The notes under the pieces: generated by a model | Databases searched by the model: none | What the model was told of the DNA's origin: nothing | What the model saw: the letters and a program-made list of their open reading frames with translations, nothing else | Assembly (NCBI RefSeq): GCF_024223415.1 | Contig: NZ_CP100502.1 | Strand: one strand, 5' to 3' | Length of the DNA: 64,000 bases | Source of the DNA: Escherichia coli | Lineage (GTDB): Bacteria; Pseudomonadota; Gammaproteobacteria; Enterobacterales; Enterobacteriaceae | Position numbers and translations under genes: made by a program | Part shown: positions 1 to 64,000 of the stretch, in pieces | Position numbering within the stretch: position 1 is the stretch's first letter | How the letters are laid out: the number at the start of each line of letters is the position of its first letter

Positions 1-31
1 CCCGACGTTTCCCCGTGGAGTGAACACTGAT

Positions 32-811
32 ATGCAGCACCTGCCGGCACCGATCCACCATGCCCGGGATGCCGCTCAGCTTCCTGTTGCCATCGATTAT
101 CCGGCAGCGCTGGCACTCCGCCAGATGTCGATGGTTCATGATGAACTGCCCAAATACCTGCTGGCCCCTGAAGTGAGCGCCCTGCTCCATTACGTCCCGG
201 ATCTGCGCCGCAAGATGCTGCTGGCCACACTGTGGAACACCGGTGCGCGCATTAATGAAGCACTGGCGCTGACGCGGGGGGATTTTTCGCTCACGCCTCC
301 GTATCCGTTTGTGCAGCTTGCGACCCTGAAACAACGGACCGAAAAAGCCGCCAGGACGGCAGGAAGAACGCCCGCCGGGCAGCAGACTCACCGGCTGGTT
401 CCGCTCTCCGACTCCTGGTACGTCAGCCAGCTGCAGACGATGGTGGCCACACTGAAAATCCCCATGGAACGGCGTAATAAACGAACAGGCAGGACAGAGA
501 AAGCGCGGATCTGGGAAGTGACGGACAGAACGGTCAGGACCTGGATTGGGGAGGCGGTTGCCGCCGCTGCCGCTGATGGAGTGACGTTCTCTGTCCCGGT
601 CACGCCACATACGTTCCGCCATTCCTATGCGATGCATATGCTGTATGCCGGTATACCGCTGAAGGTCCTGCAGAGTCTGATGGGGCATAAGTCCATCAGC
701 TCAACGGAGGTCTACACGAAGGTGTTTGCACTGGATGTGGCTGCACGGCACCGGGTGCAGTTTTCGATGCCTGAGTCCGATGCGGTGTCTATGCTCAAAA
801 GAATTCCATAA
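32..811 (+). CDS. Tyrosine site-specific recombinase, plasmid multimer resolvase (ResD-like)
   Basis: seq: track ORF 20..811 (GTG at 20, ATG at 32; no in-frame stop upstream, so the 5' end may lie outside the window). C-terminal 'TPHTFRHSYAMHMLYAGIPLKVLQSLMGHKSISSTEVYTKV' carries the HxxR...H...Y catalytic signature of tyrosine recombinases. known: ResD-type resolvases sit beside plasmid partition loci. Confidence 0.75.
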   Translation: MQHLPAPIHHARDAAQLPVAIDYPAALALRQMSMVHDELPKYLLAPEVSALLHYVPDLRRKMLLATLWNTGARINEALALTRGDFSLTPPYPFVQLATLKQRTEKAARTAGRTPAGQQTHRLVPLSDSWYVSQLQTMVATLKIPMERRNKRTGRTEKARIWEVTDRTVRTWIGEAVAAAAADGVTFSVPVTPHTFRHSYAMHMLYAGIPLKVLQSLMGHKSISSTEVYTKVFALDVAARHRVQFSMPESDAVSMLKRIP

Positions 812-829
812 GCTCTGACTTTTTTAAAT

Positions 830-990
830 CCCTTTCGGATATCTCATGGATATATTATCGGTATTTCATATTCTGTTGACATGCAGGACCGGTATAGAGT
901 AAAAAAACATCTATTGAGTACCTCTTGGATATCCGAAAGGTGTCTTATGGGGTCTTTATGGGTATTACATGTGGATTCTGGAGATACACT
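830..990. promoter_or_regulatory. Short GGATAT/ATATCC-type repeat cluster upstream of parA (candidate centromere/operator); similar motifs recur at 1636..1721 and 2031..2110
   Basis: seq: repeated 'ggatat', 'gggtatc', 'ggtatcc' motifs flank the parA-parB pair. infer: partition-site or autoregulatory operator. Confidence 0.3.
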
Positions 991-1635
991 ATGCCTGTTA
1001 TTGCTAATACGCATCCCAAAGGTGGTGTGGGTAAGACAACTTCATCCGTAAACATTGTTGGTGAAATGAAGTCTGATACAGTTGATCTGGATACTCATAC
1101 CGGGCTTTCTATCATTCTGGGGCTGAGACCTGAAGGAAAAGAAATTTCCGTGAAAGTACCCAAAACAGTGGATGAGTTAATCGAAATTATGACTCCCTAC
1201 AAGAACAGCGATAAGACGTTACTTATTGACTGTGGGGGATTTGACTCAGATCTTACCCGTACTGCGATTGCCTTTGCAGACTGCGTTATTGTTCCTTCAA
1301 AAGACTCCCTGACTGAACGTATTGGTTTGATGCATTTTGATGGAGTACTGGACGAAATCAGCTCTATCATGGGGACCGATATAACTGCTCACCTGTATCT
1401 CTGTAAAGTTAATCCTAACAAGAAGAAATTCCCTAAGCTTGATGCAATCCTGCCATCGTTCAAACATCTGAAGCTGATGAAGAGCCGCATTTCTGCTCGT
1501 GCAGAATTTGAGGATGTCATTGAGACTGGGATGGGAATCACTGAGTCTGTTCATGGGCGCTATTCGGCAGGAGGTAAGGAAGTTATTGCCCTGATCGAAG
1601 AAATCAATCATCTGATTGAAAATAACAAACAGTAA
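991..1635 (+). CDS. parA: ParA-family partition ATPase
   Basis: seq: deviant Walker A 'KGGVGKTT' right after the start 'MPVIANTHPKGGVGKTTSS'; GGAG RBS 9 nt upstream of ATG 991 (track ORF starts at 925). Confidence 0.8.
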   Translation: MPVIANTHPKGGVGKTTSSVNIVGEMKSDTVDLDTHTGLSIILGLRPEGKEISVKVPKTVDELIEIMTPYKNSDKTLLIDCGGFDSDLTRTAIAFADCVIVPSKDSLTERIGLMHFDGVLDEISSIMGTDITAHLYLCKVNPNKKKFPKLDAILPSFKHLKLMKSRISARAEFEDVIETGMGITESVHGRYSAGGKEVIALIEEINHLIENNKQ

Positions 1636-1721
1636 GGTGTGTCTATTGGGTATCCATATAGTATCCTTTGGGCTTTTAATGGATATCTTTTAAGTATCTA
1701 ACAAACATCCTGGGTTATCTC

Positions 1722-2030
1722 ATGAGCAAAGCGAAATTTAGTGCACAGGCTGAAAAACTGAAAAACCTGGTGGATTCTGCCAGATTACAAACTTCTTCTT
1801 CTGCCGTAACAGCAACAGCCCCGTCTCAGCCAAATGAAGGTGCAGAGGAAGTTTCAGGTCGTCCCGTGGCTGCCAGGACGAAGGCTAAGAATCTTAAGGC
1901 CATACCGCTGTCGTATTTTGAAGCTCATGCGGAACTTAAAGCGACCAGTAAAACATCTCTGGATTTTAGCTCATATATTATTGAGGCTATAAGAGAGAAG
2001 CTTGAACGTGATGGTGCAATAGGTCAATAA
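1722..2030 (+). CDS. Small partition/DNA-binding partner of ParA (ParB/ParG-like)
   Basis: seq: 102-aa ORF immediately downstream of parA, flanked by the GGATA-type repeats. infer: by position only. Confidence 0.4.
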   Translation: MSKAKFSAQAEKLKNLVDSARLQTSSSAVTATAPSQPNEGAEEVSGRPVAARTKAKNLKAIPLSYFEAHAELKATSKTSLDFSSYIIEAIREKLERDGAIGQ

Positions 2031-2443
2031 ACTATCGGATACCTTAAGGGTATCTGATGTGTGTCTTTTAAATGCGTTATGGGGATTCTTCACGTACCTA
2101 AAGAGTCCCCATTAGACATCTTTCTGTTTATGGTGACATGATTCGTCACCGCTTTCCTTTCCTCTCAGTTTCACCATTTCATTCCTTTTCCCTTAACCTG
2201 AACCATGATGTCCACGATGTTTTTATATTGCATTTATGTATCACATATAACCTTCATAATGTTTTTGTATCTATGATTTCCTCTGGTCTTAAAGTTGTGT
2301 GTACAATGTACATGCAATTTATCGTGTTTTTATGTTACATTTGTCCTTTCAAAAAGACCGTTTTTTCATTATAATTGAATATACATTGCATGTATGAAGC
2401 ATGTTTGTTTTTTCTATTTGTTTATGAGCAACGGAGACTGGTT

Positions 2444-3424
2444 ATGAAAATCTTTATTGATGATGGTTCTACCAACATTAAACTTGCCTGGTTGGAGGAT
2501 GGTGACGTGAAAACGTTAATCAGCCCTAACAGCTTTAAACCGGAATGGTCTTTTAGTTTACTGGATGATGCTGCTCCGGCTAATTACGAGATCGACGGCG
2601 AGAAGTTTTCATTTGATCCATTAAGTGCTGATGCTGTCGTAACGACTGAAACACGCTATCAGTACAGTGATGTGAATGTTGTGGCCATTCAGCATGCGCT
2701 ACAGCAGACCGGCCTGAAAGCGCAGCCTGTTGATGTCATCGTCACATTGCCGATCTCTGAATACCTTGACGCCAACAATCAGAAAAATAAGCAAAACATT
2801 GAAAGAAAGAAAAAAAATGTGATGCGTGAAGTACGGGTGCAGGGGAGTGATGCATTTGTTATTCGCAGTGTTTCCGTTCTTCCTGAAAGTATTCCCGCTG
2901 GTTTCAGTGTTCTTGCGGGGCTTGAGGATGATGAATCCCTTTTGATCGTAGATCTCGGTGGTACAACTCTTGATGTGTCGCATGTTCGTAGCAAAATGAC
3001 AGGGATTACAAAAACCTGGTGTGATCCGAATATCGGCGTGTCCCTGATTACATCCGGGGTTAAGGAACAGATGGCTGTACATGCTAATACAAGAGTGAGC
3101 TCATTCCAGGCTGACAATATCATTGTGCACCGTAATGAACCTGACTACCTTTCCCGTCGCATTTATAATGCTGAACAGCGTGAGTCTATCATTAATGTTA
3201 TCAATGAACGGCAGAAGTTGCTTATTAAACGAGTTAATGATGTCATCAGCCGTTTCACCGACTATACACATGTAATGTGTGTTGGTGGTGGGGCTGAAAT
3301 TGTGGCCGAGGCTGTGAAGAACCTGACTAAGGTTCCTGATGAGCGCTTTTATCTGAGCTCATCCCCGCAGTTTGATTTAGTCATGGGAATGATAAAAATG
3401 AAAGGTGGTGTGACTAATGAGTGA
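2444..3424 (+). CDS. parM: ParM/StbA actin-like partition ATPase
   Basis: seq: N-terminus 'MKIFIDDGSTNIKLAW' matches the ParM/StbA phosphate-1 motif; GGAG RBS before ATG 2444 (track ORF from 2375); AT-rich region 2140..2440 upstream. Confidence 0.8.
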   Translation: MKIFIDDGSTNIKLAWLEDGDVKTLISPNSFKPEWSFSLLDDAAPANYEIDGEKFSFDPLSADAVVTTETRYQYSDVNVVAIQHALQQTGLKAQPVDVIVTLPISEYLDANNQKNKQNIERKKKNVMREVRVQGSDAFVIRSVSVLPESIPAGFSVLAGLEDDESLLIVDLGGTTLDVSHVRSKMTGITKTWCDPNIGVSLITSGVKEQMAVHANTRVSSFQADNIIVHRNEPDYLSRRIYNAEQRESIINVINERQKLLIKRVNDVISRFTDYTHVMCVGGGAEIVAEAVKNLTKVPDERFYLSSSPQFDLVMGMIKMKGGVTNE

Positions 3425-3833
3425 TGAAAATAAATCCAGACGCTGCTCATTTGAACTTTTCCCGGATGAACGGACAGGAGATAAGATAGCAGATGAGCTC
3501 ATTGCAAATGAAAAACTGAAGGAGCGGGGACGTTTCATGCGCGCGATGTTAGTTACTGGTGCGGCGTTTGCAGCTATAGATAAACGTCTTCCTTTGCTGA
3601 TATCGGAGTTACTGACAGAAAATACGACTCTGGATGATATTAATAAGGTGATTTCCAGCGTAATACCAGGTGCTTTTTCGGTTGAAAAGAAATTGCTTGA
3701 ATTACTGGAAAAACAATCTGGTCTCCATACGTCTGTGGATTGCAGTACTCCTCTTACAGAGCAGAGTCTGTCGAGAAATGACGGTGAAGACCAGACCAGA
3801 AGAAACGCTGAAAATATGTTCGGAGATGACTGA
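3417..3833 (+). CDS. ParR/StbB-like centromere-binding adaptor
   Basis: seq: 138-aa ORF whose start overlaps the parM stop (translational coupling). infer: by position. Confidence 0.45.
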   Translation: MSDENKSRRCSFELFPDERTGDKIADELIANEKLKERGRFMRAMLVTGAAFAAIDKRLPLLISELLTENTTLDDINKVISSVIPGAFSVEKKLLELLEKQSGLHTSVDCSTPLTEQSLSRNDGEDQTRRNAENMFGDD

Positions 3834-3834
3834 A

Positions 3835-5109
3835 CTAACCCAGCCTGGCCAGGGGAATATCTCGCCATTTAGTTGTATAACACTGACTCAACATTTCCCG
3901 TTTCATTTGCCATTCAGGGGCGGTTCCTCGCCCCGCAAACCACACTTTCCCTTTTCCCGACTGGTTCAGTTCATCGAGTGTTTTCATTAACTTTTCACTG
4001 TTTTTACGGGGCTGGATTTCATCAAATAATCCCGGCTGCGCTATACCCGATGGTGTGAAATCAGCCAGCATGACACCTGCCTTCATATAGCGGTACCCTT
4101 CACGCCAGACATGGTTTAAGGCTCTGCATGCGGCGGCAATAATGTCCCGGCTGTCCTGTGTGGGCAATGGAAGCTTTTCCACAGCGGCATTGCTGTAACA
4201 GGGTTCTTTTACTGCAAAGGGTGATGTCCGTACAAATGTCGTCACCTGCCGGCAATACTGACGCTCCCCACGTAGTTTCTCTGCGGCCCGCTCTGCATAC
4301 TGAACAACAGCCTGGTGCATGGCATCTTTGTCTGTGATTCGTTCACCAAAACTGCGACTACAGACAATCTGCTGTTTTGCCGGTGGTGCTTCTTCCAGGG
4401 ATATGCAGGACTCGCCGTTGAGTTCGCGTACCGTACGCTCAAGAATGACGCTGAAGTTTTTCCGGATGAATGCCGTGTTAGCCTGCGCCAGCTGCAGTGC
4501 TGTGTTAATACCCAGCGCATTCAGCTTTTCCGTCAGTCTGTGTCCTACTCCCCAGACCTCACCAACTGGCTGCAGCCCCAGTAGCTTCAAGATCCGATTA
4601 CGGTTTTCTGCCGTCAGCGCGACCACTCCGGAAAACTGTGGCCATTGCTTTGTTGCCCACTGTGCACTTTTAGCCAGCGTTTTTGTAGGCGCAATGCCCA
4701 CCCCCATGGTGAGTCCTGTCCAGCTCTTTACCTGTTTCCTGAGCTGATGACCAAAAAACTCCGGAGAGATGCAATGATTTATCCCCCGCAAATCAATGAA
4801 CATTTCATCAATTGAGTAGGGCTCAACTGCGGGAGAAAGCGACTCCAGAACAGCCATAACCCGTTGGCTCATGCTGTGGTACAGCGCATAATTGCTGGAA
4901 AATACATGTATTTTCTTCTCCAGGCGCATTTGTCTCACCTGAAACCAGGGCTGCCCCATTCTGATGCCAAGGGCTTTTGCCTCCGGGCTGCGCGCGATCA
5001 CACAGCCATCGTTATTGCTGAGTACGATGACCGGTTCGTTGCGAAGGTCCGGGCGGAAAACTTTTTCACATGAGGCGTAGAAACTGTTGATATCAGCCAG
5101 TGCAAACAT
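3835..5109 (-). CDS. impB: Error-prone translesion polymerase subunit (UmuC family)
   Basis: seq: 424 aa, N-terminus 'MFALADINSFYASCEKVFRPDLRNEPVIVLSNNDGCVIARSPEAKALGI' is the Y-family polymerase signature. known: impCAB is typical of IncI1 plasmids. Confidence 0.9.
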   Translation of the reverse strand: MFALADINSFYASCEKVFRPDLRNEPVIVLSNNDGCVIARSPEAKALGIRMGQPWFQVRQMRLEKKIHVFSSNYALYHSMSQRVMAVLESLSPAVEPYSIDEMFIDLRGINHCISPEFFGHQLRKQVKSWTGLTMGVGIAPTKTLAKSAQWATKQWPQFSGVVALTAENRNRILKLLGLQPVGEVWGVGHRLTEKLNALGINTALQLAQANTAFIRKNFSVILERTVRELNGESCISLEEAPPAKQQIVCSRSFGERITDKDAMHQAVVQYAERAAEKLRGERQYCRQVTTFVRTSPFAVKEPCYSNAAVEKLPLPTQDSRDIIAAACRALNHVWREGYRYMKAGVMLADFTPSGIAQPGLFDEIQPRKNSEKLMKTLDELNQSGKGKVWFAGRGTAPEWQMKREMLSQCYTTKWRDIPLARLG

Positions 5110-5546
5110 CAGCGTAACTCCCGCGTCCTGTGTATCACGTGAGTGACAACACCAAAAATACAGATGTTTTCCGGATACAGTGTGCGGAACTCCGGGCTGT
5201 CTGAAACCGGCTCCAGTGCCGGGCGTGGGCGCAACAGCAGTCGTTTGACGGTGAACTCACCGTCGATCTCAGCGATAACGATGTCCCCGTGTTGTGGTTT
5301 TTCGGCCCTGTCCACTACCAGCAGATCACCATTCTGCACGCCAGCCTGGTTCATCGATTCACCGCTGGCGCGCAGAAAGAAGGTGGCTGCAGGTCTGCTG
5401 ATGCAATAGCTGTTCAGATCCAGTTCCTGCTCAGCATAATCAGTGGCAGGCGAAGGAAAACCGGCCTGGCAACGATCGGCAAACAACGGTCGCACGTAAC
5501 TGTCATCGCCTGAAGGGTCAGCCGGACGGTGATAAACGGTACTCAT
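5109..5546 (-). CDS. impA: UmuD-like LexA-family self-cleaving protein
   Basis: seq: 145 aa with S24-peptidase-like region 'ASGESMNQAGVQNGDLLVVDRAE'; start overlaps the impB region. Confidence 0.85.
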   Translation of the reverse strand: MSTVYHRPADPSGDDSYVRPLFADRCQAGFPSPATDYAEQELDLNSYCISRPAATFFLRASGESMNQAGVQNGDLLVVDRAEKPQHGDIVIAEIDGEFTVKRLLLRPRPALEPVSDSPEFRTLYPENICIFGVVTHVIHRTRELR

Positions 5547-5791
5547 GCTGCAGGCAGCCAGCTGTCGTCCTGCCAGATTTCTTCCAGCAGAGACAGGATA
5601 CGTTCTTTATCCTTGTCGTTGCGGGCTCCTGTGACAGATACAGACGGGGCGCTGCCCTGGTCTATACGCAGCCAGATTTCCGGGTAGTGTGGTTTCAGAC
5701 GTTGTTCGATTTCATTCTGTAGCGCCTGAAGTGTGCCTGATTTGAGGTTTTTTGTGCTCTGGCGGTCGAAAAGAATTTCAATGCGGATCAT
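5543..5791 (-). CDS. impC: ImpC, small first gene of the impCAB operon
   Basis: seq: 82-aa ORF overlapping the impA start. known: size and order match impCAB. Confidence 0.7.
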   Translation of the reverse strand: MIRIEILFDRQSTKNLKSGTLQALQNEIEQRLKPHYPEIWLRIDQGSAPSVSVTGARNDKDKERILSLLEEIWQDDSWLPAA

Positions 5792-5812
5792 GTTCTCATC
5801 TCCCTTTTCTTT

Positions 5813-5832
5813 TGCTGTATGTATATACAGTA
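5813..5832. promoter_or_regulatory. LexA (SOS) box upstream of impC
   Basis: seq: 'tgCTGTatgtatatACAGta' fits CTGT-N8-ACAG about 25 to 40 nt upstream of the impC start. Confidence 0.6.
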
Positions 5833-5959
5833 TTCTAATAACTGAATCCGCACACAGTCAAATGTCATTGTTGTGACTAAAAAACGCTCAATTCTCTGAG
5901 TGTGTGGCTGTATGCCTGCTGTGGGCTGCTGTGTCCAGCTTATCCACAGCATTTTGTGC

Positions 5960-6160
5960 ACGGTTCTGTGGACAAAATACCTGGTTACCCAGGCCGTGCC
6001 GGCACGTTAACCGGGCTGCATCCGATGCAAGTGTGTCGCTGTCGCCGGCCTCCTCACCCGGTCACGTTTCGTCGTTCCTCCTCCACGCGCTGCGGCTTCG
6101 GGGCCGCACCTGCATTCGTATGCGGTCGCCCGGTAACAGGTGCGGCACGGCCTGATGGAG
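5960..6160. repeat. GC-rich structured region with loose similarity to the family-A ssi-like repeat
   Basis: seq: 'gcatccgatgcaagtgtgtcgctgtcgccggcctcctcacccggtcac' resembles the family-A core 'gggatgcaagggtacgcttcgccgctgcggtcacccggtc'; lies directly upstream of the + strand ORF at 6185. Confidence 0.3.
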
Positions 6161-6184
6161 GCCGCATGTGAGAGGAGAATTCCC

Positions 6185-7111
6185 ATGCCAAACTGGTGCT
6201 CGAATCGTATGTATTTTTCTGGTGAACCGGCACAGATCGCTGAGATTAAACGACTGGCCAGCGGTGCAGTTACACCGCTTTATCGCCGCGCCACAAATGA
6301 AGGTATTCAGCTGTTTCTGGCCGGAAGTGCCGGACTTCTGCAGATCACTGAAAATATCCGCTCTGAACAGTGCCCCGGAGTGACGGCTGCCGGACGTGGT
6401 GCTGTATCGACGGAAAATATCGCGTTCACCCGCTGGCTGACACACCTGCAGAACGGTGTACTGCTGGATGAGCAAAACTGCCTGATGCTGCATGAACTCT
6501 GGCTGCAGAGCGGTACTGGACAGCGTCGCTGGGAAGGATTACCGGATGATGTCAGGGAAACCATCACTGTGCATTTCACCGCAAAAAGAGGTGACTGGTG
6601 TGACATCTGGGGTAGCGAGGATGTATCGGTGTGGTGGAACCGTCTGTGTGACAACGTAGTGCCGGAAAAAACCATGCCGTTTGACCTGCTGACGGTTCTG
6701 CCGACCCGCCTGGATGTTGAAGTGAATGGCTTTAATGGTGGTGTTCTGAACGGTGTTCCTTCTGCATATCACTGGTATACAGAACGGTATGGCGTGAAGT
6801 GGCCTTGTGGGTATGACCTGAATATCAGTAGTCAGGGAGACAACTGCATTCAGGTGGATTTCGACACGCCGTGGTGTCAGCCGGAAAGCGACGTTGTTGC
6901 AGCATTAAGCCGCCGTTTCGGCTGCACGCTGGAGCACTGGTACGCCGAACAGGGCTGCAATTTCTGTGGCTGGCAGTTGTATGAGCGCGGAGAGCTCGTT
7001 GATGTGCTCTGGGGGGAACTGGAATGGTCTTCCCCGACAGATGACGATGAGCTGCCGGAAGTCACCGGACCTGCGTGGATAGTCGACAAGGTGGCGCATT
7101 ACGGGGGATGA
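6185..7111 (+). CDS. Hypothetical Cys/Trp-rich protein
   Basis: seq: GAGAGGAG RBS before ATG 6185 (track ORF from 6140); many Cys and Trp ('NWCSNRMYF', 'FGCTLEHWYAEQGCNFCGWQ'); no motif I can name. Confidence 0.5.
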   Translation: MPNWCSNRMYFSGEPAQIAEIKRLASGAVTPLYRRATNEGIQLFLAGSAGLLQITENIRSEQCPGVTAAGRGAVSTENIAFTRWLTHLQNGVLLDEQNCLMLHELWLQSGTGQRRWEGLPDDVRETITVHFTAKRGDWCDIWGSEDVSVWWNRLCDNVVPEKTMPFDLLTVLPTRLDVEVNGFNGGVLNGVPSAYHWYTERYGVKWPCGYDLNISSQGDNCIQVDFDTPWCQPESDVVAALSRRFGCTLEHWYAEQGCNFCGWQLYERGELVDVLWGELEWSSPTDDDELPEVTGPAWIVDKVAHYGG

Positions 7112-7123
7112 AGTATGACGGAG

Positions 7124-7150
7124 ACGGGCGGGCAACCGCCCGTTTCTTTT
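7124..7150 (+). terminator. Rho-independent terminator
   Basis: seq: stem 'acgggcgg'/'ccgcccgt' with loop 'gcaa', then 'ttctttt', 13 nt after the stop of the 6185..7111 ORF. Confidence 0.55.
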
Positions 7151-7490
7151 CCGACAAAGGATGTCGCCGTGCTCCTCTGTTTACTGCGCCGGCTGATGCG
7201 GCGCGGCATAAACGCTGCCTGTGGTCAGTGTCCCGCGTCCGGCGGGCACGGGACGGGCGCTTTTACCGCTCCCGGCTGGCGTCGGTGACAGTGTACGCCA
7301 GCCTGTCGCCCTTTTCTGATGAACGCCCTTCAAGCCGCTTTCGCGGCATATTCTCGCCGTCAAAAAGACGACGGCTGCGATATTCCACGGTCGGCCTGAC
7401 CCGTTACCGGACGCGGTGAACAGCCCACAGGCAGCGGGGAACGGGCACCACAGGGGTGCCCTCCCGGTGCCCTCTGAGAAAGAAGGAGTG
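7150..7490. repeat. GC-rich hairpin-rich non-coding region (possible diverged ssi-like element) upstream of the methyltransferase
   Basis: seq: 340 nt with several hairpins (e.g. 'gggcaccacaggggtgccc') and weak resemblance to family B ('cgctcccggctggcg'). Confidence 0.2.
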
Positions 7491-7495
7491 TTGTT

Positions 7496-8179
7496 ATGTC
7501 CCGTTTTGTCCTCGGTAACTGCATTGATGTTATGGCGCGTATTCCTGATAACGGCATTGATTTCATACTGACTGACCCGCCATACCTCGTCGGTTTTCGT
7601 GACCGACAGGGGCGTACCATCGCCGGCGATAAAACCGATGAATGGCTGCAACCAGCCTGTAATGAAATGTATCGCGTACTCAAAAAAGATGCGCTGATGG
7701 TCAGCTTCTACGGCTGGAACCGCGTCGATCGCTTTATGGCCGCCTGGAAAAATGCGGGATTCAGTGTGGTTGGGCACCTGGTCTTCACCAAAAACTACAC
7801 ATCGAAGGCCGCATATGTGGGTTATCGCCACGAATGCGCCTACGTTCTGGCAAAAGGCCGTCCGGCGCTGCCTCAGAAGCCATTACCCGACGTGCTGGGC
7901 TGGAAATATTCAGGCAATCGTCATCACCCGACGGAAAAGCCTGTTACCAGCCTGCAACCACTGATTGAGAGCTTCACACATCCGAACGCGATTGTGCTGG
8001 ACCCGTTTGCAGGCAGCGGCTCAACCTGCGTGGCTGCCCTTCAGTCCGGACGCCGGTATATCGGTATCGAGCTGCTTGAGCAGTATCACCGTGCCGGACA
8101 GCAACGTCTGGCTGCCGTACAGCGGGCCATGCAGCAGGGGGCCGCAAATGATGACTGGTTTATGCCGGAGGCTGCGTAA
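7496..8179 (+). CDS. Orphan DNA adenine (N6) methyltransferase
   Basis: seq: 227 aa with 'FILTDPPY' (motif IV, DPPY) and 'DPFAGSGST' (AdoMet-binding motif I); GAAGGAG RBS. known: orphan MTases are common in plasmid leading regions. Confidence 0.85.
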   Translation: MSRFVLGNCIDVMARIPDNGIDFILTDPPYLVGFRDRQGRTIAGDKTDEWLQPACNEMYRVLKKDALMVSFYGWNRVDRFMAAWKNAGFSVVGHLVFTKNYTSKAAYVGYRHECAYVLAKGRPALPQKPLPDVLGWKYSGNRHHPTEKPVTSLQPLIESFTHPNAIVLDPFAGSGSTCVAALQSGRRYIGIELLEQYHRAGQQRLAAVQRAMQQGAANDDWFMPEAA

Positions 8180-8401
8180 ATGAACTATGCCGGACATGAA
8201 AAACTTCGCGCCGAAGTGGCGGAGGTGGCCAATGCCATGTGCGACCTGCGTACAACCATGAATGAGATGGAGCGGCGGTACAGCTTTAATGCTGACACCC
8301 TGCCGGAACGTCTGGTGCGTCAGACGTTGTTTCGCGCAAACCGCCTCCTGATGGAGGCATATACCGAAATTCTGGAACTGGATTCCTGCTTCAAAGATTG
8401 A
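8180..8401 (+). CDS. Hypothetical small protein
   Basis: seq: 73-aa ORF whose ATG directly follows the methyltransferase stop codon. Confidence 0.4.
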   Translation: MNYAGHEKLRAEVAEVANAMCDLRTTMNEMERRYSFNADTLPERLVRQTLFRANRLLMEAYTEILELDSCFKD

Positions 8402-8412
8402 GGGGAGAGAGT

Positions 8413-8847
8413 ATGTACGGAACATGCGAAATACTCTGCCGGGAGCTGGCAGCAAAGTATCCGGCAGACACGCCACTGATGCTGGTTGTCTGGTCCCCTG
8501 AAGAGATTCAGGCCCTCGCTGACGGAATGGATATTTCCCTGTCCGATCATGAAATCAGGACCGTCCTGGCGCGCCTGGAGGACATCCCGGAAGACCAGCG
8601 GATTGAGTCCGGTATTTCTTCCGGCGTGGCGATGGAGATTATCAGCAACGTGAGAGAAAACCGCCAGGTGACCGTCCCTGCTGAACTGCTGGCGTCCCTG
8701 ATTCAGACCGCTGAACAGGCACTGTGGAAACGTGAATGGGCCGCCCGTGATAACGGCCTTGCCGTCCCGGAATGTGTTACCCGCCGTCAGGCAGTGATTA
8801 ATCAGGCCCGCACCCTGCTGAAAAACAACACACACGAAAACAACTGA
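8413..8847 (+). CDS. Hypothetical protein, paralog of the 10558..10980 ORF
   Basis: seq: GAGGGGAGAGAG RBS before ATG 8413; 'MYGTCEIL...[14 protein letters not shown]...[17 protein letters not shown]' aligns with 'MYCTVKEI...SDDELETVMQRLDD...RHVTVPAMMLEKVMALA'. Confidence 0.5.
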
Positions 8848-8897
8848 TGTTATCGCCGCCTGCCCTGCGGGCGGCGATACAGGGAGAACGCTTAATC

Positions 8898-9668
8898 ATG
8901 AACAAAACGCTGAATGCACTGGTTTGTCGTCACGCCCGTAACCTGCTGCTGGCGCAGGGCTGGCCGGAAGAGACGGATGTTGACCAGCGAAATCCGAACT
9001 ATCCGGGCTGGATCAGCATTTACGTGCGGCTGGATGCGCCCCGGCTGGCGACGTTACTTATCAACCGTCACGGCGGCGTACTGCCGCCGCTCCTGGCCTC
9101 CGCCATTCAGAGACTGACCGGAACCGGGGCGGAACTGGTACTGTCCGGCAGTCAGTGGCAGTCGCTGCCGGTACTTCCGGCAGACGGAACGCAGGTGTCT
9201 TTCCCGTATGCCGGAGAATGGCTGACCGAAGACGAAATCAGGGCTGTTCTTGATGCGGTGCACGATGCGGTACGAAGCATCTGTTACCAGGTGGCAGAAG
9301 ATGCGCGGCGTATCCGTGCGGCGCTGACCACCACCGGTCAGACGTTGCTGACCCGCCAGACGCGCCGCTTTCGCCTGGTCGTGAAGGAAAGCGATCACCC
9401 CTGCTGGCTCGATGAAGATGACGAAAACCTGCCCGTGGTGCTCGATGCCATCGTGAACCGGGGAGCACGTTTTTCGTCGGTGGAAATGTACCTGGTCAGC
9501 GATTGTATTGAGCATATCCTGTCCTGTGGGCTGGCCTGCGATGTGCTGCGTATACCCGATGAACCGCCCCGCCGCTGGTTTGACCGTGGTGTTCTGCGGG
9601 AGGTGGTCCGGGAAGCCCGGACCGAAATCCGCAGCATGGCGGATGCCCTGGCAAAAATCCGGAAATGA
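8898..9668 (+). CDS. Hypothetical protein
   Basis: seq: GGGAGA RBS before ATG 8898 (track ORF from 8847, overlapping the previous stop); last gene of a four-gene cluster. Confidence 0.45.
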
Positions 9669-9726
9669 TGACACTGGCGGGGTAAATCCCCGCCTTTTTC
9701 CTGCCGGTCCCCGGACAGAGCACAAA

Positions 9727-10057
9727 GGAAGTCGCCGCCGGCTCCGCTTTACCCGGCCATGCGGGGCATGGCCTTGTGGGTTTTCAGTTATGTGGCCACC
9801 GTGTCGTGTGCGGGCTGTGCCGTGCCTCCATCTTAGCCGGGCTGGCAGGGATGCAAGGGTACGCTTCGCCGCTGCGGTCACCCGGTCCCTCCTTCCCGTC
9901 TGCCGTGATTTTCCGGTCGTTCACCCGCTCAGATTTCGCGGTCTCACCCTCCAACTCCCGCCAGCCGTGTGCGTCAGGCTGCGGCTTCCCTTGCGCCCTG
10001 TGCATCCCCGCCTTATCGCCCGGCTTTTATGGAGGCACGGCACCGCCCGGTGTCGCG
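9727..10057 (+). repeat. Family-A ssi/Frpo-like repeat, copy A1
   Basis: seq: about 330 nt nearly identical to 16711..17041, GC-rich and hairpin-rich, ending about 30 nt before a gene start. known: IncI1 and F leading regions carry ssi/Frpo single-strand promoters. Confidence 0.6.
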
Positions 10058-10085
10058 GAATATGTGAACAACGGAGGAATACATC

Positions 10086-10511
10086 ATGCAATATGCGAAA
10101 CCTGTCACTCTGAATGTTGAAGAGTGCGACCGTCTGTTTTTTCTGCCTTACCTGTTTGGCCAGGATTTTCTGTATGTCGAAGCGTCTGTGTACGCGCTGG
10201 CGAAAAAAATGATGCCGGAATATGAAGGCGGATTCTGGCACTTCATCCGCCTGCCGGACGGTGGCGGCTACATGATGCCGGATGGCGACCGTTTCCACAT
10301 AGTGAACGGTGCAAACTGGTTTGACCGTACCGTGAGTGCTGATGCCTGCGGCATCATTCTGACTTCCCTTGTGATTAACCGCCAGTTGTGGCTGTACCAC
10401 GACAGCGGTGATGCAGGACTGACCCAGCTTTACCGGATGCGCGATGCGCAGTTGTGGCGTCACATCGAATTTCACCCTGAATGCAACGCGATTTACGCGG
10501 CTCTGGACTGA
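10086..10511 (+). CDS. klcA: KlcA/ArdB-family antirestriction protein
   Basis: seq: 141 aa, '[51 protein letters not shown]' resembles KlcA/ArdB from memory; GGAGG RBS. Confidence 0.65.
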
Positions 10512-10557
10512 TTAACGGACGGGGCGGCAATGCCGCCCCTGTAAAGGAGACGAGAAA

Positions 10558-10980
10558 ATGTACTGTACTGTTAAAGAAATTATCCGCGAAGTGCTGGATA
10601 CAGACGTGCCGGACAGTGAATGCGTTTTTGCCGTGGTGCTGACCCGTGGGGATGTGCGTCACATAGCCCAGGACTGGAACCTGTCAGACGATGAGCTGGA
10701 AACCGTCATGCAGCGGCTGGACGATGCCTTTGAGCATGGTGCGGATGTCAGCGTTGTTCACGACGTTGTTCGTGAACTGATGGAAGAAAAGCGCGCCAGC
10801 CGTCATGTGACAGTCCCGGCGATGATGCTGGAAAAAGTGATGGCGCTGGCAGGCAGTGAAATGAAGCGCCTGTATGCCGTCGGAAGTGAGAACGGGGGCG
10901 ACGGTGACGCATTCGTCAGGGAGGAACGCGAAGCAATGGACGTTGTGTTACAGGCGCTGGACGGGGAGACGATGTCATGA
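10558..10980 (+). CDS. Hypothetical protein, paralog of the 8413..8847 ORF
   Basis: seq: AAGGAG RBS; shared blocks with the 8413 ORF (see there). Confidence 0.5.
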   Translation: MYCTVKEIIREVLDTDVPDSECVFAVVLTRGDVRHIAQDWNLSDDELETVMQRLDDAFEHGADVSVVHDVVRELMEEKRASRHVTVPAMMLEKVMALAGSEMKRLYAVGSENGGDGDAFVREEREAMDVVLQALDGETMS

Positions 10981-11168
10981 ATATCAGCACAGAAACCCGC
11001 GAAATTCTGCGTAATTACAGGGCCGTGATTAATGCGCGGCGTCGTGAAATGGGGCAGAAACCGCTCACCACCGCGCAGATTGTTGATGAAATCTGCGATT
11101 TTGTGGCGAATCAGCAGGCGGTTTTCCTGGGCGGTCACTACATCTTACAGGGCAGCAGAAACAGGTGA
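10977..11168 (+). CDS. Hypothetical small protein
   Basis: seq: 63-aa ORF overlapping the preceding stop (ATGA). Confidence 0.3.
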   Translation: MNISTETREILRNYRAVINARRREMGQKPLTTAQIVDEICDFVANQQAVFLGGHYILQGSRNR

Positions 11169-11199
11169 TACAGGGGCAGGCGGTGGAGGCCGCCTGTCA

Positions 11200-11905
11200 G
11201 CCCGCGCGAAAACCCCTGGCAGGCTGACGCCTGCCGGAAGGGAAGCGGGCCACGCTGGCGCGTCGCCCGTTACCCTTCCCGTCTGTGATGTGTCTGACTC
11301 AGGAGTGTTTCTTTCTTATGTTATGGAACTGTTCCTGATGTTGTTGTTCCTTTATCTGCTGCTCTGATTCTGACTACTGCAGTGTTGTTCTGTCTGCCGG
11401 GCGCACCTTCGGCTCCCGGCTGCCTGGCGGCATCCGGTCGTCAGGCCCGACTCCGACAGGCAGCTGCTGGCGCACCCGCCAGTCTCCGCCGAACCCGCTG
11501 GCGCGGTTTCGGGCTGTCGCTACGGTCCGATGCGTGAAAACCCGGGCTTGCAGCGACCGTTCCGGTCGCGCCGCCTCTGTCGCGCCGTGACCTGCGCTCC
11601 CTGCACACCTGACGGTGTGTGAGGAAACTGCGCCTGATGGCGCAGCAGTCCTCCCTCCTGCCGCCACCTCTGCGGCCTGTTTCCCGCTGTGGACTTTCCG
11701 GGGGGCAGACGTAACCCCCTCCCGTTCCATCTGTCCAGGGTGAGATGCACCGGCCACAAAATTTTTAGCCATGAACCCGGCAAAAAATTTTGCGTCCGCC
11801 CCCGGACAGCTGTCCCGTGAGGCGGTAAACGGGCCCCCATCGGAAAGGTCCACTGCGGGGAGAAACCCCTGTGAAGTGGACGGCAGGAGGAGCTTTCGCT
11901 CCTCT
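11200..11905 (+). repeat. Family-B ssi/Frpo-like repeat, copy B1
   Basis: seq: long GC-rich repeat shared with 17600..18250 and partly with 20815..21140 (e.g. 'caccttcggctcccggctgcctggcggcatccggtcgtcaggcccgactccgacaggcag'); ends about 70 nt before ssb. Confidence 0.55.
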
Positions 11906-11973
11906 GAAGGGGCACATGAACGTCCCGTCTCCGGTATCCGGTTTATCTCACATCTTTCAGTCAGGAGGTTCTT

Positions 11974-12501
11974 ATGAGTGCACGTGGTATCAACAAGGTC
12001 ATCCTCGTCGGGCGTCTGGGCAATGATCCGGAGGTCCGTTACATCCCCAACGGTGGCGCAGTGGCAAACCTGCAGGTGGCCACGTCAGAAAGCTGGCGCG
12101 ACAAACAGACGGGGGAGATGCGGGAGCAGACGGAATGGCACCGTGTTGTGCTGTTCGGCAAGCTCGCGGAAGTGGCAGGTGAATATCTGCGCAAGGGCGC
12201 GCAGGTCTACATCGAGGGGCAACTCCGTACCCGTAGCTGGGACGACAACGGCATCACCCGCTACATCACTGAAATTCTTGTTAAGACCACGGGCACCATG
12301 CAGATGCTGGGGAGTGCACCACAGCAGAACGCTCAGGCGCAACCGAAGCCTCAGCAGAATGGGCAGCCACAGAGTGCTGACGCGACGAAAAAAGGTGGCG
12401 CGAAAACGAAAGGCCGTGGACGTAAGGCCGCGCAGCCCGAGCCTCAGCCGCAAACGCCGGAGGGGGAGGATTACGGGTTTTCAGACGACATCCCGTTCTG
12501 A
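11974..12501 (+). CDS. ssb: Plasmid single-stranded DNA-binding protein
   Basis: seq: '[48 protein letters not shown]...' is the canonical SSB OB-fold, with Gln/Pro-rich tail ending 'DIPF'; AGGAGG RBS. Confidence 0.95.
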
Positions 12502-12516
12502 TCGGGCTGACTGTGA

Positions 12517-12792
<276 letters not shown>

Positions 12793-12850
12793 GAGAGGTG
12801 CCGGACGCGCGAACGTCCGGCAGGACATAAGCAATTATAAGGGGATGATT

Positions 12851-14809
12851 ATGCCTGTAACGAAGTGTGAACCAGAAACCACCCGCAAAGCAAGCCGTAA
12901 ATCTGCAAAAACGCAGGAAACTGCCCTGTCTGCCCTGCTGGCGCAGACGGAGGAAGTGAGCGTGCCGCTGGCCTCACTGATTAAATCACCGCTGAATGTG
13001 CGCACGGTGCCGTATTCTGTGGAGTCCGTCAGCGAACTGGCTGGGTCCATTAAGGGCGTTGGCCTGTTGCAGAATCTGGTCGTGCATACCCTGCCTGGTG
13101 ACCGTTACGGTGTCGCCGCAGGTGGTCGCCGACTGGCTGCACTCAACATGCTGGCAGAGCGCAACATCCTTCCGGCTGACTGGCCTGTCCGTGTGAAGGT
13201 CATCCCGCAGGAACTGGCGACTGCCGCATCGATGACCGAGAACGGTCATCGTCGGGATATGCACCCTGCCGAACAGATTGCCGGATTCCGCGCATTGGCG
13301 CAGGAAGGCAAAACACCTGCACAGACTGGCGACCTGCTGGGCTATTCACCCCGCCACGTTCAGCGAATGCTGAAACTGGCAGACCTTGCGCCTGTCATCC
13401 TCGATGCGCTGGCAGAGGACCGCATCACCACCGAGCACTGTCAGGCGCTGGCGCTGGAGAGCGACACCGCGCGTCAGGTGCAGGTGTTTGAAGCGGCCTG
13501 CCAGTCAGGATGGGGCGGTAAACCGGATGTGCGGGTTATCCGCAACCTGATTACGGAAAGTGAAGTGGCAGTGAAGGACAACACTAAATTCCGCTTTGTG
13601 GGGGCTGATGCCTTCTCGCCAGACGAATTGCGCACCGATTTGTTCAGCGATGACGGGGACGGTTATGTCGACCGCGTGGCGCTCGATGCCGCCCTGCTGG
13701 AAAAACTCCAGGCTGTTGCAGAGTTCCTTCGGGAAGCCGAAGGCTGGGAATGGTGCGCCGGGCGCATGGAGCCTGTCGGTGAGTGCCGTGAGGATGCCGG
13801 AACATACCGCTGTCTGCCGGAGCCGGAAGCGGTGCTGACGGAGGCGGAAGACGAACGCCTGAACGAACTGATGACGCGTTACGACGCGCTGGAAAACCAG
13901 TGTGAGGAATCCGACCTGCTGGAAGCAGAAATGAAGCTGATGCGCTGCATGGCGAAGGTCAGAGCGTGGACGCCGGAGATACGTGCCGGAAGCGGTGTGG
14001 TGGTGTCCTGGCGTTATGGCAACGTATGTGTCCAGCGTGGTGTGCAGTTGCGCAGTGAAGATGACGCGACTGACGACGCTGACCGCACGGAACAGGTGCA
14101 GGAGAAAGCGTCAGTGGAGGAAATCAGCCTGCCGTTGCTGACGAAAATGTCCTCAGAGCGCACGCTGGCAGTCCAGGCGGCACTCATGCAGCAGCCGGAC
14201 AAATCTCTGGCACTGCTGGCATGGACGCTCTGCCTGAATGTGTTTGGCAGCGGGGCGTACAGTAAACCAGCACAAATCAGCCTGGAATGTGAACATTATT
14301 CGCTGACCAGCGATGCGCCATCGGGGAAGGAAGGTGCCGCATTCATGGCGCTGATGGCAGAAAAATCCCGTCTTGCAGCCCTGCTGCCGGAGGGATGGTC
14401 ACGGGACATGACGACATTCCTGTCCCTCAGTCAGGAGGTGCTGTTATCCCTGCTCAGTTTCTGCACCGCATGCAGCCTTAACGGTGTCCAGACCCGTGAG
14501 TGTGGTCACACGTCACGCAGTCCGCTTGACTCGCTGGAAAGCGCTATCGGATTCCACATGCGCGACTGGTGGCAGCCGACAAAAGCAAACTTCTTCGGAC
14601 ACCTGAAAAAGCCGCAGATTATCGCAGCCCTGAATGAGGCCGGACTGTCCGGTGCCGCACGGGACGCGGAGAAGATGAAGAAAGGTGATGCGGCTGAACA
14701 TGCAGAGCACCATATGAAAGACAACCGCTGGGTTCCAGGCTGGATGTGTGCACCACATCCACAGACAGATGCCACTGAACGCACCGATAACCTGGCTGAT
14801 GCCGCCTGA
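12851..14809 (+). CDS. Large ParB/Sulfiredoxin-domain (ParB-like nuclease) protein
   Basis: seq: N-terminal ParB-like region 'LIKSPLNVRTVPYSVESVSELAGSIKGVGLLQNLVVH...GGRRLAALNML'; AAGGGG RBS before ATG 12851 (track from 12761). known: a large ParB-like gene sits between ssb and psiB in F/IncI leading regions. Confidence 0.7.
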   Translation: MPVTKCEPETTRKASRKSAKTQETALSALLAQTEEVSVPLASLIKSPLNVRTVPYSVESVSELAGSIKGVGLLQNLVVHTLPGDRYGVAAGGRRLAALNMLAERNILPADWPVRVKVIPQELATAASMTENGHRRDMHPAEQIAGFRALAQEGKTPAQTGDLLGYSPRHVQRMLKLADLAPVILDALAEDRITTEHCQALALESDTARQVQVFEAACQSGWGGKPDVRVIRNLITESEVAVKDNTKFRFVGADAFSPDELRTDLFSDDGDGYVDRVALDAALLEKLQAVAEFLREAEGWEWCAGRMEPVGECREDAGTYRCLPEPEAVLTEAEDERLNELMTRYDALENQCEESDLLEAEMKLMRCMAKVRAWTPEIRAGSGVVVSWRYGNVCVQRGVQLRSEDDATDDADRTEQVQEKASVEEISLPLLTKMSSERTLAVQAALMQQPDKSLALLAWTLCLNVFGSGAYSKPAQISLECEHYSLTSDAPSGKEGAAFMALMAEKSRLAALLPEGWSRDMTTFLSLSQEVLLSLLSFCTACSLNGVQTRECGHTSRSPLDSLESAIGFHMRDWWQPTKANFFGHLKKPQIIAALNEAGLSGAARDAEKMKKGDAAEHAEHHMKDNRWVPGWMCAPHPQTDATERTDNLADAA

Positions 14810-14863
14810 TGAACAACCACACCGCCCCGCCGGAGACGGGGCGGCAGCAAGGGAGATACCGTG

Positions 14864-15298
14864 ATGAAAACTGAACTGACCCTGAATGCCCTGCAGTCCA
14901 TGAACGCACAGGAATATGAAGATATCCGTGCTGCGGGAAGCGATATGCGCCGTAATCTCACTCACGAGGTGATGCGTGAAGTGGACGCACCGGCTAACTG
15001 GATGATGAATGGCGAGTATGGCAGTGAGTTCGGGGGCTTTTTCCCCGTCCAGGTTCGTTTCACGCCAGCCCACGAACGTTTCCACCTGGCATTATGTTCG
15101 CCGGGAGACGTCTCTCAGCTCTGGATGCTGGTTCTGGTGAATTGTGGTGGACAGCCTTTCGCCGTCGTTCAGGTGCAACATATCTTCACGCCTGTCGCTA
15201 TCAGTCACACGCTGGCGCTTGCCGCGACACTTGATGCGCAGGGGTACAGTGTTAACGACATCATCCATATCCTGATGGCAGAAGGAGGTCAGGCATGA
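14864..15298 (+). CDS. psiB: Plasmid SOS-inhibition protein B
   Basis: seq: 144 aa '[32 protein letters not shown]...' recognised as PsiB; GGGAGA RBS; overlaps psiA by ATGA. Confidence 0.9.
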
Positions 15299-16014
15299 GC
15301 GCACGTTCACGGGCACTGATCCCCCTCAGCGCAGAGCAACAGGCCGCCATGCAGGCTGTGGCTGTCACCGAACAACGTCGTCGTCAGGGACGCACACTTT
15401 CAGCATGGCCTTATGCCAGCGCTTTCTTTCGCTGCCTGAATGGCAGTCGCCGGATTTCGCTGACCGATCTCCGCTTTTTTGCTCCTGCGCTGACGAAGGA
15501 GGAATTTCATGGCAACCGTCTCCTGTGGCTGGCTGCCGTGGATAAACTGATTGAAAGTTTTGGTGAAGTCTGTGTTCTTCCCCTGCCATCCGATGCGGGG
15601 CATCGTCTGTTCCCGTCCGTTCCTTTTCGTGAAGGTGAGCGGCGTCGTCAGAAAACCACGCTGACAGAGCAGAAATACAGCCGCCAGCGGGAACGTGAGG
15701 CAGAACGACGGGAACTGGAATACCAGACATGTTTTGCTCAGGCGCAGATTGACCTTGCGTTTCATACTCCCGCCACGGTCGGAAGCTGGTTGTCCCGCTG
15801 GTCTGGTGTTGTTGAGGAGCATGATCTGGAAACGATTTTCTGGGGGTGGTGCGGGCGTTTTCCATCACTGTCATCATTTGACCGGTTTTTCTGGCAGGAG
15901 GAACCACTCTGGCGGCTGATTTTTGAAGCCGGTGAGGCCGGTCGTGGTGCACCGGTACAGGTACGTGCACTTGAGCAGTGGATGATCCCGAACAAGCTGG
16001 AGAACGCAATATGA
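15295..16014 (+). CDS. psiA: Plasmid SOS-inhibition protein A
   Basis: seq: 239 aa directly coupled to psiB; size and position match PsiA. Confidence 0.85.
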
Positions 16015-16607
16015 TGAAATCAGACGAACAATATCAGGTTCCCGTGTGGATGCGACCTCTGTTGCCGTTGCTCTGCAATACCGGTGGTAATGATCCGGAG
16101 GAACTGCTGAATGATACAGAAACCACCGCCAGTGCGAATATTGTCCGTTATGTACTGATAGTTGCAGTGCGGTCGCAGATTGATCTGCTGCAGCTACTGT
16201 ACAGGAAAGGACTGTTGCGCACAGAGATACCAGGTGGCTTTTCACCGGAAGAAGCGCAGGAACTCCTGGATAATCTGGTGCGCAGCCATATCAGCAAGGC
16301 GTTGTCGGGTGAGCGAATGGCAGCCCGTGACAGAAATGCCGATCTGACCTGGATTCGCCAGCAACTGGTCGATGCCGCCTGGTTTGTCCGTGCCACACTG
16401 GAAGCGCATGGGATGGGCGTCGGAAATGAGAGTCCCTCTGCTCCGCCGGAGACAATGCCGGACATACAGACACGGGAACTGGTTATGTTGATCAAGCGAC
16501 TGGCATCATCGCTGAAAGCGGTGAAACCCGACAGTAGCGTGGTGCGTGAAGCGCAGGACTGGCTGTGCGACAGAAAACTTGTGGATATCACAGATATTCT
16601 CCGGTGA
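16011..16607 (+). CDS. Hypothetical protein
   Basis: seq: ATG 16011 overlaps the psiA stop (track ORF from 15978). Confidence 0.45.
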   Translation: MMKSDEQYQVPVWMRPLLPLLCNTGGNDPEELLNDTETTASANIVRYVLIVAVRSQIDLLQLLYRKGLLRTEIPGGFSPEEAQELLDNLVRSHISKALSGERMAARDRNADLTWIRQQLVDAAWFVRATLEAHGMGVGNESPSAPPETMPDIQTRELVMLIKRLASSLKAVKPDSSVVREAQDWLCDRKLVDITDILR

Positions 16608-16710
16608 ACCAGACATGTATATTTTACGCAGGGACACGCCGATCATGATCGTTTCATATCAGGGGTGGTCTGGAGGTCATGCGGCGTGTCCTCTGCACTC
16701 GCCGGAATAA

Positions 16711-17041
16711 GGAAGTCGCCGGCGGCTCCGCTTTTACCCGGCCATGCGGGGCATGGCCTTGTGGGTTTTCAGCTCTGTGGCCTCAGCGTCGTGTGCGGGC
16801 TGTGCCGTGCCTCCATCTTAGCCGGGCTGGCAGGGATGCAAGGGTACGCTTCGCCGCTGCGGTCACCCGGTCCCTCCTTCCCGTCTGCCGTGATTTTCCG
16901 GTCGTTCACCCGCTCAGATTTCGCGGTCTCACCCTCCAACTCCCGCCAGCCGTGTGCGTCAGGCTGCGGCTTCCCTTGCGCCCTGTGCATCCCCGCCTTA
17001 TCGCCCGGCTTTTATGGAGGCACGGCACCGCCCGGTGTCGC
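16711..17041 (+). repeat. Family-A ssi/Frpo-like repeat, copy A2
   Basis: seq: near-identical to 9727..10057; ends about 30 nt before ardA. Confidence 0.6.
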
Positions 17042-17069
17042 AGAACATGTGACTATGGAGGATTCGGGA

Positions 17070-17570
17070 ATGTCTGTTGTTGCACCTGCTGTATACGTTG
17101 GAACCTGGCACAAATACAACTGTGGAAGCATCGCTGGCCGCTGGTTTGACCTGGCCACGTTTGATGATGAACGCGACTTTTTCGCCGCCTGCCGCTCTCT
17201 TCACCAGGATGAAGCCGATCCTGAACTGATGTTTCAGGATTATGAGGGATTCCCGGGGAATATGGCCTCAGAATGCCATATCAACTGGGCCTATGTTGAA
17301 GGCTTCCGCCAGGCGCGGGATGAAGGCTGCGAAGAGGCTTATCGTCTCTGGGTGGATGATACCGGTGAGACGGATTTTGACACCTTCCGCGATGCCTGGT
17401 GGGGCGAGGCTGACAGTGAGGAGGCTTTTGCGGTTGAGTTCGCCAGTGATACCGGCCTGCTGGCTGACGTGCCGGAGACGGTGGCGCTCTATTTTGACTA
17501 TGAGGCGTATGCGCGGGATTTATTCCTGGACTCCTTCACCTTTATTGACGGTCATGTGTTCCGTCGGTGA
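17070..17570 (+). CDS. ardA: ArdA antirestriction protein (type I R-M inhibitor, DNA mimic)
   Basis: seq: 166 aa '[28 protein letters not shown]..' recognised as IncI1 ArdA, acidic C-terminal half; GGAGG RBS. Confidence 0.9.
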
Positions 17571-17599
17571 TTTACTCCCCCGCTCCGGCGGGGGTATGG

Positions 17600-18250
17600 C
17601 CTGCCAGGCCGCCGGAAAACCCTGGCAGGCTTACGCCTGCCTGAAATGCAGGAGGGCCGCGCCTGCGGCGCTGCCCTTCCTGCCCGTCATGGTGTGAGGC
17701 ATTTTTCTGTTATGTCGTTTCTGTTGTTCTGATTTCCGGAGGCGGGGACACCTTCGGCTCCCGGCTGCCTGGCGGCATCCGGTCGTCAGGCCCGACTCCG
17801 ACAGGCAGCTGCTGGCGCACCCGCCAGTCTCCGCCGAACCCGCTGGCGCGGTTTCGGGCTGCCGCTACGGTCCGATGTCTGAAAAACCAGGCTTGCAGCG
17901 ACCGTTCCGGTCGCGCCGCCCCTGTCGCGCCGGAAACGGCGCTCCCTGCACACCTTACGGTGTGTAAGGCAACTGCGCCTGATGGCGCAGTCAACCCTTC
18001 CGCCGCCACCCCTGCGGCCTGTTTCCCGCTGTGGACTTTCCGGGGGCTGGAGTAACCACATCCCGTTTCAGCAGTCCAGGGGAAGATATACCGTCCACAA
18101 AATTTTTAGCCATAAACCCGGCAAAAAATTTTGCGTCCGCCCCCGGACAGCTGCCCCGTGACGTGGTGACGGACGCCCCATCGGAAAGGTCCACTGCGGG
18201 GAGAAACCCCGAAGAAGTGGACGGCAGAAGGGGCTTTCGCCCCTCCGGGG
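17600..18250 (+). repeat. Family-B ssi/Frpo-like repeat, copy B2
   Basis: seq: aligns along its length with 11200..11905; starts right after the ardA stop. Confidence 0.55.
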
Positions 18251-18298
18251 AGCAACCGGTCGGCCCGGCGACCTGATTCAGCAGAAGGAGATGTTTTC

Positions 18299-18733
18299 AT
18301 GACAGTCAGCAGCACGATTTCCGTTTTTTGCCGCGACGGGGTGTTCCGTACCGTTTACTGCCACCTGCACGGGGAGCCGACCTGGAACGGTCGCATCCTG
18401 CATACTCACTATGCCACCGGTCAGCAGGCCGAAGCCCTGGTTGAACACGGTGATATCCGTTGCCTCGGTCCCCGTTGTGACAAACCCGCCGGGCATACGC
18501 TTCAGAACCCGGTGGACGGTGTGACGGCTTATTACGGACGTGACAGTGGTTTCCGGATGGACAGTGAGGCGCGTGAGTACCGTTCTTTCAGGGAGGCTAT
18601 TGCCACTGAAAGCACTGAAGAGGTGCGCTTCCATTATGTGTTCATCGACGGCTACTGGAAGGTGATGTACCGCACGCCGGAAGGCTGGAAGATGAAAGCG
18701 CTCGCGCTGGCACTGCGTCGCTGTCCGAAATGA
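18299..18733 (+). CDS. Hypothetical protein
   Basis: seq: 144 aa with strong AGAAGGAG RBS, first gene downstream of copy B2. Confidence 0.5.
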   Translation: MTVSSTISVFCRDGVFRTVYCHLHGEPTWNGRILHTHYATGQQAEALVEHGDIRCLGPRCDKPAGHTLQNPVDGVTAYYGRDSGFRMDSEAREYRSFREAIATESTEEVRFHYVFIDGYWKVMYRTPEGWKMKALALALRRCPK

Positions 18734-18824
18734 AAAAAAGGCAGGGCGATAAACCCTGCCTCTCTCCGCCGTTACTTCCCCGCCAGGAAGAGCGGCAGTC
18801 ATCAACAACATAAGGAGTAATATT

Positions 18825-19091
18825 GTGAGACCATCAATTATCTTCGCAACCGCCGAGTATGTAAAGCGTCTGCGTGAAGAGTGCCTGCGGGAGAATAAAC
18901 CCCTGCACCGCCATACCCGCTTCAGACGTCAGGAGCTGGCACAGGATGAGATTAACCCGGACGTCCTGGCGATGAGCGGCCATATCGCCAGACGCTGCAG
19001 TGAGCAGAAGCGGGTGCGTATCCCCGCTATGAAAGTCAGCGAATGGGGCCACCTGCTCCGCGCGCTTGAAATTGAGCGGGTCTGCCACTGA
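18825..19091 (+). CDS. Hypothetical small basic protein
   Basis: seq: 88 aa, GTG start with AAGGAG RBS. Confidence 0.4.
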   Translation: MRPSIIFATAEYVKRLREECLRENKPLHRHTRFRRQELAQDEINPDVLAMSGHIARRCSEQKRVRIPAMKVSEWGHLLRALEIERVCH

Positions 19092-19155
19092 TTAACCCTT
19101 GCCGTCTGCCTGTGCAGGCGGCAGGATACGTTCAGACATCTCACCAGGAGGAACC

Positions 19156-20097
19156 GTGAGTAAGAAGAAAAACACCACAACGCCCACGCCGCATGATGCC
19201 GCGTTCCGGTCGTTCCTGGCGAATCCCGACGTCGCCAGAGATTTTCTGGAACTGCATCTTCCTGCGGAGTACCGGCAGTTGTGCGACCTGTCCACGCTGA
19301 AGCTGGAACCCGCCACCTTTGTTGAGCCGGACCTGCATCAGTACGCCAGCGATATCCTCTGGAGCGTGAAAACCACCGGGGGTGAAGATGGTTATGTTTA
19401 TACGCTCATCGAGCACCAGAGCACCGAAAATCTGTACATGCCTTTTCGCATGTTACGCTACAGTGTGGCGGCGATGCAGAGACATCTGGAGCAGCACAAA
19501 ACGTTGCCACTGGTCATTCCGGTGCTGTTCTATCACGGTGAGCGCAGCCCGTACCCGTACAGCATGAACTGGCTGGACTGTTTTGAGAATCCGGCGCTTG
19601 CGGCTAAAATATACACAAAGCCGTTTCCGCTGGTTGATATCACTGTCGTTGATGACAATGAAATCATGAACCATCGCCGGATGGCCGCACTGACGCTGCT
19701 GATGAAGCATATCCGTCAGCGGGATATGCTGATGTGTCTGGACAACCTGGTCAGAGCACTGCAGGACATCCAGGATGAAGAGCAGATTACAGTTCTTTTC
19801 AACTATCTGCTTAATGGCAGCGAACATGTAACGGTTGAATTTTTGCAGACGCTGGCGCAGCGACTGCCGCAGCACGAGGACAGCATTATGACACTGGCAG
19901 AACGTCTTAAGCAGGAAGGTATCCAGCAAGGTATCCAGCAGGGTATCCAGCAGGGTATCCAGCAGGGAGTTCAGCAGGGGGCGCTTCAAAAAGCACGGGA
20001 AATCGCCCGGGAGCTCCGGAACGCGGGAATGCCGGCAGCACAAATCTGTCAGCTGACCGGACTTTCTGAAGCTGAACTGAAGAACATCACTCACTGA
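19156..20097 (+). CDS. rpn: Rpn-family (YhgA-like, PD-(D/E)XK) recombination-promoting nuclease
   Basis: seq: GTG 19156 with CAGGAGG RBS (track from 19099); N-terminal 'HDAAFRSFLANPDVARDFLELHLP...YASDILWSV...YTLIEHQSTE' matches the YhgA/Rpn family from memory. Confidence 0.75.
   Translation: MSKKKNTTTPTPHDAAFRSFLANPDVARDFLELHLPAEYRQLCDLSTLKLEPATFVEPDLHQYASDILWSVKTTGGEDGYVYTLIEHQSTENLYMPFRMLRYSVAAMQRHLEQHKTLPLVIPVLFYHGERSPYPYSMNWLDCFENPALAAKIYTKPFPLVDITVVDDNEIMNHRRMAALTLLMKHIRQRDMLMCLDNLVRALQDIQDEEQITVLFNYLLNGSEHVTVEFLQTLAQRLPQHEDSIMTLAERLKQEGIQQGIQQGIQQGIQQGVQQGALQKAREIARELRNAGMPAAQICQLTGLSEAELKNITH
19888..20097 (+). CDS. Candidate intragenic small protein (RpnS-like), in frame with the rpn C-terminus
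   Basis: seq: internal ATG 19888 preceded by GAGGA at 8 nt spacing; would encode 'MTLAERLKQEG(IQQG)n...ALQKAREIARELRNAG...'. infer: by analogy with Rpn/RpnS intragenic pairs. Confidence 0.3.
   Translation: MTLAERLKQEGIQQGIQQGIQQGIQQGVQQGALQKAREIARELRNAGMPAAQICQLTGLSEAELKNITH
19919..19978 (+). repeat. Five tandem 12-bp repeats (ggtatccagcag) encoding (GIQQ)n within rpn
   Basis: seq: ggtatccagcaa, ggtatccagcag x3, ggagttcagcag in tandem. Confidence 0.9.
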
Positions 20098-20109
20098 TGA
20101 GAGCCAAAA

Positions 20110-20134
20110 GGCCCGGCAAAATGCCGGGCCTTTT
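20110..20134 (+). terminator. Rho-independent terminator after rpn
   Basis: seq: perfect 9-bp stem 'ggcccggca'/'tgccgggcc', 3-nt loop, then TTTT. Confidence 0.7.
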
Positions 20135-20158
20135 GCCAGCAGGAGCAGAGAAAACAGT

Positions 20159-20329
20159 ATGACGATTGCAGAACGTCTTATACAGAAAGGTTTTGAAAAA
20201 GGTGCTCTTGAAGTGGCGCGGGAAATAGCCTGCCGGCTTCGGGATATGGGCTGGACGCCGGAACGGATTCAGGAGGCCACGGGACTTTCCGGTGAAGAAC
20301 TGAAAAAACTGTTTCCTGATGAGCAGTAG
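20159..20329 (+). CDS. Free-standing small protein resembling the Rpn C-terminal tail (RpnS-like)
   Basis: seq: 56 aa 'MTIAERLIQKGFEKGALEVAREIACRLRDMGWTPERIQEATGLSGEELKKLFPDEQ' aligns with the rpn tail 'MTLAERLKQEG...GALQKAREIARELRNAGMPAAQICQLTGLSEAELKNITH'; AGGAG upstream; below the track's 60-aa cutoff. Confidence 0.5.
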   Translation: MTIAERLIQKGFEKGALEVAREIACRLRDMGWTPERIQEATGLSGEELKKLFPDEQ

Positions 20330-20359
20330 CCTGGCATTCTGCCAGGCTGTGAACCACGC

Positions 20360-20611
20360 TCACACATCCTCTGCCGTTTCCCCCAGTTCATTTTCCAGAC
20401 GCCTGATGATATCTGCCTTGCGCATCCCCTGCATGTGAGGCAGCAGGTCACGGACTGAAAGTGCCTGGGTGGTCCTCCAGACGGTGACATCCACCTGTTC
20501 CGCATTTTCCCAGGCGTGCCATGTTCTCTGTGTCACGCCAAATTCTCTGGCCGCTTTTTCGCGTGACCAGAGCATGCTTTTTCGCCAGATTCGCAGTTCC
20601 CAGCCGGTCAT
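20360..20611 (-). CDS. Small helix-turn-helix regulator
   Basis: seq: 83 aa; 'REKAAREFGVTQRTWHAWEN' looks like an HTH; one of only two minus-strand genes in the leading region. Confidence 0.5.
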   Translation of the reverse strand: MTGWELRIWRKSMLWSREKAAREFGVTQRTWHAWENAEQVDVTVWRTTQALSVRDLLPHMQGMRKADIIRRLENELGETAEDV

Positions 20612-20625
20612 AAAACACCTTTGAA

Positions 20626-20712
20626 AAAGTGAAAAAACTTCACTTTATTTTATCACCATAACCACCAAATCAGCGCGAAAAATAAGTGTGAAAAAGTGAA
20701 GGAATTTCACTT
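20626..20712. promoter_or_regulatory. Two palindromic operator-like sites AAGTGAA-N5-TTCACTT upstream of the HTH gene
   Basis: seq: palindromes at 20627..20645 and 20694..20712. Confidence 0.4.
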
Positions 20713-20814
20713 TTTTTGATTGTAGGTGTCGTGCTGTTTTCTCTGTTTTCACCTGTGCGGGAGTGGTGTGCCAGTGACCACCACATGCCATTGTTGCGCC
20801 GTCGTTTTTCTTCA

Positions 20815-21140
20815 GTCGCGCCGGATGCGGCGCTCCCTGCACACCTTACGGTGTGTAAGGCCACTGCGCCTGATGGCGCAGCTGTCTCTGCCTGTCTGCC
20901 GCCGCACTGCGGCCTGTTCTCCGCAGATGGACTTTCCGGGGGTACATACACGACCACATCCCGTTTCAGTCGTCCAGGGGAGAGATGTACCAGCCACAAA
21001 ACTTTTTGCCGCAGGCGTCAAAAACTTTTGCGTCTGCCCCCGGACAACTGCCCCGTGACGTGGTGAGCGTCCCCCGTCGGAAAGGTCCACTGCGGGGAAA
21101 TCCCCGAAGACCCGGACGGCAGAAGGAGCTTCGCTCCTCC
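20815..21140 (+). repeat. Family-B ssi/Frpo-like repeat, copy B3 (5'-truncated)
   Basis: seq: matches the 3' two-thirds of B1/B2 from 'ggcgctccctgcacaccttacggtgtgtaagg' onward. Confidence 0.5.
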
Positions 21141-21187
21141 GGGAAATGACCTGGCTGACCCGGCAGTCGTGACGATGAGGAGACAAT

Positions 21188-22039
21188 GTGATGAATCAGA
21201 CTTTACCCACTGCTGACCTGAATACTGCCGGCACGACAGATGTTATTCCGTCTGTGGCCATCGACCGCATCATCGCGCAGCGTAACGAAGGTATTGCACT
21301 GTTCATGCAGGCGATGGAATGCCTGGCGACAGCGCGCAGGATTCTGCTTGATGCGTCAGGTGATATTTTTCTTTACGGTTTTGAAGACTGCGTGACCGAC
21401 TCCGTTCGGTGCATGGATAAACCGGAAGAAGCGAAAAGGAATATCACCCGTCTTGCCGACCGGAAAATCTGGGACCGCCTGATGACGGATACGGGGATGT
21501 ACACCTTCATGAGTTCATGTCAGCGTGATGAGTGGAACAGCCAGCTGATGAGCGACACCTGTCCTGAAATCACCCTGGACAATGTACTGGCAACTTTTCG
21601 CCATCTGAATGCCAGTAAGATGCAGACATTTGAACAGGGACTGATTGATGTCTACCGGAAATTGTCATGGGATTACAGAACCAATAATCCCTGCCGTCTG
21701 GGCAAGAGAATCATTATTGAAAACCTGCTGTACCGCTGGAGTAACGGGCGTGTTACGCTGGACTGCAGCGGACGGGAGGCACTGGATGACCTGGTACGTC
21801 CGTTTTATCTGCTGGAGGGGCGCAACGTTCCTGACTTCCGGAGCAGCATCGGGGCGCAGTACGGTGAATTTATCGGGAACGGCGACAATGTCGGTAAGCT
21901 GTTAGAAGGGGAATATTTTACGGTGCGTGGCTACCAGAAAGGGACCGTACACATTGTCTTTAAGCGTCCTGACCTTGTTGAAAAACTGAATGATATTATT
22001 GCACGGCATTATCCTGGTTCATTGCCGCCACGAGTCTGA
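21188..22039 (+). CDS. Hypothetical protein, oriT-proximal leading-region gene
   Basis: seq: 283 aa with GAGGAG RBS, directly after copy B3. Confidence 0.5.
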   Translation: MMNQTLPTADLNTAGTTDVIPSVAIDRIIAQRNEGIALFMQAMECLATARRILLDASGDIFLYGFEDCVTDSVRCMDKPEEAKRNITRLADRKIWDRLMTDTGMYTFMSSCQRDEWNSQLMSDTCPEITLDNVLATFRHLNASKMQTFEQGLIDVYRKLSWDYRTNNPCRLGKRIIIENLLYRWSNGRVTLDCSGREALDDLVRPFYLLEGRNVPDFRSSIGAQYGEFIGNGDNVGKLLEGEYFTVRGYQKGTVHIVFKRPDLVEKLNDIIARHYPGSLPPRV

Positions 22040-22050
22040 TTAAACAGAAA

Positions 22051-22080
22051 AGCCCTGGTATTTATGCCGGGGCTTTTTTT
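22051..22080 (+). terminator. Rho-independent terminator
   Basis: seq: 'agccc...gggct' stem followed by a T7 run just after the 21188..22039 stop. Confidence 0.5.
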
Positions 22081-22123
22081 CTGTAATCATCATAATATCA
22101 GAACATGATGTGACATTGTCACA

Positions 22124-22459
22124 TCAATTGTTGTTCATATCGATGCCATCTTTCCTGGCTGAATCTGTCTTTTTAGATGCTGTTTTAGAGGAAGAACGGC
22201 GGGATGGCTTTTTCGATTCTGCTTCCCGAATAATGTCACGAAGTGCCTTCTCTCCTACTTCATACCCTGCATTTTTGAGCGTATCACGAACATCTGCCAG
22301 TGTATAACCCTTTGTCCTTACCAGAACAATAATGTCATCACGAATGGCATCAAGAAAATCACGCAATGTTTTCCGTTGAGCGGTGAGATCTGGCAATTCC
22401 GATAAAGCAGCTTTTGCCAGCTGGATGTCATCATCTGAGTAAAATTTTTTAGAAGCCAT
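22124..22459 (-). CDS. Hypothetical protein with Lys/Ser/Arg-rich C-terminal tail
   Basis: seq: ATG 22459 with GGAGAG upstream (track GTG 22465); tail 'KKPSRRSSSKTASKKTDSARK' is histone-like; transcribed divergently from nikA. Confidence 0.4.
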   Translation of the reverse strand: MASKKFYSDDDIQLAKAALSELPDLTAQRKTLRDFLDAIRDDIIVLVRTKGYTLADVRDTLKNAGYEVGEKALRDIIREAESKKPSRRSSSKTASKKTDSARKDGIDMNNN

Positions 22460-22586
22460 TGGCACTTTCTCTCCGTTTCATGTTGAAGTCTGATTTTATC
22501 ATCAAAAACTGACTCCTGGCAGGGCTGCGCCCTGCCTCTGCCGTCTGCATAAGACTATGATGCACAAAAATAACAGGCTATAATGG

Positions 22587-22648
22587 CCTGAAAAACGGGA
22601 CAGGATGTGCAATTGTAATACCGTCACACGCGACGCTATTACAATTGC
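22587..22648 (-). other. oriT: Origin of transfer (oriT) core with 17-bp inverted repeat and nic region
   Basis: seq: minus-strand 'ggtattacaattgcacatcctgtcccgtttttcagg' with arms 22609..22625 and 22632..22648. known: from memory the R64 nic lies in 'CATCCTG|TCCCG'; position upstream of nikA fits. Confidence 0.6.
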
Positions 22649-22692
22649 CATCTGGTCAGGGCTTCGCCCCGACACCCCGTAAGGAGCCTGAA

Positions 22693-23025
22693 GTGAGTGA
22701 TAGTGCGGTAAGAAAGAAAAGTGAGGTACGGCAAAAGACAGTTGTCAGGACACTCAGATTCTCTCCTGTTGAGGATGAAACCATCAGGAAAAAAGCTGAA
22801 GATTCCGGACTTACTGTATCTGCTTACATCCGAAATGCAGCACTGAATAAGCGAATTAACTCCCGTACAGATGATGCTTTTCTGAAGGAGTTAATGAGAC
22901 TGGGAAGGATGCAGAAGCATCTGTTTGTTCAGGGAAAAAGAACCGGTGACAAGGAATACGCAGAAGTGCTTGTTGCCATAACCGAACTTACAAATACATT
23001 GCGTAAACAGTTAATGGAAGGTTGA
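22693..23025 (+). CDS. nikA: Relaxosome accessory protein NikA
   Basis: seq: GTG 22693 with AAGGAG RBS gives 110 aa 'MSDSAVRKKSEVRQKTVVRTLRFSPVEDETIRKKAEDSGLTVSAYIRNAAL', matching R64 NikA in size and sequence from memory. Confidence 0.85.
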   Translation: MSDSAVRKKSEVRQKTVVRTLRFSPVEDETIRKKAEDSGLTVSAYIRNAALNKRINSRTDDAFLKELMRLGRMQKHLFVQGKRTGDKEYAEVLVAITELTNTLRKQLMEG

Positions 23026-23035
23026 GGATTCTCCG

Positions 23036-25735
23036 GTGAATGCAGTCATTCCGAAAAAGAGAAGGGACGGCAAGTCTTCGTTCGAAGACCTGGTATCCTA
23101 CGTCTCTGTCCGGGATGACATGACCGATGAGGAACTGGATTTATCTTCTTCTTCGCAGGCTGAACAACCGCACCGAAGCCGTTTCAGTCGCCTTGTTGAT
23201 TATGCGACACGTCTTCGAAATGAGTCATTCGTGGCGCTGGTTGATGTCATGAAGGACGGCTGCGAATGGGTCAACTTTTATGGTGTCACCTGCTTTCATA
23301 ACTGTACTTCTCTTGAAACTGCCGCTGCAGATATGGAGTACATTGCCCGGCAGGCACACTATGCAAAAGATGACACTGATCCTGTTTTTCACTACATCCT
23401 TTCCTGGCAGTCACATGAAAGCCCGCGTCCGGAACAGATTTATGACAGTGTACGTCATACGCTGAAATCACTCGGCCTTGCCGACCATCAGTATGTCTCT
23501 GCCGTGCATACTGATACAGATAATCTGCACGTCCATGTGGCTGTTAACCGGGTACACCCTGAAACGGGTTATCTGAACCGGTTATCCTGGAGTCAGGAAA
23601 AACTCAGTCGTGCCTGCCGTGAGCTTGAACTGAAGCATGGTTTTGCTCCGGATAACGGTTGCTGGGTCCATGCACCGGGAAATCGTATCGTTCGCAAAAC
23701 CGCCGTTGAACGTGATCGCCAGAACGCGTGGACACGCGGGAAAAAACAAACTTTTCGCGAGTATGTCGCGCAGACAGCGGTCGCTGGTTTACGCAGTGAA
23801 CCTGTAAATGACTGGTTATCCCTGCATCGTCGTCTTGCGGAAGATGGTCTGTACCTGTCTCAGATGGACGGAAAATTTCTGGTGATGGATGGCTGGGATC
23901 GCAACAGGGAAGGTGTACAGCTTGACTCGTTTGGTCCCTCCTGGTGTGCAGAAAAACTCATGAAAAAAATGGGTGACTACACGCCAGTACCAAAAGACAT
24001 TTTCAGCCAGGTGGAAGCACCAGGACGCTATAATCCGGACTTCATTGCCGCTGATGTTCGCCCGGAAAAAATCGCTGAAACAGAAAGTCTGCAGCAGTAT
24101 GCCTGTCGTCATCTTGGAGAACGTCTGCCGGAAATGGCACGGGAAGGACGGCTGGAAAACTGCCAGGCTATTCACCGCACACTGGCTGAAGCGGGATTAT
24201 GGATGCGTGTTCAGCATGGTCACCTGGTTATCTGTGACGGTTATGATCATAACCAGACTCCCGTTCGTGCTGACAGCGTATGGTCGCTGCTGACGCTCGA
24301 CAATGTGAATCAACTCGATGGTGGCTGGCAGCCTGTACCAACAGATATTTTCCGCCAGGTTACGCCAACAGAACGCTTCCGTGGTCGTCGTATGGAGAGC
24401 TGTCCTGCGACCGATAAAGAATGGCACCGTATGCGTACAGGCACGGGGCCGCAGGGGGCTATCAAACGCGAACTGTTTTCTGACAAAGAAAGTCTGTGGG
24501 GATACAGCATCAGCCATTGTAGCCCTCAGATTGAAGAAATGATCACACAGGGTGAGTTTACCTGGCAGCGTTGTCATGAGCTGTTTGCACAACAGGGACT
24601 GATGCTACAGAAACAACATCACGGGCTTGTTGTCGTTGATGCCTTTAATCATGAGCAAACGCCGGTGAAGGCCAGCAGCATTCATCCTGATCTGACACTG
24701 GGGCGTGCAGAGCCACAGGCCGGACCTTTTGTGAGTGCCCCAGCAGATTTGTTTGACAGGGTGCAACCTGAAAGTCGCTATAACCCGGAGCTGGCTGTCA
24801 GTGACAGGTACGGGGTCAGCAGTAAACGTGACCCAATGCTGCGCCGGCAGCGACGTGAAGCCAGAGCTGAGGCCCGTGCTGACCTGCGTGCCCGCTATCT
24901 GGCATGGCGTGAACAATGGCGTAAACCAGATCTGCGTTATGGGGAACGTTGTCGGGAAATTCATCAGGCATGCCGTCTGCGGAAGTCACACATTCGTGCG
25001 CAGTACGATGATCCGGCATTACGTAAGCTGCATTATCACATTGCAGAAGTTCAGCGAATGCAGGCATTGATCAGGCTGAAAGAAGACATCAGGGATGAGC
25101 GACAGAAACTTATTGCTGATGGGAAATGGTATCCACCCTCTTACCGTCAGTGGGTCGAAATTCAGGCTGCTCAGGGAGACAGGGCTGCTGTATCGCAGCT
25201 GAGAGGCTGGGATTATCGCGATCGCCGTAAAGACAGGTCACGCACAACGACGACAGACCGCTGTGTCGTGCTTTGTGAACCGGGCGGAACGCCGGTATAC
25301 GGTAATACCGGTGATCTCGAGGCCCGTCTGCAGAAGAACGGGAGTGTTCGTTTCCGTGACCGTCGGACGGGAGAGTTTGTCTGTACGGATTATGGTGACA
25401 GGGTTGTTTTCCGTAATCACCATGACCGCAATGCGCTGGCAGATAAACTGGATTTGATTGCACCGGTATTATTCGGGCGTGATCCACGCATGGGTTTTGA
25501 ACCAGAAGGAAACGACAAACAATTTAACCAGGTCTTTGCTGAAATGGTTGCCTGGCATAATGTGACAGGCCGTACCGGTCACGAAGACTACAGGATTACG
25601 CGACCGGACGTGGATCATCACCGTGAAGGAAGTGAACGCTACTACCGCGATTATATCGCGGCGAACAGCAACAATGACGCATCACTGCCTCCGCCGGAGC
25701 AGGATAAACGCTGGGAACCGCCTTCTCCAGGTTAA
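23036..25735 (+). CDS. nikB: Relaxase NikB
   Basis: seq: 899 aa right after nikA; His-rich motif 'HTDTDNLHVHVAVNRVHP'; size matches R64 NikB. Confidence 0.9.
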   Translation: MNAVIPKKRRDGKSSFEDLVSYVSVRDDMTDEELDLSSSSQAEQPHRSRFSRLVDYATRLRNESFVALVDVMKDGCEWVNFYGVTCFHNCTSLETAAADMEYIARQAHYAKDDTDPVFHYILSWQSHESPRPEQIYDSVRHTLKSLGLADHQYVSAVHTDTDNLHVHVAVNRVHPETGYLNRLSWSQEKLSRACRELELKHGFAPDNGCWVHAPGNRIVRKTAVERDRQNAWTRGKKQTFREYVAQTAVAGLRSEPVNDWLSLHRRLAEDGLYLSQMDGKFLVMDGWDRNREGVQLDSFGPSWCAEKLMKKMGDYTPVPKDIFSQVEAPGRYNPDFIAADVRPEKIAETESLQQYACRHLGERLPEMAREGRLENCQAIHRTLAEAGLWMRVQHGHLVICDGYDHNQTPVRADSVWSLLTLDNVNQLDGGWQPVPTDIFRQVTPTERFRGRRMESCPATDKEWHRMRTGTGPQGAIKRELFSDKESLWGYSISHCSPQIEEMITQGEFTWQRCHELFAQQGLMLQKQHHGLVVVDAFNHEQTPVKASSIHPDLTLGRAEPQAGPFVSAPADLFDRVQPESRYNPELAVSDRYGVSSKRDPMLRRQRREARAEARADLRARYLAWREQWRKPDLRYGERCREIHQACRLRKSHIRAQYDDPALRKLHYHIAEVQRMQALIRLKEDIRDERQKLIADGKWYPPSYRQWVEIQAAQGDRAAVSQLRGWDYRDRRKDRSRTTTTDRCVVLCEPGGTPVYGNTGDLEARLQKNGSVRFRDRRTGEFVCTDYGDRVVFRNHHDRNALADKLDLIAPVLFGRDPRMGFEPEGNDKQFNQVFAEMVAWHNVTGRTGHEDYRITRPDVDHHREGSERYYRDYIAANSNNDASLPPPEQDKRWEPPSPG

Positions 25736-25741
25736 AAAAAA

Positions 25742-25766
25742 GGCCGCGCCAGAATCCGGCGCGGCC
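25742..25766 (-). terminator. Terminator hairpin between convergent nikB and trbC
   Basis: seq: stem 'ggccgcgcc'/'ggcgcggcc' with an A8 run on the + side (U-run for minus-strand transcripts). Confidence 0.55.
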
Positions 25767-25771
25767 ACTGT

Positions 25772-28063
25772 TCAGTACATTCCGTCCCAGTCCGGACGGT
25801 TGGTTTTTTTATGATGAAACCCGTTTACAGGACGCCCTGTCGGGTGGTTATTGTCCTGTGGAAGCGTTAACAGGTTTATACCTGCTCTTTCTGCTCTCAC
25901 TGATATCTGATTTTCCTCTTTTGTTTCAGGTAGTTCTGGTCTGTTCAGCGTGATATAGCGAATTCGTCGCTCTTCCCGTGTGGTCGTTTTAAGCGTATTC
26001 ACCGCTGTTTCCCACAAGGCACTTTCACGTGCGTTGATATCTGTGTCGTACTCTTCCAGCATTGCCATAGCCGCCTGACGTCCTGCAATGCGTTGCTGGA
26101 ATGTATCCACGATCGTGTGCGGCTCTGTGCGAATTTTTCGTCTTTTTCTGGAGGGTTTTGCAGTCAGGACGCCAATGATGGCACTGACATTTTCCGGTGA
26201 CGGTATTCGACGTTGAGTAGTACGGGGAACAAGACGGCGGAGACGGTCCAGGCGTGGCGCATCCACGCTGATATACCTGTTTATAACAACGGGATCGCTG
26301 CTGCAGCTTTTCTCATCGTCAGGGATGAAGAATGATGCTGATGGTACGGTTTCTCCCCGGAAAATAGAAAAGAACTCGCCAGGATGAAGTTCAATCAACT
26401 CCTGAACATTTATCTTGCTTTCCATCAGGATGCTGATTTGTGGGCTGTCAATCCATGATTCACCAAATATGCCGTCCTGACGCTGCAGGTTGTTCATTCT
26501 CGCCCTGGCTTCTTCACCGGCGGCGCTTTTCAGCGTTCTGGCCGTACTACCCTCGCTGACAATCCTGCCGGCAAATTTTGTCCCCGTGTTCTGCATCAGT
26601 GTTGCAGTATTCGTGGCTGTTGTCTGTCCTTCTATACGTTCCTGGTCCTGTGCCATCAAAATCAGAGCAAAATCCAGTGAACGCACCTGAGTGGCTTCCA
26701 CAGCAATACGGTCCGTATAGTATGCCCCCACTTCATCAAGGAAACACAGATAAGGGAAACGCCCCTTATATTTTTTGACTTCCAGTGCATCGGAATCAGT
26801 TCCTTCGAGGCGGTAGCCCAAATCACGGGCGAGAATCATACTTTTCTGGGTGATAAACATTCGTCCAAGAGCAGACGTTGTATGCGCTGATGTATCCAGA
26901 GCGGGGATCATTACCATCAGAATCCTGTCGCTGTGAATGCTGTCACGGATATCGATATCACCGGAATCTTCAGCAAAAATATCCCCGAATGCTTCCGTGA
27001 ATGTGCTGAAAGTTTCAGAAAACTGCCCGGAGAGATAAGCATGTTGTTTTCTGGGTTCTTCCGTCCAGGCTGATGGTGTCCTGACCAGCGACAGGTCGAA
27101 ACCGGGAACGTCCTGAAGGTAGTTACGTAACGGTGCGATAGCTTCTTCCGGCCACTGATCATCGAGGCCACGACAGTAAAGTTTGGCCATCCCTTCGAGA
27201 GTCATATGTTCACGGAGCATCTGCAGCGACATTGTTTTGCCTTCGCGCACACACCAGAATTTAGTACCAAATACTAGTGCCTTATTCATGGCAATGGCCC
27301 GGGACTGCCACTCGCCCCCCTGGACGTTCTGGGGCAGCATTGACTGCATTGTCTCCGCTGTGAATGCCTCAGTGCTGTAACAGAAGGGATTCCAGGTATT
27401 TGACTGAGGACGCGTTTTTTCACCACTCAGAATGATTTCACTGCGGGATTTTCCTCCGTTCATGAAGTTAATGACTTCCACATCGTCTTCACGTCCAAAG
27501 CGTCTGGCCAGATACCAGATCGTTCTTGCCGTATCATTCTGTGCCTTGCCATCGACAAGGGTGAATCCTCTTGCCCAGCAAAGTGGGTTAATCGCCCAGG
27601 CAAAGATGGTTTCCGTTTTACCGCCACCGGTGGTGGCGAAAAACATTATATGGCGGGTCAGATCGTCCATACTCAGCCATAACTCCCTGCCAATATCCCT
27701 GACGCGTTGATAACCAACATAGAATATGCCGCTGGCCGGTGATTCCAGAATGACCTCATACTGGAACAGGGTTGGCCAGAAGCTGAAAAGACTTCTTTTA
27801 ATCATTCTGTCCTGTGACGGGTCAGCACATTCCAGCGTCATGGGCATACGAAGAGGGCAGCGCCATCGCTGCAGACTAAATACCAGCATTGTTATCAGTG
27901 TGAACAACAGACATGCCGGTAATGCAAGTGGCCAGATAAAACTGGCCACAAGACTTGCCACCAGGCAAAAGCCATAGATATTGAGACTCTGGAGTGCATT
28001 CCAGACAGGATTTCCCCAGGCTGTACGGTGTAAAAGCTCGGGGTTAACGCGATGTTCACTCAT
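25772..28063 (-). CDS. trbC: TrbC, transfer protein with nucleotide-binding motif
   Basis: seq: 763 aa, N-terminal membrane spans, Walker A 'ATTGGGKT'. known: trbABC lies next to nikAB in R64. Confidence 0.75.
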   Translation of the reverse strand: MSEHRVNPELLHRTAWGNPVWNALQSLNIYGFCLVASLVASFIWPLALPACLLFTLITMLVFSLQRWRCPLRMPMTLECADPSQDRMIKRSLFSFWPTLFQYEVILESPASGIFYVGYQRVRDIGRELWLSMDDLTRHIMFFATTGGGKTETIFAWAINPLCWARGFTLVDGKAQNDTARTIWYLARRFGREDDVEVINFMNGGKSRSEIILSGEKTRPQSNTWNPFCYSTEAFTAETMQSMLPQNVQGGEWQSRAIAMNKALVFGTKFWCVREGKTMSLQMLREHMTLEGMAKLYCRGLDDQWPEEAIAPLRNYLQDVPGFDLSLVRTPSAWTEEPRKQHAYLSGQFSETFSTFTEAFGDIFAEDSGDIDIRDSIHSDRILMVMIPALDTSAHTTSALGRMFITQKSMILARDLGYRLEGTDSDALEVKKYKGRFPYLCFLDEVGAYYTDRIAVEATQVRSLDFALILMAQDQERIEGQTTATNTATLMQNTGTKFAGRIVSEGSTARTLKSAAGEEARARMNNLQRQDGIFGESWIDSPQISILMESKINVQELIELHPGEFFSIFRGETVPSASFFIPDDEKSCSSDPVVINRYISVDAPRLDRLRRLVPRTTQRRIPSPENVSAIIGVLTAKPSRKRRKIRTEPHTIVDTFQQRIAGRQAAMAMLEEYDTDINARESALWETAVNTLKTTTREERRIRYITLNRPELPETKEENQISVRAERAGINLLTLPQDNNHPTGRPVNGFHHKKTNRPDWDGMY

Positions 28064-29126
28064 GGCCAGACTCGCTGTCGGTGGTTTTCAGGAATAAATT
28101 AAGCGTGCCAGTTTCCTGCAGAATTCCTGTAGGCAGATGCCAGCCGGTGTCGGACAGCACCCATGGGGTACCGGCAAATCCGAACTTACGGAAGGCGACA
28201 TTGTTAACATCAATCGCAGCTCTGGCTGCTTTCAGGCATGTTTCATCTGCAGGCGTTGTTTCTTCTGATGGCGTCATCATTCCGTTATCTGCGGAATACA
28301 GTCGGTGCCAGCCGGCAGCACGTTTCTGAGCATCTTTTTCACACAGCAGTGGTGCCACACGGTCGGTGGATTCCTCTCCACCAATAACTGAAACCGGGTA
28401 GATAACGACATTGAAGTCGCTGGCCAGGCGTTTTAAGGCCGGCTCCAGAAGTCTGCAGTTAGGACAGGCAGGATCGAGAAATGCGAACAGGGTTCGTTCA
28501 TGACCGGATGACAGGTTGATGGTAAACATGCCCCGATCGGCGTTCCGCTTCAGAACAGTAGCCAGATTATGTCGCGCAGCTGCGGCTTCCGGATTTTTGC
28601 TTGTGATTGTTTTCTCCGGGACCTGGACGTCTTTTTTCGGGGGAACCGGGAGTTGAATGCCTTCATTTAATGGCACAGTGTGATTCAGGTGAGGGGGTAG
28701 CAGTCGTGGCTCACCTGCTGTCTGTACTGCTTCGGGCGTTGTATCATCCCAGAATACACGATCAACATAGCGGAACAGAGAGAAGCCAATCGTTGCCATT
28801 ACGAACAGCACAACGCTGGCGATTATGCCACGGAACAAAGGTGTTCTGCTGAAGCGGCGTTCCATCAGATATTCAAGGCGCAGGCAGGAATCAATAGCTG
28901 TAAGTATCTGGTCAGCGTTATGCTCCTGTTTATCAATCAGGACGGTTTCTCTGTTACGGGTGCCCATGGCGTCAAAGGCTATATGAATCAGTTGATTATT
29001 TCGTGTTACCAGCCCTGACAGGGCATCCCGTGGAAGGACGGCAATAATTTCTGTCCTGCCATCCGGCCAGATTGCCTGCACGGAAATATGTTTTGCAATG
29101 CGTGTTGCAAAGTACTCGATTGTCAT
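28056..29126 (-). CDS. trbB: TrbB, thioredoxin-fold disulfide isomerase-like transfer protein
   Basis: seq: 356 aa with CxxC 'DPACPNC'. Confidence 0.75.
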   Translation of the reverse strand: MTIEYFATRIAKHISVQAIWPDGRTEIIAVLPRDALSGLVTRNNQLIHIAFDAMGTRNRETVLIDKQEHNADQILTAIDSCLRLEYLMERRFSRTPLFRGIIASVVLFVMATIGFSLFRYVDRVFWDDTTPEAVQTAGEPRLLPPHLNHTVPLNEGIQLPVPPKKDVQVPEKTITSKNPEAAAARHNLATVLKRNADRGMFTINLSSGHERTLFAFLDPACPNCRLLEPALKRLASDFNVVIYPVSVIGGEESTDRVAPLLCEKDAQKRAAGWHRLYSADNGMMTPSEETTPADETCLKAARAAIDVNNVAFRKFGFAGTPWVLSDTGWHLPTGILQETGTLNLFLKTTDSESGHE

Positions 29127-29144
29127 TTTCAGTTCTCCGGATAA

Positions 29145-30353
29145 TCAGAATTCGTTGTCTGTAGCAGGTGTGCGGGGCAGGATGTCGTCGGTGAGGGACC
29201 AGTTGGTCAGGATGCGGCGTTTCCGGTCGCGATCTGGTTGTGGTTCATCCCAGATAAGACCGAGACTGAGCATATCCCGCCGTAAGCCTTCCACCGCTTC
29301 ATCAACACAGGGTTCAGGGCAGGGAAGACCAAAACGCATGGCTTCGGCCTCTGCACGTGCAACGGCCACCACGCCAGCGCCTTCAATAAATCCTTTCGTG
29401 GTATTGGCGCGGTGTAATGCATAAAACAGCGTCCTGTCCACGCCTTTCAGCCAAATCCAGTTGGGTGGCGTAAGCCGCAGGTCATGTGCATACAGCCAGA
29501 CCAGCCCACTGCGGACGTAGCGATGTTGTTTCAGCCATTGCTGTGCTCCGTTGCTTTTAATCACTCTCTGGAAAGCTGATTTGGCCAGTGAATAAACAGG
29601 GGTACAGAATTTCCCACTGTCCCGTTTGCTTTTAATTCTGCATGAGAGGTTCAGTGTATCCATGAGCTTTAATGCTGCCTTACGATCATCCAGGAAATAC
29701 TGAAGACCAAATATGGCAAAGAGCGCTTTTTCATGTGGTGCCATGTCTTTCCAGGACGTTAAAGGTTTACCCAACTGGGCCATGAAACATCGTCTTGCAG
29801 CTGCAACATCGAGCTGCATATTGGTGATGAGAGTATGCTGCTCGACAAATGCTTCCGGGGTGAGAGCAACCCGCCGTTCAGGTCGTTTGCCACCATGAAA
29901 GAGTTTTTCCGGATCACCATCTGCCAGTACAGGGGCGATAGCAGGGGACAACGAAGCAAAGATGTGTGGCAGTCGGGTAATATCTACTGGTCTGCGGGTG
30001 AAACGACTTTGTCCCGGATGTTGATACCACTCCCACAAACACCAGAGTGTCACAGGTAAGAGGTACATCCACAGAATACCTATGGTCTGCTCCATGACAT
30101 TAACCCACTGGCTATAGCTTATGTTGGCGGCGTTGTTACCGGTCATGGCAAGCAGGTTGTATCGTGGTGCTGCATAGTTATGAAATGGTCCCCAGTCAAC
30201 CAGTCCCCATAAGGTATGAAGAATCAGGCAGCTGGCGTAAACCACTTCCGGCAAGAATAACCATATAACGAATAGCAGCAGGATAAGAAGGACACCAACA
30301 GCGCCCCATATCTGCATAGGATCTTCTGCGACAGGCTGTCGATTGTAAGACAT
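29145..30353 (-). CDS. trbA: TrbA, membrane transfer protein
   Basis: seq: 402 aa with hydrophobic N-terminus; position in trbCBA. Confidence 0.7.
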   Translation of the reverse strand: MSYNRQPVAEDPMQIWGAVGVLLILLLFVIWLFLPEVVYASCLILHTLWGLVDWGPFHNYAAPRYNLLAMTGNNAANISYSQWVNVMEQTIGILWMYLLPVTLWCLWEWYQHPGQSRFTRRPVDITRLPHIFASLSPAIAPVLADGDPEKLFHGGKRPERRVALTPEAFVEQHTLITNMQLDVAAARRCFMAQLGKPLTSWKDMAPHEKALFAIFGLQYFLDDRKAALKLMDTLNLSCRIKSKRDSGKFCTPVYSLAKSAFQRVIKSNGAQQWLKQHRYVRSGLVWLYAHDLRLTPPNWIWLKGVDRTLFYALHRANTTKGFIEGAGVVAVARAEAEAMRFGLPCPEPCVDEAVEGLRRDMLSLGLIWDEPQPDRDRKRRILTNWSLTDDILPRTPATDNEF

Positions 30354-30505
30354 GACAAAGTCTCCATTTCTGGAATTTAAATCAAACGGAAAGGTTAAAA
30401 ATTTATTTGCAGGCGATAAGAGCTAACCAGAGGAATTAGCCGTGCGATAAAAGGATTGTTGCAGATACGAAAGTCGTTAGAATAGCTGCGGGCGCTTGAG
30501 GCTGT

Positions 30506-30790
30506 ATGCCGAAAGCGTTTTGTGGACGGTATACAGCAGAAAGCCCCTGGAGATTTTTTTATCAATCAACCAAGGGCTCTACTGTAATGCCTAGACAACA
30601 TTATAGTAGCCCGATAACCGCCGTAAGGCAATGGAGGGGCTATGATGCCACAGCGAACGTTTTTAATGATGTTAATCGTCATCTGTGTGACGATTCTGTG
30701 TTTTGTCTGGATGGTGAGGGATTCGCTTTGCGGACTCCGGCTCCAGCAGGGAAACACAGTGCTTGTGGCAACGTTAGCCTACGAAGTTAA
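30506..30790 (+). CDS. pndC: pndC (mok-like) overlapping reading frame
   Basis: seq: ORF overlapping pndA in another frame and ending 7 nt before its stop, as in hok/mok loci. Confidence 0.45.
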   Translation: MPKAFCGRYTAESPWRFFYQSTKGSTVMPRQHYSSPITAVRQWRGYDATANVFNDVNRHLCDDSVFCLDGEGFALRTPAPAGKHSACGNVSLRS

Positions 30791-30797
30791 ACGTTAA
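30645..30797 (+). CDS. pndA: PndA, Hok-family type I toxin
   Basis: seq: 50 aa 'MPQRTFLMMLIVICVTILCFVWMVRDSLCGLRLQQGNTVLVATLAYEVKR' recognised as Hok/PndA; GGAGG RBS 7 nt upstream; below the track cutoff. Confidence 0.85.
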   Translation: MPQRTFLMMLIVICVTILCFVWMVRDSLCGLRLQQGNTVLVATLAYEVKR

Positions 30798-30868
30798 CGG
30801 GCAACACGGCGGCAGGTTTTCTGCCGCCGCTTTGTTGCGAAGGCTGACCTCATTGCGCCCTTTCTTCT

Positions 30869-31120
30869 TCAATGAAGCGTATCCGGTATTGTTTCATTTT
30901 CCCTGAAGCCGATTAGCTCCAGCCGAATGCCTTTGCCATCGGGGGCCACGTTCTGCATTTCGCAGATACCACGTCGGGTCATGAGTGTGAAGGCTGTCAT
31001 TGCCAGCATGGCTAACGCGTTTTCCTCGCTTCCGCTGCGTTTCTCGAGAGCATCGGCAATTTCTTCTATGCTCCCCACCTGAAAGCAAGAGTCGAATTCT
31101 TTACTCCACTTTTCTGACAT
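30869..31120 (-). CDS. Hypothetical protein
   Basis: seq: 83-aa ORF convergent with pndA; weak RBS. Confidence 0.3.
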   Translation of the reverse strand: MSEKWSKEFDSCFQVGSIEEIADALEKRSGSEENALAMLAMTAFTLMTRRGICEMQNVAPDGKGIRLELIGFRENETIPDTLH

Positions 31121-31263
31121 CGGATTTTCTCTCTGTATTTATGGGTAGTTATCGAACTGAATGTGCCAGTTTTTTCAGGAGACGGCAAAGTTGAGATGAT
31201 TGGTTCTGATTCAGAGCATGAGTTTCCTCGGTGTGACGGGCATGTCGGGCGGATTTTGAGAAA

Positions 31264-31294
31264 CAACAGATGTAAAAAAACCGACTGGTGAGGT
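31264..31294. terminator. Bidirectional Rho-independent terminator
   Basis: seq: 'aaaaaaaccgacTGGTGAGgtcggttttttt', 6-bp stem flanked by an A-run and a T-run. Confidence 0.6.
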
Positions 31295-31336
31295 CGGTTT
31301 TTTTACTGTTCCGTTACAGAGTGGGTGGCCCTGACC

Positions 31337-31360
31337 GGAGGAAATCTCTTTTCAACTAAC
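31337..31360 (+). repeat. 24-bp direct repeat copy 1 (ggaggaaatctcttttcaactaac)
   Basis: seq: repeated at 31524..31547 with one mismatch; followed by TATAAT-like hexamers at 31366 and 31403; its first 10 nt are the reverse complement of 31593..31602. Confidence 0.8.
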
Positions 31361-31523
31361 GTTCTTATAATAGCGAGCTGTTCATTTGATAGCAACCATC
31401 CTTATAATCCGCAGGTTAGCTCTGTCTGGCGACACTTCTGCCGTGATATCCATCGGGACTATGGATGCAAGATTTTAAGTCCTGGCTGAACAAACAGGTG
31501 GTGCTGTGTTCAGTGCTCTGGCA

Positions 31524-31547
31524 GGAGGAAGTCTCTTTTCAACTAAC
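31524..31547 (+). repeat. 24-bp direct repeat copy 2 (ggaggaagtctcttttcaactaac)
   Basis: seq: see copy 1; lies about 70 nt upstream of the small hydrophobic ORF. Confidence 0.8.
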
Positions 31548-31618
31548 ACTGAAAGTGCCGTTGTGACAGGCAATGTAAGAGTAAGCAACGGTGATTTCCT
31601 CCAGTGATGGAGAAGCGG

Positions 31619-31714
31619 ATGATTAATCTGTTAATCATCGTTCTCAGGGCAGTAGTTGCCGTTGCAAACGCGCTGATTGCTGTTCTGGAACTGATCCGGG
31701 AACTTGTCGACTGA
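31619..31714 (+). CDS. Candidate type I toxin-like small hydrophobic peptide (DinQ/TisB-like)
   Basis: seq: 31 aa 'MINLLIIVLRAVVAVANALIAVLELIRELVD', GGAG 6 nt upstream, terminator downstream. infer: resembles DinQ/TisB-type helical toxins from memory. Confidence 0.4.
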   Translation: MINLLIIVLRAVVAVANALIAVLELIRELVD

Positions 31715-31735
31715 TAAGCCTGGAAACGTAACTAA

Positions 31736-31763
31736 GGGCAGGGAGTTACCGCTTCCTGCCCTT
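31736..31763 (+). terminator. Rho-independent terminator after the small peptide ORF
   Basis: seq: 'gggcagg...cctgccc' stem followed by TTT. Confidence 0.5.
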
Positions 31764-31778
31764 TAACAAAAAGAGATC

Positions 31779-31952
31779 TCACGTTAAAAATTTGTACCCT
31801 TCTTTAACTTCCAGTGCCTGCTCCTTTGACTCAAACATCAGTCTTGTTTTCCCGGGAACGCCCCATGAAATGTATTCAACATCTATCCACCATTTTCCAT
31901 ATTCTTTATATGGCCCGGATATTACTTTTTTGACAAAGGCGTCTACCAGATT
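31779..31952 (-). CDS. Hypothetical small protein
   Basis: seq: ATG 31952 with AGGA upstream gives 58 aa 'MNLVDAFVKKVISGPYKEYGKWWIDVEY...' (track ORF from 32063). Confidence 0.3.
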   Translation of the reverse strand, partial: NLVDAFVKKVISGPYKEYGKWWIDVEYISWGVPGKTRLMFESKEQALEVKEGYKFLT

Positions 31953-32340
31953 CATTATTTTTTCCTTTTTGTGTTGAAAATAATTAATGCCAGAGCACAG
32001 CGAAAATAATGAATGCGCTGGCTGTGATAATTGCGATTTTCTCCCATATGATATTTTTCTCATGGGGGTTTCTACGGAGATTATTTCTTCGCATTGAGAT
32101 ACCGGTATTCATGTTTTATCTTGGACTTTTGTTTTGTTGTCTGTCTGGCAGGCTGTTCTGCGCCCGTTTGTGACAAGGTTAGCTTATGGGGTTAAATGGT
32201 CACGGACATCATGCGGACGGTTCCCTGTCACATGCCATCTGTTTTTTTCATTCAAATTGAGAGATATTGCTAAGTTGAGTCGCTTGCGATAGTGGACTCC
32301 TGTTTGTAAGTGAGTGCCATTGTTTATTTCATGAAGAGGA

Positions 32341-32556
32341 TTGATTATGAGCATGCCTCCTGCGATAGCTAATACTTTCTTGTTTGAAATGATGAAGAGT
32401 AAATCAAAAGACGTTACACTTGCTGCGATCTATGCATTAGGTGAAGGCCGGTGTCAGGCGGAGAACATTACTCGTGAATTACATAGATTGAGTCAAAGTG
32501 ATGATATGGAAATAAAAATTGCTGCGATTAAAGCACTTGGTCGAATTTATCGGTAA
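32341..32556 (+). CDS. Hypothetical small protein
   Basis: seq: 71-aa ORF; no recognisable motif. Confidence 0.25.
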   Translation: MIMSMPPAIANTFLFEMMKSKSKDVTLAAIYALGEGRCQAENITRELHRLSQSDDMEIKIAAIKALGRIYR

Positions 32557-32627
32557 CGGCATAAGTTATCTGTTGTAATGAACAAAAGCCGGCTCATTTG
32601 AACCGGCTGTTATGGAGGGAGCTTATC

Positions 32628-33278
32628 TTAAAATACTTCGGCTACAGGCATGCCTGCAATCTGCTCCCACTCCTTACGCTTCTCCTGAATTAGGCGAGGA
32701 AAGTCGACAGGGTAATCATATCCTCTTTCTGCCATTGCATGCATTGTATCCGCCATCATTTTGGGATGGATGCATCCTGACGGAATTGAGACCATTGGTA
32801 TATTTATGTATTTTGTATAAATCTCTAGTGTCTTGGCGTCGGTCACAGTGCGTGTGAAGTTGTCAATGTCAAAGCCGATAATATCCATTATATTTCCAGG
32901 GTAAGCACGAGCATACAGCATAGTGCCTTTTTTGGTATCCACGCCAAAATAGACGCCCTGAGTAAAAGACAGTCCCTCATATTCTTTGTCAGGTGAATAA
33001 AAACCGGTGTTTTTTATCTCCGCGACAATTTTTTTTATTTTGTCTTTTCTTGAGCTTGCTCGGGAATACATCAATATTGCAGGGGCAATTAGTAAAAACA
33101 GACAGACGCAAGTATAAATATAATCTTCTTGCGTCACATATCTTGAAGATGTAATGGAGAGCAATCCGAAAAGAATAAAAATGGATAACACTGGTATGCT
33201 TATGAAATATATAAATCTAAGGGCGTAATATAATGTCCACCAAGCAGGATATCTATTGATTGTTTTTACCATTTGCAT
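32628..33278 (-). CDS. excA: Inner-membrane protein, candidate entry-exclusion protein (ExcA-like)
   Basis: seq: ATG 33278 has GGAGGG 7 nt upstream (track from 33302); two hydrophobic spans. known: excA lies between traY and pnd/trbA in R64. Confidence 0.5.
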
Positions 33279-33351
33279 AATAAACCCTCCATAAACACTC
33301 ATCGATATTTTAATGCGATTGAGTGTTTATGGCAAGGTTGTTTTATTAAAT

Positions 33352-35589
33352 TTATCCTTTTATTCCATCTTTATTATCATCCTTTGTGACATTTTTTAGT
33401 CTGTCCTCTCTAACTCCAGGGCTGTGTCTAATATTTCTATTAGAACCTGCAAAAATATCTTTTACTGATGAGGTGAGGTTGCCAAGAGTATTTACACCAT
33501 CTCTACCACCCAAGAAATTGATAACATGGTCAGGAAGATATGCTTGTAAAGCAAATATTGCAGCTACAGACGTTGTACACATACGGGCGTAAATTAGCAG
33601 GAACCCGGCAAGGCTGAATATCCCTGTTAATGATTTTACCTGTACGTTAACTAGTGCTGCGCCAAACAGTGAGTTTAATATTGTGCCGACGGCAATGATG
33701 GCGACAGAGGCAAAAAAGAAACCGAATACCATGAGAGGTGGTCTTATCATGCTGTCAATTAAGTATATATATCCGTAAGCTGCTCGACTTCCTCTGTCCT
33801 CTGATGTTCCTAGATGTGTTGCTGCCCACAGAGGCCCGGCAGTGCATCCTATTAATACGCTTACTATCCAGTTCCCAATGCCTGTCATCCAGAAAATGAA
33901 TGGTATAAATGGTAGGTAAATTGATAAGGAAAAACCCGCACAAAACAACAGGAACAACAAGAAATATATTGGGGGAGCTGCAGCATCCAGCAGAGCAACA
34001 AATCCTTTAGGTAATCCAGAGAACAAATTAACAGCCTTTCCGAAAATAGAGTTATCACCCATTGTCGCGAGAACTCTGACAGTTGTATATCCTGTCCAGA
34101 GAATTTCTGTTGTACCCAATGTATAATCGCCGATGTTTTTCATCTTAATTAATGGGTTAACTTGGTTGCTGGTTGTTCCTGTTCCTGACCATTCAGTAGC
34201 AGCTTGGTTTGTCCATTTTAATATGGTTGGCGCTATACTTTTCATGACCACACTTTGTGGGTCTGTGCTATTAGCTGCATTACTTTCATCTTGAGTTGTT
34301 ATCGTTCCTATCGTTGGAGTATATGTGGAGTTCTGTAATTGAGTCTTGTATGCCCCCATAACAGCACTAAATAAATCAGTATCGCCAACTTCCCCAAGTG
34401 ATGACATTGAAGTTACAGCTGGAGCTCTGTCAGCCAGCTCTGCCAGACGCTGGTTAGCAGTGGCAAAGGTCTGATACCACGCGCCAAGCGTCACCCATCC
34501 ATAGGTTGTGAGATAAGACTTGAGAGCTTCTTTCCTGGATTGTTCTCCGTTATCAATAGGTAGCGATTTTTGTACAGCGCGTTCATACTCGTCGGCTGCT
34601 CTCTGAATCCGTGTCTCGATATCCGGCAATATTCCGTTGCCAGAATTTCTTTTTTCCAGAAATGTTGTCACAAACTCACTGGCAGCGTTGTCCATGTCGC
34701 TAATCATATTATCCATGGCTGCACGTTGTGCTGAGATAACACCGCTGTATTCGTTTTTACTGAAGGGATTAAAGAATTTTCCAATCGTCGATTGATCTGT
34801 TGTTCCGTTTCCTTCTACTGACAGGCTGGCTGAACCACAGATACCGCTGCCATTGGATACCGTGACAGTGTAATTACCACTGGCGGTTTTAGCTGATTCT
34901 GTCATCAGTGAAGTCGAGGATTTGACCGTCTGATTAAAATCATTTAGTCCTGCGTTAACCGCATACTTACACAGTTCCATTTCAAAAATGCCACGCGCTG
35001 CTGTTCGTGTGGATGCCTGAACTGGCTGTACAGTCATTGAATAACCATTTGCGATATTATCAGCGGCAAGTTGCACCATCACATTGGCGGACCCAACCCC
35101 CATTATCGATGCGCCCCATAACATAATGAGCTGAGCGATACTCCAGCCATTTCCGGTTGGAACGATCATCAGAAAACCTGCAACGACACTCAGTGTGCCG
35201 ACGATATCGCGTCCGGTGCTGAATACCTGTCCCTGATGCCCCGAACGCACAACATGACGGATACCAATGAACATAAACCAGACAACGGCAAGTACGGCGA
35301 TGATACTGTTGAACGCCCCGAACATGCTTCCGATCAGAGTGGGGGCGCTGGTTGACAGTGGATTGGTGACTACATCACCGAATATCGTGACCAGCGCCTG
35401 GCGAGACAGATCGTCAGGATTGGTTGCGGCAGACACAATATCCTGATAGGTCACTGAAGCCATTGCCGGCAGTGAGGATATAGCAAGGCCTGCACAGAGT
35501 GCGCGAAGTAAAATTTTCACAGTAACTCCGGAATAGAATTGCGTATGGGCAAAGGCCACACAGGATTTAATTAAGGGGGATGGCGACAT
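33352..35589 (-). CDS. traY: TraY, polytopic membrane protein of the I-type T4SS
   Basis: seq: 745 aa with multiple hydrophobic segments; last gene of the block. Confidence 0.75.
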   Translation of the reverse strand: MSPSPLIKSCVAFAHTQFYSGVTVKILLRALCAGLAISSLPAMASVTYQDIVSAATNPDDLSRQALVTIFGDVVTNPLSTSAPTLIGSMFGAFNSIIAVLAVVWFMFIGIRHVVRSGHQGQVFSTGRDIVGTLSVVAGFLMIVPTGNGWSIAQLIMLWGASIMGVGSANVMVQLAADNIANGYSMTVQPVQASTRTAARGIFEMELCKYAVNAGLNDFNQTVKSSTSLMTESAKTASGNYTVTVSNGSGICGSASLSVEGNGTTDQSTIGKFFNPFSKNEYSGVISAQRAAMDNMISDMDNAASEFVTTFLEKRNSGNGILPDIETRIQRAADEYERAVQKSLPIDNGEQSRKEALKSYLTTYGWVTLGAWYQTFATANQRLAELADRAPAVTSMSSLGEVGDTDLFSAVMGAYKTQLQNSTYTPTIGTITTQDESNAANSTDPQSVVMKSIAPTILKWTNQAATEWSGTGTTSNQVNPLIKMKNIGDYTLGTTEILWTGYTTVRVLATMGDNSIFGKAVNLFSGLPKGFVALLDAAAPPIYFLLFLLFCAGFSLSIYLPFIPFIFWMTGIGNWIVSVLIGCTAGPLWAATHLGTSEDRGSRAAYGYIYLIDSMIRPPLMVFGFFFASVAIIAVGTILNSLFGAALVNVQVKSLTGIFSLAGFLLIYARMCTTSVAAIFALQAYLPDHVINFLGGRDGVNTLGNLTSSVKDIFAGSNRNIRHSPGVREDRLKNVTKDDNKDGIKG

Positions 35590-35616
35590 GCCAGTGGTAC
35601 TGGCATCTGGACGTGA

Positions 35617-36201
35617 TCAGTATTGTTTACTGGTTACGGCAATTAATGTGGCATTGCGCCAGCCATTGCGGTCGTTCAGAAAATCACGGAAAGTCCCCTG
35701 CTCGGGTTCGCTGACTTTTCGTTCATGCAACTGCCAGAGGCGGTATGTAACAATCAGTGCTCTGGAAGCACAAAGAGCGACGCCTGACAGTATCAACACA
35801 AGAGTGCTGATGGCGCGTACCAGAGTCGTAAGAGGTAATGAAGAGGCGGCAAAGAGCATACCACTGAGAAACAAAGCGATGGCCAGCAGACTCCAGCAAC
35901 AGAATCGCCATACTGTTCTGCGCCGGCGGAAACGACGATCCAGATCGTCTACTGACATATGGCTGGCCTGCAGAGCTTCTTCCCACGTGAGGTGGAGTTG
36001 CGCCTTTTTATTATTTACCTGACGAAATCTGTCCAGCCTGCGTTTTTGTTGTTCCAGCATATGCTGTACAGAATTCGTTATCAGGCGAGTCTCCATCAGA
36101 GGAACAAAAATGTTAATAATCCCCCGGGTGGCTATGCGGGTTATGGATGGTGATTTTTTGACGTTTTTCGTCTGGTCTGAATTTTCCGGTAACTTATTCA
36201 T
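35617..36201 (-). CDS. traX: TraX, membrane protein
   Basis: seq: 194 aa; by order in the traL to traY array. Confidence 0.65.
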   Translation of the reverse strand: MNKLPENSDQTKNVKKSPSITRIATRGIINIFVPLMETRLITNSVQHMLEQQKRRLDRFRQVNNKKAQLHLTWEEALQASHMSVDDLDRRFRRRRTVWRFCCWSLLAIALFLSGMLFAASSLPLTTLVRAISTLVLILSGVALCASRALIVTYRLWQLHERKVSEPEQGTFRDFLNDRNGWRNATLIAVTSKQY

Positions 36202-36229
36202 TTTTTCAGTCCTGTTCTGACGTCAGCTT

Positions 36230-37432
36230 TCAACGTGCGTTTGCCTGATTGATTGTTTTCTCAAGGCTACCGAGTTGTTTTTCATAATACTGGCGGGCGG
36301 TCAGAGCCAGTTGCTGTCCAGAGATGACATTACCCTGGCGGATCTGTTCTTTCAGGTCGTTCAGTTGCCAGTTCATTTGCGCAGTGATTCTTACCAGTTC
36401 ACGGAGCAGGTTATCTCCCTGCATTTCCTGTAAATCCACCAGGTATGCTGTGTTGGCGTAGCGCCGGCCAGCCTCAAAAGCTTCAAACTCACGGGTACTC
36501 ATATATCCCCGTGCTTTTGCTTCTGGTGAAGCCACCTGGTCGAAGTAAGCGGCCGCTGAGTCTGACTGCAGTGTTTCAGCCAGTGCTTTACGTGTGCTTT
36601 CATTAGGCGTGCTGTCAGCAATCAGCGTCAGTTGGGGATTCGACGCAGAATCAATGATGCCGTTGTATTCGTTCTGGAGTCCGACGTAGGTTCGCCCACT
36701 CTGGGTATTCACTTCTCCTTTACCCAGAGCACGACCGGCAGAGGGGCGGGAAGTGTTTTTCATGTAAGCCGTCGCTGCATCTATTTGCTTCTGATCCCAT
36801 GTCAGTGCTGCAGGTGTGTCCGCTGTACCTGCGCCGTGGTAAATCGAGCGTACCTGACTGTCTCCACCTGGTATTTCGCCCACAGAAGGACAAACGGCGG
36901 TTCCTCCAAAACGTGCATATTCTGCTTCTGTACAGTAACTGGCGTGTATGGCCGCGCCATCATAAGCTTCCCGCACGGGAGAGTTTGCTGCGCTGGCCAG
37001 ACGGTCGCGGATGCTACGGTTGCTCACACCGCCACCTTTACTGAGTTTTGAGGCTGCGGATGCTGAGGCACTTTTGCTTTCTGTTGCAATCCCTGATGCG
37101 GATTCACTGCAGATGGAGTCTGGCACGGTGAAGCTTTTCCGTGCCTCCTCGAGGCGCTGAGTTTCATTACTGAAAATCATCTGCTGACGTGTCGCCTGTC
37201 CGTTCTGGGCAATGACACTTGCCAGCTTTTCAGAGTTCTGATTGATAGCGGTACCCGTGGCTGTCTGGGTACTCAGTATGTTGCCAAGGACATCTTTGAT
37301 GGCTTCCATTCTGGGGATGACCTGCTCTTCAACAGGCCGGCTGGCGACGACGGTGACTGAATAAGCATGAGCCTGGCATGCCGTTCCACTCAGGGTGGCT
37401 ATAAGGGCTGCGAGTAATGTTTTTCTTTGCAT
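36230..37432 (-). CDS. traW: TraW, secreted/lipoprotein component
   Basis: seq: 400 aa with signal peptide 'MQRKTLLAALIATLSGTACQA'. Confidence 0.7.
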   Translation of the reverse strand: MQRKTLLAALIATLSGTACQAHAYSVTVVASRPVEEQVIPRMEAIKDVLGNILSTQTATGTAINQNSEKLASVIAQNGQATRQQMIFSNETQRLEEARKSFTVPDSICSESASGIATESKSASASAASKLSKGGGVSNRSIRDRLASAANSPVREAYDGAAIHASYCTEAEYARFGGTAVCPSVGEIPGGDSQVRSIYHGAGTADTPAALTWDQKQIDAATAYMKNTSRPSAGRALGKGEVNTQSGRTYVGLQNEYNGIIDSASNPQLTLIADSTPNESTRKALAETLQSDSAAAYFDQVASPEAKARGYMSTREFEAFEAGRRYANTAYLVDLQEMQGDNLLRELVRITAQMNWQLNDLKEQIRQGNVISGQQLALTARQYYEKQLGSLEKTINQANAR

Positions 37433-38013
37433 TTTATTGTCTCCTGCTCGGGATGGAGCACAAGGTCAGGAAGGCTGTCGTATTTTCTGTTTTCAGGTAG
37501 TGGGGCCAGTGGGAAACACTGAAATCGCCTGGTGATATAACCTTTCCTGTTCCGGTTATCGATGATGCTGAAAGAACGACGTCTGACGCGCCGTAAGGTG
37601 GAAGGGTCAGTATCCATAACAGGCCAGTCACCGGCACTCAGTGCCGGCGTTCCGGGAACGGATGGCCATAACCAGGTATCATCGGACATCAGCGAAGCCA
37701 GCGGTGAAGGGAGTATCCACTGGATGACATGCTGAACGTCGAATGGTGCTTCATCCGGGACAGAAACCTGCCATATTGCCGTTGTTATCAGCTCATCTGT
37801 GCTGGACGGCAACAACAACCGCATGCCTGTAACCTTTCCCTGTGTTCTGGCATCCGAGGCGTATATCACTCTGGGATTGGGAGCCGGATGTAACCTGAAG
37901 ACACGTGACGGCAGAGTGAATGAGAAACTGTCACCTTTTACCTCAAGTTTTTTAAGAAATACCTGCCCTCTGGCAGGTCTCCGGCAGCGTGGGGTGATAT
38001 GAATTGTACACAT
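37399..38013 (-). CDS. traV: TraV
   Basis: seq: 204 aa; by order. Confidence 0.65.
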   Translation of the reverse strand: MCTIHITPRCRRPARGQVFLKKLEVKGDSFSFTLPSRVFRLHPAPNPRVIYASDARTQGKVTGMRLLLPSSTDELITTAIWQVSVPDEAPFDVQHVIQWILPSPLASLMSDDTWLWPSVPGTPALSAGDWPVMDTDPSTLRRVRRRSFSIIDNRNRKGYITRRFQCFPLAPLPENRKYDSLPDLVLHPEQETIKCKEKHYSQPL

Positions 38014-41000
38014 CAGAGATTGTATCCCTGTTTTCGGATGAGCTCCGAGGCCAGTTCTTCAATAACATTGTCACTGTTATGTTGGCCCGCCCGGTGCTCA
38101 ATTAATGACGTTGCAGAACCTCTGGGGAAGTTTTCGGCCAGAATCTTACGTGCTCGAACTGAACCTAACTTATTTGTCAGTGTTTTACGCAGGGCACTGT
38201 CTTTTGGCGATGAGTTCAGCGCCCATAGCTCCAGTGGACCGACGGTAAATTTGAGTATTCTCGCAAGCGTGCCACTTTTTACCCTGAATACTCCCAGAAC
38301 AGGAACACCACTACCATCTGGTGCCGGGCCTTCCGGCATTTTCAGGAAGCGTTTCAGCATAAATTCAGGAACGTTGAAGTTATCCCTCAGTACGGGGATA
38401 TCTTCGGGTTTGTAGCGCAGTAACCAGAGAGTATTTGCTGACTTAAGAACGCTTTCCGGGTAGTCCCTCAGATACTGCGTACTCAGAACCGTGCGGATAG
38501 CAAACTTGCGTTGCTCACGCTCCTGGGTATCCAGATTTTCCCAGATGAAGTCAATGCCCCGGGCGTTATGCAGTTCATCATAAACTTTTGTCTTAACCTC
38601 CTGATCAAGTTGGTTAATACGTTTAAGAGCGATTTCATGGTATTCCCGTGGAAGCTGCTTTAACACTTCATCCCTGTATTGTGGCAGGGTGAAGTCACCA
38701 CCGGCGATCTGACCTGCAAGCAGGTACATGATGCCGGTTTTAAGCCTGCCTGCAGGCGTTTTGTCACCGGCAACATTATTCAGATCGACAGCGATGACCC
38801 GGGTTTCCGGGTTGATCATAAACCGGGTATACCCGGATATCATGGGGTAGTCGTTATGTCCCTGCTCCAGGGCGCGGCGGATGTAGTCCAGCAGAAGCTC
38901 GTTTGAACCATCACGCTGAACAGTACCGAAAACATCCCTGAGACTGGTATGGCCCAGCATCGAGGACACTTCGGGAAGCTGGGGCATTGCCTGATAATGT
39001 GCCCGCTGAGCCGCCATGATATACCCGGCATTGTGGAGCATATCCCGGACTTCAAACCAAGTTGATCTGGCCCACCAGGCTGCATCATGTTTTTCATACA
39101 GTCCCGAGTCCTGCAGTGCTGAATCCACCAGTTCTTCCGTTGAGGCGCGATAAAGTCGCGGATTATTTTCACCGTACTCTTTAAAAGCCAGCTCGATAAG
39201 CTGGTTGATAATTTGTCGGGTGTCTCCGGGGTTACAGGGTTGACCGGTACCGGTATCGACACAGAGAGCACACAGCACCGATGACATGAAATTCTTTTCC
39301 GGCGTAATAGGCTTTTTAGCGCCGTACATCACGTCAAAAAGGTTACGGGTGTATTCCGGATCATTGCTCAGAATAATACCGACAGCTTCGTCTTTTCTTT
39401 CCGGAGGAAGACTGTCGCGAATAAGCTGAACCAGTCCCTGAGCACTGTATCCCTTATCGATATAGGCAATGAAGGGCAGGTTTTTCTGAGCAGATGATAT
39501 CTGTATTTCCGACAATGTATTAATCAGAACTGATTTACCCAGTCCCGGATCGCCTGGTGCGAGTTCTGTATGTTTATTTTGTTGGGATGACGCCAGACCA
39601 ACCTCAATTGCGGAACCGTCTTCTGTATGTAACATCAGATTCCCTTTGCCTCGCCAGACAGAGCCTGCCCTGTTAAGCGGGAAAAGCGAGATGGCATGTG
39701 ACAACGGGGGATACAGGGGAACCGGGCCGGAGCCTCCGGATGCCGCGAGAATGGTATTCACCCAGGCGCGTCGGGGATCGCCAAATGTTGTCGTGGTGCC
39801 ACATACGCCCCAGCCTTCAATGGCTGATTTCAGAATGGCCTGGTTTCGTGTGCATATTTCACGTGTTTTTCCCCACGTGGAGGCCATGATGGTCATTATG
39901 CAGACAGGTTCTTTTTCATCCGTTGCCGCCAGGGCCATAACGGATTCATACATTGGACGAACGGCAGAAATGAAACTGCTGTAAGTCAGAAGCGTTTTCT
40001 TCAGATTAAGAGCCTTCATCCCGCCGGGCATCAGATCCATTCTGATGCGCCAGGGGACTGCGCGGGGGACGGCACGGACCAGTTCGTTAAACGTCTGCAG
40101 ATTTTGCGGAGGTAAAGTAATCGATACCATTCCGTGCCAGAGTCCGCCCGCCTGAACCAGGTTGCCCTGTGTGGTCACCTGAGTGTTGAATAACTGCAAA
40201 TGCAATGAAGGAGCATGTAGTACGGATTCATCGTCAGTCCAGCGATATCCCGCTGGCTGGGCATCTTCAGGCAGGTGGGGTTGCCAGTTACGCGGTGTGC
40301 TGTGCCGTTCTGTCTGACGACGTATTTCACGCCCGACCTCGTGTATATCCAGTAGCCGGAGAATCAGGCCATCAGATGAATGTCTCAGTGCCTGTTCCAC
40401 ATTATCAAGAAAAGCTTCGTGGCGGATTTTCAGTGCAGATAAGGTCCACTGCCAGGGGGACTGGGCAAAGCGTGCTTTCGGTACCCGTTCAGCCAGTCTT
40501 CTGACAAGCTCATCATGGGCGGTGCGATCGCTGTTGCTGATAAGGTCGGGTCCACTCCAGATCGCCAGCCAGCAACGCTCCCGGACCAGCCATGGGGACA
40601 GTGTTGTGACTTTCTCATCGACCACATCCTGTAACTGGATACCTGTATTAGCCAGTGAGCGCTTTTGTGGGGCGACCATGTCTTCGATTTCTTCTTTCCC
40701 CATGTCAGGATCACGCTCAAAAACGAAGCTGATTTTATGACCGCTGTTTTTATATGCCGTATTCAGGCTGTCACTCATGCTGGTGATCAGCGATTCCAGT
40801 GAACCTGGGCCAGTCTGGTCGGATGCTTCATCCATTTCCCTGAAAGCACCGCTGACTTCAAAGACAGAGAGATATTCTCCACGCTTTGTGGCTGCAATAT
40901 AGGGCGAATTCAGCCATGGGCGACGTTCACGATCCTGTCTGTCCAGACCTATTACAGTACGTAAATCGCAATACTCAACAAAACTGCTTGCGACAGAGAA

Positions 41001-41057
41001 ACGGGATAGCGTGTTCAGACAGTCTTCGATAGTGAAGATTAAACGGTTTATGTTCAT
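38013..41057 (-). CDS. traU: TraU, VirB4/DotO-like T4SS ATPase
   Basis: seq: Walker A 'GDPGLGKS'; internal Met 41057 gives 1014 aa (track ORF 1045 aa from 41150), matching my recollection of R64 TraU. Confidence 0.8.
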   Translation of the reverse strand: MNINRLIFTIEDCLNTLSRFSVASSFVEYCDLRTVIGLDRQDRERRPWLNSPYIAATKRGEYLSVFEVSGAFREMDEASDQTGPGSLESLITSMSDSLNTAYKNSGHKISFVFERDPDMGKEEIEDMVAPQKRSLANTGIQLQDVVDEKVTTLSPWLVRERCWLAIWSGPDLISNSDRTAHDELVRRLAERVPKARFAQSPWQWTLSALKIRHEAFLDNVEQALRHSSDGLILRLLDIHEVGREIRRQTERHSTPRNWQPHLPEDAQPAGYRWTDDESVLHAPSLHLQLFNTQVTTQGNLVQAGGLWHGMVSITLPPQNLQTFNELVRAVPRAVPWRIRMDLMPGGMKALNLKKTLLTYSSFISAVRPMYESVMALAATDEKEPVCIMTIMASTWGKTREICTRNQAILKSAIEGWGVCGTTTTFGDPRRAWVNTILAASGGSGPVPLYPPLSHAISLFPLNRAGSVWRGKGNLMLHTEDGSAIEVGLASSQQNKHTELAPGDPGLGKSVLINTLSEIQISSAQKNLPFIAYIDKGYSAQGLVQLIRDSLPPERKDEAVGIILSNDPEYTRNLFDVMYGAKKPITPEKNFMSSVLCALCVDTGTGQPCNPGDTRQIINQLIELAFKEYGENNPRLYRASTEELVDSALQDSGLYEKHDAAWWARSTWFEVRDMLHNAGYIMAAQRAHYQAMPQLPEVSSMLGHTSLRDVFGTVQRDGSNELLLDYIRRALEQGHNDYPMISGYTRFMINPETRVIAVDLNNVAGDKTPAGRLKTGIMYLLAGQIAGGDFTLPQYRDEVLKQLPREYHEIALKRINQLDQEVKTKVYDELHNARGIDFIWENLDTQEREQRKFAIRTVLSTQYLRDYPESVLKSANTLWLLRYKPEDIPVLRDNFNVPEFMLKRFLKMPEGPAPDGSGVPVLGVFRVKSGTLARILKFTVGPLELWALNSSPKDSALRKTLTNKLGSVRARKILAENFPRGSATSLIEHRAGQHNSDNVIEELASELIRKQGYNL

Positions 41058-41146
41058 AGGTGAGGGAACTCCGGACTTACAGGAGGGAGGTTTGTGCAGT
41101 TTGATTTTTTTAATGCCACCCCGCGCTGGAGTGGCATGAAGAAAAA

Positions 41147-41947
41147 TCAATCAACGTATTCTTTTTTGATGAATGAATCTGGTGTCAGAATCAGGGCAAT
41201 CCCGTTCATTTTTTCACGCAGGGGCGAACGACCGGAAGGTGGATAGCGACGAAAAACGTCAGCGAAATCGGCCGGGCGGAAACTGCGGAATTTATCCTCA
41301 ACCGCCAGTCTGTTTTGCATCAGTGCAGAGAGCGCTTCCCGTCCCCGCCGGACCCGGAACTTATCATTACTGAAAACTTCCTGTAATGAACGACGGTTAA
41401 GGGCCACGACCGTGGATGGATGAAGGTCGGGTAGCCACACCATAACGCCCTGTGCTGCGGCATAACCATTCAGTGAATGCCAGGCGTGGCAGAAAGCACA
41501 TAAGCTGTAAGGCGGGCCGTCTTCATGAAACAGTTCCTGCTCTTTCTCTGACAACGACTCTGTACTGGTGATTTCAGCTTTCTGTACATGGCGGAGTGAA
41601 AGACGTCTGGCAGACAGACGGGCCTGCTCAAGCGCCCGTTCAGCGGCTTTTACTGCCGTGTTGTACTTTTCCTTTTCGCCGGTTGCGACTGGTTCACCAC
41701 GCTTTTTTAACTTATCCAGATGTTCTGTGGCCTTATTAAGACGAACTCGTGTGTCACTGATTGTGTCGGTAAGCTGTCTGAGTGGCCATGAGTCATCCAG
41801 TCTGAAACGGTGCCTGACGTTTTGCCGGCAGCAGATACATCGACCGGGCGTTGTTAATTCCGGTTCCGGTAACAGTGGCTCCTGTGTATGAACCACATCA
41901 ATTTCTGGAAAGGGATACAACCACAAGTCTTTAATGCTGTGTTGCAT
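41147..41947 (-). CDS. traT: TraT
   Basis: seq: 266 aa; by order. Confidence 0.65.
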   Translation of the reverse strand: MQHSIKDLWLYPFPEIDVVHTQEPLLPEPELTTPGRCICCRQNVRHRFRLDDSWPLRQLTDTISDTRVRLNKATEHLDKLKKRGEPVATGEKEKYNTAVKAAERALEQARLSARRLSLRHVQKAEITSTESLSEKEQELFHEDGPPYSLCAFCHAWHSLNGYAAAQGVMVWLPDLHPSTVVALNRRSLQEVFSNDKFRVRRGREALSALMQNRLAVEDKFRSFRPADFADVFRRYPPSGRSPLREKMNGIALILTPDSFIKKEYVD

Positions 41948-42119
41948 GAGCAGGCTCCGTACTGGTGTAACGTTTCACGGCTTCCAGAATGATGTTTGCG
42001 ATTTCATCGGAACAGCATTCTGCAAAAATGAATTCCTGATCGTCCCGACTGTCGTGGGCAATCACATTGCCGTTTTCTGTTCGTCGTAACGTTATGTGCT
42101 CCGGGCTCCAGGCAGACAT
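41931..42119 (-). CDS. traS: TraS, small protein
   Basis: seq: 62 aa; by order. Confidence 0.45.
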   Translation of the reverse strand: MSAWSPEHITLRRTENGNVIAHDSRDDQEFIFAECCSDEIANIILEAVKRYTSTEPAHATQH

Positions 42120-42182
42120 ATGTGCCTCCTTGTATTGCCGAACAGGAAGGGCACCGGATAAATGCCAGTGCCCTGGACAAGA

Positions 42183-42587
42183 TTAGCCAATGGAAATTGT
42201 GGAAATCCCCAGCTGTTTCTGGCTGCGACTCATCATTTCAGGTCCGGCGGCAAGTAGCGCCCCAATGACGATAGATAGAATGCAACCAGCCAGTCCCATC
42301 CCCCCTTGTTTCCCAACTTTTTTCAGCCCAATCAGGCCCCCGAGAAACGCAATTACGCCGATGAACTGCGCAATAGTCAGTGATGATGACTGTGCTGTTT
42401 TGGCACCTTGTTCGACATTGCGAACCATATCGGCAAGATCTCCATCGGCAAGAACGGCTTTGGGCAGCAACATCATGGGAATGAGCAGCAGGAACTTAGT
42501 CAGTTTGCTCCGGCATGACATTACAAACAGTTGTGCGTGGATAAATGCGGCGTACAGACGGGCCGCTACGACACGAATACGTGACAT
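42183..42587 (-). CDS. traR: TraR, small membrane protein
   Basis: seq: 134 aa with hydrophobic segments. Confidence 0.6.
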   Translation of the reverse strand: MSRIRVVAARLYAAFIHAQLFVMSCRSKLTKFLLLIPMMLLPKAVLADGDLADMVRNVEQGAKTAQSSSLTIAQFIGVIAFLGGLIGLKKVGKQGGMGLAGCILSIVIGALLAAGPEMMSRSQKQLGISTISIG

Positions 42588-42637
42588 AGTTTCTCCTTAA
42601 ATGGATATATCAGTGGTTTATATGAAGGTGAAAAAAA

Positions 42638-43165
42638 TCAGAAGACGATTCCAATGCTTGCCAGCAGGGCATTGAGGACACGATCGATAAAGACCAGCAG
42701 GACGCCGGCAATAAATTTGACGTTTCCCTTACTGACGGATTCACTGGCACTCAGTGCGGTATGTCCATCGAGTCCGGCCTTGCGCCAGATGGATATCCCG
42801 TTCATGACAAATCCCACACCGGCCAGCTTGGCCAGCGACAGAACTGCATTTGCTGCGCCAGCAGCAGCGCCAAACGTCTGAGGTTGCACATATGCAATCG
42901 GGCCAAATGAGTCAGCCCTGAATCCCATTTGTACGCCTCCGGCGTTAATCATTGCCGGGAGTGATACGAGCATGCAGCTGGTTAACATCCCCGCAATAAA
43001 TTTTCCGGGAGACATTTTTACCGGACCGGCTGAACGGGCGCGGGCAAACAGGGTAATCATGCTGATCACCCCGATGAATTCTCCCCAGGTAAACAGGAAA
43101 TCCATTCCGGCACTGAAAATACTGCTGGCAAAGTTCTCAATGGCGGTCAGGGCATCCATGTTCAT
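42638..43165 (-). CDS. traQ: TraQ, membrane protein
   Basis: seq: 175 aa, hydrophobic. Confidence 0.65.
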   Translation of the reverse strand: MNMDALTAIENFASSIFSAGMDFLFTWGEFIGVISMITLFARARSAGPVKMSPGKFIAGMLTSCMLVSLPAMINAGGVQMGFRADSFGPIAYVQPQTFGAAAGAANAVLSLAKLAGVGFVMNGISIWRKAGLDGHTALSASESVSKGNVKFIAGVLLVFIDRVLNALLASIGIVF

Positions 43166-43869
43166 CAGCGTAACGTCCCTGCACTGGTGATGATGGTCCG
43201 GGTAGTCGGATCAATCCGCTGGATCACCACATTGCCCAGCGTCTGACCTTCTCTGACAGCCCAGGTACTACCCTGCCAGCGAATCCAGGCCATACCAGTT
43301 TCCATCGACATGATTTTCATTCCGTTAAGTACAGACGACGTTTTTTTCTTTGCTGGATGCGGTGTGGAAGAGGATTCAGTGACGCTTTTCTGTGTCATTA
43401 TTCCGTTCAGGCGGCTCCGGATATCATCCAGCTGACGGCGTGTTTCCTGTGCGTATTCTTCATCCTTTTTTATAGCTTCGCCCAGCTTGTTAATGCTGTC
43501 GTGAAGCATATTCAGTGTTGCCTGAATTTTTTCATCGCGGTTATCCAGCTCTGTTTTTACATCCCGGGCAAGCTGGCTCATATCTTCTCCTGTCCGGACA
43601 GTCATAGTCTCAGTGGACTGAACGGAAGGTGATGATTCTTGTGTGGTTTGCCAGGTCTGTACGCCAGCATCCGCATCATTAAACGGAGGCATGCCTGTTT
43701 CCGATGGCGCTCTCAGGAACAGATACCATATGGCTGCGAGCAACACGACTGCACATAGCCCCCATGTTGCTACAGATATCCCCCAGACGGAACGTTTCCA
43801 GAAGGGGGCGGGTTTCTCTTCGGGTTCACCGAAGCTGCCGGTTTCATCTATTTCTGTTTCAGGTTTCAT
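43165..43869 (-). CDS. traP: TraP
   Basis: seq: 234 aa with one N-terminal span; coupled to traQ. Confidence 0.65.
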   Translation of the reverse strand: MKPETEIDETGSFGEPEEKPAPFWKRSVWGISVATWGLCAVVLLAAIWYLFLRAPSETGMPPFNDADAGVQTWQTTQESSPSVQSTETMTVRTGEDMSQLARDVKTELDNRDEKIQATLNMLHDSINKLGEAIKKDEEYAQETRRQLDDIRSRLNGIMTQKSVTESSSTPHPAKKKTSSVLNGMKIMSMETGMAWIRWQGSTWAVREGQTLGNVVIQRIDPTTRTIITSAGTLR

Positions 43870-45158
43870 TATGGTGTCTCCGGTTGTTCATCATACCGAC
43901 GTTGCATCACAGCTTTTCTTTGCTCCATGGCTGTCTGCATTCGTGCCTGCGAGCGTTGTTCCGCCTGTGATGTACGATTAACTGAAGGGGAAATGCCACT
44001 GGAAAGGGAAGATGACCTGGCGTCGTTTGTCATTACCGGGTCAACAAACAGAATTGATACGACTTCATGCTGATACACTTCTACCTGTTTATAGGGCTCA
44101 CTTTCTGCCTGGCGGGTTAATATCTGACTTCCTCTTTCCGCCATACCACCGGCAATAACGCCCGCAACAGCTTCACCACTGGGCATTCCCACGCGTCCGG
44201 TAACCGTGCCATAGTTACCCTGAATAACCTGCGTGTTGGCATCTTTATAAAGTGTGCCAATACTGCCCACACCTCCTAACACTGACGGCAGAATGATATG
44301 TTTAAACCAGCGTGTATTCACATTGCTGGCCACGGATGACATCAGGTTGTCTTCCCGTTGAGCATATGCATTGACCTTAAGGTCCATGCCGTTCCAGCTC
44401 ATCCGGTCGAAATGGATCTCCACGCCGTTACCCACCAGTTTGACTCCCGGACTGAACAGCGTTGCCCCTGCCCAGGGGCCAGCGGGAATGGTTGCGATAA
44501 CCTTGGATGACGGGTTATCAGAATCCACTGCAGTATCAATATATGCCGGTATACGGGTCAGGGCAGGTATCAGTTGTATCCCTTTTTCTGCTACAGGCGT
44601 GGACAGGCTGGCATTCTGTAATGCGAATTGCTGCGTACCATTCTGCCCTGTTGTTTCTGCCGGAGATTTATTCCACATAGTCGTTGCTATGGTTGGTGTA
44701 CTACCGGCAGGATGCTGATCTTTTATTCTTACAATCAGCTTTTGCAGCCGTTCCATACGCTTTTCACTGGCTGCTCGATCCTCCTGTGGTGTGCCGGAAG
44801 CCTGGCGATAAGCATAGTTTTCCGGTTTTGCTGCAGGCTGTTGTTGCTTTTCCGGAGTGTCCGGAATATCAAGCCCCTGCGGAAGACTGGCAATGAACGT
44901 CTGATTATTGCGGGCTGCCGCCGCAGCCCCTCGTTCATTATCCGCTCTTAACAGTTCACGATAGTGAGGCGTTTCGGTAACGCTGCGCGTACCGCCACTT
45001 GCAGCACTGTTTATGTTCACGGCTGACTGCATATCGCTGTTACTCCCTGATAGTTTGGAAAACGCGATATAGCTGCCGCCAAATAAGATGATGCTGCTCA
45101 GCCCAAGCAGGGCAGCCAGTTTCTTTCCGGATTTACCGGCATCCTGTTCAGCACTCAT
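43869..45158 (-). CDS. traO: TraO
   Basis: seq: 429 aa with N-terminal span; coupled to traP. Confidence 0.7.
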   Translation of the reverse strand: MSAEQDAGKSGKKLAALLGLSSIILFGGSYIAFSKLSGSNSDMQSAVNINSAASGGTRSVTETPHYRELLRADNERGAAAAARNNQTFIASLPQGLDIPDTPEKQQQPAAKPENYAYRQASGTPQEDRAASEKRMERLQKLIVRIKDQHPAGSTPTIATTMWNKSPAETTGQNGTQQFALQNASLSTPVAEKGIQLIPALTRIPAYIDTAVDSDNPSSKVIATIPAGPWAGATLFSPGVKLVGNGVEIHFDRMSWNGMDLKVNAYAQREDNLMSSVASNVNTRWFKHIILPSVLGGVGSIGTLYKDANTQVIQGNYGTVTGRVGMPSGEAVAGVIAGGMAERGSQILTRQAESEPYKQVEVYQHEVVSILFVDPVMTNDARSSSLSSGISPSVNRTSQAEQRSQARMQTAMEQRKAVMQRRYDEQPETP

Positions 45159-45160
45159 GA

Positions 45161-46144
45161 TTACTCCAGTTCTGGTGTCACGTGAACGGACTGGCCATTC
45201 ACAGAGAAAGTCAGTAGTGGGGTGACGGGAAGCTTCCAGAGATGAGTTCCGTCGGCAGAGGACAAGGTCTGTTCAAATTCATCGCGCAATATCGCCCGGG
45301 AACGAACCAGAAGGTCATCGCCGTGTTGCCAGATCGTTGTATCCGGGACATTACCTGTGAATTTCAGCCTCTTAACTGAAGGGTCCCGGGGAGGAATACC
45401 ATCCAGAAATGCCTGTAATGTTGCGTCATGCAGGGCGATTTTATCCGTCGGGATGGAGACAACCGGGCTGGTTGGTCCCTGCCGTGGTATTCGCAGATCC
45501 AGACGACTGTCCATTTCCTGACTGGATGACGGCGTATCTGTTTCGCCACTGGTTACGTTCAGGATGACCGGTACCGACAGACCTTTCAGGTAGACAGAAA
45601 TGTTTCCGGATGCCCATGGCCGCAATGGTGTGATTGTCACCATGTTCTCGTTGTACTGCACATCAAAGAGTTTTGGTGCCGCGTTATAAGGAGGATCGGA
45701 TTGTGGCCATGGTGAACCGTTGATATCGGTAAATGTCACTACGCTCAGGTTGTTCATGGCTGTGCGAACAAGAGGAAGGCTGGCACCGGGGGACAGATTA
45801 ACTGTCAGAGAGCTGATACGGGGTACAACACTGGTGATGGGCGCATTGATGGCCCGCTCGTTATCCGCCATGAGACTGCGTAGTGAGCGAATCTCATCGG
45901 CGGAGAGCTCAGAATCAAGTCTTGCCGCATCCTGTACCAGCGGGCTGGCCTGCCCGGGGGCAGGCAGCTCACCTTTTACCAGTGTTGCCGGAACACCTCC
46001 GGTGTTTTGGGAGGCGTTCTGAACGTGATCGCTGGCAGAATTTGTCGTTTGTGGTGTGCGTGCGTTCTGCCATCCTGCGTTATCTGCAGACGTGGCGGCG
46101 CTGCACACCAGGAGCAGTGTGCTCAGTAAATAACGTGATTGCAT
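45161..46144 (-). CDS. traN: TraN, secreted component
   Basis: seq: 327 aa with signal peptide 'MQSRYLLSTLLLVCSAATSA'. Confidence 0.7.
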   Translation of the reverse strand: MQSRYLLSTLLLVCSAATSADNAGWQNARTPQTTNSASDHVQNASQNTGGVPATLVKGELPAPGQASPLVQDAARLDSELSADEIRSLRSLMADNERAINAPITSVVPRISSLTVNLSPGASLPLVRTAMNNLSVVTFTDINGSPWPQSDPPYNAAPKLFDVQYNENMVTITPLRPWASGNISVYLKGLSVPVILNVTSGETDTPSSSQEMDSRLDLRIPRQGPTSPVVSIPTDKIALHDATLQAFLDGIPPRDPSVKRLKFTGNVPDTTIWQHGDDLLVRSRAILRDEFEQTLSSADGTHLWKLPVTPLLTFSVNGQSVHVTPELE

Positions 46145-46154
46145 ATTACTTATC

Positions 46155-46847
46155 TCAGGAGTTCGGTCCGGCGTTACGGGAGATCATCTGCCGGATTTCC
46201 ATACCGGATGGTTTCAGTCTGGGGTCAACACGCTGGATGGTGATTTCGAAAACAAAAGACTGTTCTGGCTTGCTGGTTGTCTGGCCGACCAGACGCATAC
46301 GGACAGGATACTGAAATGTCCAGAACCATACGCCGTCGGACATTTGTCCCTGTCGTACCAGAACGCCAGCGCCTGTCGTGGCGGTCAGATTCATCTTCTC
46401 TTTCTTGATCGTCTCCAGAATGTTAGATGCCTGTAATGCATTCACATATCCGGCAAAACCTTCGTCAGAAAAACGCGGAGACAGAGAGGAAATCTGTGAA
46501 CGATAGTGCACAAAATCCAGGTTGAATGCGGTCGCCAGTGCCTGGCTGCCAAAGGCCATTGCGTCATTCTGACTCCATGCTGGCTGATTTGTTGGTGCCA
46601 GCCTGACCAGACGACCATTGTCTGTAGCGAAATATTCGCGCTCCACATTCGTTGAGTGCCAGTACTGAATGGCGTTACCAGTAATACTGATAAGAAGACA
46701 TGTGCCCGTACATAAAAGCGCTTTTATCAGCGCAGGGACATTATTTGCCCGCTGTTCTGACTGCTTCATAGCCCTGATTGTGCTCTTCAGTATTTCCGGG
46801 TCAGGTGCCGGATGTGATGGCGAGGATGGCTCGGTATTTTCGGTCAT
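46155..46847 (-). CDS. traM: TraM
   Basis: seq: 230 aa with N-terminal span. Confidence 0.65.
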   Translation of the reverse strand: MTENTEPSSPSHPAPDPEILKSTIRAMKQSEQRANNVPALIKALLCTGTCLLISITGNAIQYWHSTNVEREYFATDNGRLVRLAPTNQPAWSQNDAMAFGSQALATAFNLDFVHYRSQISSLSPRFSDEGFAGYVNALQASNILETIKKEKMNLTATTGAGVLVRQGQMSDGVWFWTFQYPVRMRLVGQTTSKPEQSFVFEITIQRVDPRLKPSGMEIRQMISRNAGPNS

Positions 46848-47191
46848 AGGTTGTAGTCCTTCCAGGGATCAATATTCCCCGGCAGCTTTTCATTCACCTT
46901 GTCCACGACCGCGTCGCAGACCTGGTTTTCCAGCTGCGACAGAATGTCGTCAAGGCTGGGGAACTGGGGGAGGTTTATGCTGATTTTTTTGATTCGTGAC
47001 AGACAGGACTGCAGGGATGAGGAAACATCGTTTTCACGTTGTGACCATGCATCCGCAGCTGCACGTGCTCGCTCATATCCTGTATTACTACCGGCCTGTG
47101 CCGCGCTACCCGCACGACAGGTTGCAGCACTTGCCGTGGATGAAATCAGGATAAGGCCGAGCACGGCAACCAGAGACTTATGCATGTTCAT
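46844..47191 (-). CDS. traL: TraL, secreted small protein
   Basis: seq: 115 aa with signal peptide 'MNMHKSLVAVLGLILISSTASA'. Confidence 0.6.
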   Translation of the reverse strand: MNMHKSLVAVLGLILISSTASAATCRAGSAAQAGSNTGYERARAAADAWSQRENDVSSSLQSCLSRIKKISINLPQFPSLDDILSQLENQVCDAVVDKVNEKLPGNIDPWKDYNL

Positions 47192-47208
47192 ATGGCTTCC
47201 TTACCGGC

Positions 47209-50200
47209 TCATCGGCCGGGGCTGTGGGAGAGATCCTGATGCAGAGTTTTTTCCTGCCTGTCCTCCGGCTTTTGGCTGTTGGACCACTGCTGCCATGACT
47301 GCTCGAAGCCCAGGTTTCGGTACAACGCATCAGGTTGTTTTTCCGGCGTGTAGACAGCAGCAAAAAGCGGTTCTTCCCGGGTTTTCAGATGAAACTGCAT
47401 AAGCTCCGGTGCGGGGCGATTCGTGCTGTCAGCATCGTGGTTTACCGCTTCACCATAACCTGCAAAGCGTAAACCTTTGTCGGTCAGCGCATTGATAACC
47501 AACTGACTGTTGTCGGCCGATGGGGTGGCCAGTGCCGGATACAATGTGCCGTTCAGCCGGACCACACCCTGCAGATGTTCATCGGCACTCTGGACAAGTA
47601 ACAGGTTGAGTTCACGCGTATCCTTATCCACTGATCCCAGAACAGGTGTCAGCTTGTCAGGGGCTGCGCTGGTTATTTCTGTTACCTGATTCGCGTTCTG
47701 TGGCGCGGAGACCGGATGTCGGTCTTCACCGATAAACAGATGTGAGCCGACGTTTTCTGGCATACGTAACGCTTTCATCTCTTCGGGCCACCCCTGGCTG
47801 ATTTGCGCAGCCACTTTCATAAAGGTTTCGACCGGAATCGCCTGAATACGCTGACCTTTATCCGGATTATCATGTGATACCGAGATCCCGTTGGTAACTG
47901 ACTCCATGGACCACTTATTCCGGAAACGTGCTTTTTGCTCTCCCGGGAGGATGAATTGTTCGCGGTTCTGAAGTGTCAGTGTCACCACGTCACCTTTCTG
48001 ATGGTTTTTGACCAGACTTTCCAGTTGTTCCCCCCAGTAGAGTTTGCTGCCACTGCGGTTTTTAAGCTCAACAAAGAAACTCTCTCCTTTGCCGGGTGCA
48101 TATTCAGCACGACCAAAATTGTGCAGTACGGCAGTCACGCTCTCTCCCGGGCGAAGTTTTCCTGGTGGTTCTTCGTCTGGTGCCACATCTGCCGTTTTGC
48201 CTGGTTCAGCCGGTGATGGTGCAGAGGCGGTGCTGACGGTTGATGCTTCAGGGGCAACAGGGGACGCCGGGGATTGTGTGGCTTCTTTTTCCTGAACGGG
48301 GTCAGGGACAGCCGGTTGTTCTGGGGTATTCCGGTTAAGTTCCGGTGTTGGCTGATGGGTGACAACTGCATCCTTACTGACAGCCATTTCCTTGCGTAAT
48401 TTTTCTAGTTCAGCCCGTTGATCTGGCAATTTCATCCGGACATCGATGTTGTGCTCGATAATCAACTGCATTGCTTTTTGCTTAAAGGCATCACTGCCCG
48501 TCAGCTCTATGACGCCCCCATAAAATTTGGTGGCCACAGCAAGTGCGGCCAGAACGCTGCGATCGTCATTGCTGGCACCGTTGACCATTTCCAGCCGGTT
48601 TACCCGGTCAATGAAGGCAGGTTTGCCATCCAGTTTGTACAGGACGGTTCTGTCTGCTCGTTTTTCCCAGTCAAGCTCTTTAAGAATTTCGTCCATGTTG
48701 AGCGATATCGGTGCATCAGAACGTTCCGGGGCGTAGACAATACTGTCAGGTATCGGTGGAGTCGTCGTGGTTTCCGCTGAGGGCGTGGGATCACTGTTCT
48801 CATGTGCCTGTGAATCCGTTTTTTTACGCGTAAAAAAGCCACGCGCTTTGTCGAGAAACGATGAAGTATTATCAGAAGGTGATGTGCTCTGAACAGGTTG
48901 CTGTGGAGTGGGTTCATCCCGGACAGCCGGTTCTGCAGTATCTGTTGTGGCCTGAAGTTCTGACTCATCTGCCTGAACGTGGTCTGTGTCCGGTTGCGAC
49001 GGCATATCACTGTTTTCCTGCAGATGCTCAGGATTTTCATTGTTCATCAGCTCCTGATATGCGCTGTAGTTTTCGTATTCTTCGGGGCCATCTGACTCAG
49101 GAAGGAACGGCTCTGGCTGAAGGGGAATGTCTTCAGTTACATGGTTGACCGCCTCTTCCCGGGGAGTATCCGGGGATATTCCGGTGCTTTGTTTGTCATC
49201 AGGCTCCGTCATCACGGTCATTTCCTCTTTGACTGCATCAGGGGAAGGTGATGGCTCGGCTGATTCATTCATGGTTTCAGATGAGGGACTGTCTTCAGGG
49301 GATGCGGGGGCGGCAGCAGGGGCCGGTATTTCAGGTGAAGTGCCGGATTCCTGTTGTGACTCGTTTTTTTCCGGTTGTGACAGTTCGGCTTCAAATTCAC
49401 GCCAGTCTTTATCTGTGGCCACCGAGACAACTTTTTCCGGAGGTTCCGCCGGATGAGCGGGTTCATCAGGGGCAGATGCCGTTGTACTTTCCGGGGACGC
49501 CGGTGATTCTGCAGGGGAGTCCTGAACTACAGAGCTTTCCGTTTGCGCCTGAACGTTATCAGCGTGCCGCTCATCTTTGCCGTTATTTTCAGTGGCGTGA
49601 CTGGTAAATGACTGTGTTTCATCAGCAATGTTACTGCTGGAAGCAGCTGGTTGTTCCTGCTGCGTGGCGGACGGCAGAGAAGGTCCCTGGTCATGGCTGT
49701 GCCCTGTATCGGGTGATGTTTCAGGATATTCTGTCGGAGTCATGGTTTTTTCCTCAGTGTGGACCGGTGTAAAAACGAGGTTGCCGATCACCAGTGCCTC
49801 GCGGATTTCCGGGGTGTTACTGTTGGGGGTGGAAACCCCGATGTGTTCTAACTGGGCGTTGATGACATGCTGAAAAGCGGCCCGTCCCCGGCTTGCGTCC
49901 AGGTCATTGAAATCGGTCAGCCCCTGCGCTTTTTCGGCATCGGTGAACGCAGGAAAGATGACCGTTCCTCCTGTCAGTTCTGCGGCTTTTGTTGCACTGA
50001 CGATACCTTTGTTAACCCGGATTGCATGATCGTTGTCGGCACAGAAGATAAAGGGGCTTTGCGTCCACTTTTGCCGGGCATTTTCGGCAACGGCAATCAT
50101 GTTGCCTCCATCCACCGTCATCAGTACCGGAAGGCCCGTGGCTTCGTGCAGGGAGGCCGCAGTGGCATAGCCCTCGGCAAACAGTACCGGCTGACCGTTG

Positions 50201-50976
50201 CGCGGTGTGCCCAGCGCAAACCAGTTACCGGTTTTCTCTGAATCTTTCAGGATGCGGGCATCCTTCCCCCCGGTGACCGGAATACGCTGGTAAGAGCGTA
50301 TCGCGCCGTTACGGTTACTGAAGGGAATAACCAGTTCATTTTTGTTGTTTACCCGCACCCCCGGTGCAGCCTGAATGCCTTTCCGGGTCAGGTATTCATG
50401 TGCTGTGGCCTGCGGCCATTTGTTGACATAGCGGCGGGCATACGCGGCCTGTCGGTTGTACTGTGCTTTCAGTTCCCGCTCCGCGTCCTCCCTGCGTTGC
50501 ATTGAATGCGCTTTCAGGTGGAGTCTTGCGCGGGGATCTGTCTGTTCTCCGCCGGAGAAGGTCCAGGTGATCGGCGAATCATCCGCGCTGCGATAATCCC
50601 TGTACCAGCCGGCAGGTCTGCCGTCCAGGAATCCGCGATATGCGCCACTTTTTTGTCCTTTTTTGTCATCGGCGGTCGGGACACGGTGGATTTTCCCGTC
50701 CATGACCGGCAGTTCTTTCAGAACCAGTCCGGCATTCTCCAGAACCTGGGCAAACTCGGTGACCGGATCACTGCCGTTCATGGAGACGTCCTGTGGCCGG
50801 GGCAGCCAGCGGTCCAGCCTGGACAGGTCCGCCCCCGGGCGGGCGAACCAGAGTTTGTGCTCCTTGTCCCAGATGACGGGCGTGTGCCCGTTCATCGGGG
50901 GATGTGCTTTTTTGAGATCTTCTATTTCATCTGCAGGCACGGCAAGCCAGGTGCGGTAGCGGGATACAGACGGCAT
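47209..50976 (-). CDS. sog: Sog conjugative DNA primase
   Basis: seq: ATG 50976 with GGAG RBS gives 1255 aa 'MPSVSRYRTW...' (track ORF 1301 aa from 51114); acidic/Pro-rich middle region. known: size and position match IncI1 Sog. Confidence 0.85.
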   Translation of the reverse strand: MPSVSRYRTWLAVPADEIEDLKKAHPPMNGHTPVIWDKEHKLWFARPGADLSRLDRWLPRPQDVSMNGSDPVTEFAQVLENAGLVLKELPVMDGKIHRVPTADDKKGQKSGAYRGFLDGRPAGWYRDYRSADDSPITWTFSGGEQTDPRARLHLKAHSMQRREDAERELKAQYNRQAAYARRYVNKWPQATAHEYLTRKGIQAAPGVRVNNKNELVIPFSNRNGAIRSYQRIPVTGGKDARILKDSEKTGNWFALGTPRNGQPVLFAEGYATAASLHEATGLPVLMTVDGGNMIAVAENARQKWTQSPFIFCADNDHAIRVNKGIVSATKAAELTGGTVIFPAFTDAEKAQGLTDFNDLDASRGRAAFQHVINAQLEHIGVSTPNSNTPEIREALVIGNLVFTPVHTEEKTMTPTEYPETSPDTGHSHDQGPSLPSATQQEQPAASSSNIADETQSFTSHATENNGKDERHADNVQAQTESSVVQDSPAESPASPESTTASAPDEPAHPAEPPEKVVSVATDKDWREFEAELSQPEKNESQQESGTSPEIPAPAAAPASPEDSPSSETMNESAEPSPSPDAVKEEMTVMTEPDDKQSTGISPDTPREEAVNHVTEDIPLQPEPFLPESDGPEEYENYSAYQELMNNENPEHLQENSDMPSQPDTDHVQADESELQATTDTAEPAVRDEPTPQQPVQSTSPSDNTSSFLDKARGFFTRKKTDSQAHENSDPTPSAETTTTPPIPDSIVYAPERSDAPISLNMDEILKELDWEKRADRTVLYKLDGKPAFIDRVNRLEMVNGASNDDRSVLAALAVATKFYGGVIELTGSDAFKQKAMQLIIEHNIDVRMKLPDQRAELEKLRKEMAVSKDAVVTHQPTPELNRNTPEQPAVPDPVQEKEATQSPASPVAPEASTVSTASAPSPAEPGKTADVAPDEEPPGKLRPGESVTAVLHNFGRAEYAPGKGESFFVELKNRSGSKLYWGEQLESLVKNHQKGDVVTLTLQNREQFILPGEQKARFRNKWSMESVTNGISVSHDNPDKGQRIQAIPVETFMKVAAQISQGWPEEMKALRMPENVGSHLFIGEDRHPVSAPQNANQVTEITSAAPDKLTPVLGSVDKDTRELNLLLVQSADEHLQGVVRLNGTLYPALATPSADNSQLVINALTDKGLRFAGYGEAVNHDADSTNRPAPELMQFHLKTREEPLFAAVYTPEKQPDALYRNLGFEQSWQQWSNSQKPEDRQEKTLHQDLSHSPGR

Positions 50977-51064
50977 GAGTGCTTCTCCTGAAAAAAGACG
51001 GAAAAAAACCACCGCCGGAAGCCGGGGGGGCTGGGGGGATAGAAAATCGGGGGAGAAATGTTTG

Positions 51065-51616
51065 TCAGGGTTTCCAGTCTGTACCCTTATTCCAGCGATC
51101 CTGCCAGTGTTCAAGATATTGTGCGGCTACATCCGGCATATTCTTGAGCACAACGACATTCTCTGAATTCTTGCGTGCAGCAGCACGAGAGAAGTTATAG
51201 GAGCCAGTTTCAACCGTGTTTCCGTCAACAATGATGACTTTGTCGTGATGGATGGGGAAGGCATCTACAGTCCGGAGAGGAATGTCCAGCAGGTTGATAT
51301 ATTTCATCGCTTCCTGACTTGCCCGGTTCGTATTCCCCTTGTCATCAACAACAATACGGACGTCCACTCCGCGTTTTTTCGCTTTTGCCAGCGCATGCAT
51401 TACATCCGGGTCGGTGAAGGAATATGCCATCATCCTGATGGAGCTTTCCGCACTGTTGATTGTGTCAAGCACCAGAGCGGATGCGCTTCCTTCAGGAGAA
51501 AAGCCGACCTTCACGGATGGCGTGTCGATCATTGCAAACGATGGTGTCGTGAACAGTAACGGGCATGCCAGTAGCGATACCCGGAGCAGAGTAACGATAG
51601 TTTTTTTACCTGACAT
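51065..51616 (-). CDS. nuc: Secreted phospholipase-D-family endonuclease Nuc
   Basis: seq: ATG 51616 with GGAG RBS gives 183 aa 'MSGKKTIVTLLRVSLLACPLLF...'; HKD motif 'IHHDKVIIVDGNTVETGSYNFSRAA' (track ORF 303 aa). Confidence 0.8.
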   Translation of the reverse strand: MSGKKTIVTLLRVSLLACPLLFTTPSFAMIDTPSVKVGFSPEGSASALVLDTINSAESSIRMMAYSFTDPDVMHALAKAKKRGVDVRIVVDDKGNTNRASQEAMKYINLLDIPLRTVDAFPIHHDKVIIVDGNTVETGSYNFSRAAARKNSENVVVLKNMPDVAAQYLEHWQDRWNKGTDWKP

Positions 51617-51630
51617 AAAGACTCCAGAAT

Positions 51631-51921
51631 TTAATCGAGGCCAGTCCAGTCTCGTGGTGATTCCGTATGGTGGCGATACCACCATGGACGACCGGAGGCG
51701 ATGGCCCCTCTCAGAATGCTGAAAATGCGTGTACAGATAGTCCTGACAGTCCAGCCTGAACGGTCGAGAATAACGAAAAATAAAATGATGCCGGTGCAAA
51801 TCCAGAAGGTTGTTTTGGAGGGAAAGGGGCATATAAACAGATAAATCATGGTGAACGGCAGAGGTACGCCCTGGATGTTGACTGGCGGTGTTGCATATCG
51901 CCAGAAACCTTCTCTTTTCAT
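51631..51921 (-). CDS. traK: TraK, small membrane protein
   Basis: seq: 96 aa, hydrophobic core; coupled to traJ. Confidence 0.55.
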   Translation of the reverse strand: MKREGFWRYATPPVNIQGVPLPFTMIYLFICPFPSKTTFWICTGIILFFVILDRSGWTVRTICTRIFSILRGAIASGRPWWYRHHTESPRDWTGLD

Positions 51922-53066
51922 GACCGTAACTCCCCTGGCGGGATAAAAAGAATCGCTTCTCTTCGGTCAACTTCATTCCGGATATACATTTCCAGAATCT
52001 GGTCCCGGATACGGCGCTTCTCCTGCCGGATTATGGCATCAATGTGATGCCCCCACTCTGCATGCGGCATTCCGGAAAGATTGTCGCGAAGCTCATCGTT
52101 AATGACGATATATTCCCGGACGGCTTTACGACCACCGTCATTTGTTCTGACCAGAACCTGAACCAGAATGAACTGCAACAGTGACAGGACAGCCCAGGCC
52201 ATCGAATCCCTGATGACAGGGGGAAACAGCCCAAGAAGACGTGCCAGCGTTTCACCAGGAGATTTCGTATGCATGGTGCTCAGGCAGTAATGCCCGGTGT
52301 TGCCTGCCTGTACCGCTGCGTCGGCGGTTTCGTTATCCCTGATCTCACCAACACCGATAATTTCGGGATTACGTCGTACAGCAGAACGCAGTCCGGCAGC
52401 AAAACTGACCACATCACGCCCGATTTCTGCCTGATGCGGTGGGAGCAGATCGTTTTCATTTCCCAGGATATATTCCACCGGGTCTTCATATGTCACGATT
52501 TTGGCGTCGGGGAAATTGTCCATAATGTAACGGTACAGTGCTGAACACAGCGTTGATTTTCCTGACCCGGTTTCACCACATACAAATCCCAGACCGCTTT
52601 TGCAGACCATTGCTTCAAGCAGGTCTGGTTCAATGTTCATGGAGAGAATGTCCGGTATTTCTGTCGGGATGACACGCATGGTTATTGAGATTGCTTTCTC
52701 CTCCGCACCAGATGTGCCCTGAATGAGGTGAGAGCGTAACCGGATGCGTTCTCCGCGTTTAAGACCATAGCGCCCGGATGCATCCCCGTTAATCTGTATC
52801 GTCCTGTCAACCGGATTGCCTGCCAGAACGCGGGGAATGACTTCCCGACCGAACAGTTCATCAATCAGGGAGGACATGAGTGTGGTTGGTAACGTTGCAC
52901 TGGAACAACGCACCCGTCGGCCAAAGCGACTGACAGATACAGGTGACCCGCCGGTCAGATCCACATCACTGACTTTATGTGCGGCACACCAGACAAAGAA
53001 ATGCCGTAGTTCATCTGCAGTGAAACGCTGAAACGGAAAAAGACCAAACTCATCAGGAATATTCAT
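51918..53066 (-). CDS. traJ: TraJ, PilT/DotB-like T4SS ATPase
   Basis: seq: 382 aa with Walker A 'GETGSGKST'. Confidence 0.85.
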   Translation of the reverse strand: MNIPDEFGLFPFQRFTADELRHFFVWCAAHKVSDVDLTGGSPVSVSRFGRRVRCSSATLPTTLMSSLIDELFGREVIPRVLAGNPVDRTIQINGDASGRYGLKRGERIRLRSHLIQGTSGAEEKAISITMRVIPTEIPDILSMNIEPDLLEAMVCKSGLGFVCGETGSGKSTLCSALYRYIMDNFPDAKIVTYEDPVEYILGNENDLLPPHQAEIGRDVVSFAAGLRSAVRRNPEIIGVGEIRDNETADAAVQAGNTGHYCLSTMHTKSPGETLARLLGLFPPVIRDSMAWAVLSLLQFILVQVLVRTNDGGRKAVREYIVINDELRDNLSGMPHAEWGHHIDAIIRQEKRRIRDQILEMYIRNEVDRREAILFIPPGELRS

Positions 53067-53881
53067 CGGGAGCCTCCTTCAGTGCCTATAAGCGGACGCC
53101 AGTGAGATTTCTGAAGATTGAATTCCGCATGATTTTTAAGGCGACGAACACGATCTCCAGTGACCAGTTTTTTCCCGTCACCTGTAACGGTTTGCATTTG
53201 ATCAGAAACATCCGGACGGGTGATCATGCCCTGACGCCAGAGAAGTGAGTACAGCATCATGCCCCGGTAATCACGGGTGAGGGTTTTCTGGTTGGCTTCA
53301 AGCGTCAGGTCGGCGTTTTGTCTTCCTTCCTGCCATCCCTGCCGTAATGCGGTTTCCCACACTTTTCGTTGCACGCTGTCTTCTGGAACGACGCTGCCTT
53401 CTGTACCCGGAGTGGCTGTTGTTGAAAGCCCCCGGAGAAGCCAGTCACGCCAGCCCGGTGGATTGCTGACAAAGCGTTCAGGGCGAATGATGGTCCAGAC
53501 CCGGGAAGAGGTCCGGATTTGATCTGGCGTGATATGAGCTACGTCCTGTGCTTCATCAATAACCGGTGGTAGCCAGCCTTCCGGGCTAATCAGTGGCCGG
53601 AAATCGTATAAGGCATTAAGTGTGCTTTCCCGGGCGTTGAGCGCCTGAATCAGCTCCCATGAACGCTGAGCCTTGCCACCACGAAATCCAAGCGTTTTAC
53701 CTGCGTCTGTCAGCATTTTCCAGCGTGTTTCTGACAGACTATCCGGCTTTTCACTTCGTGGTTTAAGCCATGCATTAATGTCAGGTGGTGGCGTATTGAC
53801 ACCACCTGGCGAGATGGTAGGGGAAGAAGAACAACCAGTAAGCAGTATTACTGGCAAAAGGAGAGAGGTGAGTGCTTTCAT
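53063..53881 (-). CDS. traI: TraI lipoprotein
   Basis: seq: 272 aa with lipobox 'LLLPVILLTGCSS'. Confidence 0.7.
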   Translation of the reverse strand: MKALTSLLLPVILLTGCSSSPTISPGGVNTPPPDINAWLKPRSEKPDSLSETRWKMLTDAGKTLGFRGGKAQRSWELIQALNARESTLNALYDFRPLISPEGWLPPVIDEAQDVAHITPDQIRTSSRVWTIIRPERFVSNPPGWRDWLLRGLSTTATPGTEGSVVPEDSVQRKVWETALRQGWQEGRQNADLTLEANQKTLTRDYRGMMLYSLLWRQGMITRPDVSDQMQTVTGDGKKLVTGDRVRRLKNHAEFNLQKSHWRPLIGTEGGSR

Positions 53882-54336
53882 TTTTTCCGGTTCTCCGGCT
53901 GCATGAAGCTGACCTGTAACAAGCCCGGATATTGATGGATTGTTGCTCTCCAGGCTGTCTGGGCTTCAATAAGTCTCAACGTATTGGAAAACGTCATATC
54001 CCGGACGTGAAGGTTGACTGGTAACGGCAGGCGGACACCATTGTAGTTAAACTGCATCCCCCTGACTCTGGCCAGTTCGTTCAGTAATTCAATTGCATCA
54101 CCTTCCCAGTCAAAGGAAAGGCGATCGCTGTTAGCTGTCAGAAGATGAGACCCCGTTGAAACCGGAAGTTGGCCGGAAAATACACCTTTGTCCCATAATG
54201 TGTACTGAGTGTGCCGGGTAACCGCCACATCAGAGGCAGCACCGTAGTTACGCGGAACAGGAGTATGCTGAGAAGGGGAGTTGCAGCCAGCCAGAAAAAG
54301 GGCGGCAAGACACCCCGCAGGTATAATACGGTTCAT
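53878..54336 (-). CDS. traH: TraH lipoprotein
   Basis: seq: 152 aa with lipobox 'LAALFLAGCNS'. Confidence 0.7.
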   Translation of the reverse strand: MNRIIPAGCLAALFLAGCNSPSQHTPVPRNYGAASDVAVTRHTQYTLWDKGVFSGQLPVSTGSHLLTANSDRLSFDWEGDAIELLNELARVRGMQFNYNGVRLPLPVNLHVRDMTFSNTLRLIEAQTAWRATIHQYPGLLQVSFMQPENRKK

Positions 54337-54730
54337 AATAATTCCTGAGCAGTTAAATCAGAATGGGATATACCGGTGCTCCGGTACAGACAGGATGATG
54401 TTTGTTTCCGGCTATACTTGCGTTACCGGAAATAAATGCCAGTGTGGCCAGGTAAATAGCCTCATAGTTTACTGAAGGTGATTATTCCTGATACTGGCTG
54501 GTTGATGTGTCGTCAGACATAAAACGAATATGAGCGTAATCTTTAACGCTCCGCGCCGAATCGATCCATGATGGATGACTCGACGATTTATGAATCGAAC
54601 GTACCGGCGCTTGTCCCTGAAACAGTTCCCGGCCCTCGTCCGGATAACCTGCAATTCAGACAGGCACATGTGCCCGTACACTCTTGTATCTTACTGAGTA
54701 TATCAGAATTTATGTAAATTCAAATATCCT

Positions 54731-55315
54731 CTATGCCTCTTTGTTGTATTTTCCGTCAAGTATGAGCCGGGTACCATCGTAATGCATGATCAGGGCATCA
54801 AGGTACGCCGGTTTGAATTTCTTGCCGAGCCTATCTCTGGCCAGAAATGATAAACAATGATTATGTGTCATTATTACTATGTTCCTTTTATGAGATTCTC
54901 TTGCGATTGATTCAAGCGTCTTATAAAGATCATTATTGCAGTCTGATAAACTGTCCATAACGACGGGTTCTTTACCGGAGAAGAATTTTGCAGTTTGTAT
55001 GGTTCTTACCGCATTGCTGGAGTAAATATCATATTCACTGAAGATTGTTGCGAACTTAATACCTTCCTGCTGTGCTTTCTCTGTACCGGTAATAGTGATT
55101 CCGCTTTTATCCGAATAGCATGGCATATCTGAACGGTCGCAACGTTCTCCATGGCGGAAAAGGAAAATAACGGTGTTATCAGCATTAATTTCTTTTGCCT
55201 GTTCCAGGGTGATATCGGGAAGCGAGCTTTTTGCTTTTGTCACTGCCGCTACCAGGAAAACAGAAAATAAAAGAATGAATGCTGTTTTTGAATAAGAAGA
55301 ACGTGGTTTCATCAT
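54731..55315 (-). CDS. Secreted histidine-phosphatase-superfamily protein (possibly traG)
   Basis: seq: 194 aa with signal peptide and RHG motif 'FLFRHGER'. infer: traG naming by position only. Confidence 0.55.
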   Translation of the reverse strand: MMKPRSSYSKTAFILLFSVFLVAAVTKAKSSLPDITLEQAKEINADNTVIFLFRHGERCDRSDMPCYSDKSGITITGTEKAQQEGIKFATIFSEYDIYSSNAVRTIQTAKFFSGKEPVVMDSLSDCNNDLYKTLESIARESHKRNIVIMTHNHCLSFLARDRLGKKFKPAYLDALIMHYDGTRLILDGKYNKEA

Positions 55316-55374
55316 GTTATTTAAACTGAATATAAAAATACCCCCGGGTTTAGTGCCGGGGGCGGGGACAGTAA

Positions 55375-56577
55375 TCAGAAAGTGAACTGAAGTTGTGCCA
55401 TTGCACCGTAATCGTGGTCAGTTCCTACCAGGCCGGAAACATCGATATGTACGACGTCAAATGGAGAGATACCAACGCCAGCGGTGAAGGCGCTTCCGGA
55501 GTTTGATGCCATGTTCTGACGATAACCGGCACGCAATTGCGCCCATTTCCATGCGTTAAATTCAGCACCAACACTTGCAAACTGACGTTTGCTGTCAGAA
55601 GTGAAGCCACTGGCAGGAGTCAGATCAATGTCAAGAGCAGTGGTAAACAGGTCATTATGCCAGGATACACCGGCGGTTGCCTGCGGACGAACTTTGAAGG
55701 TTTCTTTAAAGCCATTGACGACTTTAGTATCAATACTGCGTGGAATGATGTTCTGGGCAACAAGACCGACAGTCCAGTTGTCATTCAGGTCTGTATAAGC
55801 ACCAATATCGGCGTTGAATCCGTTTTTCGTGTTGTGGTACTTGTCACCGTCAAAATCGTCTTTGTCGTAATCACGAACCGTTACGTTGTAGTTAAACAGG
55901 TCCACACGCTGATATTTTGGTGTGACGCCAAGAGACCATTTTTGTCCGGCCGTTTCCAGTTCTTTGGCAAATGAAATTCCGACGTCGGTAATTACAGCTG
56001 CACGCCCGAATGCGCGTGAGGTCAGGGCATTCTTATCGACGTCGGTAATTGTTCCATTGGCAACTTTGTCCAGATAATCCAGGTCTGCATCGTTTACTTT
56101 TCCGTTTACGCTGACAGTTCCGTAAGACTTGACCATAAGGGCAAACGGCAGAGTGTCATTTGCCATGGCTGCTACAGCTGATACACCTACCTGAGCATCT
56201 GCATTGATATTGCGGAATTCCTGCAGACGATGTTTAAGATTTGCCGCTGCCTGTTGTACGCCATGCTGGTTATCTACAGCACTGTCAAACAAATCCCAGT
56301 CATCTTTAACATCATCAGCTTTATTTGATACATCATCAGGATCAGCAACTTGTGCCCCAACAGACGGCAGAAGAAGGCTGAAATCATCATTGCTGTTGTG
56401 CTTTGTCAGTAAAGCCGGGTTTGCCAGAGGTGCCACACCATAATGGGAAGATGCTACCCCGGTACCACCCATTGCATCGTTACGCGCTTCAAAATATGAC
56501 GTCGCTGCTGCAGCGTTAAAGGAAAATAATACAGCAGATGCAATGATGGTGCGGGTAATATGATTTTTCTTCATCAT
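55375..56577 (-). CDS. Outer-membrane beta-barrel-like protein (possibly traF)
   Basis: seq: 400 aa with signal peptide 'MMKKNHITRTIIASAVLFSFNAAAA' and C-terminal 'QLQFTF'. infer: traF naming by position only. Confidence 0.55.
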   Translation of the reverse strand: MMKKNHITRTIIASAVLFSFNAAAATSYFEARNDAMGGTGVASSHYGVAPLANPALLTKHNSNDDFSLLLPSVGAQVADPDDVSNKADDVKDDWDLFDSAVDNQHGVQQAAANLKHRLQEFRNINADAQVGVSAVAAMANDTLPFALMVKSYGTVSVNGKVNDADLDYLDKVANGTITDVDKNALTSRAFGRAAVITDVGISFAKELETAGQKWSLGVTPKYQRVDLFNYNVTVRDYDKDDFDGDKYHNTKNGFNADIGAYTDLNDNWTVGLVAQNIIPRSIDTKVVNGFKETFKVRPQATAGVSWHNDLFTTALDIDLTPASGFTSDSKRQFASVGAEFNAWKWAQLRAGYRQNMASNSGSAFTAGVGISPFDVVHIDVSGLVGTDHDYGAMAQLQFTF

Positions 56578-56661
56578 TTAATTTCCTGTTTATCAGAATT
56601 TAGACAAAACAACGCTATGACACGGATGTGCCGTAATTTTTACTTTGGTACTATCTGGTAT

Positions 56662-56928
56662 TTACCAGGGTAATAAAGACGTATTAAATAAGCTAACAGG
56701 TAGTATTTGCCCTGTAATAAGGTTCCCGGCAAGGCCAGGTCTCAACGTGACGCGTCGCAAAGACATTGTTGTATTCTGCCTGGTTGTATATTCAGTTAAC
56801 CATTTTCTTTTTTCATCGTTCAGAAGTGTTGGTGATAATGATAGTGCCGGATATATTACAGAGCCATTTATTTCTTTTTTCTGTCTCAATATTACCCCGC
56901 AATATTCTCTTTTCGTGTTTCCTGCGAA
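56662..56928 (-). pseudogene. 3' part of a traE-like gene separated from its 5' part by IS2
   Basis: seq: minus-strand frame continues from 58265 across the duplicated GGGGA into 56928..56662 ('...HSFP|FAGNTKREYCGVILRQ...'), reconstructing a 273-aa ORF. Confidence 0.7.
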
Positions 56929-56944
56929 GGGGATGGATTTGCCC

Positions 56945-57850
56945 CTATATTTCCAGACACCTGTTATCACTTAACCCATTACTGGCCTGCTGCCGCAGAT
57001 ATTCCCGTGGCGAGCGATAACCCAGTGCACTATGCGGATGCCATTCGTTATAATGCTCGAACGCCTCTGCAAGGTTCTTTGCTGCCGTTAACCCGTCTGG
57101 TTTAGGCATGATACTGATGTAGTCACGCTTTATCGTTTTCACGAAGCTCTCTGCTATGCCGTTACTCTCCGGACTCCGCACCGCCGTGTTCTTCGGTTCA
57201 AGCCCCAACATCCGGGCAAACTGCCGTGTTTCATTAGCCCGGTAGCATGAACCATTATCCGTCAGCCACTCTACTGGAGACGCCGGAAGCTCGTTGCCGA
57301 AGCGGCGTTCCACCGCTCCCAGCATTACGTCCTGTACTGTTTCACTGTCGAAGCCGCCCGTAGTGACTGCCCAGTGCAGTGCCTCACGGTCACAGCAGTC
57401 CAGCGCGAACGTGACTCGCAGTTTTTCTCCGTTATCACAGCGGAACTCGAACCCGTCAGAGCACCATCGTTGATTGCTTTCTTTCACGGCCACTTTGCCA
57501 GTATGTGCCCGTTTCGATGGCGGTACAGCGGTTTTTCGCTCAAGCAACAGCGCATTCTGGCGCATGATCCGGTAAACACGTTTGGCATTGATCGCAGGCA
57601 TACCATCAAGTTCGGCCTGTCTGCGAAGCAGCGCCCATACCCGACGATAACCATACGTGGGCAGCTCTCCGATAACATGGTGTATACGGAGAAGCACATC
57701 CGTATCATCTGAGTGACGGCTGCGGCGACCATCTTTCCAGTCATCGGTTCGTCTGAGAATGACGTGCAACTGCGCACGCGACACCCGGAGACAACGGCTG
57801 ACTAAGCTTACTCCCCATCCCCGGGCAATAAGGGCGCGTGCGCTATCCAC
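56945..57850 (-). CDS. insD: IS2 transposase orfB (DDE integrase core)
   Basis: seq: 301 aa '...[31 protein letters not shown]...[16 protein letters not shown]'. Confidence 0.9.
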
Positions 57851-58218
57851 TTTTTTGCACGCCCGTATTCAACGGCTTCTTTAAGGAGTTCATTTTCCAT
57901 CGTTTTTTTGCCGAGCAGGCGCTGGAGTTCTTTAATCTGCTTCATGGCAGCAGCAAGTTCAGAGGCAGGAACGACCTGCTCTCCTGCGGCCACAGCAGTA
58001 AGACTTCCCTCCTGGTATTGCTTGCGCCAGAGAAATAACTGGCTGGCTGCCACACCGTGTTGCCGGGCAACAAGGGAGACCGTCATTCCCGGTTCAAAAC
58101 TCTGCTGAACAATAGCGATCTTTTCCTGTGTAGTACGCCGTCTGCGTTTCTCCGGTCCTAAGACATCAATCATCTGCTCTCCAATGACTAGTCTAAAAAC
58201 TAGTATTAAGACTATCAC
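57808..58218 (-). CDS. insC: IS2 transposase orfA (HTH)
   Basis: seq: contains '[56 protein letters not shown]'; true start probably internal to the track ORF. Confidence 0.8.
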
Positions 58219-58264
58219 TTATTTAAGTGATATTGGTTGTCTGGAGATTCAGGGGGCCAGTCTA

Positions 58265-58822
58265 GGGGAAACTATGCCAGAAAATAACTTCAGTGTTGCT
58301 GCTATCACTAATAAGCATTCTGAAATTATCAGCAGTATCTGGCCATTCACCGGACAACGCTATCGGATAGTTTTCATGGCCATTCAGCCAGTCCGGATTG
58401 AGATTAAAACATTCAGCAAGATGTTCGAGAGCGTCAGCTGAAAGATAGTCTGCAAGTCTGGCCGGGTCCTGTATAACCGTGGAGCGGATATTCCATGGCG
58501 ACAGCAATGTTGCCAGTAATGGCGCATTTATATCATGCGACAGCATGATGTATTCAATTCTGCTTATTATGTTTCCTGTGGTGTTATCCGCAGGCATAAA
58601 CATATTATGAAGAGCATCCTCAAGCAGGATTCGGGTTAAATCAGCGGTGGATATGGCTAATTGTTCGCTCATTATCCCCAGAACTTCTCTTACCCCTTGG
58701 GGGTAACGGACCTGCAGAGGTGTCGGGTTTATCTGACGACCGTTGATGAGTTTTTCGCCGATTGCTTTTTTGTCCAGCGAGAGCATCATTCGGGCCGCAA
58801 TACCGGTCGTATTCAGTCTCAT
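58265..58822 (-). pseudogene. 5' part of the traE-like gene (185 codons) truncated by IS2
   Basis: seq: the ORF's stop codon (58262..58264) is supplied by the IS2 terminal 'cta'; see 56662..56928. Confidence 0.7.
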
Positions 58823-58972
58823 TGTTCCTCCGACTGAAAAAGTCTTTTCAGCTCATGTGGTTATTGTATCTTCGGTGTTTTTTCTGGTGAAACGAATAAT
58901 TTCGATCATGCAGATCGAATGTGTTTGGCGAGTTGTTGCAACTCGCCTTTCTGTATGTGTTTTGAATGATGT

Positions 58973-60017
58973 TTACAGCGGGGTGCTGCCCGGGTTCAGA
59001 GGGCAAATCATAATGTAGTCAGGGTCGTTAACAGGTAACGCTCCGGGAGATGGGACACGTTCGCCTTTCTGTGCTGCAATGGCCAGTGTACGCAACAAAA
59101 CCTCACTGGCGCGGTGAACTGCTTCCTCTTTCGTTGTGGCAGTGACGTGAAGGTTATCAAAATCACCGATCTCAATACGATGCGCTTTCTGCCCATTTTC
59201 TTCATCGATGGTCGTGATATGGGCAGGATACGGCACAAACCATGCTGCCACTTTTTGTGTCTGCCGCCGGCGGGCATCAAGCTTACTGACCAGTTGCCAT
59301 GCACGAAGATGAGTATACCGTTTCAGCATATTCATGGAACGATGTCCTGATATTGCAGCAATCTCCATTACATTCAGGCTACCCAGTTCGAAGAAGCGGC
59401 TTATTGCTTCATGCCGTAGATCGTGAAAATGCAGGTCCTCGATGCGAAGTCGTTGTGTGGCTATTCTCCAGGCATTTTTAAAGCCGGATGCGGTGTAATC
59501 AAAAACATTGCCGTGGAGATTAACGGGCATCATCTGAAGAAAGTTACGGGCACGTCTGGACAGAGGAACATCCCGTGAGTGACCGTTTTTGGTTTCAGGT
59601 AAATGAGCCACACCGTGGCGCAAATCAATGTGCTCCCAACGTAAGGCCAGTATTTCGCCCTGCCGCATGGCTGTCTCAAGGGCAAGATGGAAAATGACAT
59701 ACAACATCAGATTTTTTTCGCGGAAATAGCGAGAAAGGCGACGTTCTTCTGAAGACGTTAGCCGGCGATCTCGTCCCGAGGATACTTTCGGCTTGCGAAC
59801 CAGTTCAACCGGGTTAGTACGACAGGTTCCCCATTCAACACGAGCAATATTGAACAGAGATGACAGAAGGGCGAGTTCAAGACGTACAGTATTACCTGTA
59901 ATGGGTTTACCCGTTCGGGGGTTGATTTCTGCTAAACGAACGTCTCTGTATGTAGCAATATCAACGGTTGTTATTTCGTCCATATTCCGAAGGGCAATGG
60001 GATATCGCTTGATAACA
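58973..60017 (-). pseudogene. rci: rci (shufflon-specific tyrosine recombinase), 3' portion downstream of the IS66-family insertion
   Basis: seq: 336-aa ORF with '[40 protein letters not shown]'; joining with 62468..62577 across one TSD copy gives exactly 384 aa '[19 protein letters not shown]...[18 protein letters not shown]...', the size I recall for R64 Rci. Confidence 0.85.
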
Positions 60018-60088
60018 GTAAGCGTACAGCCTGAACCGTCTGGTCAGAATCTGACGAATTAGACAAAGTGGTGTCCACCAAATAAGTA

Positions 60089-60490
60089 GTGGGAACCAAA
60101 GTGTCAGATATGCAGAAAAATGTGACTCCCGGCAGGCGAAAAGGCTGCCCTAATTATCCTCCCGAATTTAAACAGCAGCTCGTTGCTGCCTCCTGTGAAC
60201 CCGGGATATCCATCTCAAAACTTGCTCTTGAAAATGGCATTAACGCCAATCTGTTGTTCAAATGGCGACAACAATGGCGCGAGGGAAAGCTGCTATTACC
60301 TTCTTCAGAGAGCCCCCAGCTACTTCCTGTGACTCTCGATGCAGCTGCCGAACAGCCAGAATCGCTCGCAGAGGACCCGGAAACCCTCAGTATCAGCTGT
60401 GAGGTAACGTTCCGGCACGGGACGCTCCGCTTCAATGGCAATGTCAGCGAAAAGCTCCTGACTCTGCTGATACAGGAACTGAAGCGATGA
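60089..60490 (+). CDS. IS66-family accessory protein TnpA (orfA)
   Basis: seq: 133 aa, first ORF of the element. Confidence 0.75.
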   Translation: MGTKVSDMQKNVTPGRRKGCPNYPPEFKQQLVAASCEPGISISKLALENGINANLLFKWRQQWREGKLLLPSSESPQLLPVTLDAAAEQPESLAEDPETLSISCEVTFRHGTLRFNGNVSEKLLTLLIQELKR

Positions 60491-60834
60491 TCCCTTTACC
60501 TTCCGGGACCAAAATTTGGCTGGTTGCCGGTATCACCGATATGAGAAATGGCTTCAACGGCCTGGCTGCGAAAGTACAGACGGCGCTGAAAGACGATCCC
60601 ATGTCCGGCCATGTTTTCATTTTCCGGGGCCGCAGCGGCAGTCAGGTTAAACTGCTGTGGTCCACCGGTGACGGACTGTGCCTCCTGACCAAACGGCTGG
60701 AGCGTGGGCGCTTCGCCTGGCCGTCAGCCCGTGATGGCAAAGTGTTCCTTACACAGGCGCAGCTGGCGATGCTGCTGGAAGGTATCGACTGGCGACAGCC
60801 TAAGCGGCTGCTGACCTCCCTGACCATGCTGTAA
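60487..60834 (+). CDS. IS66-family TnpB (orfB)
   Basis: seq: 115 aa '[31 protein letters not shown]...' overlapping the orfA stop. Confidence 0.8.
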
Positions 60835-60883
60835 ATCTCTTTATCCTGGTTGTCACAGAATAAGCCCGGTAAAATACGGGCTT

Positions 60884-62422
60884 ATGAACGACATCTCTTC
60901 TGACGACATCTTCCTGCTGAAACAGCGCCTGGCCGAACAGGAAGCGCTGATCCACGCCCTGCAGGAAAAGCTGAGCAACCGGGAGCGCGAAATAGACCAT
61001 CTGCAGGCGCAGCTGGATAAACTCCGCCGGATGAACTTCGGCAGTCGTTCCGAAAAAGTCTCCCGCCGTATCGCACAAATGGAAGCCGATCTGAACCAGC
61101 TTCAGAAAGAGAGCGATACGCTGACTGGTAGGGTGTATGACCCGGCAGTACAGCGTCCGTTGCGTCAGACCCGCATCCGTAAGCCGTTCCCTGAATCACT
61201 ACCCCGTGACGAAAAGCGACTGTTGCCTGCGGCGCCGTGCTGCCCGAACTGCGGCGGTTCACTGAGCTATCTGGGCGAGGATACCGCCGAACAGCTGGAG
61301 TTGATGCGTAGCGCCTTCCGGGTTATCCGGACGGTACGGGAAAAACATGCCTGTACTCAGTGCGATGCCATCGTGCAGGCACCTGCACCTTCGCGGCCCA
61401 TCGAGCGGGGTATCGCCGGACCGGGGCTGCTGGCCCGCGTGCTGACCTCGAAGTATGCAGAGCACACCCCGCTGTATCGCCAGTCAGAAATATACGGCCG
61501 GCAAGGTGTGGAGCTGAGCCGTTCACTGCTGTCGGGCTGGGTGGATGCATGCTGCCGGCTGCTGTCTCCGCTGGAAGAGGCGCTTCATGGCTATGTCATG
61601 ACTGACGGCAAACTCCATGCCGATGATACCCCGGTCCAGGTACTGATGCCGGGTAATAAGAAGACGAAGACCGGGCGGTTGTGGGCGTATGTTCGTGATG
61701 ACCGCAATGCCGGGTCAGCGTTGGCACCTGCAGTGTGGTTCGCTTACAGCCCGGACAGAAAAGGCATCCATCCGCAGACTCATCTTGCTTGCTTCAGCGG
61801 TGTGCTGCAAGCGGATGCGTACGCCGGGTTCAACGAGCTGTATCGCAATGGTGGGATAACGGAAGCTGCCTGCTGGGCTCATGCCCGCCGAAAGATCCAC
61901 GATGTGCACGTCCGCATCCCGTCAGCACTGACGGAAGAAGCCCTGGAGCAGATCGGTCAGTTGTACGCCATAGAGGCGGATATAAGGGGAATGCCGGCAG
62001 AGCAGCGGCTTGCTGAACGTCAGCGAAAAACGAAACCGCTGTTGAAATCCCTGGAAAGCTGGTTGCGTGAAAAGATGAAGACCCTGTCGCGACACTCAGA
62101 GTTGGCGAAGGCGTTCGCGTACGCACTTAACCAGTGGCCGGCACTGACGTACTATGCGAACGATGGCTGGGTGGAAATCGACAACAACATCGCTGAAAAT
62201 GCCCTGCGGGCGGTAAGTCTGGGTCGTAAAAACTTCCTGTTCTTCGGCTCTGGCCATGGTGGTGAGCGGGGAGCGCTACTGTACAGCCTGATAGGGACGT
62301 GCAAACTGAATGACGTGGATCCAGAAAGCTACCTTCGCCATGTGCTTGGCGTCATAGCAGACTGGCCGGTCAACCGGGTCAGCGAACTGCTTCCGTGGCG
62401 CATAGCACTGCCAGCTGAATAA
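60884..62422 (+). CDS. IS66-family transposase TnpC (orfC)
   Basis: seq: 512 aa with N-terminal coiled-coil/leucine-zipper, CxxC pairs and a DDE-like catalytic region. Confidence 0.8.
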
Positions 62423-62467
62423 CACATCCCCGTCAATACGGCCCTCGCTGTACGCTTACTGATAACA

Positions 62468-62577
62468 TTGCTCCGGTAAAACTCCTGTTGATGCCCTTTC
62501 TTGTGAACAGAAACTGTTTTCAGGTACTTATCCAGTGCGCGTGACAGGGACATTTTACGGATGCGTGGAGACGGCAT
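62468..62577 (-). pseudogene. rci: rci 5' fragment (first 39 codons) upstream of the IS66-family insertion
   Basis: seq: ATG at 62577 '[39 protein letters not shown]' runs into the IS inverted repeat. Confidence 0.8.
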
Positions 62578-62628
62578 GCTAACCTCAAAAGAGGCAAAAA
62601 ATAATGCCAACAATCATTCTCTGCAAGC

Positions 62629-62647
62629 GTGCCAATCCGGTACCTGG
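62629..62647 (+). repeat. Shufflon 19-bp recombination site (sfx), direct orientation
   Basis: seq: 'gtgccaatccggtacctgg', encodes CQSGTW in the cassette frame. Confidence 0.8.
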
Positions 62648-62893
62648 GGCGCTCCTAAAATTCAATTCACAACGCAGACCTACAACATAGCTAAAAACAC
62701 TCGTAATTTAAGGCTCGGGGTCCATGCATATTGCTCATGGACTTACCTGAATGGCTCACCCTTTGGTGGTTTTCAACAGGTATATTCCGACCAAAACAAC
62801 GTTTGGTATGTGAGTAATTATGCTTGGGGAAATTATGAGTCTGGTGGGACCATATCAGTCACATGCCTCAATCTTCCTGGTGCTGGAGCTTAA
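62630..62893 (+). CDS. pilV: PilV C-terminal cassette in shufflon segment 1 (no own start; expressed only when fused to pilV)
   Basis: seq: frame begins in the sfx repeat ([13 protein letters not shown]...) and stops at 62893; track ORF 62561..62893 is the same frame with a spurious upstream start. Confidence 0.6.
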
Positions 62894-63120
62894 TTAAAGG
62901 GGCAACAGTAGGCATCGACATGTTCCTCATCAACACCATCACCAATACCGTACATGCGTGTTCCAGTCATAATGTATCCAGTCGGACATTGAATCGGCTT
63001 GTAATAGATCGAACCACCACTCTTACCGCCGATAAAGTGATTCATTGCTACGGATGATTTGTACCAATTACATGCTGAGTAATTAATTTTATTACCCCCT
63101 GACCACCGACCGGATTGGCA
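62890..63120 (-). CDS. pilV: PilV C-terminal cassette in shufflon segment 1, opposite orientation
   Basis: seq: frame begins in the inverted repeat ([19 protein letters not shown]...); stop overlaps the convergent cassette's stop in 'ttaa'. Confidence 0.6.
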
Positions 63121-63121
63121 C
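63103..63121 (-). repeat. Shufflon 19-bp recombination site, inverted orientation
   Basis: seq: 'ccaccgaccggattggcac', reverse complement of the sfx consensus. Confidence 0.8.
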
Positions 63122-63129
63122 TGGCCTAC

Positions 63130-63148
63130 GTGCCAATCCGGTACGTGG
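63130..63148 (+). repeat. Shufflon 19-bp recombination site, direct orientation
   Basis: seq: 'gtgccaatccggtacgtgg', 8 bp from the preceding inverted copy. Confidence 0.8.
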
Positions 63149-63484
63149 AAGACTTCTGGTTCGCTCAATGGTTCTTACACAAACTTAGGTTCACATAGAG
63201 GTTCATTCTCAGGGCGGAATTCAGGGGGCAGTACATTGTTTATTTATGCATCTGGAGGTAATGGAGGATCTGCCGGAGGTGCATGTGCAAATACATCCCG
63301 ACTGCAGGGATATGTTGGTGGGACGCTAATTAGCGTGAATGCCAGCAATAACCCTGCATATGGAAAAACAGCCTTTATCAGCTTTGCTGTACCTGCAGGT
63401 ACTTCCTATCAGATAACATCCTATCCAACAGAAAATACATCATGTGGTGCCGGGGTATTTTCAGTATTTGGATATCAAACTTAA
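63131..63484 (+). CDS. pilV: PilV C-terminal cassette in shufflon segment 2
   Basis: seq: CQSGTWKTSGSLNGS...FGYQT from the repeat at 63130; Gly-rich. Confidence 0.55.
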   Translation, partial: CQSGTWKTSGSLNGSYTNLGSHRGSFSGRNSGGSTLFIYASGGNGGSAGGACANTSRLQGYVGGTLISVNASNNPAYGKTAFISFAVPAGTSYQITSYPTENTSCGAGVFSVFGYQT

Positions 63485-63702
63485 TTGAGCGTTACACACG
63501 ACGCAATACAACCTGTCTTATGCTCGTATTTGTACCATTTGCGTGAACCTGCTGGGCTCTCAACTACCTGGCAGTAGTGGGCATCCTCTGCGTTGCCCAT
63601 TCTGGCAATGGCACAGAAGTCGAATTGCCCCAGATAACCTGTGGTGGAAAGCTGAGTAACTTTGAGTTTTCCACCTATTGTCCCCCACGTACCGGATTGG
63701 CA
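63481..63702 (-). CDS. pilV: PilV C-terminal cassette in shufflon segment 2, opposite orientation
   Basis: seq: my translation from the inverted repeat gives CQSGTWGTIGGKLKVTQL... to a stop overlapping the + cassette stop; not in the track (no Met start). Confidence 0.5.
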   Translation of the reverse strand, partial: CQSGTWGTIGGKLKVTQLSTTGYLGQFDFCAIARMGNAEDAHYCQVVESPAGSRKWYKYEHKTGCIASCVTLN

Positions 63703-63703
63703 C
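63685..63703 (-). repeat. Shufflon 19-bp recombination site, inverted orientation
   Basis: seq: 'ccacgtaccggattggcac'. Confidence 0.8.
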
Positions 63704-63711
63704 TGGCCTAC

Positions 63712-63730
63712 GTGCCAATCCGGTACCTGG
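63712..63730 (+). repeat. Shufflon 19-bp recombination site, direct orientation
   Basis: seq: 'gtgccaatccggtacctgg'. Confidence 0.8.
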
Positions 63731-63976
63731 AGAAAGGTAGGATCTGGTGAGCTTCAAATTGCTACAGCACAGGCCACAGGTTGGCGCTTTCCTGGAGCAA
63801 CAGCTACTTGTCCAACTGGAAAACGTGTTACAGGTGGCGGCGGAATATGCACCTCACGAACTGGTTACATATGGCTTACCAGGTCATTCCCATCAGCCAA
63901 TAACTCATGGTCGGCTGCGTGCGATACAACCGAAGATCAGAATGGTTCAATAACTGTATATGCCATTTGCCAATAA
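63713..63976 (+). CDS. pilV: PilV C-terminal cassette in shufflon segment 3
   Basis: seq: CQSGTWRKVGSGELQIATAQATGW...YAICQ from the repeat at 63712; segment continues past the window end. Confidence 0.55.
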   Translation, partial: CQSGTWRKVGSGELQIATAQATGWRFPGATATCPTGKRVTGGGGICTSRTGYIWLTRSFPSANNSWSAACDTTEDQNGSITVYAICQ

Positions 63977-64000
63977 GCTATTTCAAGCAAGTAATCTTCA

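Follow-up and report, generated by a model that had tools for sequence, protein, structure and literature searches.

Gene content and reference plasmids

The window (the whole 64,000-nt stretch of Escherichia coli DNA that was analyzed) carries on its minus strand a region that, judged by its sequence, is the well-known sog DNA primase gene of an IncI1 conjugative plasmid, already known and part of textbook plasmid biology. Many IncI1 plasmids match the region with 100% identity. R64 and ColIb-P9 were used as references in their RefSeq versions NC_005014 and NC_002122 (GenBank AP005147 and AB021078, respectively). The gene lies in the IncI1 tra operon with nuc on one side and traL on the other, and the gene order traJ – traK – nuc (PLD) – sog – traL – traM is shared by the identical plasmids, R64 and ColIb-P9. 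The genes and initiation signals are listed below.

51065–51616, minus strand: nuc, the gene upstream of sog, encoding a nuclease of the phospholipase D family (stop codon TGA at 51067–51065)
50977–51114, minus strand: spurious 46-codon extension of sog, formed by the 3'-terminal 50 nt of nuc read in a different frame and the nuc–sog intergenic region
50985–50989, minus strand: Shine-Dalgarno (SD) sequence AGGAG of SogL, 8 nt upstream of ATG 50976 (sequence and duplex score)
47209–50976, minus strand: sogL coding sequence, the long form, 1255 aa and stop (open reading frame list, annotated records and comparison with R64)
49751–49755, minus strand: candidate SD sequence GAGGA of SogS, in an A-rich stretch with little folding, 7 nt ahead of ATG 49743
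47209–49743, minus strand: predicted sogS coding sequence, 844 aa and stop, starting at Met412 in frame with sogL and lacking the primase domain

The length of the Sog product is 1255 aa in the window, R64 and ColIb-P9 alike. It differs from R64 SogL in one of the 1255 residues (A1177T). Comparison with ColIb-P9 sog, which the first-pass annotation had proposed as a check, yielded products of equal length differing in 35 of the 1255 residues. The gene encoding SogL and SogS is the same in both references, and both translation-initiation regions are identical to those in the window; apart from the residues, the sole difference is that the window lacks 1 nt in the intergenic region upstream of sog.

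Domain organization of Sog

In SogL, the primase domain at the N-terminus is followed by an acidic linker, then an LPD7 domain and finally a C-terminal domain. The following features were mapped.

50800–50955, minus strand: DUF5710, aa 8–59 (34.9 bits, profile positions 1–44 of 44), beginning 7 residues past Met1
49882–50181, minus strand: Toprim-type primase core, aa 266–365 (Toprim_3, 23.5 bits, below the gathering score of 27.2)
50158–50175, minus strand: EGYATA motif, aa 268–273 (E268–A273 invariant across 8 homologues)
48697–49743, minus strand: hypervariable acidic Pro/Ser/Thr-rich linker, approximately aa 412–760, the N-terminal part of SogS
48391–48654, minus strand: LPD7 domain (PF18821), aa 775–862 (52.9 bits, gathering score 27)

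The linker has a pI of 4.05, contains 20.9% D+E and 13.5% P, and cannot be aligned between lineages. The only tandem repeat found in the gene, linker included, was a trivial 20-nt one (a 10-nt unit repeated twice, 50648–50667). A sequence search of the PDB with Sog produced no match.

Start of the long form

The open reading frame list gives 47209–51114 (minus strand, 1301 aa), opening at TTG 51114. As the first-pass annotation had stated, the frame extends 46 codons beyond an ATG at 50976 supported by a ribosome-binding site (138 nt from 51114 to 50976). Its claim of a 1255-aa product beginning at this ATG is likewise borne out: AGGAG lies 8 nt upstream, the start is annotated in public records, and the interval from 50976 to 47209 comprises 3768 nt, that is, 1255 codons and the stop. 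The sequence leading up to the ATG is cAGGAGaagcactcATG; its duplex with the anti-SD is computed at −7.4 kcal/mol, and the SD is identical in R64, ColIb-P9, L006 and L007. In every sampled RefSeq, GenBank and ENA record the CDS starts at the ATG equivalent to 50976; database entries with exactly this 1255-aa sequence are named DNA primase and LPD7 domain-containing protein. In homologues with 52–56% identity, the start is the aligned Met, preceded by an SD of its own, and 5–20 codons upstream are open. The Pfam DUF5710 match begins at residue 8, near the chosen Met1, and DNA similarity with IncK/B/O/Z plasmids sets in 12 nt past the sog ATG.

Initiation of the long form at TTG 51114, which would add 46 residues at the N-terminus (1301 aa in all), is extremely improbable. 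The frame is indeed open from 51114 in the window, and TTG is usable as a bacterial start codon. However, this TTG lacks an SD (duplex +0.9 kcal/mol vs −7.4 at 50976) and sits 50 nt inside nuc, shifted by +1 relative to the nuc frame. No sampled annotated record has a CDS start there, distant homologues lack the extension, and in about 90% of IncI1-type plasmids, R64 and ColIb-P9 among them, it is not in frame with sog. The extension frame is open only because this plasmid lineage misses one intergenic A. In R64, ColIb-P9, L006 and L007, which have one additional intergenic A, the sog frame is shut 37 codons upstream, and the only potential start upstream of the sog ATG is a GTG at −12 without an SD. 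The distribution of the two spacer forms was assessed with an 80-nt query spanning the intergenic indel (blastn mode); the shorter, window-type spacer was found in 133 of 1353 IncI1-type plasmids (about 10%), and R64 and ColIb-P9 have the other form. A family search with the extension peptide gave no match. The stretch of 46 codons ahead of ATG 50976 is evidently non-coding, a spurious extension.

The start of the Pseudomonas syringae homologue (L013) seemed to lie about 40 codons too far upstream, but the search for a better one gave nothing convincing, and the idea was dropped.

Internal start and the short form

That IncI1 sog gives rise to two in-frame products, as the first-pass annotation had claimed, is documented in the literature: SogL of 1255 aa and SogS of 844 aa (PMC6112013; the 844 figure is second-hand there and is backed by deposited sequences). 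For pESBL the forms are of 1254 and 843 aa, and the coordinates in Table 2 of that study put the SogS start at codon 412 (PMC4288162). The exact 844-aa sequence of the window is deposited under the name SogS; the exact 844-aa sequences of R64 (entry including BAB91667.1) and ColIb-P9 (entry including BAA75162.1) are deposited as well.

We predict that the internal start of the short form is exactly ATG 49743 (Met412); this placement is our only addition to the earlier account. When SD strength and local mRNA folding were scored, the region ctGAGGAaaaaaccATG became conspicuous. The SD duplex of Met412 is −6.1 kcal/mol and the local fold −4.8 kcal/mol, which places it among the 1.1% of codon positions with the least structure. 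Among 41 internal in-frame starts, Met412 alone combines an SD duplex of −4 kcal/mol or stronger with local folding in the least structured 10%. The expectation that this start lies in the first third of the gene holds only just (codon 412 of 1255, 32.8%), and the view that it is not identifiable by eye was too pessimistic, as SD strength and folding single out ATG 49743.

A counterpart start after the primase domain was observed in most relatives. The codon aligned with Met412 is ATG or GTG in L008–L011. The filter based on SD and folding selects a Met located 29–52 residues past the FNDL motif in L010, L011, L013, L016 and L017, and L008, L009 and L014 have a boundary start with a weak SD; in L015 a clear start at the primase-domain boundary was sought and not found. 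A promoter scan of the minus strand inside and just upstream of sog yielded no sigma-70-like site, and therefore at that stringency there is no sign of a separate sogS promoter. The SogS start is said to have been mapped by Narahara et al. in 1997 (Plasmid 38:1) and in earlier work of the Wilkins laboratory.

Two other origins of the short form were weighed against initiation at Met412. Proteolytic cleavage of SogL in the linker, without internal initiation, is very unlikely: the long, probably disordered acidic linker past residue 411 is a typical protease target, but an in-frame translational (re)start is described for the short form (PMC6112013), and the combination of an SD and an ATG lying right at the domain boundary, in the least structured 1.1% of the mRNA, argues against proteolysis. 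So do the preservation of the boundary start codon across lineages, an ATG-to-GTG change included, and the fact that the SogL-only part mostly tolerates transposon insertions, whereas the SogS part is required. Still less probable is initiation at one of the other in-frame codons preceded by SD-like sequences, namely Met293 (ATG 50100, GGAGG), Val396 (GTG 49791) or Met644 (ATG 49047, AGGAG). The Met293 duplex is the strongest in the gene (−9.3 kcal/mol), and by comparison the SD of SogS is only moderate (−6.1 kcal/mol). On the other hand, only 4 nt separate Met293 from its SD, the mRNA around it is strongly folded (−18.7 kcal/mol, approximately the 90th percentile for structure), and the SD is made up of Gly-Gly codons where relatives have Ala-Gly. 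The products of the three codons would comprise 963, 860 and 612 aa, respectively, vs the published 844 aa, and the deposited SogS sequences begin at Met412, not at any of the three.

Two products of one frame

Given the preferred start at Met412, one sog frame with two starts very probably yields SogL (from 50976) and SogS (from 49743), and the upstream 46 codons are not translated as Sog. Ribosomes binding at ATG 50976 (SD AGGAG) would produce SogL of 1255 aa with a predicted mass of 138 kDa, presumably a DNA primase joined by the long acidic linker to the LPD7-containing C-terminal part. Ribosomes binding at the internal ATG 49743 (SD GAGGA, open A-rich mRNA) would produce SogS of 844 aa with a predicted mass of 92 kDa; it would consist of the linker and the C-terminal part with the primase absent, the internal start falling exactly at the end of the conserved primase domain. 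Internal initiation probably occurs by direct ribosome binding and not by coupled re-initiation. The apparent sizes of the Sog polypeptides are 210 and 160 kDa.

According to published work, both Sog polypeptides are made, primase activity is present, and the polypeptides are transferred to the recipient in conjugation (PMC6112013, PMC8406263, PMC7213743). In transposon sequencing of pESBL, the SogS part scored 1.00 as ‘required for transfer’, while the whole of SogL scored 0.74, with 0.26 non-essential (PMC4288162). These insertion scores fit a dispensable N-terminal third and SogS expression independent of SogL translation; the transposon’s outward-reading promoter could be another cause of the tolerated N-terminal insertions.

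The value of these results is mainly in annotation, and no open biological question hinges on them. Choosing the longest ORF makes sog 46 codons too long in one IncI1 lineage, and most automatic annotations omit SogS, though conjugative transfer of an IncI-type ESBL plasmid needs the SogS part (PMC4288162). sogS is also among the loci of the IncI1 plasmid MLST scheme (PMC2887853).

Related plasmid primases

Pri of IncM/IncL plasmids (pCTX-M3 and pOXA-48 type) is, like Sog, an MPF_I primase in which a variable linker connects the N-terminal primase domain to a C-terminal part with LPD7. For pCTX-M3 Pri a shorter in-frame product was proposed (1070 and 689 aa), and deletion of pri impairs transfer more strongly than deletion of sog in R64 (PMC6112013). 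The IncL homologue L017 has in-frame Met382 and Met388, both preceded by an SD, past the primase domain. Identity between IncM/IncL Pri and Sog is only about 36% in the primase domain, and the linkers are unrelated.

RP4 TraC (Pri, IncP) yields two in-frame products from one gene. It belongs to another mating-pair-formation type, MPF_T. Like Sog, this plasmid primase passes into the recipient; it has a Toprim domain and an EGYATA-type motif, corresponding to the EGYATA motif and putative Toprim core of Sog (domain comparison in PMC7213743). The two proteins have opposite domain orders, with Toprim C-terminal in RP4 TraC1 and N-terminal in Sog (PMC7213743), and therefore the short IncP form retains the primase, whereas SogS loses it.

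An SD-preceded start in open mRNA at the domain boundary was observed in plasmids from Pseudomonas, Klebsiella and Leclercia and in IncL-type plasmids. In some of these plasmids the predicted N-terminus of the short form carries T-M-[T/P]-[P/V]-T-[D/E] inside the otherwise unalignable linker. We tentatively suggest that the pair of a full-length and a primase-less product, the latter from an internal start right behind the primase domain, may be ancestral to all MPF_I primases and not specific to IncI1.

Spacer between nuc and sog

One further feature was seen in the intergenic region.

51007–51032, minus strand: terminator-like hairpin between nuc and sog, followed by U7 at 51000–51006 (folding alone)

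A consensus terminator scan of the nuc–sog spacer retrieved only a 5-bp stem at 51013–50997 and not this hairpin, and the whole 111-nt spacer folds no better than shuffled sequences; the short hairpin is notable only when folded alone, chiefly in the R64 form. The A missing in this lineage falls between 51029 and 51028, in the 5’ arm of the hairpin (CCAGCCACCCCCGG in the R64-type spacer vs CCAGCCCCCCCGG in the window-type one). This one-base deletion weakens the hairpin, the R64 form having −17.2 kcal/mol (z −3.6) and the window form −12.4 kcal/mol (z −1.4). Perhaps, and separately from the origin of the two products, the deletion could raise read-through into sog.

Identity of the gene

The ORF listing of the window contains a long minus-strand frame, which overlaps the upstream gene as follows.

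47209..51114 (−), 1301-aa ORF with a TTG start
51065-51616, CDS of nuc (phospholipase D family nuclease)

The 4.2 kb around this ORF are 100% identical in dozens of IncI1-type conjugative plasmids from E. coli, Salmonella, Shigella and Klebsiella, and matches to the region were found in 1838 plasmid records. In these records, as well as in the IncI1 reference plasmids R64 and ColIb-P9, the gene is the primase gene sog, located between nuc and traL of the tra operon. Over its first 47 kb, which comprise the leading region, nikAB, trbABC, pnd, excA and the stretch from traY to traL, the window is colinear with pIFM3804, an IncI1 plasmid. An ISEc23 element (IS66-like) interrupts the region matching window positions 47100-51300 in NZ_CP062869 and leaves two separate matches.

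The aligned Sog proteins are all 1255 aa long; that of the window differs from R64 Sog by one residue (A1177T) and from ColIb-P9 Sog, the comparison proposed in the first-pass annotation, by 35 residues. The EGYATA primase motif (aa 268-273) is unchanged across eight homologues, and a sequence search detected no solved structure for Sog.

Pfam matches of Sog
DUF5710: aa 8-59
Toprim_3: aa 266-365 (23.5 bits, slightly below the gathering score of 27.2)
LPD7: aa 775-862

Start of the long form

The ORF extends 46 codons upstream of ATG 50976, which is directly preceded by cAGGAGaagcactcATG and yields a product of 1255 aa. Five independent lines of evidence (the Shine-Dalgarno (SD) duplex, the overlap with nuc, a deletion, homologues and annotation) point to this ATG rather than TTG 51114 as the start of the long form, SogL, as the first-pass annotation had proposed on noticing the extension. 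The computed duplex with the anti-SD has an energy of −7.4 kcal/mol upstream of 50976 and +0.9 kcal/mol upstream of 51114. TTG 51114 lies 50 nt within the nuc CDS at a frame offset of +1, the remainder of the extension being the nuc-sog spacer; in a family search the 46-codon extension peptide matched no protein family.

R64, ColIb-P9 and two further IncI plasmids have CCAGCCACCCCCGG in the spacer, whereas the window has CCAGCCCCCCCGG. Where the extra A is present, the open sog frame reaches back no more than 37 codons from the ATG, and the only in-frame upstream start codon left is a GTG at −12, which has no SD. Thus the frame is open upstream of ATG 50976 in the window because of a one-base deletion. 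The form of the spacer found in the window, at ≥99% identity, is present in 133 of 1353 spacer-carrying plasmids, and therefore the over-long ORF occurs in about one tenth of the family; another 1211 fall into the 95–99% identity band, where for most sampled plasmids the match spans 81 nt, not 80. The over-long ORF is hence explained by a lineage-specific intergenic deletion of one base.

Distant Sog homologues (52–56% identity), taken from IncK2/Z-typed, IncI-gamma/K1-typed, Leclercia and Enterobacter plasmids, all start at the Met that aligns with this one, each behind an SD of its own, and upstream of it the frame is open for just 5–20 codons. In IncK/B/O/Z plasmids, DNA similarity to the window sets in 12 nt past the ATG. 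The start at ATG 50976 is annotated in RefSeq, GenBank and ENA. In the P. syringae homologue (L013) the annotated start lies about 40 codons upstream of the onset of homology and lacks an SD.

The spacer also contains the following element.

51000-51032 (−), terminator-like hairpin between nuc and sog, GC-rich and with a tail of seven U

The base missing from the window lineage, and likewise from roughly 10% of the 1353 spacer-carrying IncI1-type plasmids, is an A between 51029 and 51028. Its absence breaks an A-U pair and displaces the stem, and hence the hairpin is weaker in the window (−12.4 kcal/mol, z = −1.4) than in R64 (−17.2 kcal/mol, z = −3.6). Judging from the predicted folds, the deletion could change the level of transcriptional read-through into sog.

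Internal start of the short form

The products of sog are SogL (1255 aa) and SogS (844 aa), the latter arising by translational re-initiation inside the sog reading frame (PMC6112013, where Narahara et al. 1997 is among the references). The coordinates given for pESBL (SogL 7629-11393, SogS 7629-10160; PMC4288162, Table 2) correspond to 1254 and 843 aa. Both sources place the SogS start at codon 412, which in the window is ATG 49743 with ctGAGGAaaaaaccATG directly upstream; R64 and ColIb-P9 have the same context. Exact look-up found the 844-aa sequences of all three plasmids in public databases: that of the window is deposited under the name SogS (UniRef A0A0C5BRZ7), that of R64 as BAB91667.1 and BAA77999.1, and that of ColIb-P9 as BAA75162.1. 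Together with the near-identity to R64, this bears out the earlier identification of the gene as sog with two in-frame polypeptides.

The start can be recognised without prior knowledge, by its SD and weak local folding. The computed SD duplex at ATG 49743 is −6.1 kcal/mol, and the surrounding 60 nt fold with −4.8 kcal/mol, which puts this codon among the 1.1% with the weakest local structure in sog. We required an SD of −4 kcal/mol or lower and a local fold among the 10% with the least structure; among 41 internal in-frame ATG, GTG and TTG codons only ATG 49743 passed this filter. Met293 has a stronger SD, but with a spacer of only 4 nt and tightly folded mRNA; this SD is built from Gly-Gly codons, replaced by Ala-Gly in relatives, which makes Met293 a poor candidate. 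Met412 is the exact junction between the conserved primase domain and a hypervariable, acidic (pI 4.05), Pro/Ser/Thr-rich linker (aa 412-760).

The first-pass annotation was right that the short form starts internally and in frame; the site that it considered unidentifiable by eye is ATG 49743. Since the gene has been characterised since the 1980s and 1990s, the findings on sog were already known, and the only refinements are this exact start and the one-base-deletion account of the over-long ORF.

Candidate starts at the domain boundary in compared plasmid loci
L008: ATG 410, aligned with Met412; fails the filter (weak SD, open mRNA)
L009: GTG 410, aligned with Met412; fails (weak SD, open mRNA)
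L010, L011 (Leclercia, Enterobacter): Met408; passes
L013 (P. syringae): Met425; passes
L014: Met404; fails (weak SD, open mRNA)
L015: no convincing boundary codon; fails
L016 (Klebsiella): Met429; passes
L017 (IncL): Met388; passes, one of two passing codons

The Met picked by the filter (L010, L011, L013, L016, L017) always lies 29–52 residues past the FNDL motif. Several predicted short forms open with a similar T-M-[T/P]-[P/V]-T-[D/E] string. The predicted N-termini TMPTD and TMTVP of distant I-type primases (L013:3081-3230, L016, L017) are comparable to TMTPTE of the window. These sequence comparisons suggest that the two-product arrangement, already proposed for pCTX-M3 Pri (PMC6112013), is widespread among I-type plasmid primases. 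In the Citrobacter sp. CRE-46 plasmid (L012, 3201-6002) no CDS is annotated for the primase part of the sog homologue, a C-terminal fragment with LPD7 being all that is called; the gene may be disrupted, or the annotation may be limited to the short-form part.

Proposed working of the two products

Most likely, a single mRNA and a single reading frame have two ribosome entry points, the internal one being used either by free 30S subunits or by ribosomes that terminate and then re-initiate. A promoter scan found no sigma-70-like promoter on the coding strand within sog. SogL (predicted mass 138.0 kDa) includes a basic primase module (45.6 kDa, pI 9.1), and SogS (predicted mass 92.4 kDa) comprises the acidic linker, LPD7 and the C-terminal part. 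The apparent gel sizes of the Sog products are about 210 and 160 kDa. This 50-kDa gap is in keeping with an N-terminal module of 411 residues; the anomalously slow migration would be accounted for by the linker, which is acidic and proline-rich.

According to the literature, large amounts of Sog protein pass into the recipient during conjugation (PMC8406263, PMC7213743). In transposon sequencing of pESBL, the SogS portion had a "required for transfer" score of 1.00, and the whole SogL scored 0.74 for "required for transfer" and 0.26 for non-essential (PMC4288162). These scores fit a dispensable primase third and SogS expression independent of translation from Met1.

Other features of the window

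30490-30647 (+), Rfam sok antitoxin RNA (134 bits), a known feature, adjoining the Hok/Gef-family gene of the IncI1 pnd post-segregational killing system
31272-31359 (−), Rfam AgrB antisense RNA match (55 bits), adjoining the DinQ-like type I toxin gene dqlB annotated in the colinear plasmid
9725-10078 and 16709-17062, dispersed repeat pair, leading region
11398-11904 and 17752-18245, dispersed repeat pair, leading region

The repeats, detected as cross-matches in the comparison of the window with pIFM3804, are about 350 and 500 bp long, are roughly 90–96% identical and lie in the neighbourhood of ssb, psiB and ardA. They may be repeated single-strand-initiation/promoter elements of the kind known from plasmid leading regions.

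Follow-up and report, generated by a model that had tools for sequence, protein, structure and literature searches.

The only characterized relatives of the protein described here, TraG of IncI1 plasmids, are the Ais and PmrG proteins. PmrG of Salmonella strips phosphate from heptose II of the lipopolysaccharide (LPS) core (Nishino et al. 2006, as cited in PMC8129183). The ais gene of Escherichia coli K-12 adjoins arnB, and its product is annotated merely as "putative". TraG (194 aa) and Ais (200 aa) fall in the same NF011945 subfamily and are ~43% identical across the mature domain (43% identity, E 2e-51, for the K-12 protein); an N-terminal export signal, the RHxERCDRS and THNHC motifs, and four conserved cysteines are common to both. 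They differ in setting, since traG is plasmid-borne in a transfer region between traF and traH whereas the Ais/PmrG gene lies beside the chromosomal, PmrA-regulated arn operon (pmrHFIJKLM). They also differ in that TraG falls under the cut-off of the PmrG equivalog profile and forms its own clade among ~7 equally distant lineages.

More remote counterparts include SixA, RosC, and phosphoserine phosphatases, which resemble TraG in fold and in the layout of the catalytic His and Arg residues (Foldseek E ~1e-8 to 1e-6, TM ~0.5-0.6); in contrast to TraG, these enzymes are cytoplasmic, have no signal peptide, and lack the Cys pattern of TraG, and their identity to it is 11-20%. In position and behavior, TraG resembles Nuc, a PLD-family protein of the same R64 array, and the lytic transglycosylases of the VirB1/PilT type, which are also exported, tra-embedded, and unneeded in standard matings. 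Nuc is, like traG, missing from the IncK-type relatives examined. The targets of these proteins are DNA and peptidoglycan, respectively, and their chemistry is unrelated to the removal of a phosphomonoester from LPS. The TraG proteins of IncP and Ti plasmids (the coupling protein) and of F (VirB6-like) have only the name in common with the protein studied here and are not homologous to it; this coincidence of names is known to cause confusion in published work.

The contribution of TraG to conjugation was assessed previously by transposon sequencing (TnSeq) of the IncI1 plasmid pESBL during solid-medium transfer to a K-12 recipient, which scored TraG as non-essential (0.79) with a "required for transfer" probability of 0.00 (PMC4288162). 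TraE and TraF were likewise non-essential, and the study regarded the traH-Y block as the general conjugation genes (PMC4288162). The dispensability of traG in R64 itself we infer from the comparison of Yamaichi et al. In public records, TraG is labeled "histidine phosphatase" or "LPS core heptose(II)-phosphate phosphatase", and some GenBank records carry the label "traG: histidine phosphatase domain protein"; a literature search found no paper joining IncI1, traG, and "histidine phosphatase". Since records of the gene, of its family assignment, and of its dispensability for transfer already exist, no new biology is added at this level. What the present analysis contributes is the pattern of presence and absence of traG among IncI-type relatives, a sharply bounded recombination mosaic of ~1 kb around the gene, the movement of the TraG clade between tra and non-tra contexts while under purifying selection, and a testable hypothesis for its role.

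The traG locus of an IncI1 backbone

We analyzed a stretch of 64,000 nucleotides from E. coli contig NZ_CP100502.1 (the window), in which traG is read as an intact open reading frame (ORF) with an ATG-ATG start and a TAG stop (Table 1). The gene located between traF and traH in plasmid R64 is traG, and the 2.3-kb stretch around it in the window has 100% identity with R64 as well as with numerous further IncI1 plasmids from Escherichia, Salmonella, Shigella, and Klebsiella; the remainder of the window is IncI1 backbone too. The first-pass annotation had located the gene between a traH lipoprotein and an outer-membrane traF-like gene, which agrees with the DotD-family traH and the TraF_2-type traF identified on its two sides. 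Past traH, the gene order continues with traI and then the ATPase gene traJ. Among plasmids in PLSDB, ~1,370 possess traG at at least 90% identity, with more than 1,200 records at 100% identity, and TraG is intact (at least 80% of the protein covered) in 1,391 of the 1,440 matching records. The gene is thus kept in nearly all R64-type plasmids.

Several other features of the window were observed in passing. The nuc gene is absent from the IncIγ/K1 and IncK2/Z relatives examined, in which traK comes immediately after the primase gene. An IS2 element splits traE in the window, and the duplication of R64 (L001) positions 11529-11534 at both IS2 junctions suggests a target-site duplication. Colinearity with R64 (L001 13275-13462) breaks down in the shufflon region downstream of rci, as expected for shufflon inversion.

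Table 1. Features of the window in and around traG, with their coordinates, strand, and basis
Feature	Position	Strand	Basis or remark
traG CDS, 194 aa, Ais/PmrG-like branch-1 histidine phosphatase	54731-55315	-	Intact ORF; 100% identical to R64 WP_000977522.1; PF00300 and NF011945
TraG codons 1-28, putative Sec signal peptide (alternatively a signal anchor)	55232-55315	-	Net +3, hydrophobic core, T-K-A c-region
RHG motif: R54, predicted nucleophile H55, G56	55148-55156	-	Read from sequence; opens family signature RHxERCDRS
T150-H151-N152-H153, C154 next: predicted second catalytic His region	54857-54868	-	T150, H151, and C154 nearly invariant
traF, outer-membrane TraF_2/PorV-like, barrel-like	55375-56577	-	Upstream of traG; Pfam TraF_2 E 4.5e-73
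traH, DotD-family lipoprotein, first gene of traH-Y block	53878-54336	-	Downstream of traG
Terminator-like GC-rich hairpin and T-run, traF stop to traG start	55340-55363	-	Terminator scan; -19.1 kcal/mol, z -2.5
Promoter-like element: TTGAAT, 15 nt, TGaTATACT (extended -10), directly after traG stop	54697-54724	-	Read from sequence
Mosaic module: hairpin, traG, and traG-traH spacer	54337-55372	-	History differs from flanks
25-nt conserved block of traG-traH spacer	54546-54570	-	Identical in window, L016, L005, and L004
Small ORF, 49 aa, antisense to tra genes	54569-54718	+	Begins inside the 25-nt block
nuc, PLD-family nuclease	51065-51616	-	Exported, transfer-dispensable
IS2	56934-58263		Splits traE
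IS2 orfA	57808-58218		
IS2 orfB	56945-57850		
traE fragments	~56662-56933 and 58264-58822		Separated by IS2
Shufflon region downstream of rci	62460-62647		Not colinear with R64

Export signal, catalytic motifs, and family of TraG

The N-terminus of TraG (MMKPRSSYSK-TAFILLFSVFLVAAV-TKA/KSS) consists of an n-region with a net charge of +3, a hydrophobic core of 15 residues with a mean Kyte-Doolittle value of 2.72, and a c-region of the small-x-small type. Nothing comparable to this core occurs elsewhere in the protein, and a comparable hydrophobic N-terminus is found in all aligned family members. In the AlphaFold2 model of TraG, which was built on a 62-sequence alignment and has a mean pLDDT of 94.5, residues 8-28 form a separate helix ahead of a globular alpha/beta domain. 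The first-pass annotation had described a signal-peptide-bearing protein of the histidine phosphatase family with an RHG motif, and each element of that description was borne out by the Sec-type N-terminus, the profile matches given below, and R54-H55-G56. The longer signature that encloses the RHG of TraG is FLFRHGERCDRS. Within the 62-sequence family alignment, H55 is invariant, and R54, E57, R58, D60, and S62 are at least 90% conserved. The second catalytic Arg is predicted to be R104, an invariant residue of an RTxQTA motif (RTIQTA in TraG), and the second catalytic His is predicted to be H151 (nt 54865-54863), in THNHC (residues 150-154). All members of the putative catalytic set (R54-H55-G56, R58, R104, and H151) are invariant or at least 90% conserved in the family. 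The same alignment revealed that C59, C66, and C126 are invariant and that C154 is at least 90% conserved, a pattern suggesting that the four conserved Cys residues may pair as two periplasmic disulfides.

Profile searches placed TraG firmly in its family. Pfam PF00300 (His_Phos_1) matched at 35.1 bits (gathering cut-off 21.7, E 1.4e-8), and NCBIfam NF011945 (PRK15416) matched at 295.1 bits (cut-off 142). The latter alignment was full-length, with residues 1-192 of TraG on profile positions 4-200 of 201, and its E value of 2.2e-88 makes the family match far beyond chance. No Dot/Icm family profile matched TraG in the Pfam and NCBIfam scans, and the score against the PmrG equivalog NF052369 was below the cut-off (123.7 bits vs 170). 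The top 50 fold matches in the PDB to the TraG model (Foldseek) were all histidine phosphatases, including RosC, SixA, PSP, PGAM5, and TIGAR. A sequence search of the PDB with TraG gave no match at E ≤ 1, indicating that no structure has been solved for the Ais/PmrG-like subfamily. In its sequence and its modeled fold, TraG possesses every feature predicted for a branch-1 histidine phosphatase of the Ais/PmrG-like type that is both active and exported.

The Ais/PmrG-like family is small, a scan of 1.84 billion representative proteins yielding 131 clusters at E ≤ 1e-3 and 13 clusters at E ≤ 1e-30. A neighbor-joining (NJ) tree divided the family into ~7 enterobacterial lineages that are ~40-45% identical to one another and whose deep branching was not resolved: chromosomal Ais, the TraG clade, a lineage on SPATE-virulence plasmids, an IncF-plasmid lineage, a Mig-14-adjacent lineage, the P0040/L010 lineage of the traF-traH slot, and P0039. 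TraG is ~42% identical to every other lineage and stands in a clade of its own. Because of this uniform distance, together with the score below the equivalog cut-off, the substrate of TraG could differ from that of PmrG. Two members of the TraG clade were found outside tra regions, one (87% identical) among T2SS-related and ABC-transporter genes and the other (60% identical) among AraC and CaiF/GrlA-type regulators. Across the Enterobacteriaceae, Ais-like paralogues show wide mobility (L012-L014 of P0033, L015, L018 of P0047, L017 of P0004, and L008 of P0020); their settings include a SPATE autotransporter with two alpha/beta hydrolases on virulence plasmids, an IncF plasmid, Mig-14, T2SS-related genes, and an AraC/CaiF-GrlA regulator island.

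The traF-traH interval: expression signals, mosaic structure, and occupancy

The hairpin that follows traF ends 24 nt before the traG ATG, and those 24 nt contain neither a Shine-Dalgarno sequence nor a promoter match; a sigma-70 scan between traF and traG likewise found no promoter. Expression of traG may be low because of these features, i.e., the lack of a Shine-Dalgarno sequence and of its own promoter, and the terminator-like hairpin located just upstream. Six IncI-type lineages (the window type, L002, L003, L004, L005, and L010), with or without traG, have a GC-rich hairpin directly after the traF stop; the hairpin sequence varies and its stem is kept (-15 to -24 kcal/mol), with a clear T-run only in the R64 type. 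The hairpin may represent a terminator or an mRNA-stabilizing element for traF. On the other side of traG, the promoter-like element is conserved in L004, L005, and L016 amid surroundings that are only ~67-80% identical, and we presume from its sequence that it is the promoter of the traH operon; it was not reported by the consensus promoter scan. The gene is thus situated between two apparent transcription units, and read-through from traE-traF is its probable means of expression. An RfaH-driven form of read-through past the traF hairpin is unsupported, since the window contains no exact match to the RfaH ops element (GGCGGTAGnnTG) and one-mismatch matches were no commoner than chance.

Additional elements were noted in the 394-bp spacer between traG and traH. 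The 25-nt block (CATGGATCGATTCGGCGCGGAGCGT) shared by the window, L016, L005, and L004 is embedded in spacer sequence of ~67-80% identity, is positioned in the presumed traH 5' leader, and has no Rfam match; an Rfam scan of 53800-56800 returned one chance-level match only. The small antisense ORF (MMDDSTIYESNVPALVPETV...) can be recognized by eye over its first ~25 codons in L005 (which has no complete ORF) and in L004 (28 aa). Its downstream length and frame are not conserved, and the resemblance may simply reflect conserved DNA. A 70-aa sense ORF in the spacer (54469-54681) was rejected as a gene, having no Pfam match and a frame that is broken in L005.

We examined the history of this interval by comparing the window with L005, a plasmid contig that carries a 73%-identical traG allele. 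The two sequences are 100% identical at the nucleotide level in traF up to its stop codon. Identity falls to 69-86% between ~55440 and 54542, across traG and the initial half of the spacer; the remainder, 54541-54333, aligns poorly as far as the start of traH, and identity is again 90-100%, mostly 97-100%, in traH through traJ. At the protein level, TraG is 73% identical, whereas TraF, TraH, TraI, and TraJ are 97-100% identical. The GC content of the module is ~0.40, vs ~0.50 in traH-traJ. The two traG alleles exhibit a dS of ~1.05 and a dN/dS of 0.15, values indicating that the divergence of traG arose by allele replacement through recombination and not by fast evolution. Among TraG-clade alleles, dN/dS is 0.14-0.25, also at dS >1; with typical values of ~0.15-0.2, traG is under purifying selection and is maintained. 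A more divergent plasmid, L010 (TraF 86%, TraH 65%, and TraJ 57% identical), has at this site a family member with 41% identity, and an Ais-like gene is thus found between traF and traH in three alleles (98%, 73%, and 41% identity). The NJ tree relates the L010 slot gene to R64 traG through deep branches with bootstrap values of 26-66, so ancient residence and a second capture are indistinguishable for this gene. The chief hint that traG pays its way comes from this recurrent occupancy of the slot and from the retention of the gene by nearly all plasmids of the R64 type.

Other relatives have no gene at this site. The gap between traF and traH is 103 bp in IncIγ/K1 (L002), 358 bp in IncK2/Z (L003), and 520 bp in L004, and these three gaps contain no TraG-like coding potential and no significant tblastn match to a traG remnant. 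Diverged traH and traF genes occur in ~800 PLSDB records, and a TraG relative of <60% identity occurs in only 68 plasmids of any kind. Co-divergence with the core T4SS across MPF_I was not observed for traG, the gene being absent from L002, L003, and L004, and in some plasmids natural IS insertions lie in and around it. The TnSeq value of 0.00, the absence of the gene from MPF_I relatives, the natural IS insertions, and the clade members located outside tra indicate that TraG is neither a structural nor an essential component of the type IVB secretion machine and that traG behaves like a swappable accessory gene. The idea of a machine component whose loss would affect transfer was not supported by these same observations. 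In L004, positions 3357-3474 of the empty gap include brief matches, on the one hand to the leader of traG (TATATTCAGT) and on the other to its final codons together with the promoter that follows them (GCA..AGG.TATTTGAATTT). These matches, which are too short for significance, could be the scar of a precise traG deletion.

Possible roles of TraG

We consider it probable that traG is an accessory gene for an exported LPS-core phosphatase whose action modifies the envelope of the donor cell. TraG would be exported by Sec to the periplasm and oxidized to form two disulfides. With H55 as the nucleophile and with phosphate held by R54, R58, R104, and H151, the enzyme would remove a phosphomonoester from the inner core of its host's own LPS. 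Heptose(II)-phosphate is a candidate target by analogy with Salmonella PmrG, an analogy drawn at 42% identity and below the equivalog cut-off. The resulting donor surface would be less negatively charged and would display a changed epitope. Lodged as an accessory gene between the traF hairpin on its upstream side and the traH promoter-like element on its downstream side, traG would depend on read-through for its expression. Of the sites of action proposed in the first-pass annotation, LPS agrees with the homology to Ais and PmrG, while local modification of peptidoglycan and action on the recipient surface gained no support; being a Sec-exported periplasmic enzyme, TraG would act on the envelope of the donor itself.

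The benefit of such an activity could lie entirely with the host. Lower charge of the LPS core could protect against Fe3+ or Al3+, cationic peptides, bile, or LPS-specific phages, and traG would then be pure cargo that has no link to conjugation and occupies a permissive gap between operons. The known role of PmrG (PMC8129183), the presence of paralogues beside Mig-14, on SPATE virulence plasmids, and on IncF plasmids, the low GC content and mosaic history of the module, and the dispensability of traG for transfer (PMC4288162) are all consistent with this account, which overlaps the one we favor in that the enzyme activity is the same and only the benefit differs. We regard it as possible but rather unlikely, given that pmrG deletion in E. 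coli left polymyxin resistance unchanged (PMC8129183) and that the repeated use of the traF-traH slot would go unexplained. A benefit linked to conjugation is attractive because PilV adhesins use LPS core receptors: by altering the inner core of donor LPS, TraG might cause PilV adhesins to skip sibling donors, or might assist the pilus or T4SS in particular hosts or under liquid or gut conditions. I-type PilV adhesins bind LPS core epitopes, with PilVA' using Hep-alpha(1-3)-Hep-4-phosphate (PMC10654706), and traF-lacZ expression in the IncI1 plasmid pTF2 depends on waaP, waaQ, and rfaH (PMC6768964). Such a link is compatible with the location of traG, which has the pil/shufflon block on one side and the T4SS genes on the other, with the three divergent alleles of the slot gene, and with the persistence of intact traG in more than 1,300 plasmids, where it is under purifying selection. 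The slot recurrence and retention in R64-type plasmids hint at a conjugation-linked role that plate matings with K-12 would miss. Nevertheless, TraG is unneeded in plate matings (PMC4288162), the heptose(II) phosphate added by WaaY is dispensable for PilVA' recognition (PMC10654706), shufflon-bearing sister plasmids do not have traG, and close TraG relatives reside outside tra loci, so that editing of mating receptors is an unlikely explanation overall. Its most specific form, in which TraG edits the donor core phosphates read by PilV to bring about surface exclusion of siblings and in which allele swaps between traF and traH represent adaptation to host core types, we judge to be more doubtful still.

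Two further explanations depart from the proposed LPS-core phosphatase. TraG might be a phosphatase of proteins or small molecules, such as a SixA-like phosphohistidine phosphatase acting on a periplasmic or envelope protein; SixA is among the closest solved folds, and LPS as the substrate of TraG follows from homology and not from biochemistry. However, TraG scored only 14.8 bits against TIGR00249 (cut-off 74.5), compared to its full-length match of 295 bits to NF011945, and the RHxERCDRS signature, the four Cys residues, and the export signal are common to TraG and Ais but not to cytoplasmic SixA, making this explanation highly improbable. Finally, the dispensability of traG, its lack of a Shine-Dalgarno sequence, its position behind a terminator-like hairpin, and its interruption by IS elements in some plasmids might be taken as signs of a decaying remnant without function. 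This notion is barely credible for a gene that is intact in 1,391 of 1,440 records, exhibits a dN/dS of ~0.15-0.2 even at dS >1, and retains all of its catalytic residues.

For the accessory LPS-core phosphatase that we favor, any physiological benefit can be approached by inference only, and the consequence for the plasmid is speculative. The question is of interest in that IncI1 plasmids rank among the main vehicles of ESBL and AmpC genes in E. coli and Salmonella, and traG is among the few genes of their transfer region to have a clear enzymatic prediction yet no known role. If TraG does remodel the LPS core of the donor, its activity might affect the specificity of mating, the susceptibility of plasmid carriers to phages and antimicrobial peptides, and their fitness in the gut.

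Follow-up and report, generated by a model that had tools for sequence, protein, structure and literature searches.

An IS2 insertion splits traE of an R64-type IncI1 plasmid and is probably inherited as a near-neutral lineage marker

The window, by which we mean the whole 64,000-nucleotide stretch of DNA analysed here, contains a complete IS2 element that has transposed into an R64-type traE gene and split TraE, an event that is most probably neutral or nearly neutral for transfer and inherited as the marker of a plasmid lineage. An active IS2 copy entered traE at codon 186/187 of an R64-type IncI1 plasmid and duplicated 5 bp of its target. A 186-amino-acid N-terminal fragment of TraE, ending on a TAG codon provided by IS2, could still be produced, whereas the predicted C-terminal alpha/beta domain is separated from the start of the gene. 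The insertion would be (near-)neutral for transfer because traE and traF, the latter being the only gene likely to share the transcript, are dispensable for conjugation in the relatives R64 and pESBL, and because a terminator upstream of traG and traH appears to close the transcription unit. The IS2::traE allele appears to persist in one plasmid lineage that includes pLH09-a-B and dozens of assemblies, of which the window plasmid would be a member that later gained an ISEc8-like element in rci. The case can be regarded as an ordinary one of an insertion sequence breaking a non-essential accessory gene in a common resistance-plasmid backbone, and the allele is useful for tracking this IncI1 sub-lineage.

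IS2 occupies positions 56934..58264 on the minus strand, with its transposase read in the same direction as traE. On the plus strand, the right-end junction (56929..56940) reads GGGGA followed by TGGATTTGCCCC and the left-end junction (58255..58269) reads GGCCAGTCTA followed by GGGGA. These pentamers constitute the target-site duplication, with the downstream copy at 56929..56933 and the upstream copy at 58265..58269, where it reads TCCCC on the gene strand and corresponds to traE nucleotides 554-558; the chance of five equal flanking bases is approximately 1/1024. An IS-free reconstruction of 3787 bp, extending from the 3' end of rci to traH, aligned to the collinear rci-traH segment of R64 without gaps and with one mismatch (99.97% identity). 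At the insertion point R64 possesses a single TCCCC, that is, an empty site in traE, whereas traE of the window plasmid is split by IS2. Because removal of the element restores the R64 sequence without gaps and the flanking bases match, the insertion is certain, and the clean R64 empty site proves simple IS2 transposition.

Deletion of IS2 together with one repeat gave an uninterrupted minus-strand open reading frame from 58822 to 56662, and the restored protein of 274 amino acids was identical to R64 TraE (NC_005014.1, WP_001238939.1) at 274/274 residues. The present reading frame (58262..58822) encodes 186 amino acids and its TAG stop (58262..58264) consists of the outermost three bases of IS2 at its left end (TAGACTGG). 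The 5' part of traE, codons 1-186 (58265..58822, minus strand), retains predicted ribbon-helix-helix (RHH)-like and XRE-type helix-turn-helix (HTH) parts, and the 3' remnant, codons 187-274 and the stop (56662..56928, minus strand), has lost its start codon and holds most of the predicted C-terminal alpha/beta domain. The initial annotation had described an IS2 of exactly 1331 bp at 56934..58264 that was flanked on both sides by GGGGA and lay between rci and traF/traG as R64 traE does, and had proposed aligning the reconstructed protein to R64 TraE. The element is borne out by its termini and its 100% identity to known copies, the duplication by the lone TCCCC of R64 and the position by the R64-type gene order, and the alignment returned 100% amino acid identity over the full length. 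Its reading through the pre-insertion junction and its attribution of the current stop codon to the IS2 terminus also stood, but the protein sizes that it gave, 273 amino acids for the reconstruction and 185 for the current product, were each one residue too low.

The inserted element was a complete 1331-bp copy of IS2 (IS3 family) with its left end (IRL) at window position 58264, its right end (IRR) at 56934 and the termini TAGACTGGCCCCC... and ...GGGGCAAATCCA. Many E. coli chromosomes and plasmids carry copies with 100% identity to it; a search with IS2 gave a match in 4899 of 5426 genomes and at least 99% identity in 1767 records. Close copies carry the annotation 'IS3-like element IS2 family transposase', and in pLH09-a-B PGAP labels the identical copy 'IS3 family transposase' and notes a programmed frameshift. 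Both reading frames were intact on the minus strand: orfA (InsC-like, 121 amino acids, HTH_Tnp_1; 57808..58173), which begins at an internal ATG at 58173 of an open reading frame spanning 57808..58218, and orfB (InsD-like, 301 amino acids, rve integrase core; 56945..57850), which overlaps orfA at the A6G frameshift site (AAAAAAG, seen as cttttttg on the plus strand near 57855). Identical IS2 copies carry orfA as a 121-amino-acid gene with PF01527 and orfB with PF13276, PF00665 and PF13683. The inverted repeats are imperfect, as TGGATTTGCCCCTATATTTCCAGACA and TAGACTGGCCCCCTGAATCTCCAGACA share GCCCC and TCCAGACA blocks with a one-base offset, and an ungapped comparison of the ends yields too low a match count. 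Length, identity, two overlapping reading frames with a programmed -1 frameshift, imperfect inverted repeats and a 5-bp duplication were all those of IS2.

The gene order in the window was that of R64 (pilV-shufflon-rci-traE-traF-traG-traH), with the features described here on the minus strand. A promoter-like site, TTCACC-17-TACAAT, in the rci-traE spacer (58863..58891) is the candidate traE promoter, and a strong terminator-like hairpin of 8 pairs, 7 of them G-C, followed by ATTTTTATAT (55340..55363), lies directly 3' of the traF stop, both calls being matches to consensus only. The first gene downstream of IS2 is traF (55375..56577), which encodes a predicted TraF_2/PorV-like outer-membrane barrel of 400 amino acids, and the traE-traF unit likely ends at the hairpin behind it. 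Beyond the hairpin, traG (54731..55315, 194 amino acids) scores 295 bits with NF011945 (cut-off 142) and encodes a PmrG/Ais-like LPS core heptose(II)-phosphate phosphatase. It is followed, after a 394-bp spacer, by traH (53878..54336, 152 amino acids), which encodes a DotD-type lipoprotein; going downstream from IS2, traH is the first gene that pESBL needs for transfer.

The traEFG genes of R64 were unnecessary for conjugation according to Komano 2000, as cited in PMC6112013. Transposon sequencing of the IncI1 plasmid pESBL gave probabilities of being non-essential of 0.93 for TraE, 1.00 for TraF, 0.79 for TraG and 1.00 for Rci, and a probability of 0.98 for TraH being required for transfer (PMC4288162); the dispensability data for both R64 and pESBL derive from laboratory matings into E. 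coli K-12. Since traEFG could be hit without loss of pESBL transfer although traH is required, such insertions do not appear to be strongly polar on traH and beyond. The initial annotation had allowed that its reading would fall if the insertion proved phenotypically silent, and the literature on the two relatives R64 and pESBL leans in that direction.

IS2 is a source of polar insertions and of gene activation through an outward -35, as indicated by titles cited in PMC12095673 and by the review PMC9330008, and the classical insertions in the gal operon and in the ampC fusion promoter (Jaurin and Normark 1983; PMC9330008) involved the same element and raised the same questions of polarity and outward -35 activity. 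Unlike those cases, the window has no suitably spaced -10 after the IS2 right end, and its important downstream genes lie behind a terminator-like site. No -35/-10 pair was found across the right-end junction even at a relaxed threshold of 8 of 12 matches, which rules out a fusion promoter there at that threshold, and promoter activity was reportedly undetectable for the 150-bp IS2 right end (PMC12095673). A search for terminator-like sites within IS2 on the tra strand returned none. Given the hairpin after traF and the 394-bp spacer before traH, polarity should stop at traF, and any effect of IS2 in cis should stay within this gene, which is dispensable in relatives. The earlier suggestion that the insertion could be polar on, or provide a new promoter for, traF to traH is not upheld in view of the terminator-like hairpin after traF, the lack of a junction promoter and the dispensability of traF and traG.

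Ten further independent IS2 insertions, differing in position and duplication, were identified in the IncI traE-traG segment of other plasmids: at codons 96, 141 and 219 of traE, at codons 44, 71, 86, 124, 153 and 187 of traG, and in the traG-traH spacer. The carriers were pEC21Z048-80K, RCS76_pI, pP377-CTX-M, pZ0117EC0098-1, pB25FEP-2, pND11_107, pSA20104250.1, an E. fergusonii RHB02 plasmid, phyx-2 and pEND_Eco 14033-2. Nine of the insertions had a 5-bp duplication, and the remaining one, in pEND_Eco 14033-2, had a duplication of 4 bp and an IS copy 1333 bp long; two of the ten insertions had the opposite orientation and some involved a 96%-identical IS2 variant. These cases share the element family and the dispensable gene block with the window but arose as independent events, and natural insertions of this kind add to the evidence that the traE-traG block tolerates disruption. 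An apparent orientation bias, in which the first eight cases were all co-directional, was rejected as an ascertainment artefact, as that search joined same-strand pieces only. With artificial queries composed of the region plus IS2 in forward or reversed orientation, the unbiased PLSDB count was six co-directional and two opposite independent cases, which is not significant.

None of the 11 IS2 insertions fell in traF (p of approximately 0.005 under uniform targeting). The insertion sites are AT-rich, with a local GC of 0.26-0.44, and AT-rich windows make up 11% of traF in comparison to 37% of traE and 48% of traG. Because traF has few such windows, target preference is a sufficient explanation for the lack of traF insertions, and selection against IS2 in traF was dropped as an interpretation. 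Overall, traE was contiguous in 1882 of the 1912 PLSDB plasmids with a TraE homologue and non-contiguous in about 1.6%. A differently truncated TraE, ending in the peptide GTVANSRW, occurred on 90 contigs; we take this peptide to be a translated IS26 end.

TraE had no Pfam match even at E <=10 and no NCBIfam match, and a PDB sequence search gave nothing significant; four of 39 TraE relatives touched the Pfam family RelB at E 0.03 or weaker. A search of 1.8 billion representative proteins returned relatives of 290-390 amino acids with 20-33% identity that aligned over their full length, and a model built on their alignment reached a pLDDT of 88 and a pTM of 0.74. In the modelled protein the N-terminal half is helical, and an alpha/beta domain begins at approximately residue 164 and makes up the C-terminal part. 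This confident model resembles XRE-type HTH and RHH folds, whereas curated sequence models of XRE-family HTH and ribbon-helix-helix (CopG/MazE-type) proteins fail to match TraE, and the C-terminal alpha/beta domain has no assigned fold. TraE is accordingly predicted by its modelled structure to be a DNA-binding protein (RHH plus XRE-type HTH) rather than a pilus or channel part, and the database names 'F pilus assembly' and 'thick pilus protein', which the predicted fold does not support, were apparently carried over from other entries by name. IS2 would cut just after the first strand of the predicted C-terminal domain, leaving the putative DNA-binding half in the 186-amino-acid product. TraE is conserved in about 1900 plasmids, with homologues well beyond IncI1, and this conservation implies that it must have some selected function that is missed by standard matings. 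A predicted DNA-binding TraE could guide work on the role of this conserved 'dispensable' gene.

Three alternatives to a (near-)neutral split of traE were considered. It is improbable that IS2 acts chiefly on its neighbours, being polar on traF and possibly traG-traH or driving their expression, with transfer changed as a result. Such an effect would be in keeping with the class of polar and activating IS2 insertions known from the titles cited in PMC12095673 and from PMC9330008, and approximately 350 nt of untranslated traE remnant and spacer before traF could permit Rho-dependent termination; read-through from the transposase transcript is also possible, as the element runs in the direction of the tra genes and the search for terminator-like sites on the tra strand of IS2 returned none. 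All four IS2 insertions in traE are also co-directional, although this corresponds to a one-sided p of approximately 0.06 and the 6 to 2 count from PLSDB showed no significant bias. Against either form of the effect, the hairpin and the 394-bp spacer limit its reach to traF, traF and traG are themselves dispensable, the junction holds no fusion promoter, and transposon hits throughout traEFG of pESBL left transfer unreduced even though traH is required (PMC4288162).

Alternatively, the truncation may alter function, such that the 186-amino-acid fragment, a predicted DNA-binding half freed of the C-terminal domain, regulates plasmid genes in an altered way and has been selected in the lineage. 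The predicted division of TraE into a helical RHH/XRE-HTH half and an alpha/beta domain from about residue 164 is compatible with this, as are the wide distribution of the truncated allele and the sparing of at least 96 N-terminal codons by all four traE insertions. In a metagenomic traE allele that lacks IS2, codon 187 itself has changed from TTC to the stop TAA, and two contigs of a third allele break off no more than 2 nt from this point. However, the nonsense allele comes from a metagenome contig with a coverage of 4.5, contig ends are weak evidence, and the insertions at codons 96 and 141 fall inside the HTH region, which indicates that there is no favoured truncation point. DNA binding is itself a prediction, with no match in Pfam or NCBIfam, and traE knock-outs had no transfer phenotype in PMC4288162 or as cited in PMC6112013, which together make selection for an altered regulator quite improbable. 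Little credence can likewise be given to the wider proposal, taken as a whole, that TraE is an RHH plus XRE-HTH regulator and not a part of the apparatus, that its stable fragment rewires plasmid genes and that truncation near residue 186 is recurrent. Third, there is a negligible chance that the junctions are false and arose when the assembly merged IS2 reads into a plasmid contig. IS2 is a multicopy repeat and a frequent cause of broken or mis-joined assemblies, and many public contigs with this allele stop at the IS boundary, but the 5-bp duplication is perfect, the R64 empty site is gapless, and the complete pLH09-a-B, like contigs of 118.6, 68.1 and 39.4 kb assembled from other samples, shows the same two junctions.

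The preferred interpretation, a (near-)neutral insertion inherited within one lineage, was further informed by the closest plasmid. pLH09-a-B (NZ_CP100546.1), an IncI1 plasmid of E. coli LH09-a from pooled poultry faeces in Switzerland, has the same IS2 at the same traE position with the same TCCCC duplication, and PGAP annotated its two traE halves as traE pseudogenes. IS2::traE was therefore already known in the sense that it is present and annotated in public plasmid records; the literature found on E. coli LH09-a concerned its chromosome only. Window positions 13681..48178 and 48934..60017 were 100% base-identical to pLH09-a-B, a comparison that leaves out the 755 bp at 48179..48933. The two plasmids differ in their shufflon arrangement and by a few SNPs and indels in the leading region, and where the ssb gene and a ParB-like gene are marked as frameshifted in pLH09-a-B, the window sequence contains additional bases. 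They also differ in rci, which is intact in pLH09-a-B and carries in the window an additional 2442-bp ISEc8-like element of the IS66 family (60018..62459) with an 8-bp duplication, TGATAACA, within the 5' end of the gene. The sequence comparison places the rci insertion after IS2::traE.

Public data contain the exact 186-amino-acid truncated protein (WP_225103456.1) on at least 29 contigs and in 51 index blocks, which stem from samples of unrelated projects in NCBI, Logan and ENA. Three of the longer contigs (118.6, 68.1 and 39.4 kb) had exactly the same IS2 junctions. The occurrence of the same truncated protein and the same junctions across unrelated projects indicates that IS2::traE is inherited and marks a lineage in circulation. 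The allele could have become widespread through clonal expansion of its host strains and not through conjugation. Among the matches listed, a 384-amino-acid rci accompanied WP_225103456.1 at 8 of 9 places, and rci was in two pieces at the ninth.

The initial annotation had also proposed, from the traE and rci insertions together, that the transfer system is under decay. In the annotation tables of pLH09-a-B, nikAB, trbABC, traH-traY and excA carry no pseudogene flags, and neither does any pil gene from that of the GspE/PulE-type ATPase through pilV, those upstream of pilV lying outside the window; flags appear solely on the two halves of traE and on three genes that do not belong to the transfer system. 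In the window, nikAB, trbABC, traH-traY and excA were base-identical to pLH09-a-B, leaving out the 755 bp (48179..48933) in an LPD7-domain gene. Decay of the core transfer system is thus not supported by this comparison, as the core genes match unflagged copies and only two accessory genes, traE and rci, are hit. By what is known of the R64 shufflon, a plasmid without Rci should be locked in one PilV arrangement, which could restrict its range of recipients in liquid matings. IS2::traE and ISEc8 in rci occurred together in no complete E. coli genome record, and no such record covered at least 80% of a 9-kb query spanning both; in the best ISEc8-bearing match the IS sits in a pil gene and not in rci. 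It is the two insertions together that set the window plasmid apart from its closest sequenced relative.

Interruption of traE was not confined to the window, as IS2 has entered the traE-traG block of other IncI plasmids in ten more independent insertions (loci L002-L008 and L022-L024). These lie at codons 96, 141 and 219 of traE, at codons 44, 71, 86, 124, 153 and 187 of traG and in the traG-traH spacer, while none of the ten was found in traF (1203 bp). The DNA at these sites is AT-rich, and AT-richness of the target may explain the IS2 insertion pattern, including its absence from traF.

Truncated forms of traE with other apparent causes were also found. On 90 contigs, the longest of 101 kb, TraE runs for 172 residues and then ends in GTVANSRW and a stop codon (proteins P0039 and P0040, in the cluster of the truncated TraE). 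This tail corresponds to a translated terminal repeat of IS26, which points to another lineage, more widespread than the first, in which IS26 has entered traE. Additionally, a divergent traE allele on a metagenome contig (L012, ERZ8810624, positions about 1560-1575) carries a TTC to TAA nonsense change without an insertion sequence at codon 187, the codon of the IS2 site in the window traE, and contigs bearing a third allele (L010, L011) end no more than 2 nt from that site. This agreement in position may be due to chance, to a hot spot or to truncations that arose convergently.

IncI1 TraE (window 56662..58822) had no family in Pfam or NCBIfam. Its structure model (m3ab8899cb059; alignment A1) was confident, with a pLDDT of 88, and predicts an RHH-like motif and an XRE-type HTH, together with a C-terminal alpha/beta domain. 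Related proteins occur across Enterobacterales, Vibrio and Burkholderiales, and database names such as 'F pilus assembly' or 'thick pilus protein' are apparently misnomers for TraE. At the right end of IS2, a 102-aa ORF (56662..56970, minus strand) starts at a GTG inside the element and continues in frame into traE codons 187-274, with no obvious ribosome-binding site upstream of its start; if translated, its product would carry the C-terminal TraE domain behind 12 residues encoded by IS2 and two more contributed by the duplicated TCCCC. The neighbouring traF and traG (54731..56577, minus strand) look like envelope-modifying accessory genes, TraF being a predicted PorV/FadL-like outer-membrane barrel (PF13729) and TraG a PmrG/Ais-like LPS core heptose(II)-phosphate phosphatase (295 bits against a cut-off of 142).

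The window also carries a 2442-bp IS66-family element in rci (60018..62459), which is lacking in the near-identical IncI1 plasmid pLH09-a-B; no complete E. coli record combined this insertion with that of IS2 in traE. The element has termini GTAAGCGTAC.../...GTACGCTTAC, is flanked by an 8-bp duplication, TGATAACA (60010..60017 and 62460..62467), and encodes tnpA, tnpB and tnpC-like ORFs (60089..62422, + strand); a matching copy in NZ_CP058876.1 is annotated as ISEc8. As rci is interrupted after nt 110, Rci has probably lost its activity and the shufflon is likely to be frozen.

The leading region contains, within 9725..18249, repeated segments of about 355 bp (9725-10078 resembling 16709-17062) and 500 bp (11398-11904 resembling 17752-18245). 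Within 10796..13680, SNPs relative to pLH09-a-B cluster around 160 bp that do not align (11239-11401), a pattern resembling a patch introduced by recombination. Compared with the same plasmid, the window carries one more G at 12462 and a further GC at 13679-13680, the sites of the annotated frameshifts in the ssb and ParB-like genes of pLH09-a-B, and thus the window probably holds the intact copies of both.

Follow-up and report, generated by a model that had tools for sequence, protein, structure and literature searches.

An R64-type shufflon on an Escherichia coli plasmid, with its recombinase gene rci split by an ISEc8-like element and its arrangement probably frozen

The window, by which is meant the whole 64-kb (64,000-nucleotide) stretch of E. 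coli DNA analysed here, ends within a shufflon (62629-64000) that is preceded by an interrupted rci gene and by a traE gene carrying IS2 (Table 1). The 19-bp sfx pattern GTGCCAATCCGGTNNNTGG was found five times in the window with 0 mismatches, against a chance expectation of 0.06 matches per 64-kb window, and none of 100 shuffles gave at least five matches. The sites alternate in orientation (+, -, +, -, +) with 8-bp spacers between the segments, and the order from left to right, starting at rci, is segment C, segment A and the first 289 bp of segment B. Reading from the TGC of G-TGC CAA TCC GG in each sfx site gives open cassettes of 87, 76, 117, 73 and 87 amino acids, all five of which begin with CQSG(T/R)W. 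The sequence-only reading had proposed that five 19-bp sfx sites bound the segments of a shufflon, and that the cassettes open inside these repeats to encode CQSG(T/R)W and alternative PilV C-termini; the exact matches bear out the former, and inward translation the latter. The 1.5-kb region 62460-64000 matches 1387 plasmid records, nearly all of them conjugative IncI-type plasmids from Escherichia, Salmonella and Shigella, and the annotation under these matches is that of a PilV tip adhesin and a site-specific integrase.

Table 1. Coordinates of the features in and beside the shufflon
Feature	Position	Strand	Remarks
IS2 in traE	56934-58264		Duplication GGGGA; interrupts traE
rci, 3' part	58973..60017	-	Minus-strand ORF; nt 111-1155, codons ~38-384 + stop
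ISEc8-like IS66-family element	60018..62459	+	2442 bp; from breakpoints vs three references, inverted repeats, duplication
IS genes	tnpA 60089-60490, tnpB 60487-60834, tnpC 60884-62422	+	
rci, 5' part	62460..62577	-	Codons 1-39 + 1 nt; start codon 62577-62575; frame then enters IS
sfx sites	62629-62647(+), 63103-63121(-), 63130-63148(+), 63685-63703(-), 63712-63730(+)		Exact match to GTGCCAATCCGGTNNNTGG
Segment C	62629..63121		493 bp with both sfx, 62629-62647(+) and 63103-63121(-)
Cassette C	62630-62893	+	87 aa, GAPKIQ... tail
Cassette C'	63120-62890	-	76 aa
Inter-segment spacer	63122..63129		TGGCCTAC, 8 bp
Segment A	63130..63703		574 bp with both sfx, 63130-63148(+) and 63685-63703(-)
Cassette A	63131-63484	+	117 aa
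Cassette A'	63702-63481	-	73 aa
Inter-segment spacer, second copy	63704..63711		TGGCCTAC, 8 bp
Segment B	63712..64000		Truncated by window end; 525 bp when complete, expected to end near 64236
Cassette B'	63713-63976	+	87 aa, RKVGSG... tail
Cassette B	63978-64000	-	Last codons + stop only; convergent with B'

The segment names were taken from depositor annotations and later papers. The name C comes from the depositor labels 'shufflon protein C' and 'PilVC C-terminal segment' on an identical tail, and the name A from the label 'Prepilin, shufflon protein A' on the 117-aa tail. An 85-aa tail is labelled 'PilVB C-terminal segment' in LC567057.1, which gives the name B, and B' was assigned from its homologue, the B' cassette in the 'BD' segment of IncI2. 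Cassettes C, C', A, A' and B' of the window are each 100% identical to those of R64 (NC_005014.1), whose segment A is given a length of 563 bp (PMC11852207).

The rci gene is split at codon 39/40 (nt 118) by the ISEc8-like element. Its start codon lies 51 bp from the first sfx site, and its 5' part codes for 39 residues of Rci before the frame reads on into IS sequence. Its 3' part is 100% identical to pF1022-4 and 99.9% identical to R64 rci, and Rci residues 38-384 were recovered in it at 100% by tblastn. The gene was identified by identity to R64 Rci in place of NCBIfam, which contains no specific Rci model and gave only sub-threshold XerC-like matches. The genes of the inserted element score above the NCBIfam cut-offs for IS66 TnpA (NF047595, 97 bits, cut-off 74), TnpB (NF033819, 120 bits, cut-off 50) and the transposase (NF033517, 457 bits, cut-off 180). 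Over 2441 nt the element shares 99.5% identity with copies annotated by PGAP as 'IS66-like element ISEc8 family', these copies rather than the ISfinder reference being the comparator. The terminal inverted repeats begin GTAAGCGTACAGC, with 13/13 terminal nucleotides matching between the two ends, and on either side of the element stands the same 8 bp, TGATAACA, as a perfect direct duplication (60010-60017 and 62460-62467). An 8-bp target duplication is typical of the IS66 family. Joining the two parts of rci minus one copy of the duplication yields a protein identical to R64 Rci at 384 of 384 residues; since removal of the element restores the product in full, the insertion is therefore recent. 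In the window, rci adjoins the last sfx site as in an R64-type shufflon but is not intact, and the locus is thus R64-type by descent, but a disabled copy. The split recombinase gene, absent from the sequence-only reading, is the only feature specific to the window sequence.

Shufflons are a recognised assembly problem (PMC5430464), and no other record contained the exact rci::ISEc8 junction: a 601-nt probe across it (59700-60300) matched no record with at least 80% coverage among 72,556 plasmids and 5,426 complete E. coli genomes, and the chimeric junction ORFs (82 and 94 aa) had no match in the protein index. Both facts speak for the insertion or the segment order being an artefact of assembly. 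Against this, the duplication is perfect, the inverted repeats are complete and excision restores a perfect rci; the window holds just one copy of the ISEc8-like element; and the segment order C-A-B is also present in one piece in NZ_CP033963.1. An assembly artefact is accordingly extremely unlikely. The order rci-C-A-B, the cassette sequences, the stop-codon geometry and the split of rci are seen directly in the molecule, which is a single assembled sequence and may not represent a homogeneous population of arrangements.

In R64 and other relatives the genes run traF-traE-rci-shufflon-pilV, rci and pilV sharing a strand. The sequence-only reading placed the pilV constant region beyond the window end, and this probably holds, with pilV on the minus strand, as judged from relatives that are collinear or 99.99-100% identical. 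In the relatives (L001, L006 and L025-L028) pilV continues across an sfx site as ...GAILS-CQSGTW, a junction that keeps every cassette in frame, and is followed by the pil genes; cassettes lying out of frame with pilV, the finding that would have spoken against the sequence-only reading, are thus contradicted by proxy. Two groups of relatives were considered and set aside. One is pF1022-4, which is 99.6-100% identical to the window over about 60 kb, IS content aside, and has IS2 at another site and an IncK2/Z-like pil operon, so that the traE::IS2 lineage was preferred. The other consists of E. fergusonii plasmids, which are the best-covering matches and carry ISEc8; their rci is intact and their IS copies lie elsewhere.

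The sibling contigs of the traE::IS2 lineage are 99.99% identical to the window over 11.8 kb and contain an intact 384-aa rci, R64-type pil genes and a three-segment, six-sfx shufflon that has no D segment. Three of these siblings (L025, L026 and L028), 99.99% identical, contain the same three segments in three different arrangements, which is direct comparative evidence of inversion in this lineage as long as Rci is available. The same segments also occur in different arrangements in R64, L001, L002 and L006. From these sequence comparisons, the window plasmid is best read as a derivative of the traE::IS2 lineage that gained the ISEc8-like element in rci. Transposon sequencing of the related plasmid pESBL gave a probability of being non-essential of 1.00 for Rci and 0.93 for TraE, and Rci, TraE and the shufflon region were not required for pESBL transfer to E. 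coli K-12 (PMC4288162). Both IS insertions are therefore tolerable, since Rci and TraE are dispensable for pESBL transfer.

In R64, Rci was shown to bind asymmetric sfx sites and to invert the DNA between any inverted pair, and PilV variants are thin-pilus tip adhesins that recognise differing recipient LPS in liquid mating (PMC11852207, PMC5430464). In this established mechanism Rci acts as a tyrosine recombinase on any two inverted sfx sites, and each inversion changes the cassette that is fused in frame, through Cys-Gln-Ser-Gly, to the pilV constant part. The swapped PilV C-terminus changes the recipient lipopolysaccharides that are recognised in liquid mating. In the window the sfx sites and cassettes are intact, though the recombinase gene is broken, and the shufflon is for this reason probably frozen in the arrangement seen. 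The cassette next to pilV would be B, and the locked adhesin therefore PilVB, provided that the plasmid resembles its closest siblings in having three segments; this fused cassette is predicted from relatives, as the window stops short of the sixth sfx site, the remainder of segment B and the pilV constant region. Taken as a whole, we hold with high confidence that the region is the end nearest rci, two and a half segments long (C, A and part of B), of an IncI1 shufflon of the R64/ColIb-P9 type in which rci is split and the arrangement probably frozen.

Continued activity of the shufflon would require either Rci supplied in trans by a second IncI-type plasmid or a truncated Rci (Met49-end, 336 aa) expressed from the end of the IS. 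The sfx sites and cassettes, intact and identical to those of R64, would permit it; the remnant ORF (58973-59983) retains the whole catalytic domain, so that its inactivity is only assumed, and some depositors annotate the 336-aa form as rci. No second rci homologue, however, was detected by tblastn in the 64-kb window. A consensus scan, which is a weak method, found no sigma-70-like promoter directed at the remnant from the adjoining IS end, and transcription of the IS genes runs the other way. The 48 residues missing from the remnant presumably belong to the N-terminal DNA-binding part of the tyrosine recombinase. A shufflon that is still active is therefore quite improbable, and loss of Rci with a frozen arrangement is the preferred reading.

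The 336-aa remnant was also tried as a marker of disrupted copies and rejected as unspecific, being a common alternative start call on intact rci as well. A look-up of this remnant exposed other disrupted rci alleles. In GCA_014505025.1 and GCA_003792995.2, rci is interrupted by IS2 with the duplication GTTAT at rci nt 112-116, and in p15078279 (NZ_MK181566.1) by a different IS2 copy with the duplication AAGCG at rci nt 118-122. The duplication in the window spans rci nt 111-118. These plasmids thus differ from the window in the inserted element and its duplication (IS2 and 5 bp, versus the IS66 family and 8 bp), and the positions lie within 12 bp of one another. Three independent insertions from two IS families within 12 bp suggest that this stretch is a hotspot for insertion or that loss of rci is selected for. 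The stretch of rci nt 111-122 (...AATGTTATCAAGCG...) could possibly be a recurrent target for IS of different families, a doubtful proposal that is offered as a lead only, because the search for disrupted rci was biased to the first ~144 nt and then to the junction of the window. If it is true, IncI shufflons would be locked time and again, independently, in nature, possibly because some hosts favour a single fixed PilV adhesin or an end to Rci activity. Should the clustering hold in an unbiased survey, it would amount to a natural, recurrent off-route for adhesin variation on clinically important plasmids.

The convergent cassettes of the window share stop-codon letters. In segment C the plus-strand stop TAA (62891-62893) and the minus-strand stop (62890-62892) share the tetranucleotide TTAA at 62890-62893, which sits within the palindrome TTAATTAA, and in segment A the plus-strand stop (63482-63484) and the minus-strand stop (63481-63483) share TTAA at 63481-63484; the coordinates proposed for these overlaps by the sequence-only reading are thus correct. 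Segment B has no such overlap, the plus-strand stop (63974-63976) being separated from the minus-strand stop (CTA, 63978-63980) by a 1-nt gap, TAA-G-CTA. R64 itself shares this geometry, with TTAA overlaps in A and C and a 1-nt gap between B and B'. Among the R64-type loci retrieved, the A/A' and C/C' overlaps were each found in 13 of 13 and the B/B' 1-nt gap in 11 of 11, these loci being nearly identical to one another and hence not independent evidence. The check across IncI plasmids that had been called for extends the overlap to IncI2, in which the C-like segment keeps TTAA with altered flanks (AGCTTAATTA versus GATTTAACCG) and the same lengths of 87 and 76 aa, and the A-like segment has the same CAAACTTAATTGAG junction as in IncI1.

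Outside the A and C segments the geometry varies. The B'/D' pair of IncI2 has a 9-nt gap between the cassettes, and among distant Rci/PilV shufflons it measures 5 nt (pECOED), 83 nt (a Salmonella plasmid) and 102 nt (Burkholderia); the cassettes of two Citrobacter plasmids lie 567-569 nt apart, with a sugar O-acetyltransferase gene inside the gap. These gaps of 5-569 nt rule out the TTAA overlap as a general shufflon rule. The overlap is already implicit in the published coordinates of pESBL, whose table places C' at 19604-19822 and C at 19819-20070, gives 20847 as the end of A' and 20844 as the start of PilV(A), and lists B and B' one base apart (PMC4288162). No paper discussing it explicitly was found in a searchable library of literature. 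In sequence terms, the TTAA overlap is a conserved, lineage-specific trait of the A and C segments of IncI1 and IncI2 and not a design rule of shufflons. It is the maximal compaction of two convergent cassettes, without a separate functional role and with no demonstrated functional weight.

The sequence-only reading had also held that an indel anywhere in a segment would harm both of its alternative tails. This does not follow from the geometry, in which the cassettes converge and share just 2 nt of stop codon: an indel frameshifts only its own cassette, because each frame is anchored on its own flanking sfx site. In an IncI2 record (L008) and a contig (L016), cassette A is frameshifted, with an intact A' cassette of 73 aa opposite it in that segment; these frameshifted records may include sequencing errors.

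The overlap might instead be a selected functional element, such as a bidirectional multi-frame stop or a constraint coupling both cassettes. Its persistence from IncI1 to IncI2 despite the differing flanks, together with the conserved 87/76 lengths, is consistent with selection, although ordinary purifying selection on two stop codons explains the retention. The motifs TTAATTAA and TTAATTGA supply stops in a second frame too, and the frameshifted A cassette of L016 terminates at a second-frame TGA; the same two records, with A frameshifted beside an intact A', show the cassettes to be uncoupled. Lengthening segment A 2.5-3.5 fold was observed to lower the inversion frequency, which could favour compaction, but shortening it by 100-250 bp left the frequency unchanged (PMC11852207). 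The gaps in segment B, in IncI2 BD and in the more distant shufflons also argue against selection for the overlap. Selection of TTAA as a functional element is thus unlikely, and compaction of convergent cassettes is the reading retained here.

The practical value of these results is one of annotation: the window is best labelled as carrying segments C, A and, in part, B from the shufflon of an IncI1-type plasmid, beside the insertions rci::ISEc8-like and traE::IS2. With its recombinase disrupted, the plasmid probably makes a single PilV adhesin variant, which would narrow the recipient range in liquid mating, and its shufflon should assemble unambiguously. The shufflon adds nothing new, being sequence-identical to the R64 system, and the stop overlap can be read from published coordinates.

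How does the locus compare with named shufflon systems? The R64 shufflon was reportedly described by Komano et al. in 1986-87. R64 (IncI1; NC_005014.1) contains segments A, B, C and D, seven sfx sites and rci, and its sfx sequence is the same as that of the window, as are the traE-rci-shufflon-pilV order and, after removal of the IS, the Rci product. Comparison of segment content with R64, which the sequence-only reading had suggested, identifies the first segment of the window as C/C', the second as A/A' and the cut third as B'/B. Cassettes B and D' of R64 are also 100% identical in relatives. The architecture that had been treated as noteworthy is therefore simply that of R64, which has an identical one. 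The differences are that rci of the window carries the ISEc8-like element, that the segment order is not the same, as expected for an invertible system, and that the D segment is absent in the closest siblings of the window, which have three segments and six sfx sites. ColIb-P9 has a three-segment shufflon (A, B and C; PMC5430464), and the same three segments are found in these siblings. The traE::IS2 lineage, e.g., GCA_958333425.1 (CATUXG010000018.1), shares the IS2 in traE with the window, but has an intact rci and several arrangements in place of rci::ISEc8. IncI2 plasmids of the R721/pHNSHP45 type, with segments A, BD and C, have the same sfx core and the same CQSG junction as the window; they differ in that Rci is only ~76% and the tails ~84% identical, B' is paired with D', and the conjugation backbone is MPF_T. 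In IncI1 ST3 plasmids, ISEcp1-blaCTX-M-1 lies in segment B, the CTX-M unit being located in pilVB (bioRxiv 10.1101/2022.07.06.498992); here, as in the rci::IS2 plasmids and the window, a mobile element disables one part of the system and leaves the rest intact. Overall, the shufflon of the window is itself already known: it is a textbook R64-type IncI1 system.

The plasmid pF1022-4 contains an rci gene and shufflon cassettes identical to those of R64, yet its pilV constant region (10161-11366 in the fetched locus L006) and pil genes are divergent and IncK2/Z-like. When the constant part of its PilV was compared with that of the relative locus L001 (5806-7176), alignment was confined to the vicinity of the C-terminus, and the junction ...GAILSCQSGTW was found to be common to both proteins. 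The presence of R64-identical cassettes beside a divergent pilV, together with this shared junction, suggests that recombination at or near sfx, the 19-bp recombination site, could move the cassette array between pil operons.

The window and pF1022-4 are near-identical plasmids, but IS2 interrupts the minus-strand traE gene in the window, whereas in pF1022-4 it lies at 65265-66596, between a HEAT-repeat gene and excA, a site that is empty in the window (32665-32669). Thus, the two plasmids are siblings differing by IS2 position. In addition, pF1022-4 shows no alignment to the initial ~4 kb of the window. The traE::IS2 allele is widespread in public assemblies, with entries in 51 index blocks, and rci was observed to be intact beside it in every contig shown from these assemblies. 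In a TnSeq study, TraE was non-essential for pESBL transfer (PMC4288162).

Within rci, the shufflon recombinase gene, 12 bp take three independent IS insertions: one in the window, one in GCA_014505025.1 and GCA_003792995.2, and one in p15078279. Either a hotspot for IS insertion or selection favouring the loss of rci could account for this cluster, in a search that was biased toward the same region. Other lesions were also observed: in a Logan contig (SRR17854535, L021, about 5699-6199), a deletion fuses shufflon segment B straight to rci nt 89, and in locus L018 (about 9960), rci codon 35 has a 1-nt deletion (CGG to CG). Each of these two lesions could be genuine, or could stem from an error in assembly or sequencing.

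Coordinates of insertions, stop overlap sites and segment-borne genes
Feature	Locus	Position	Detail
IS2 in traE	window	56934-58264	1331 bp; 5-bp duplication GGGGA
traE parts	window	56662-56933, 58265-58822	minus strand; split by IS2
Duplication flanking ISEc8-like element in rci	window	60010-60017 / 62460-62467	duplication, rci nt 111-118
IS2 variant in rci	L017, L020 (GCA_014505025.1, GCA_003792995.2)	8637-9967	duplication GTTAT, nt 112-116
Another IS2 copy in rci	L024 (p15078279)	2290-3620	duplication AAGCG, nt 118-122
Stop overlap site	window	62886-62897	TTAATTAA, 8-bp palindrome
Stop overlap site	window	63479-63488	TTAATTGA
Sugar O-acetyltransferase gene in shufflon segment	L007 (Citrobacter plasmid)	2890-3396	
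Sugar O-acetyltransferase gene in shufflon segment	L011 (Citrobacter plasmid)	3157-3663	

Both sequences at which convergent stop codons share TTAA, in segments C and A, also supply second-frame stop codons. The A cassette of contig L016, which is frameshifted and 118 aa long, ends on the second-frame TGA of the overlap site.

Two distant Citrobacter shufflons each contain a complete sugar O-acetyltransferase gene within an invertible segment, flanked by two convergent PilV cassettes. Their sfx-like sites lie mostly in one orientation (5 versus 1 in L007, 3 versus 2 in L011), unlike the sites of R64, whose layout is alternating.
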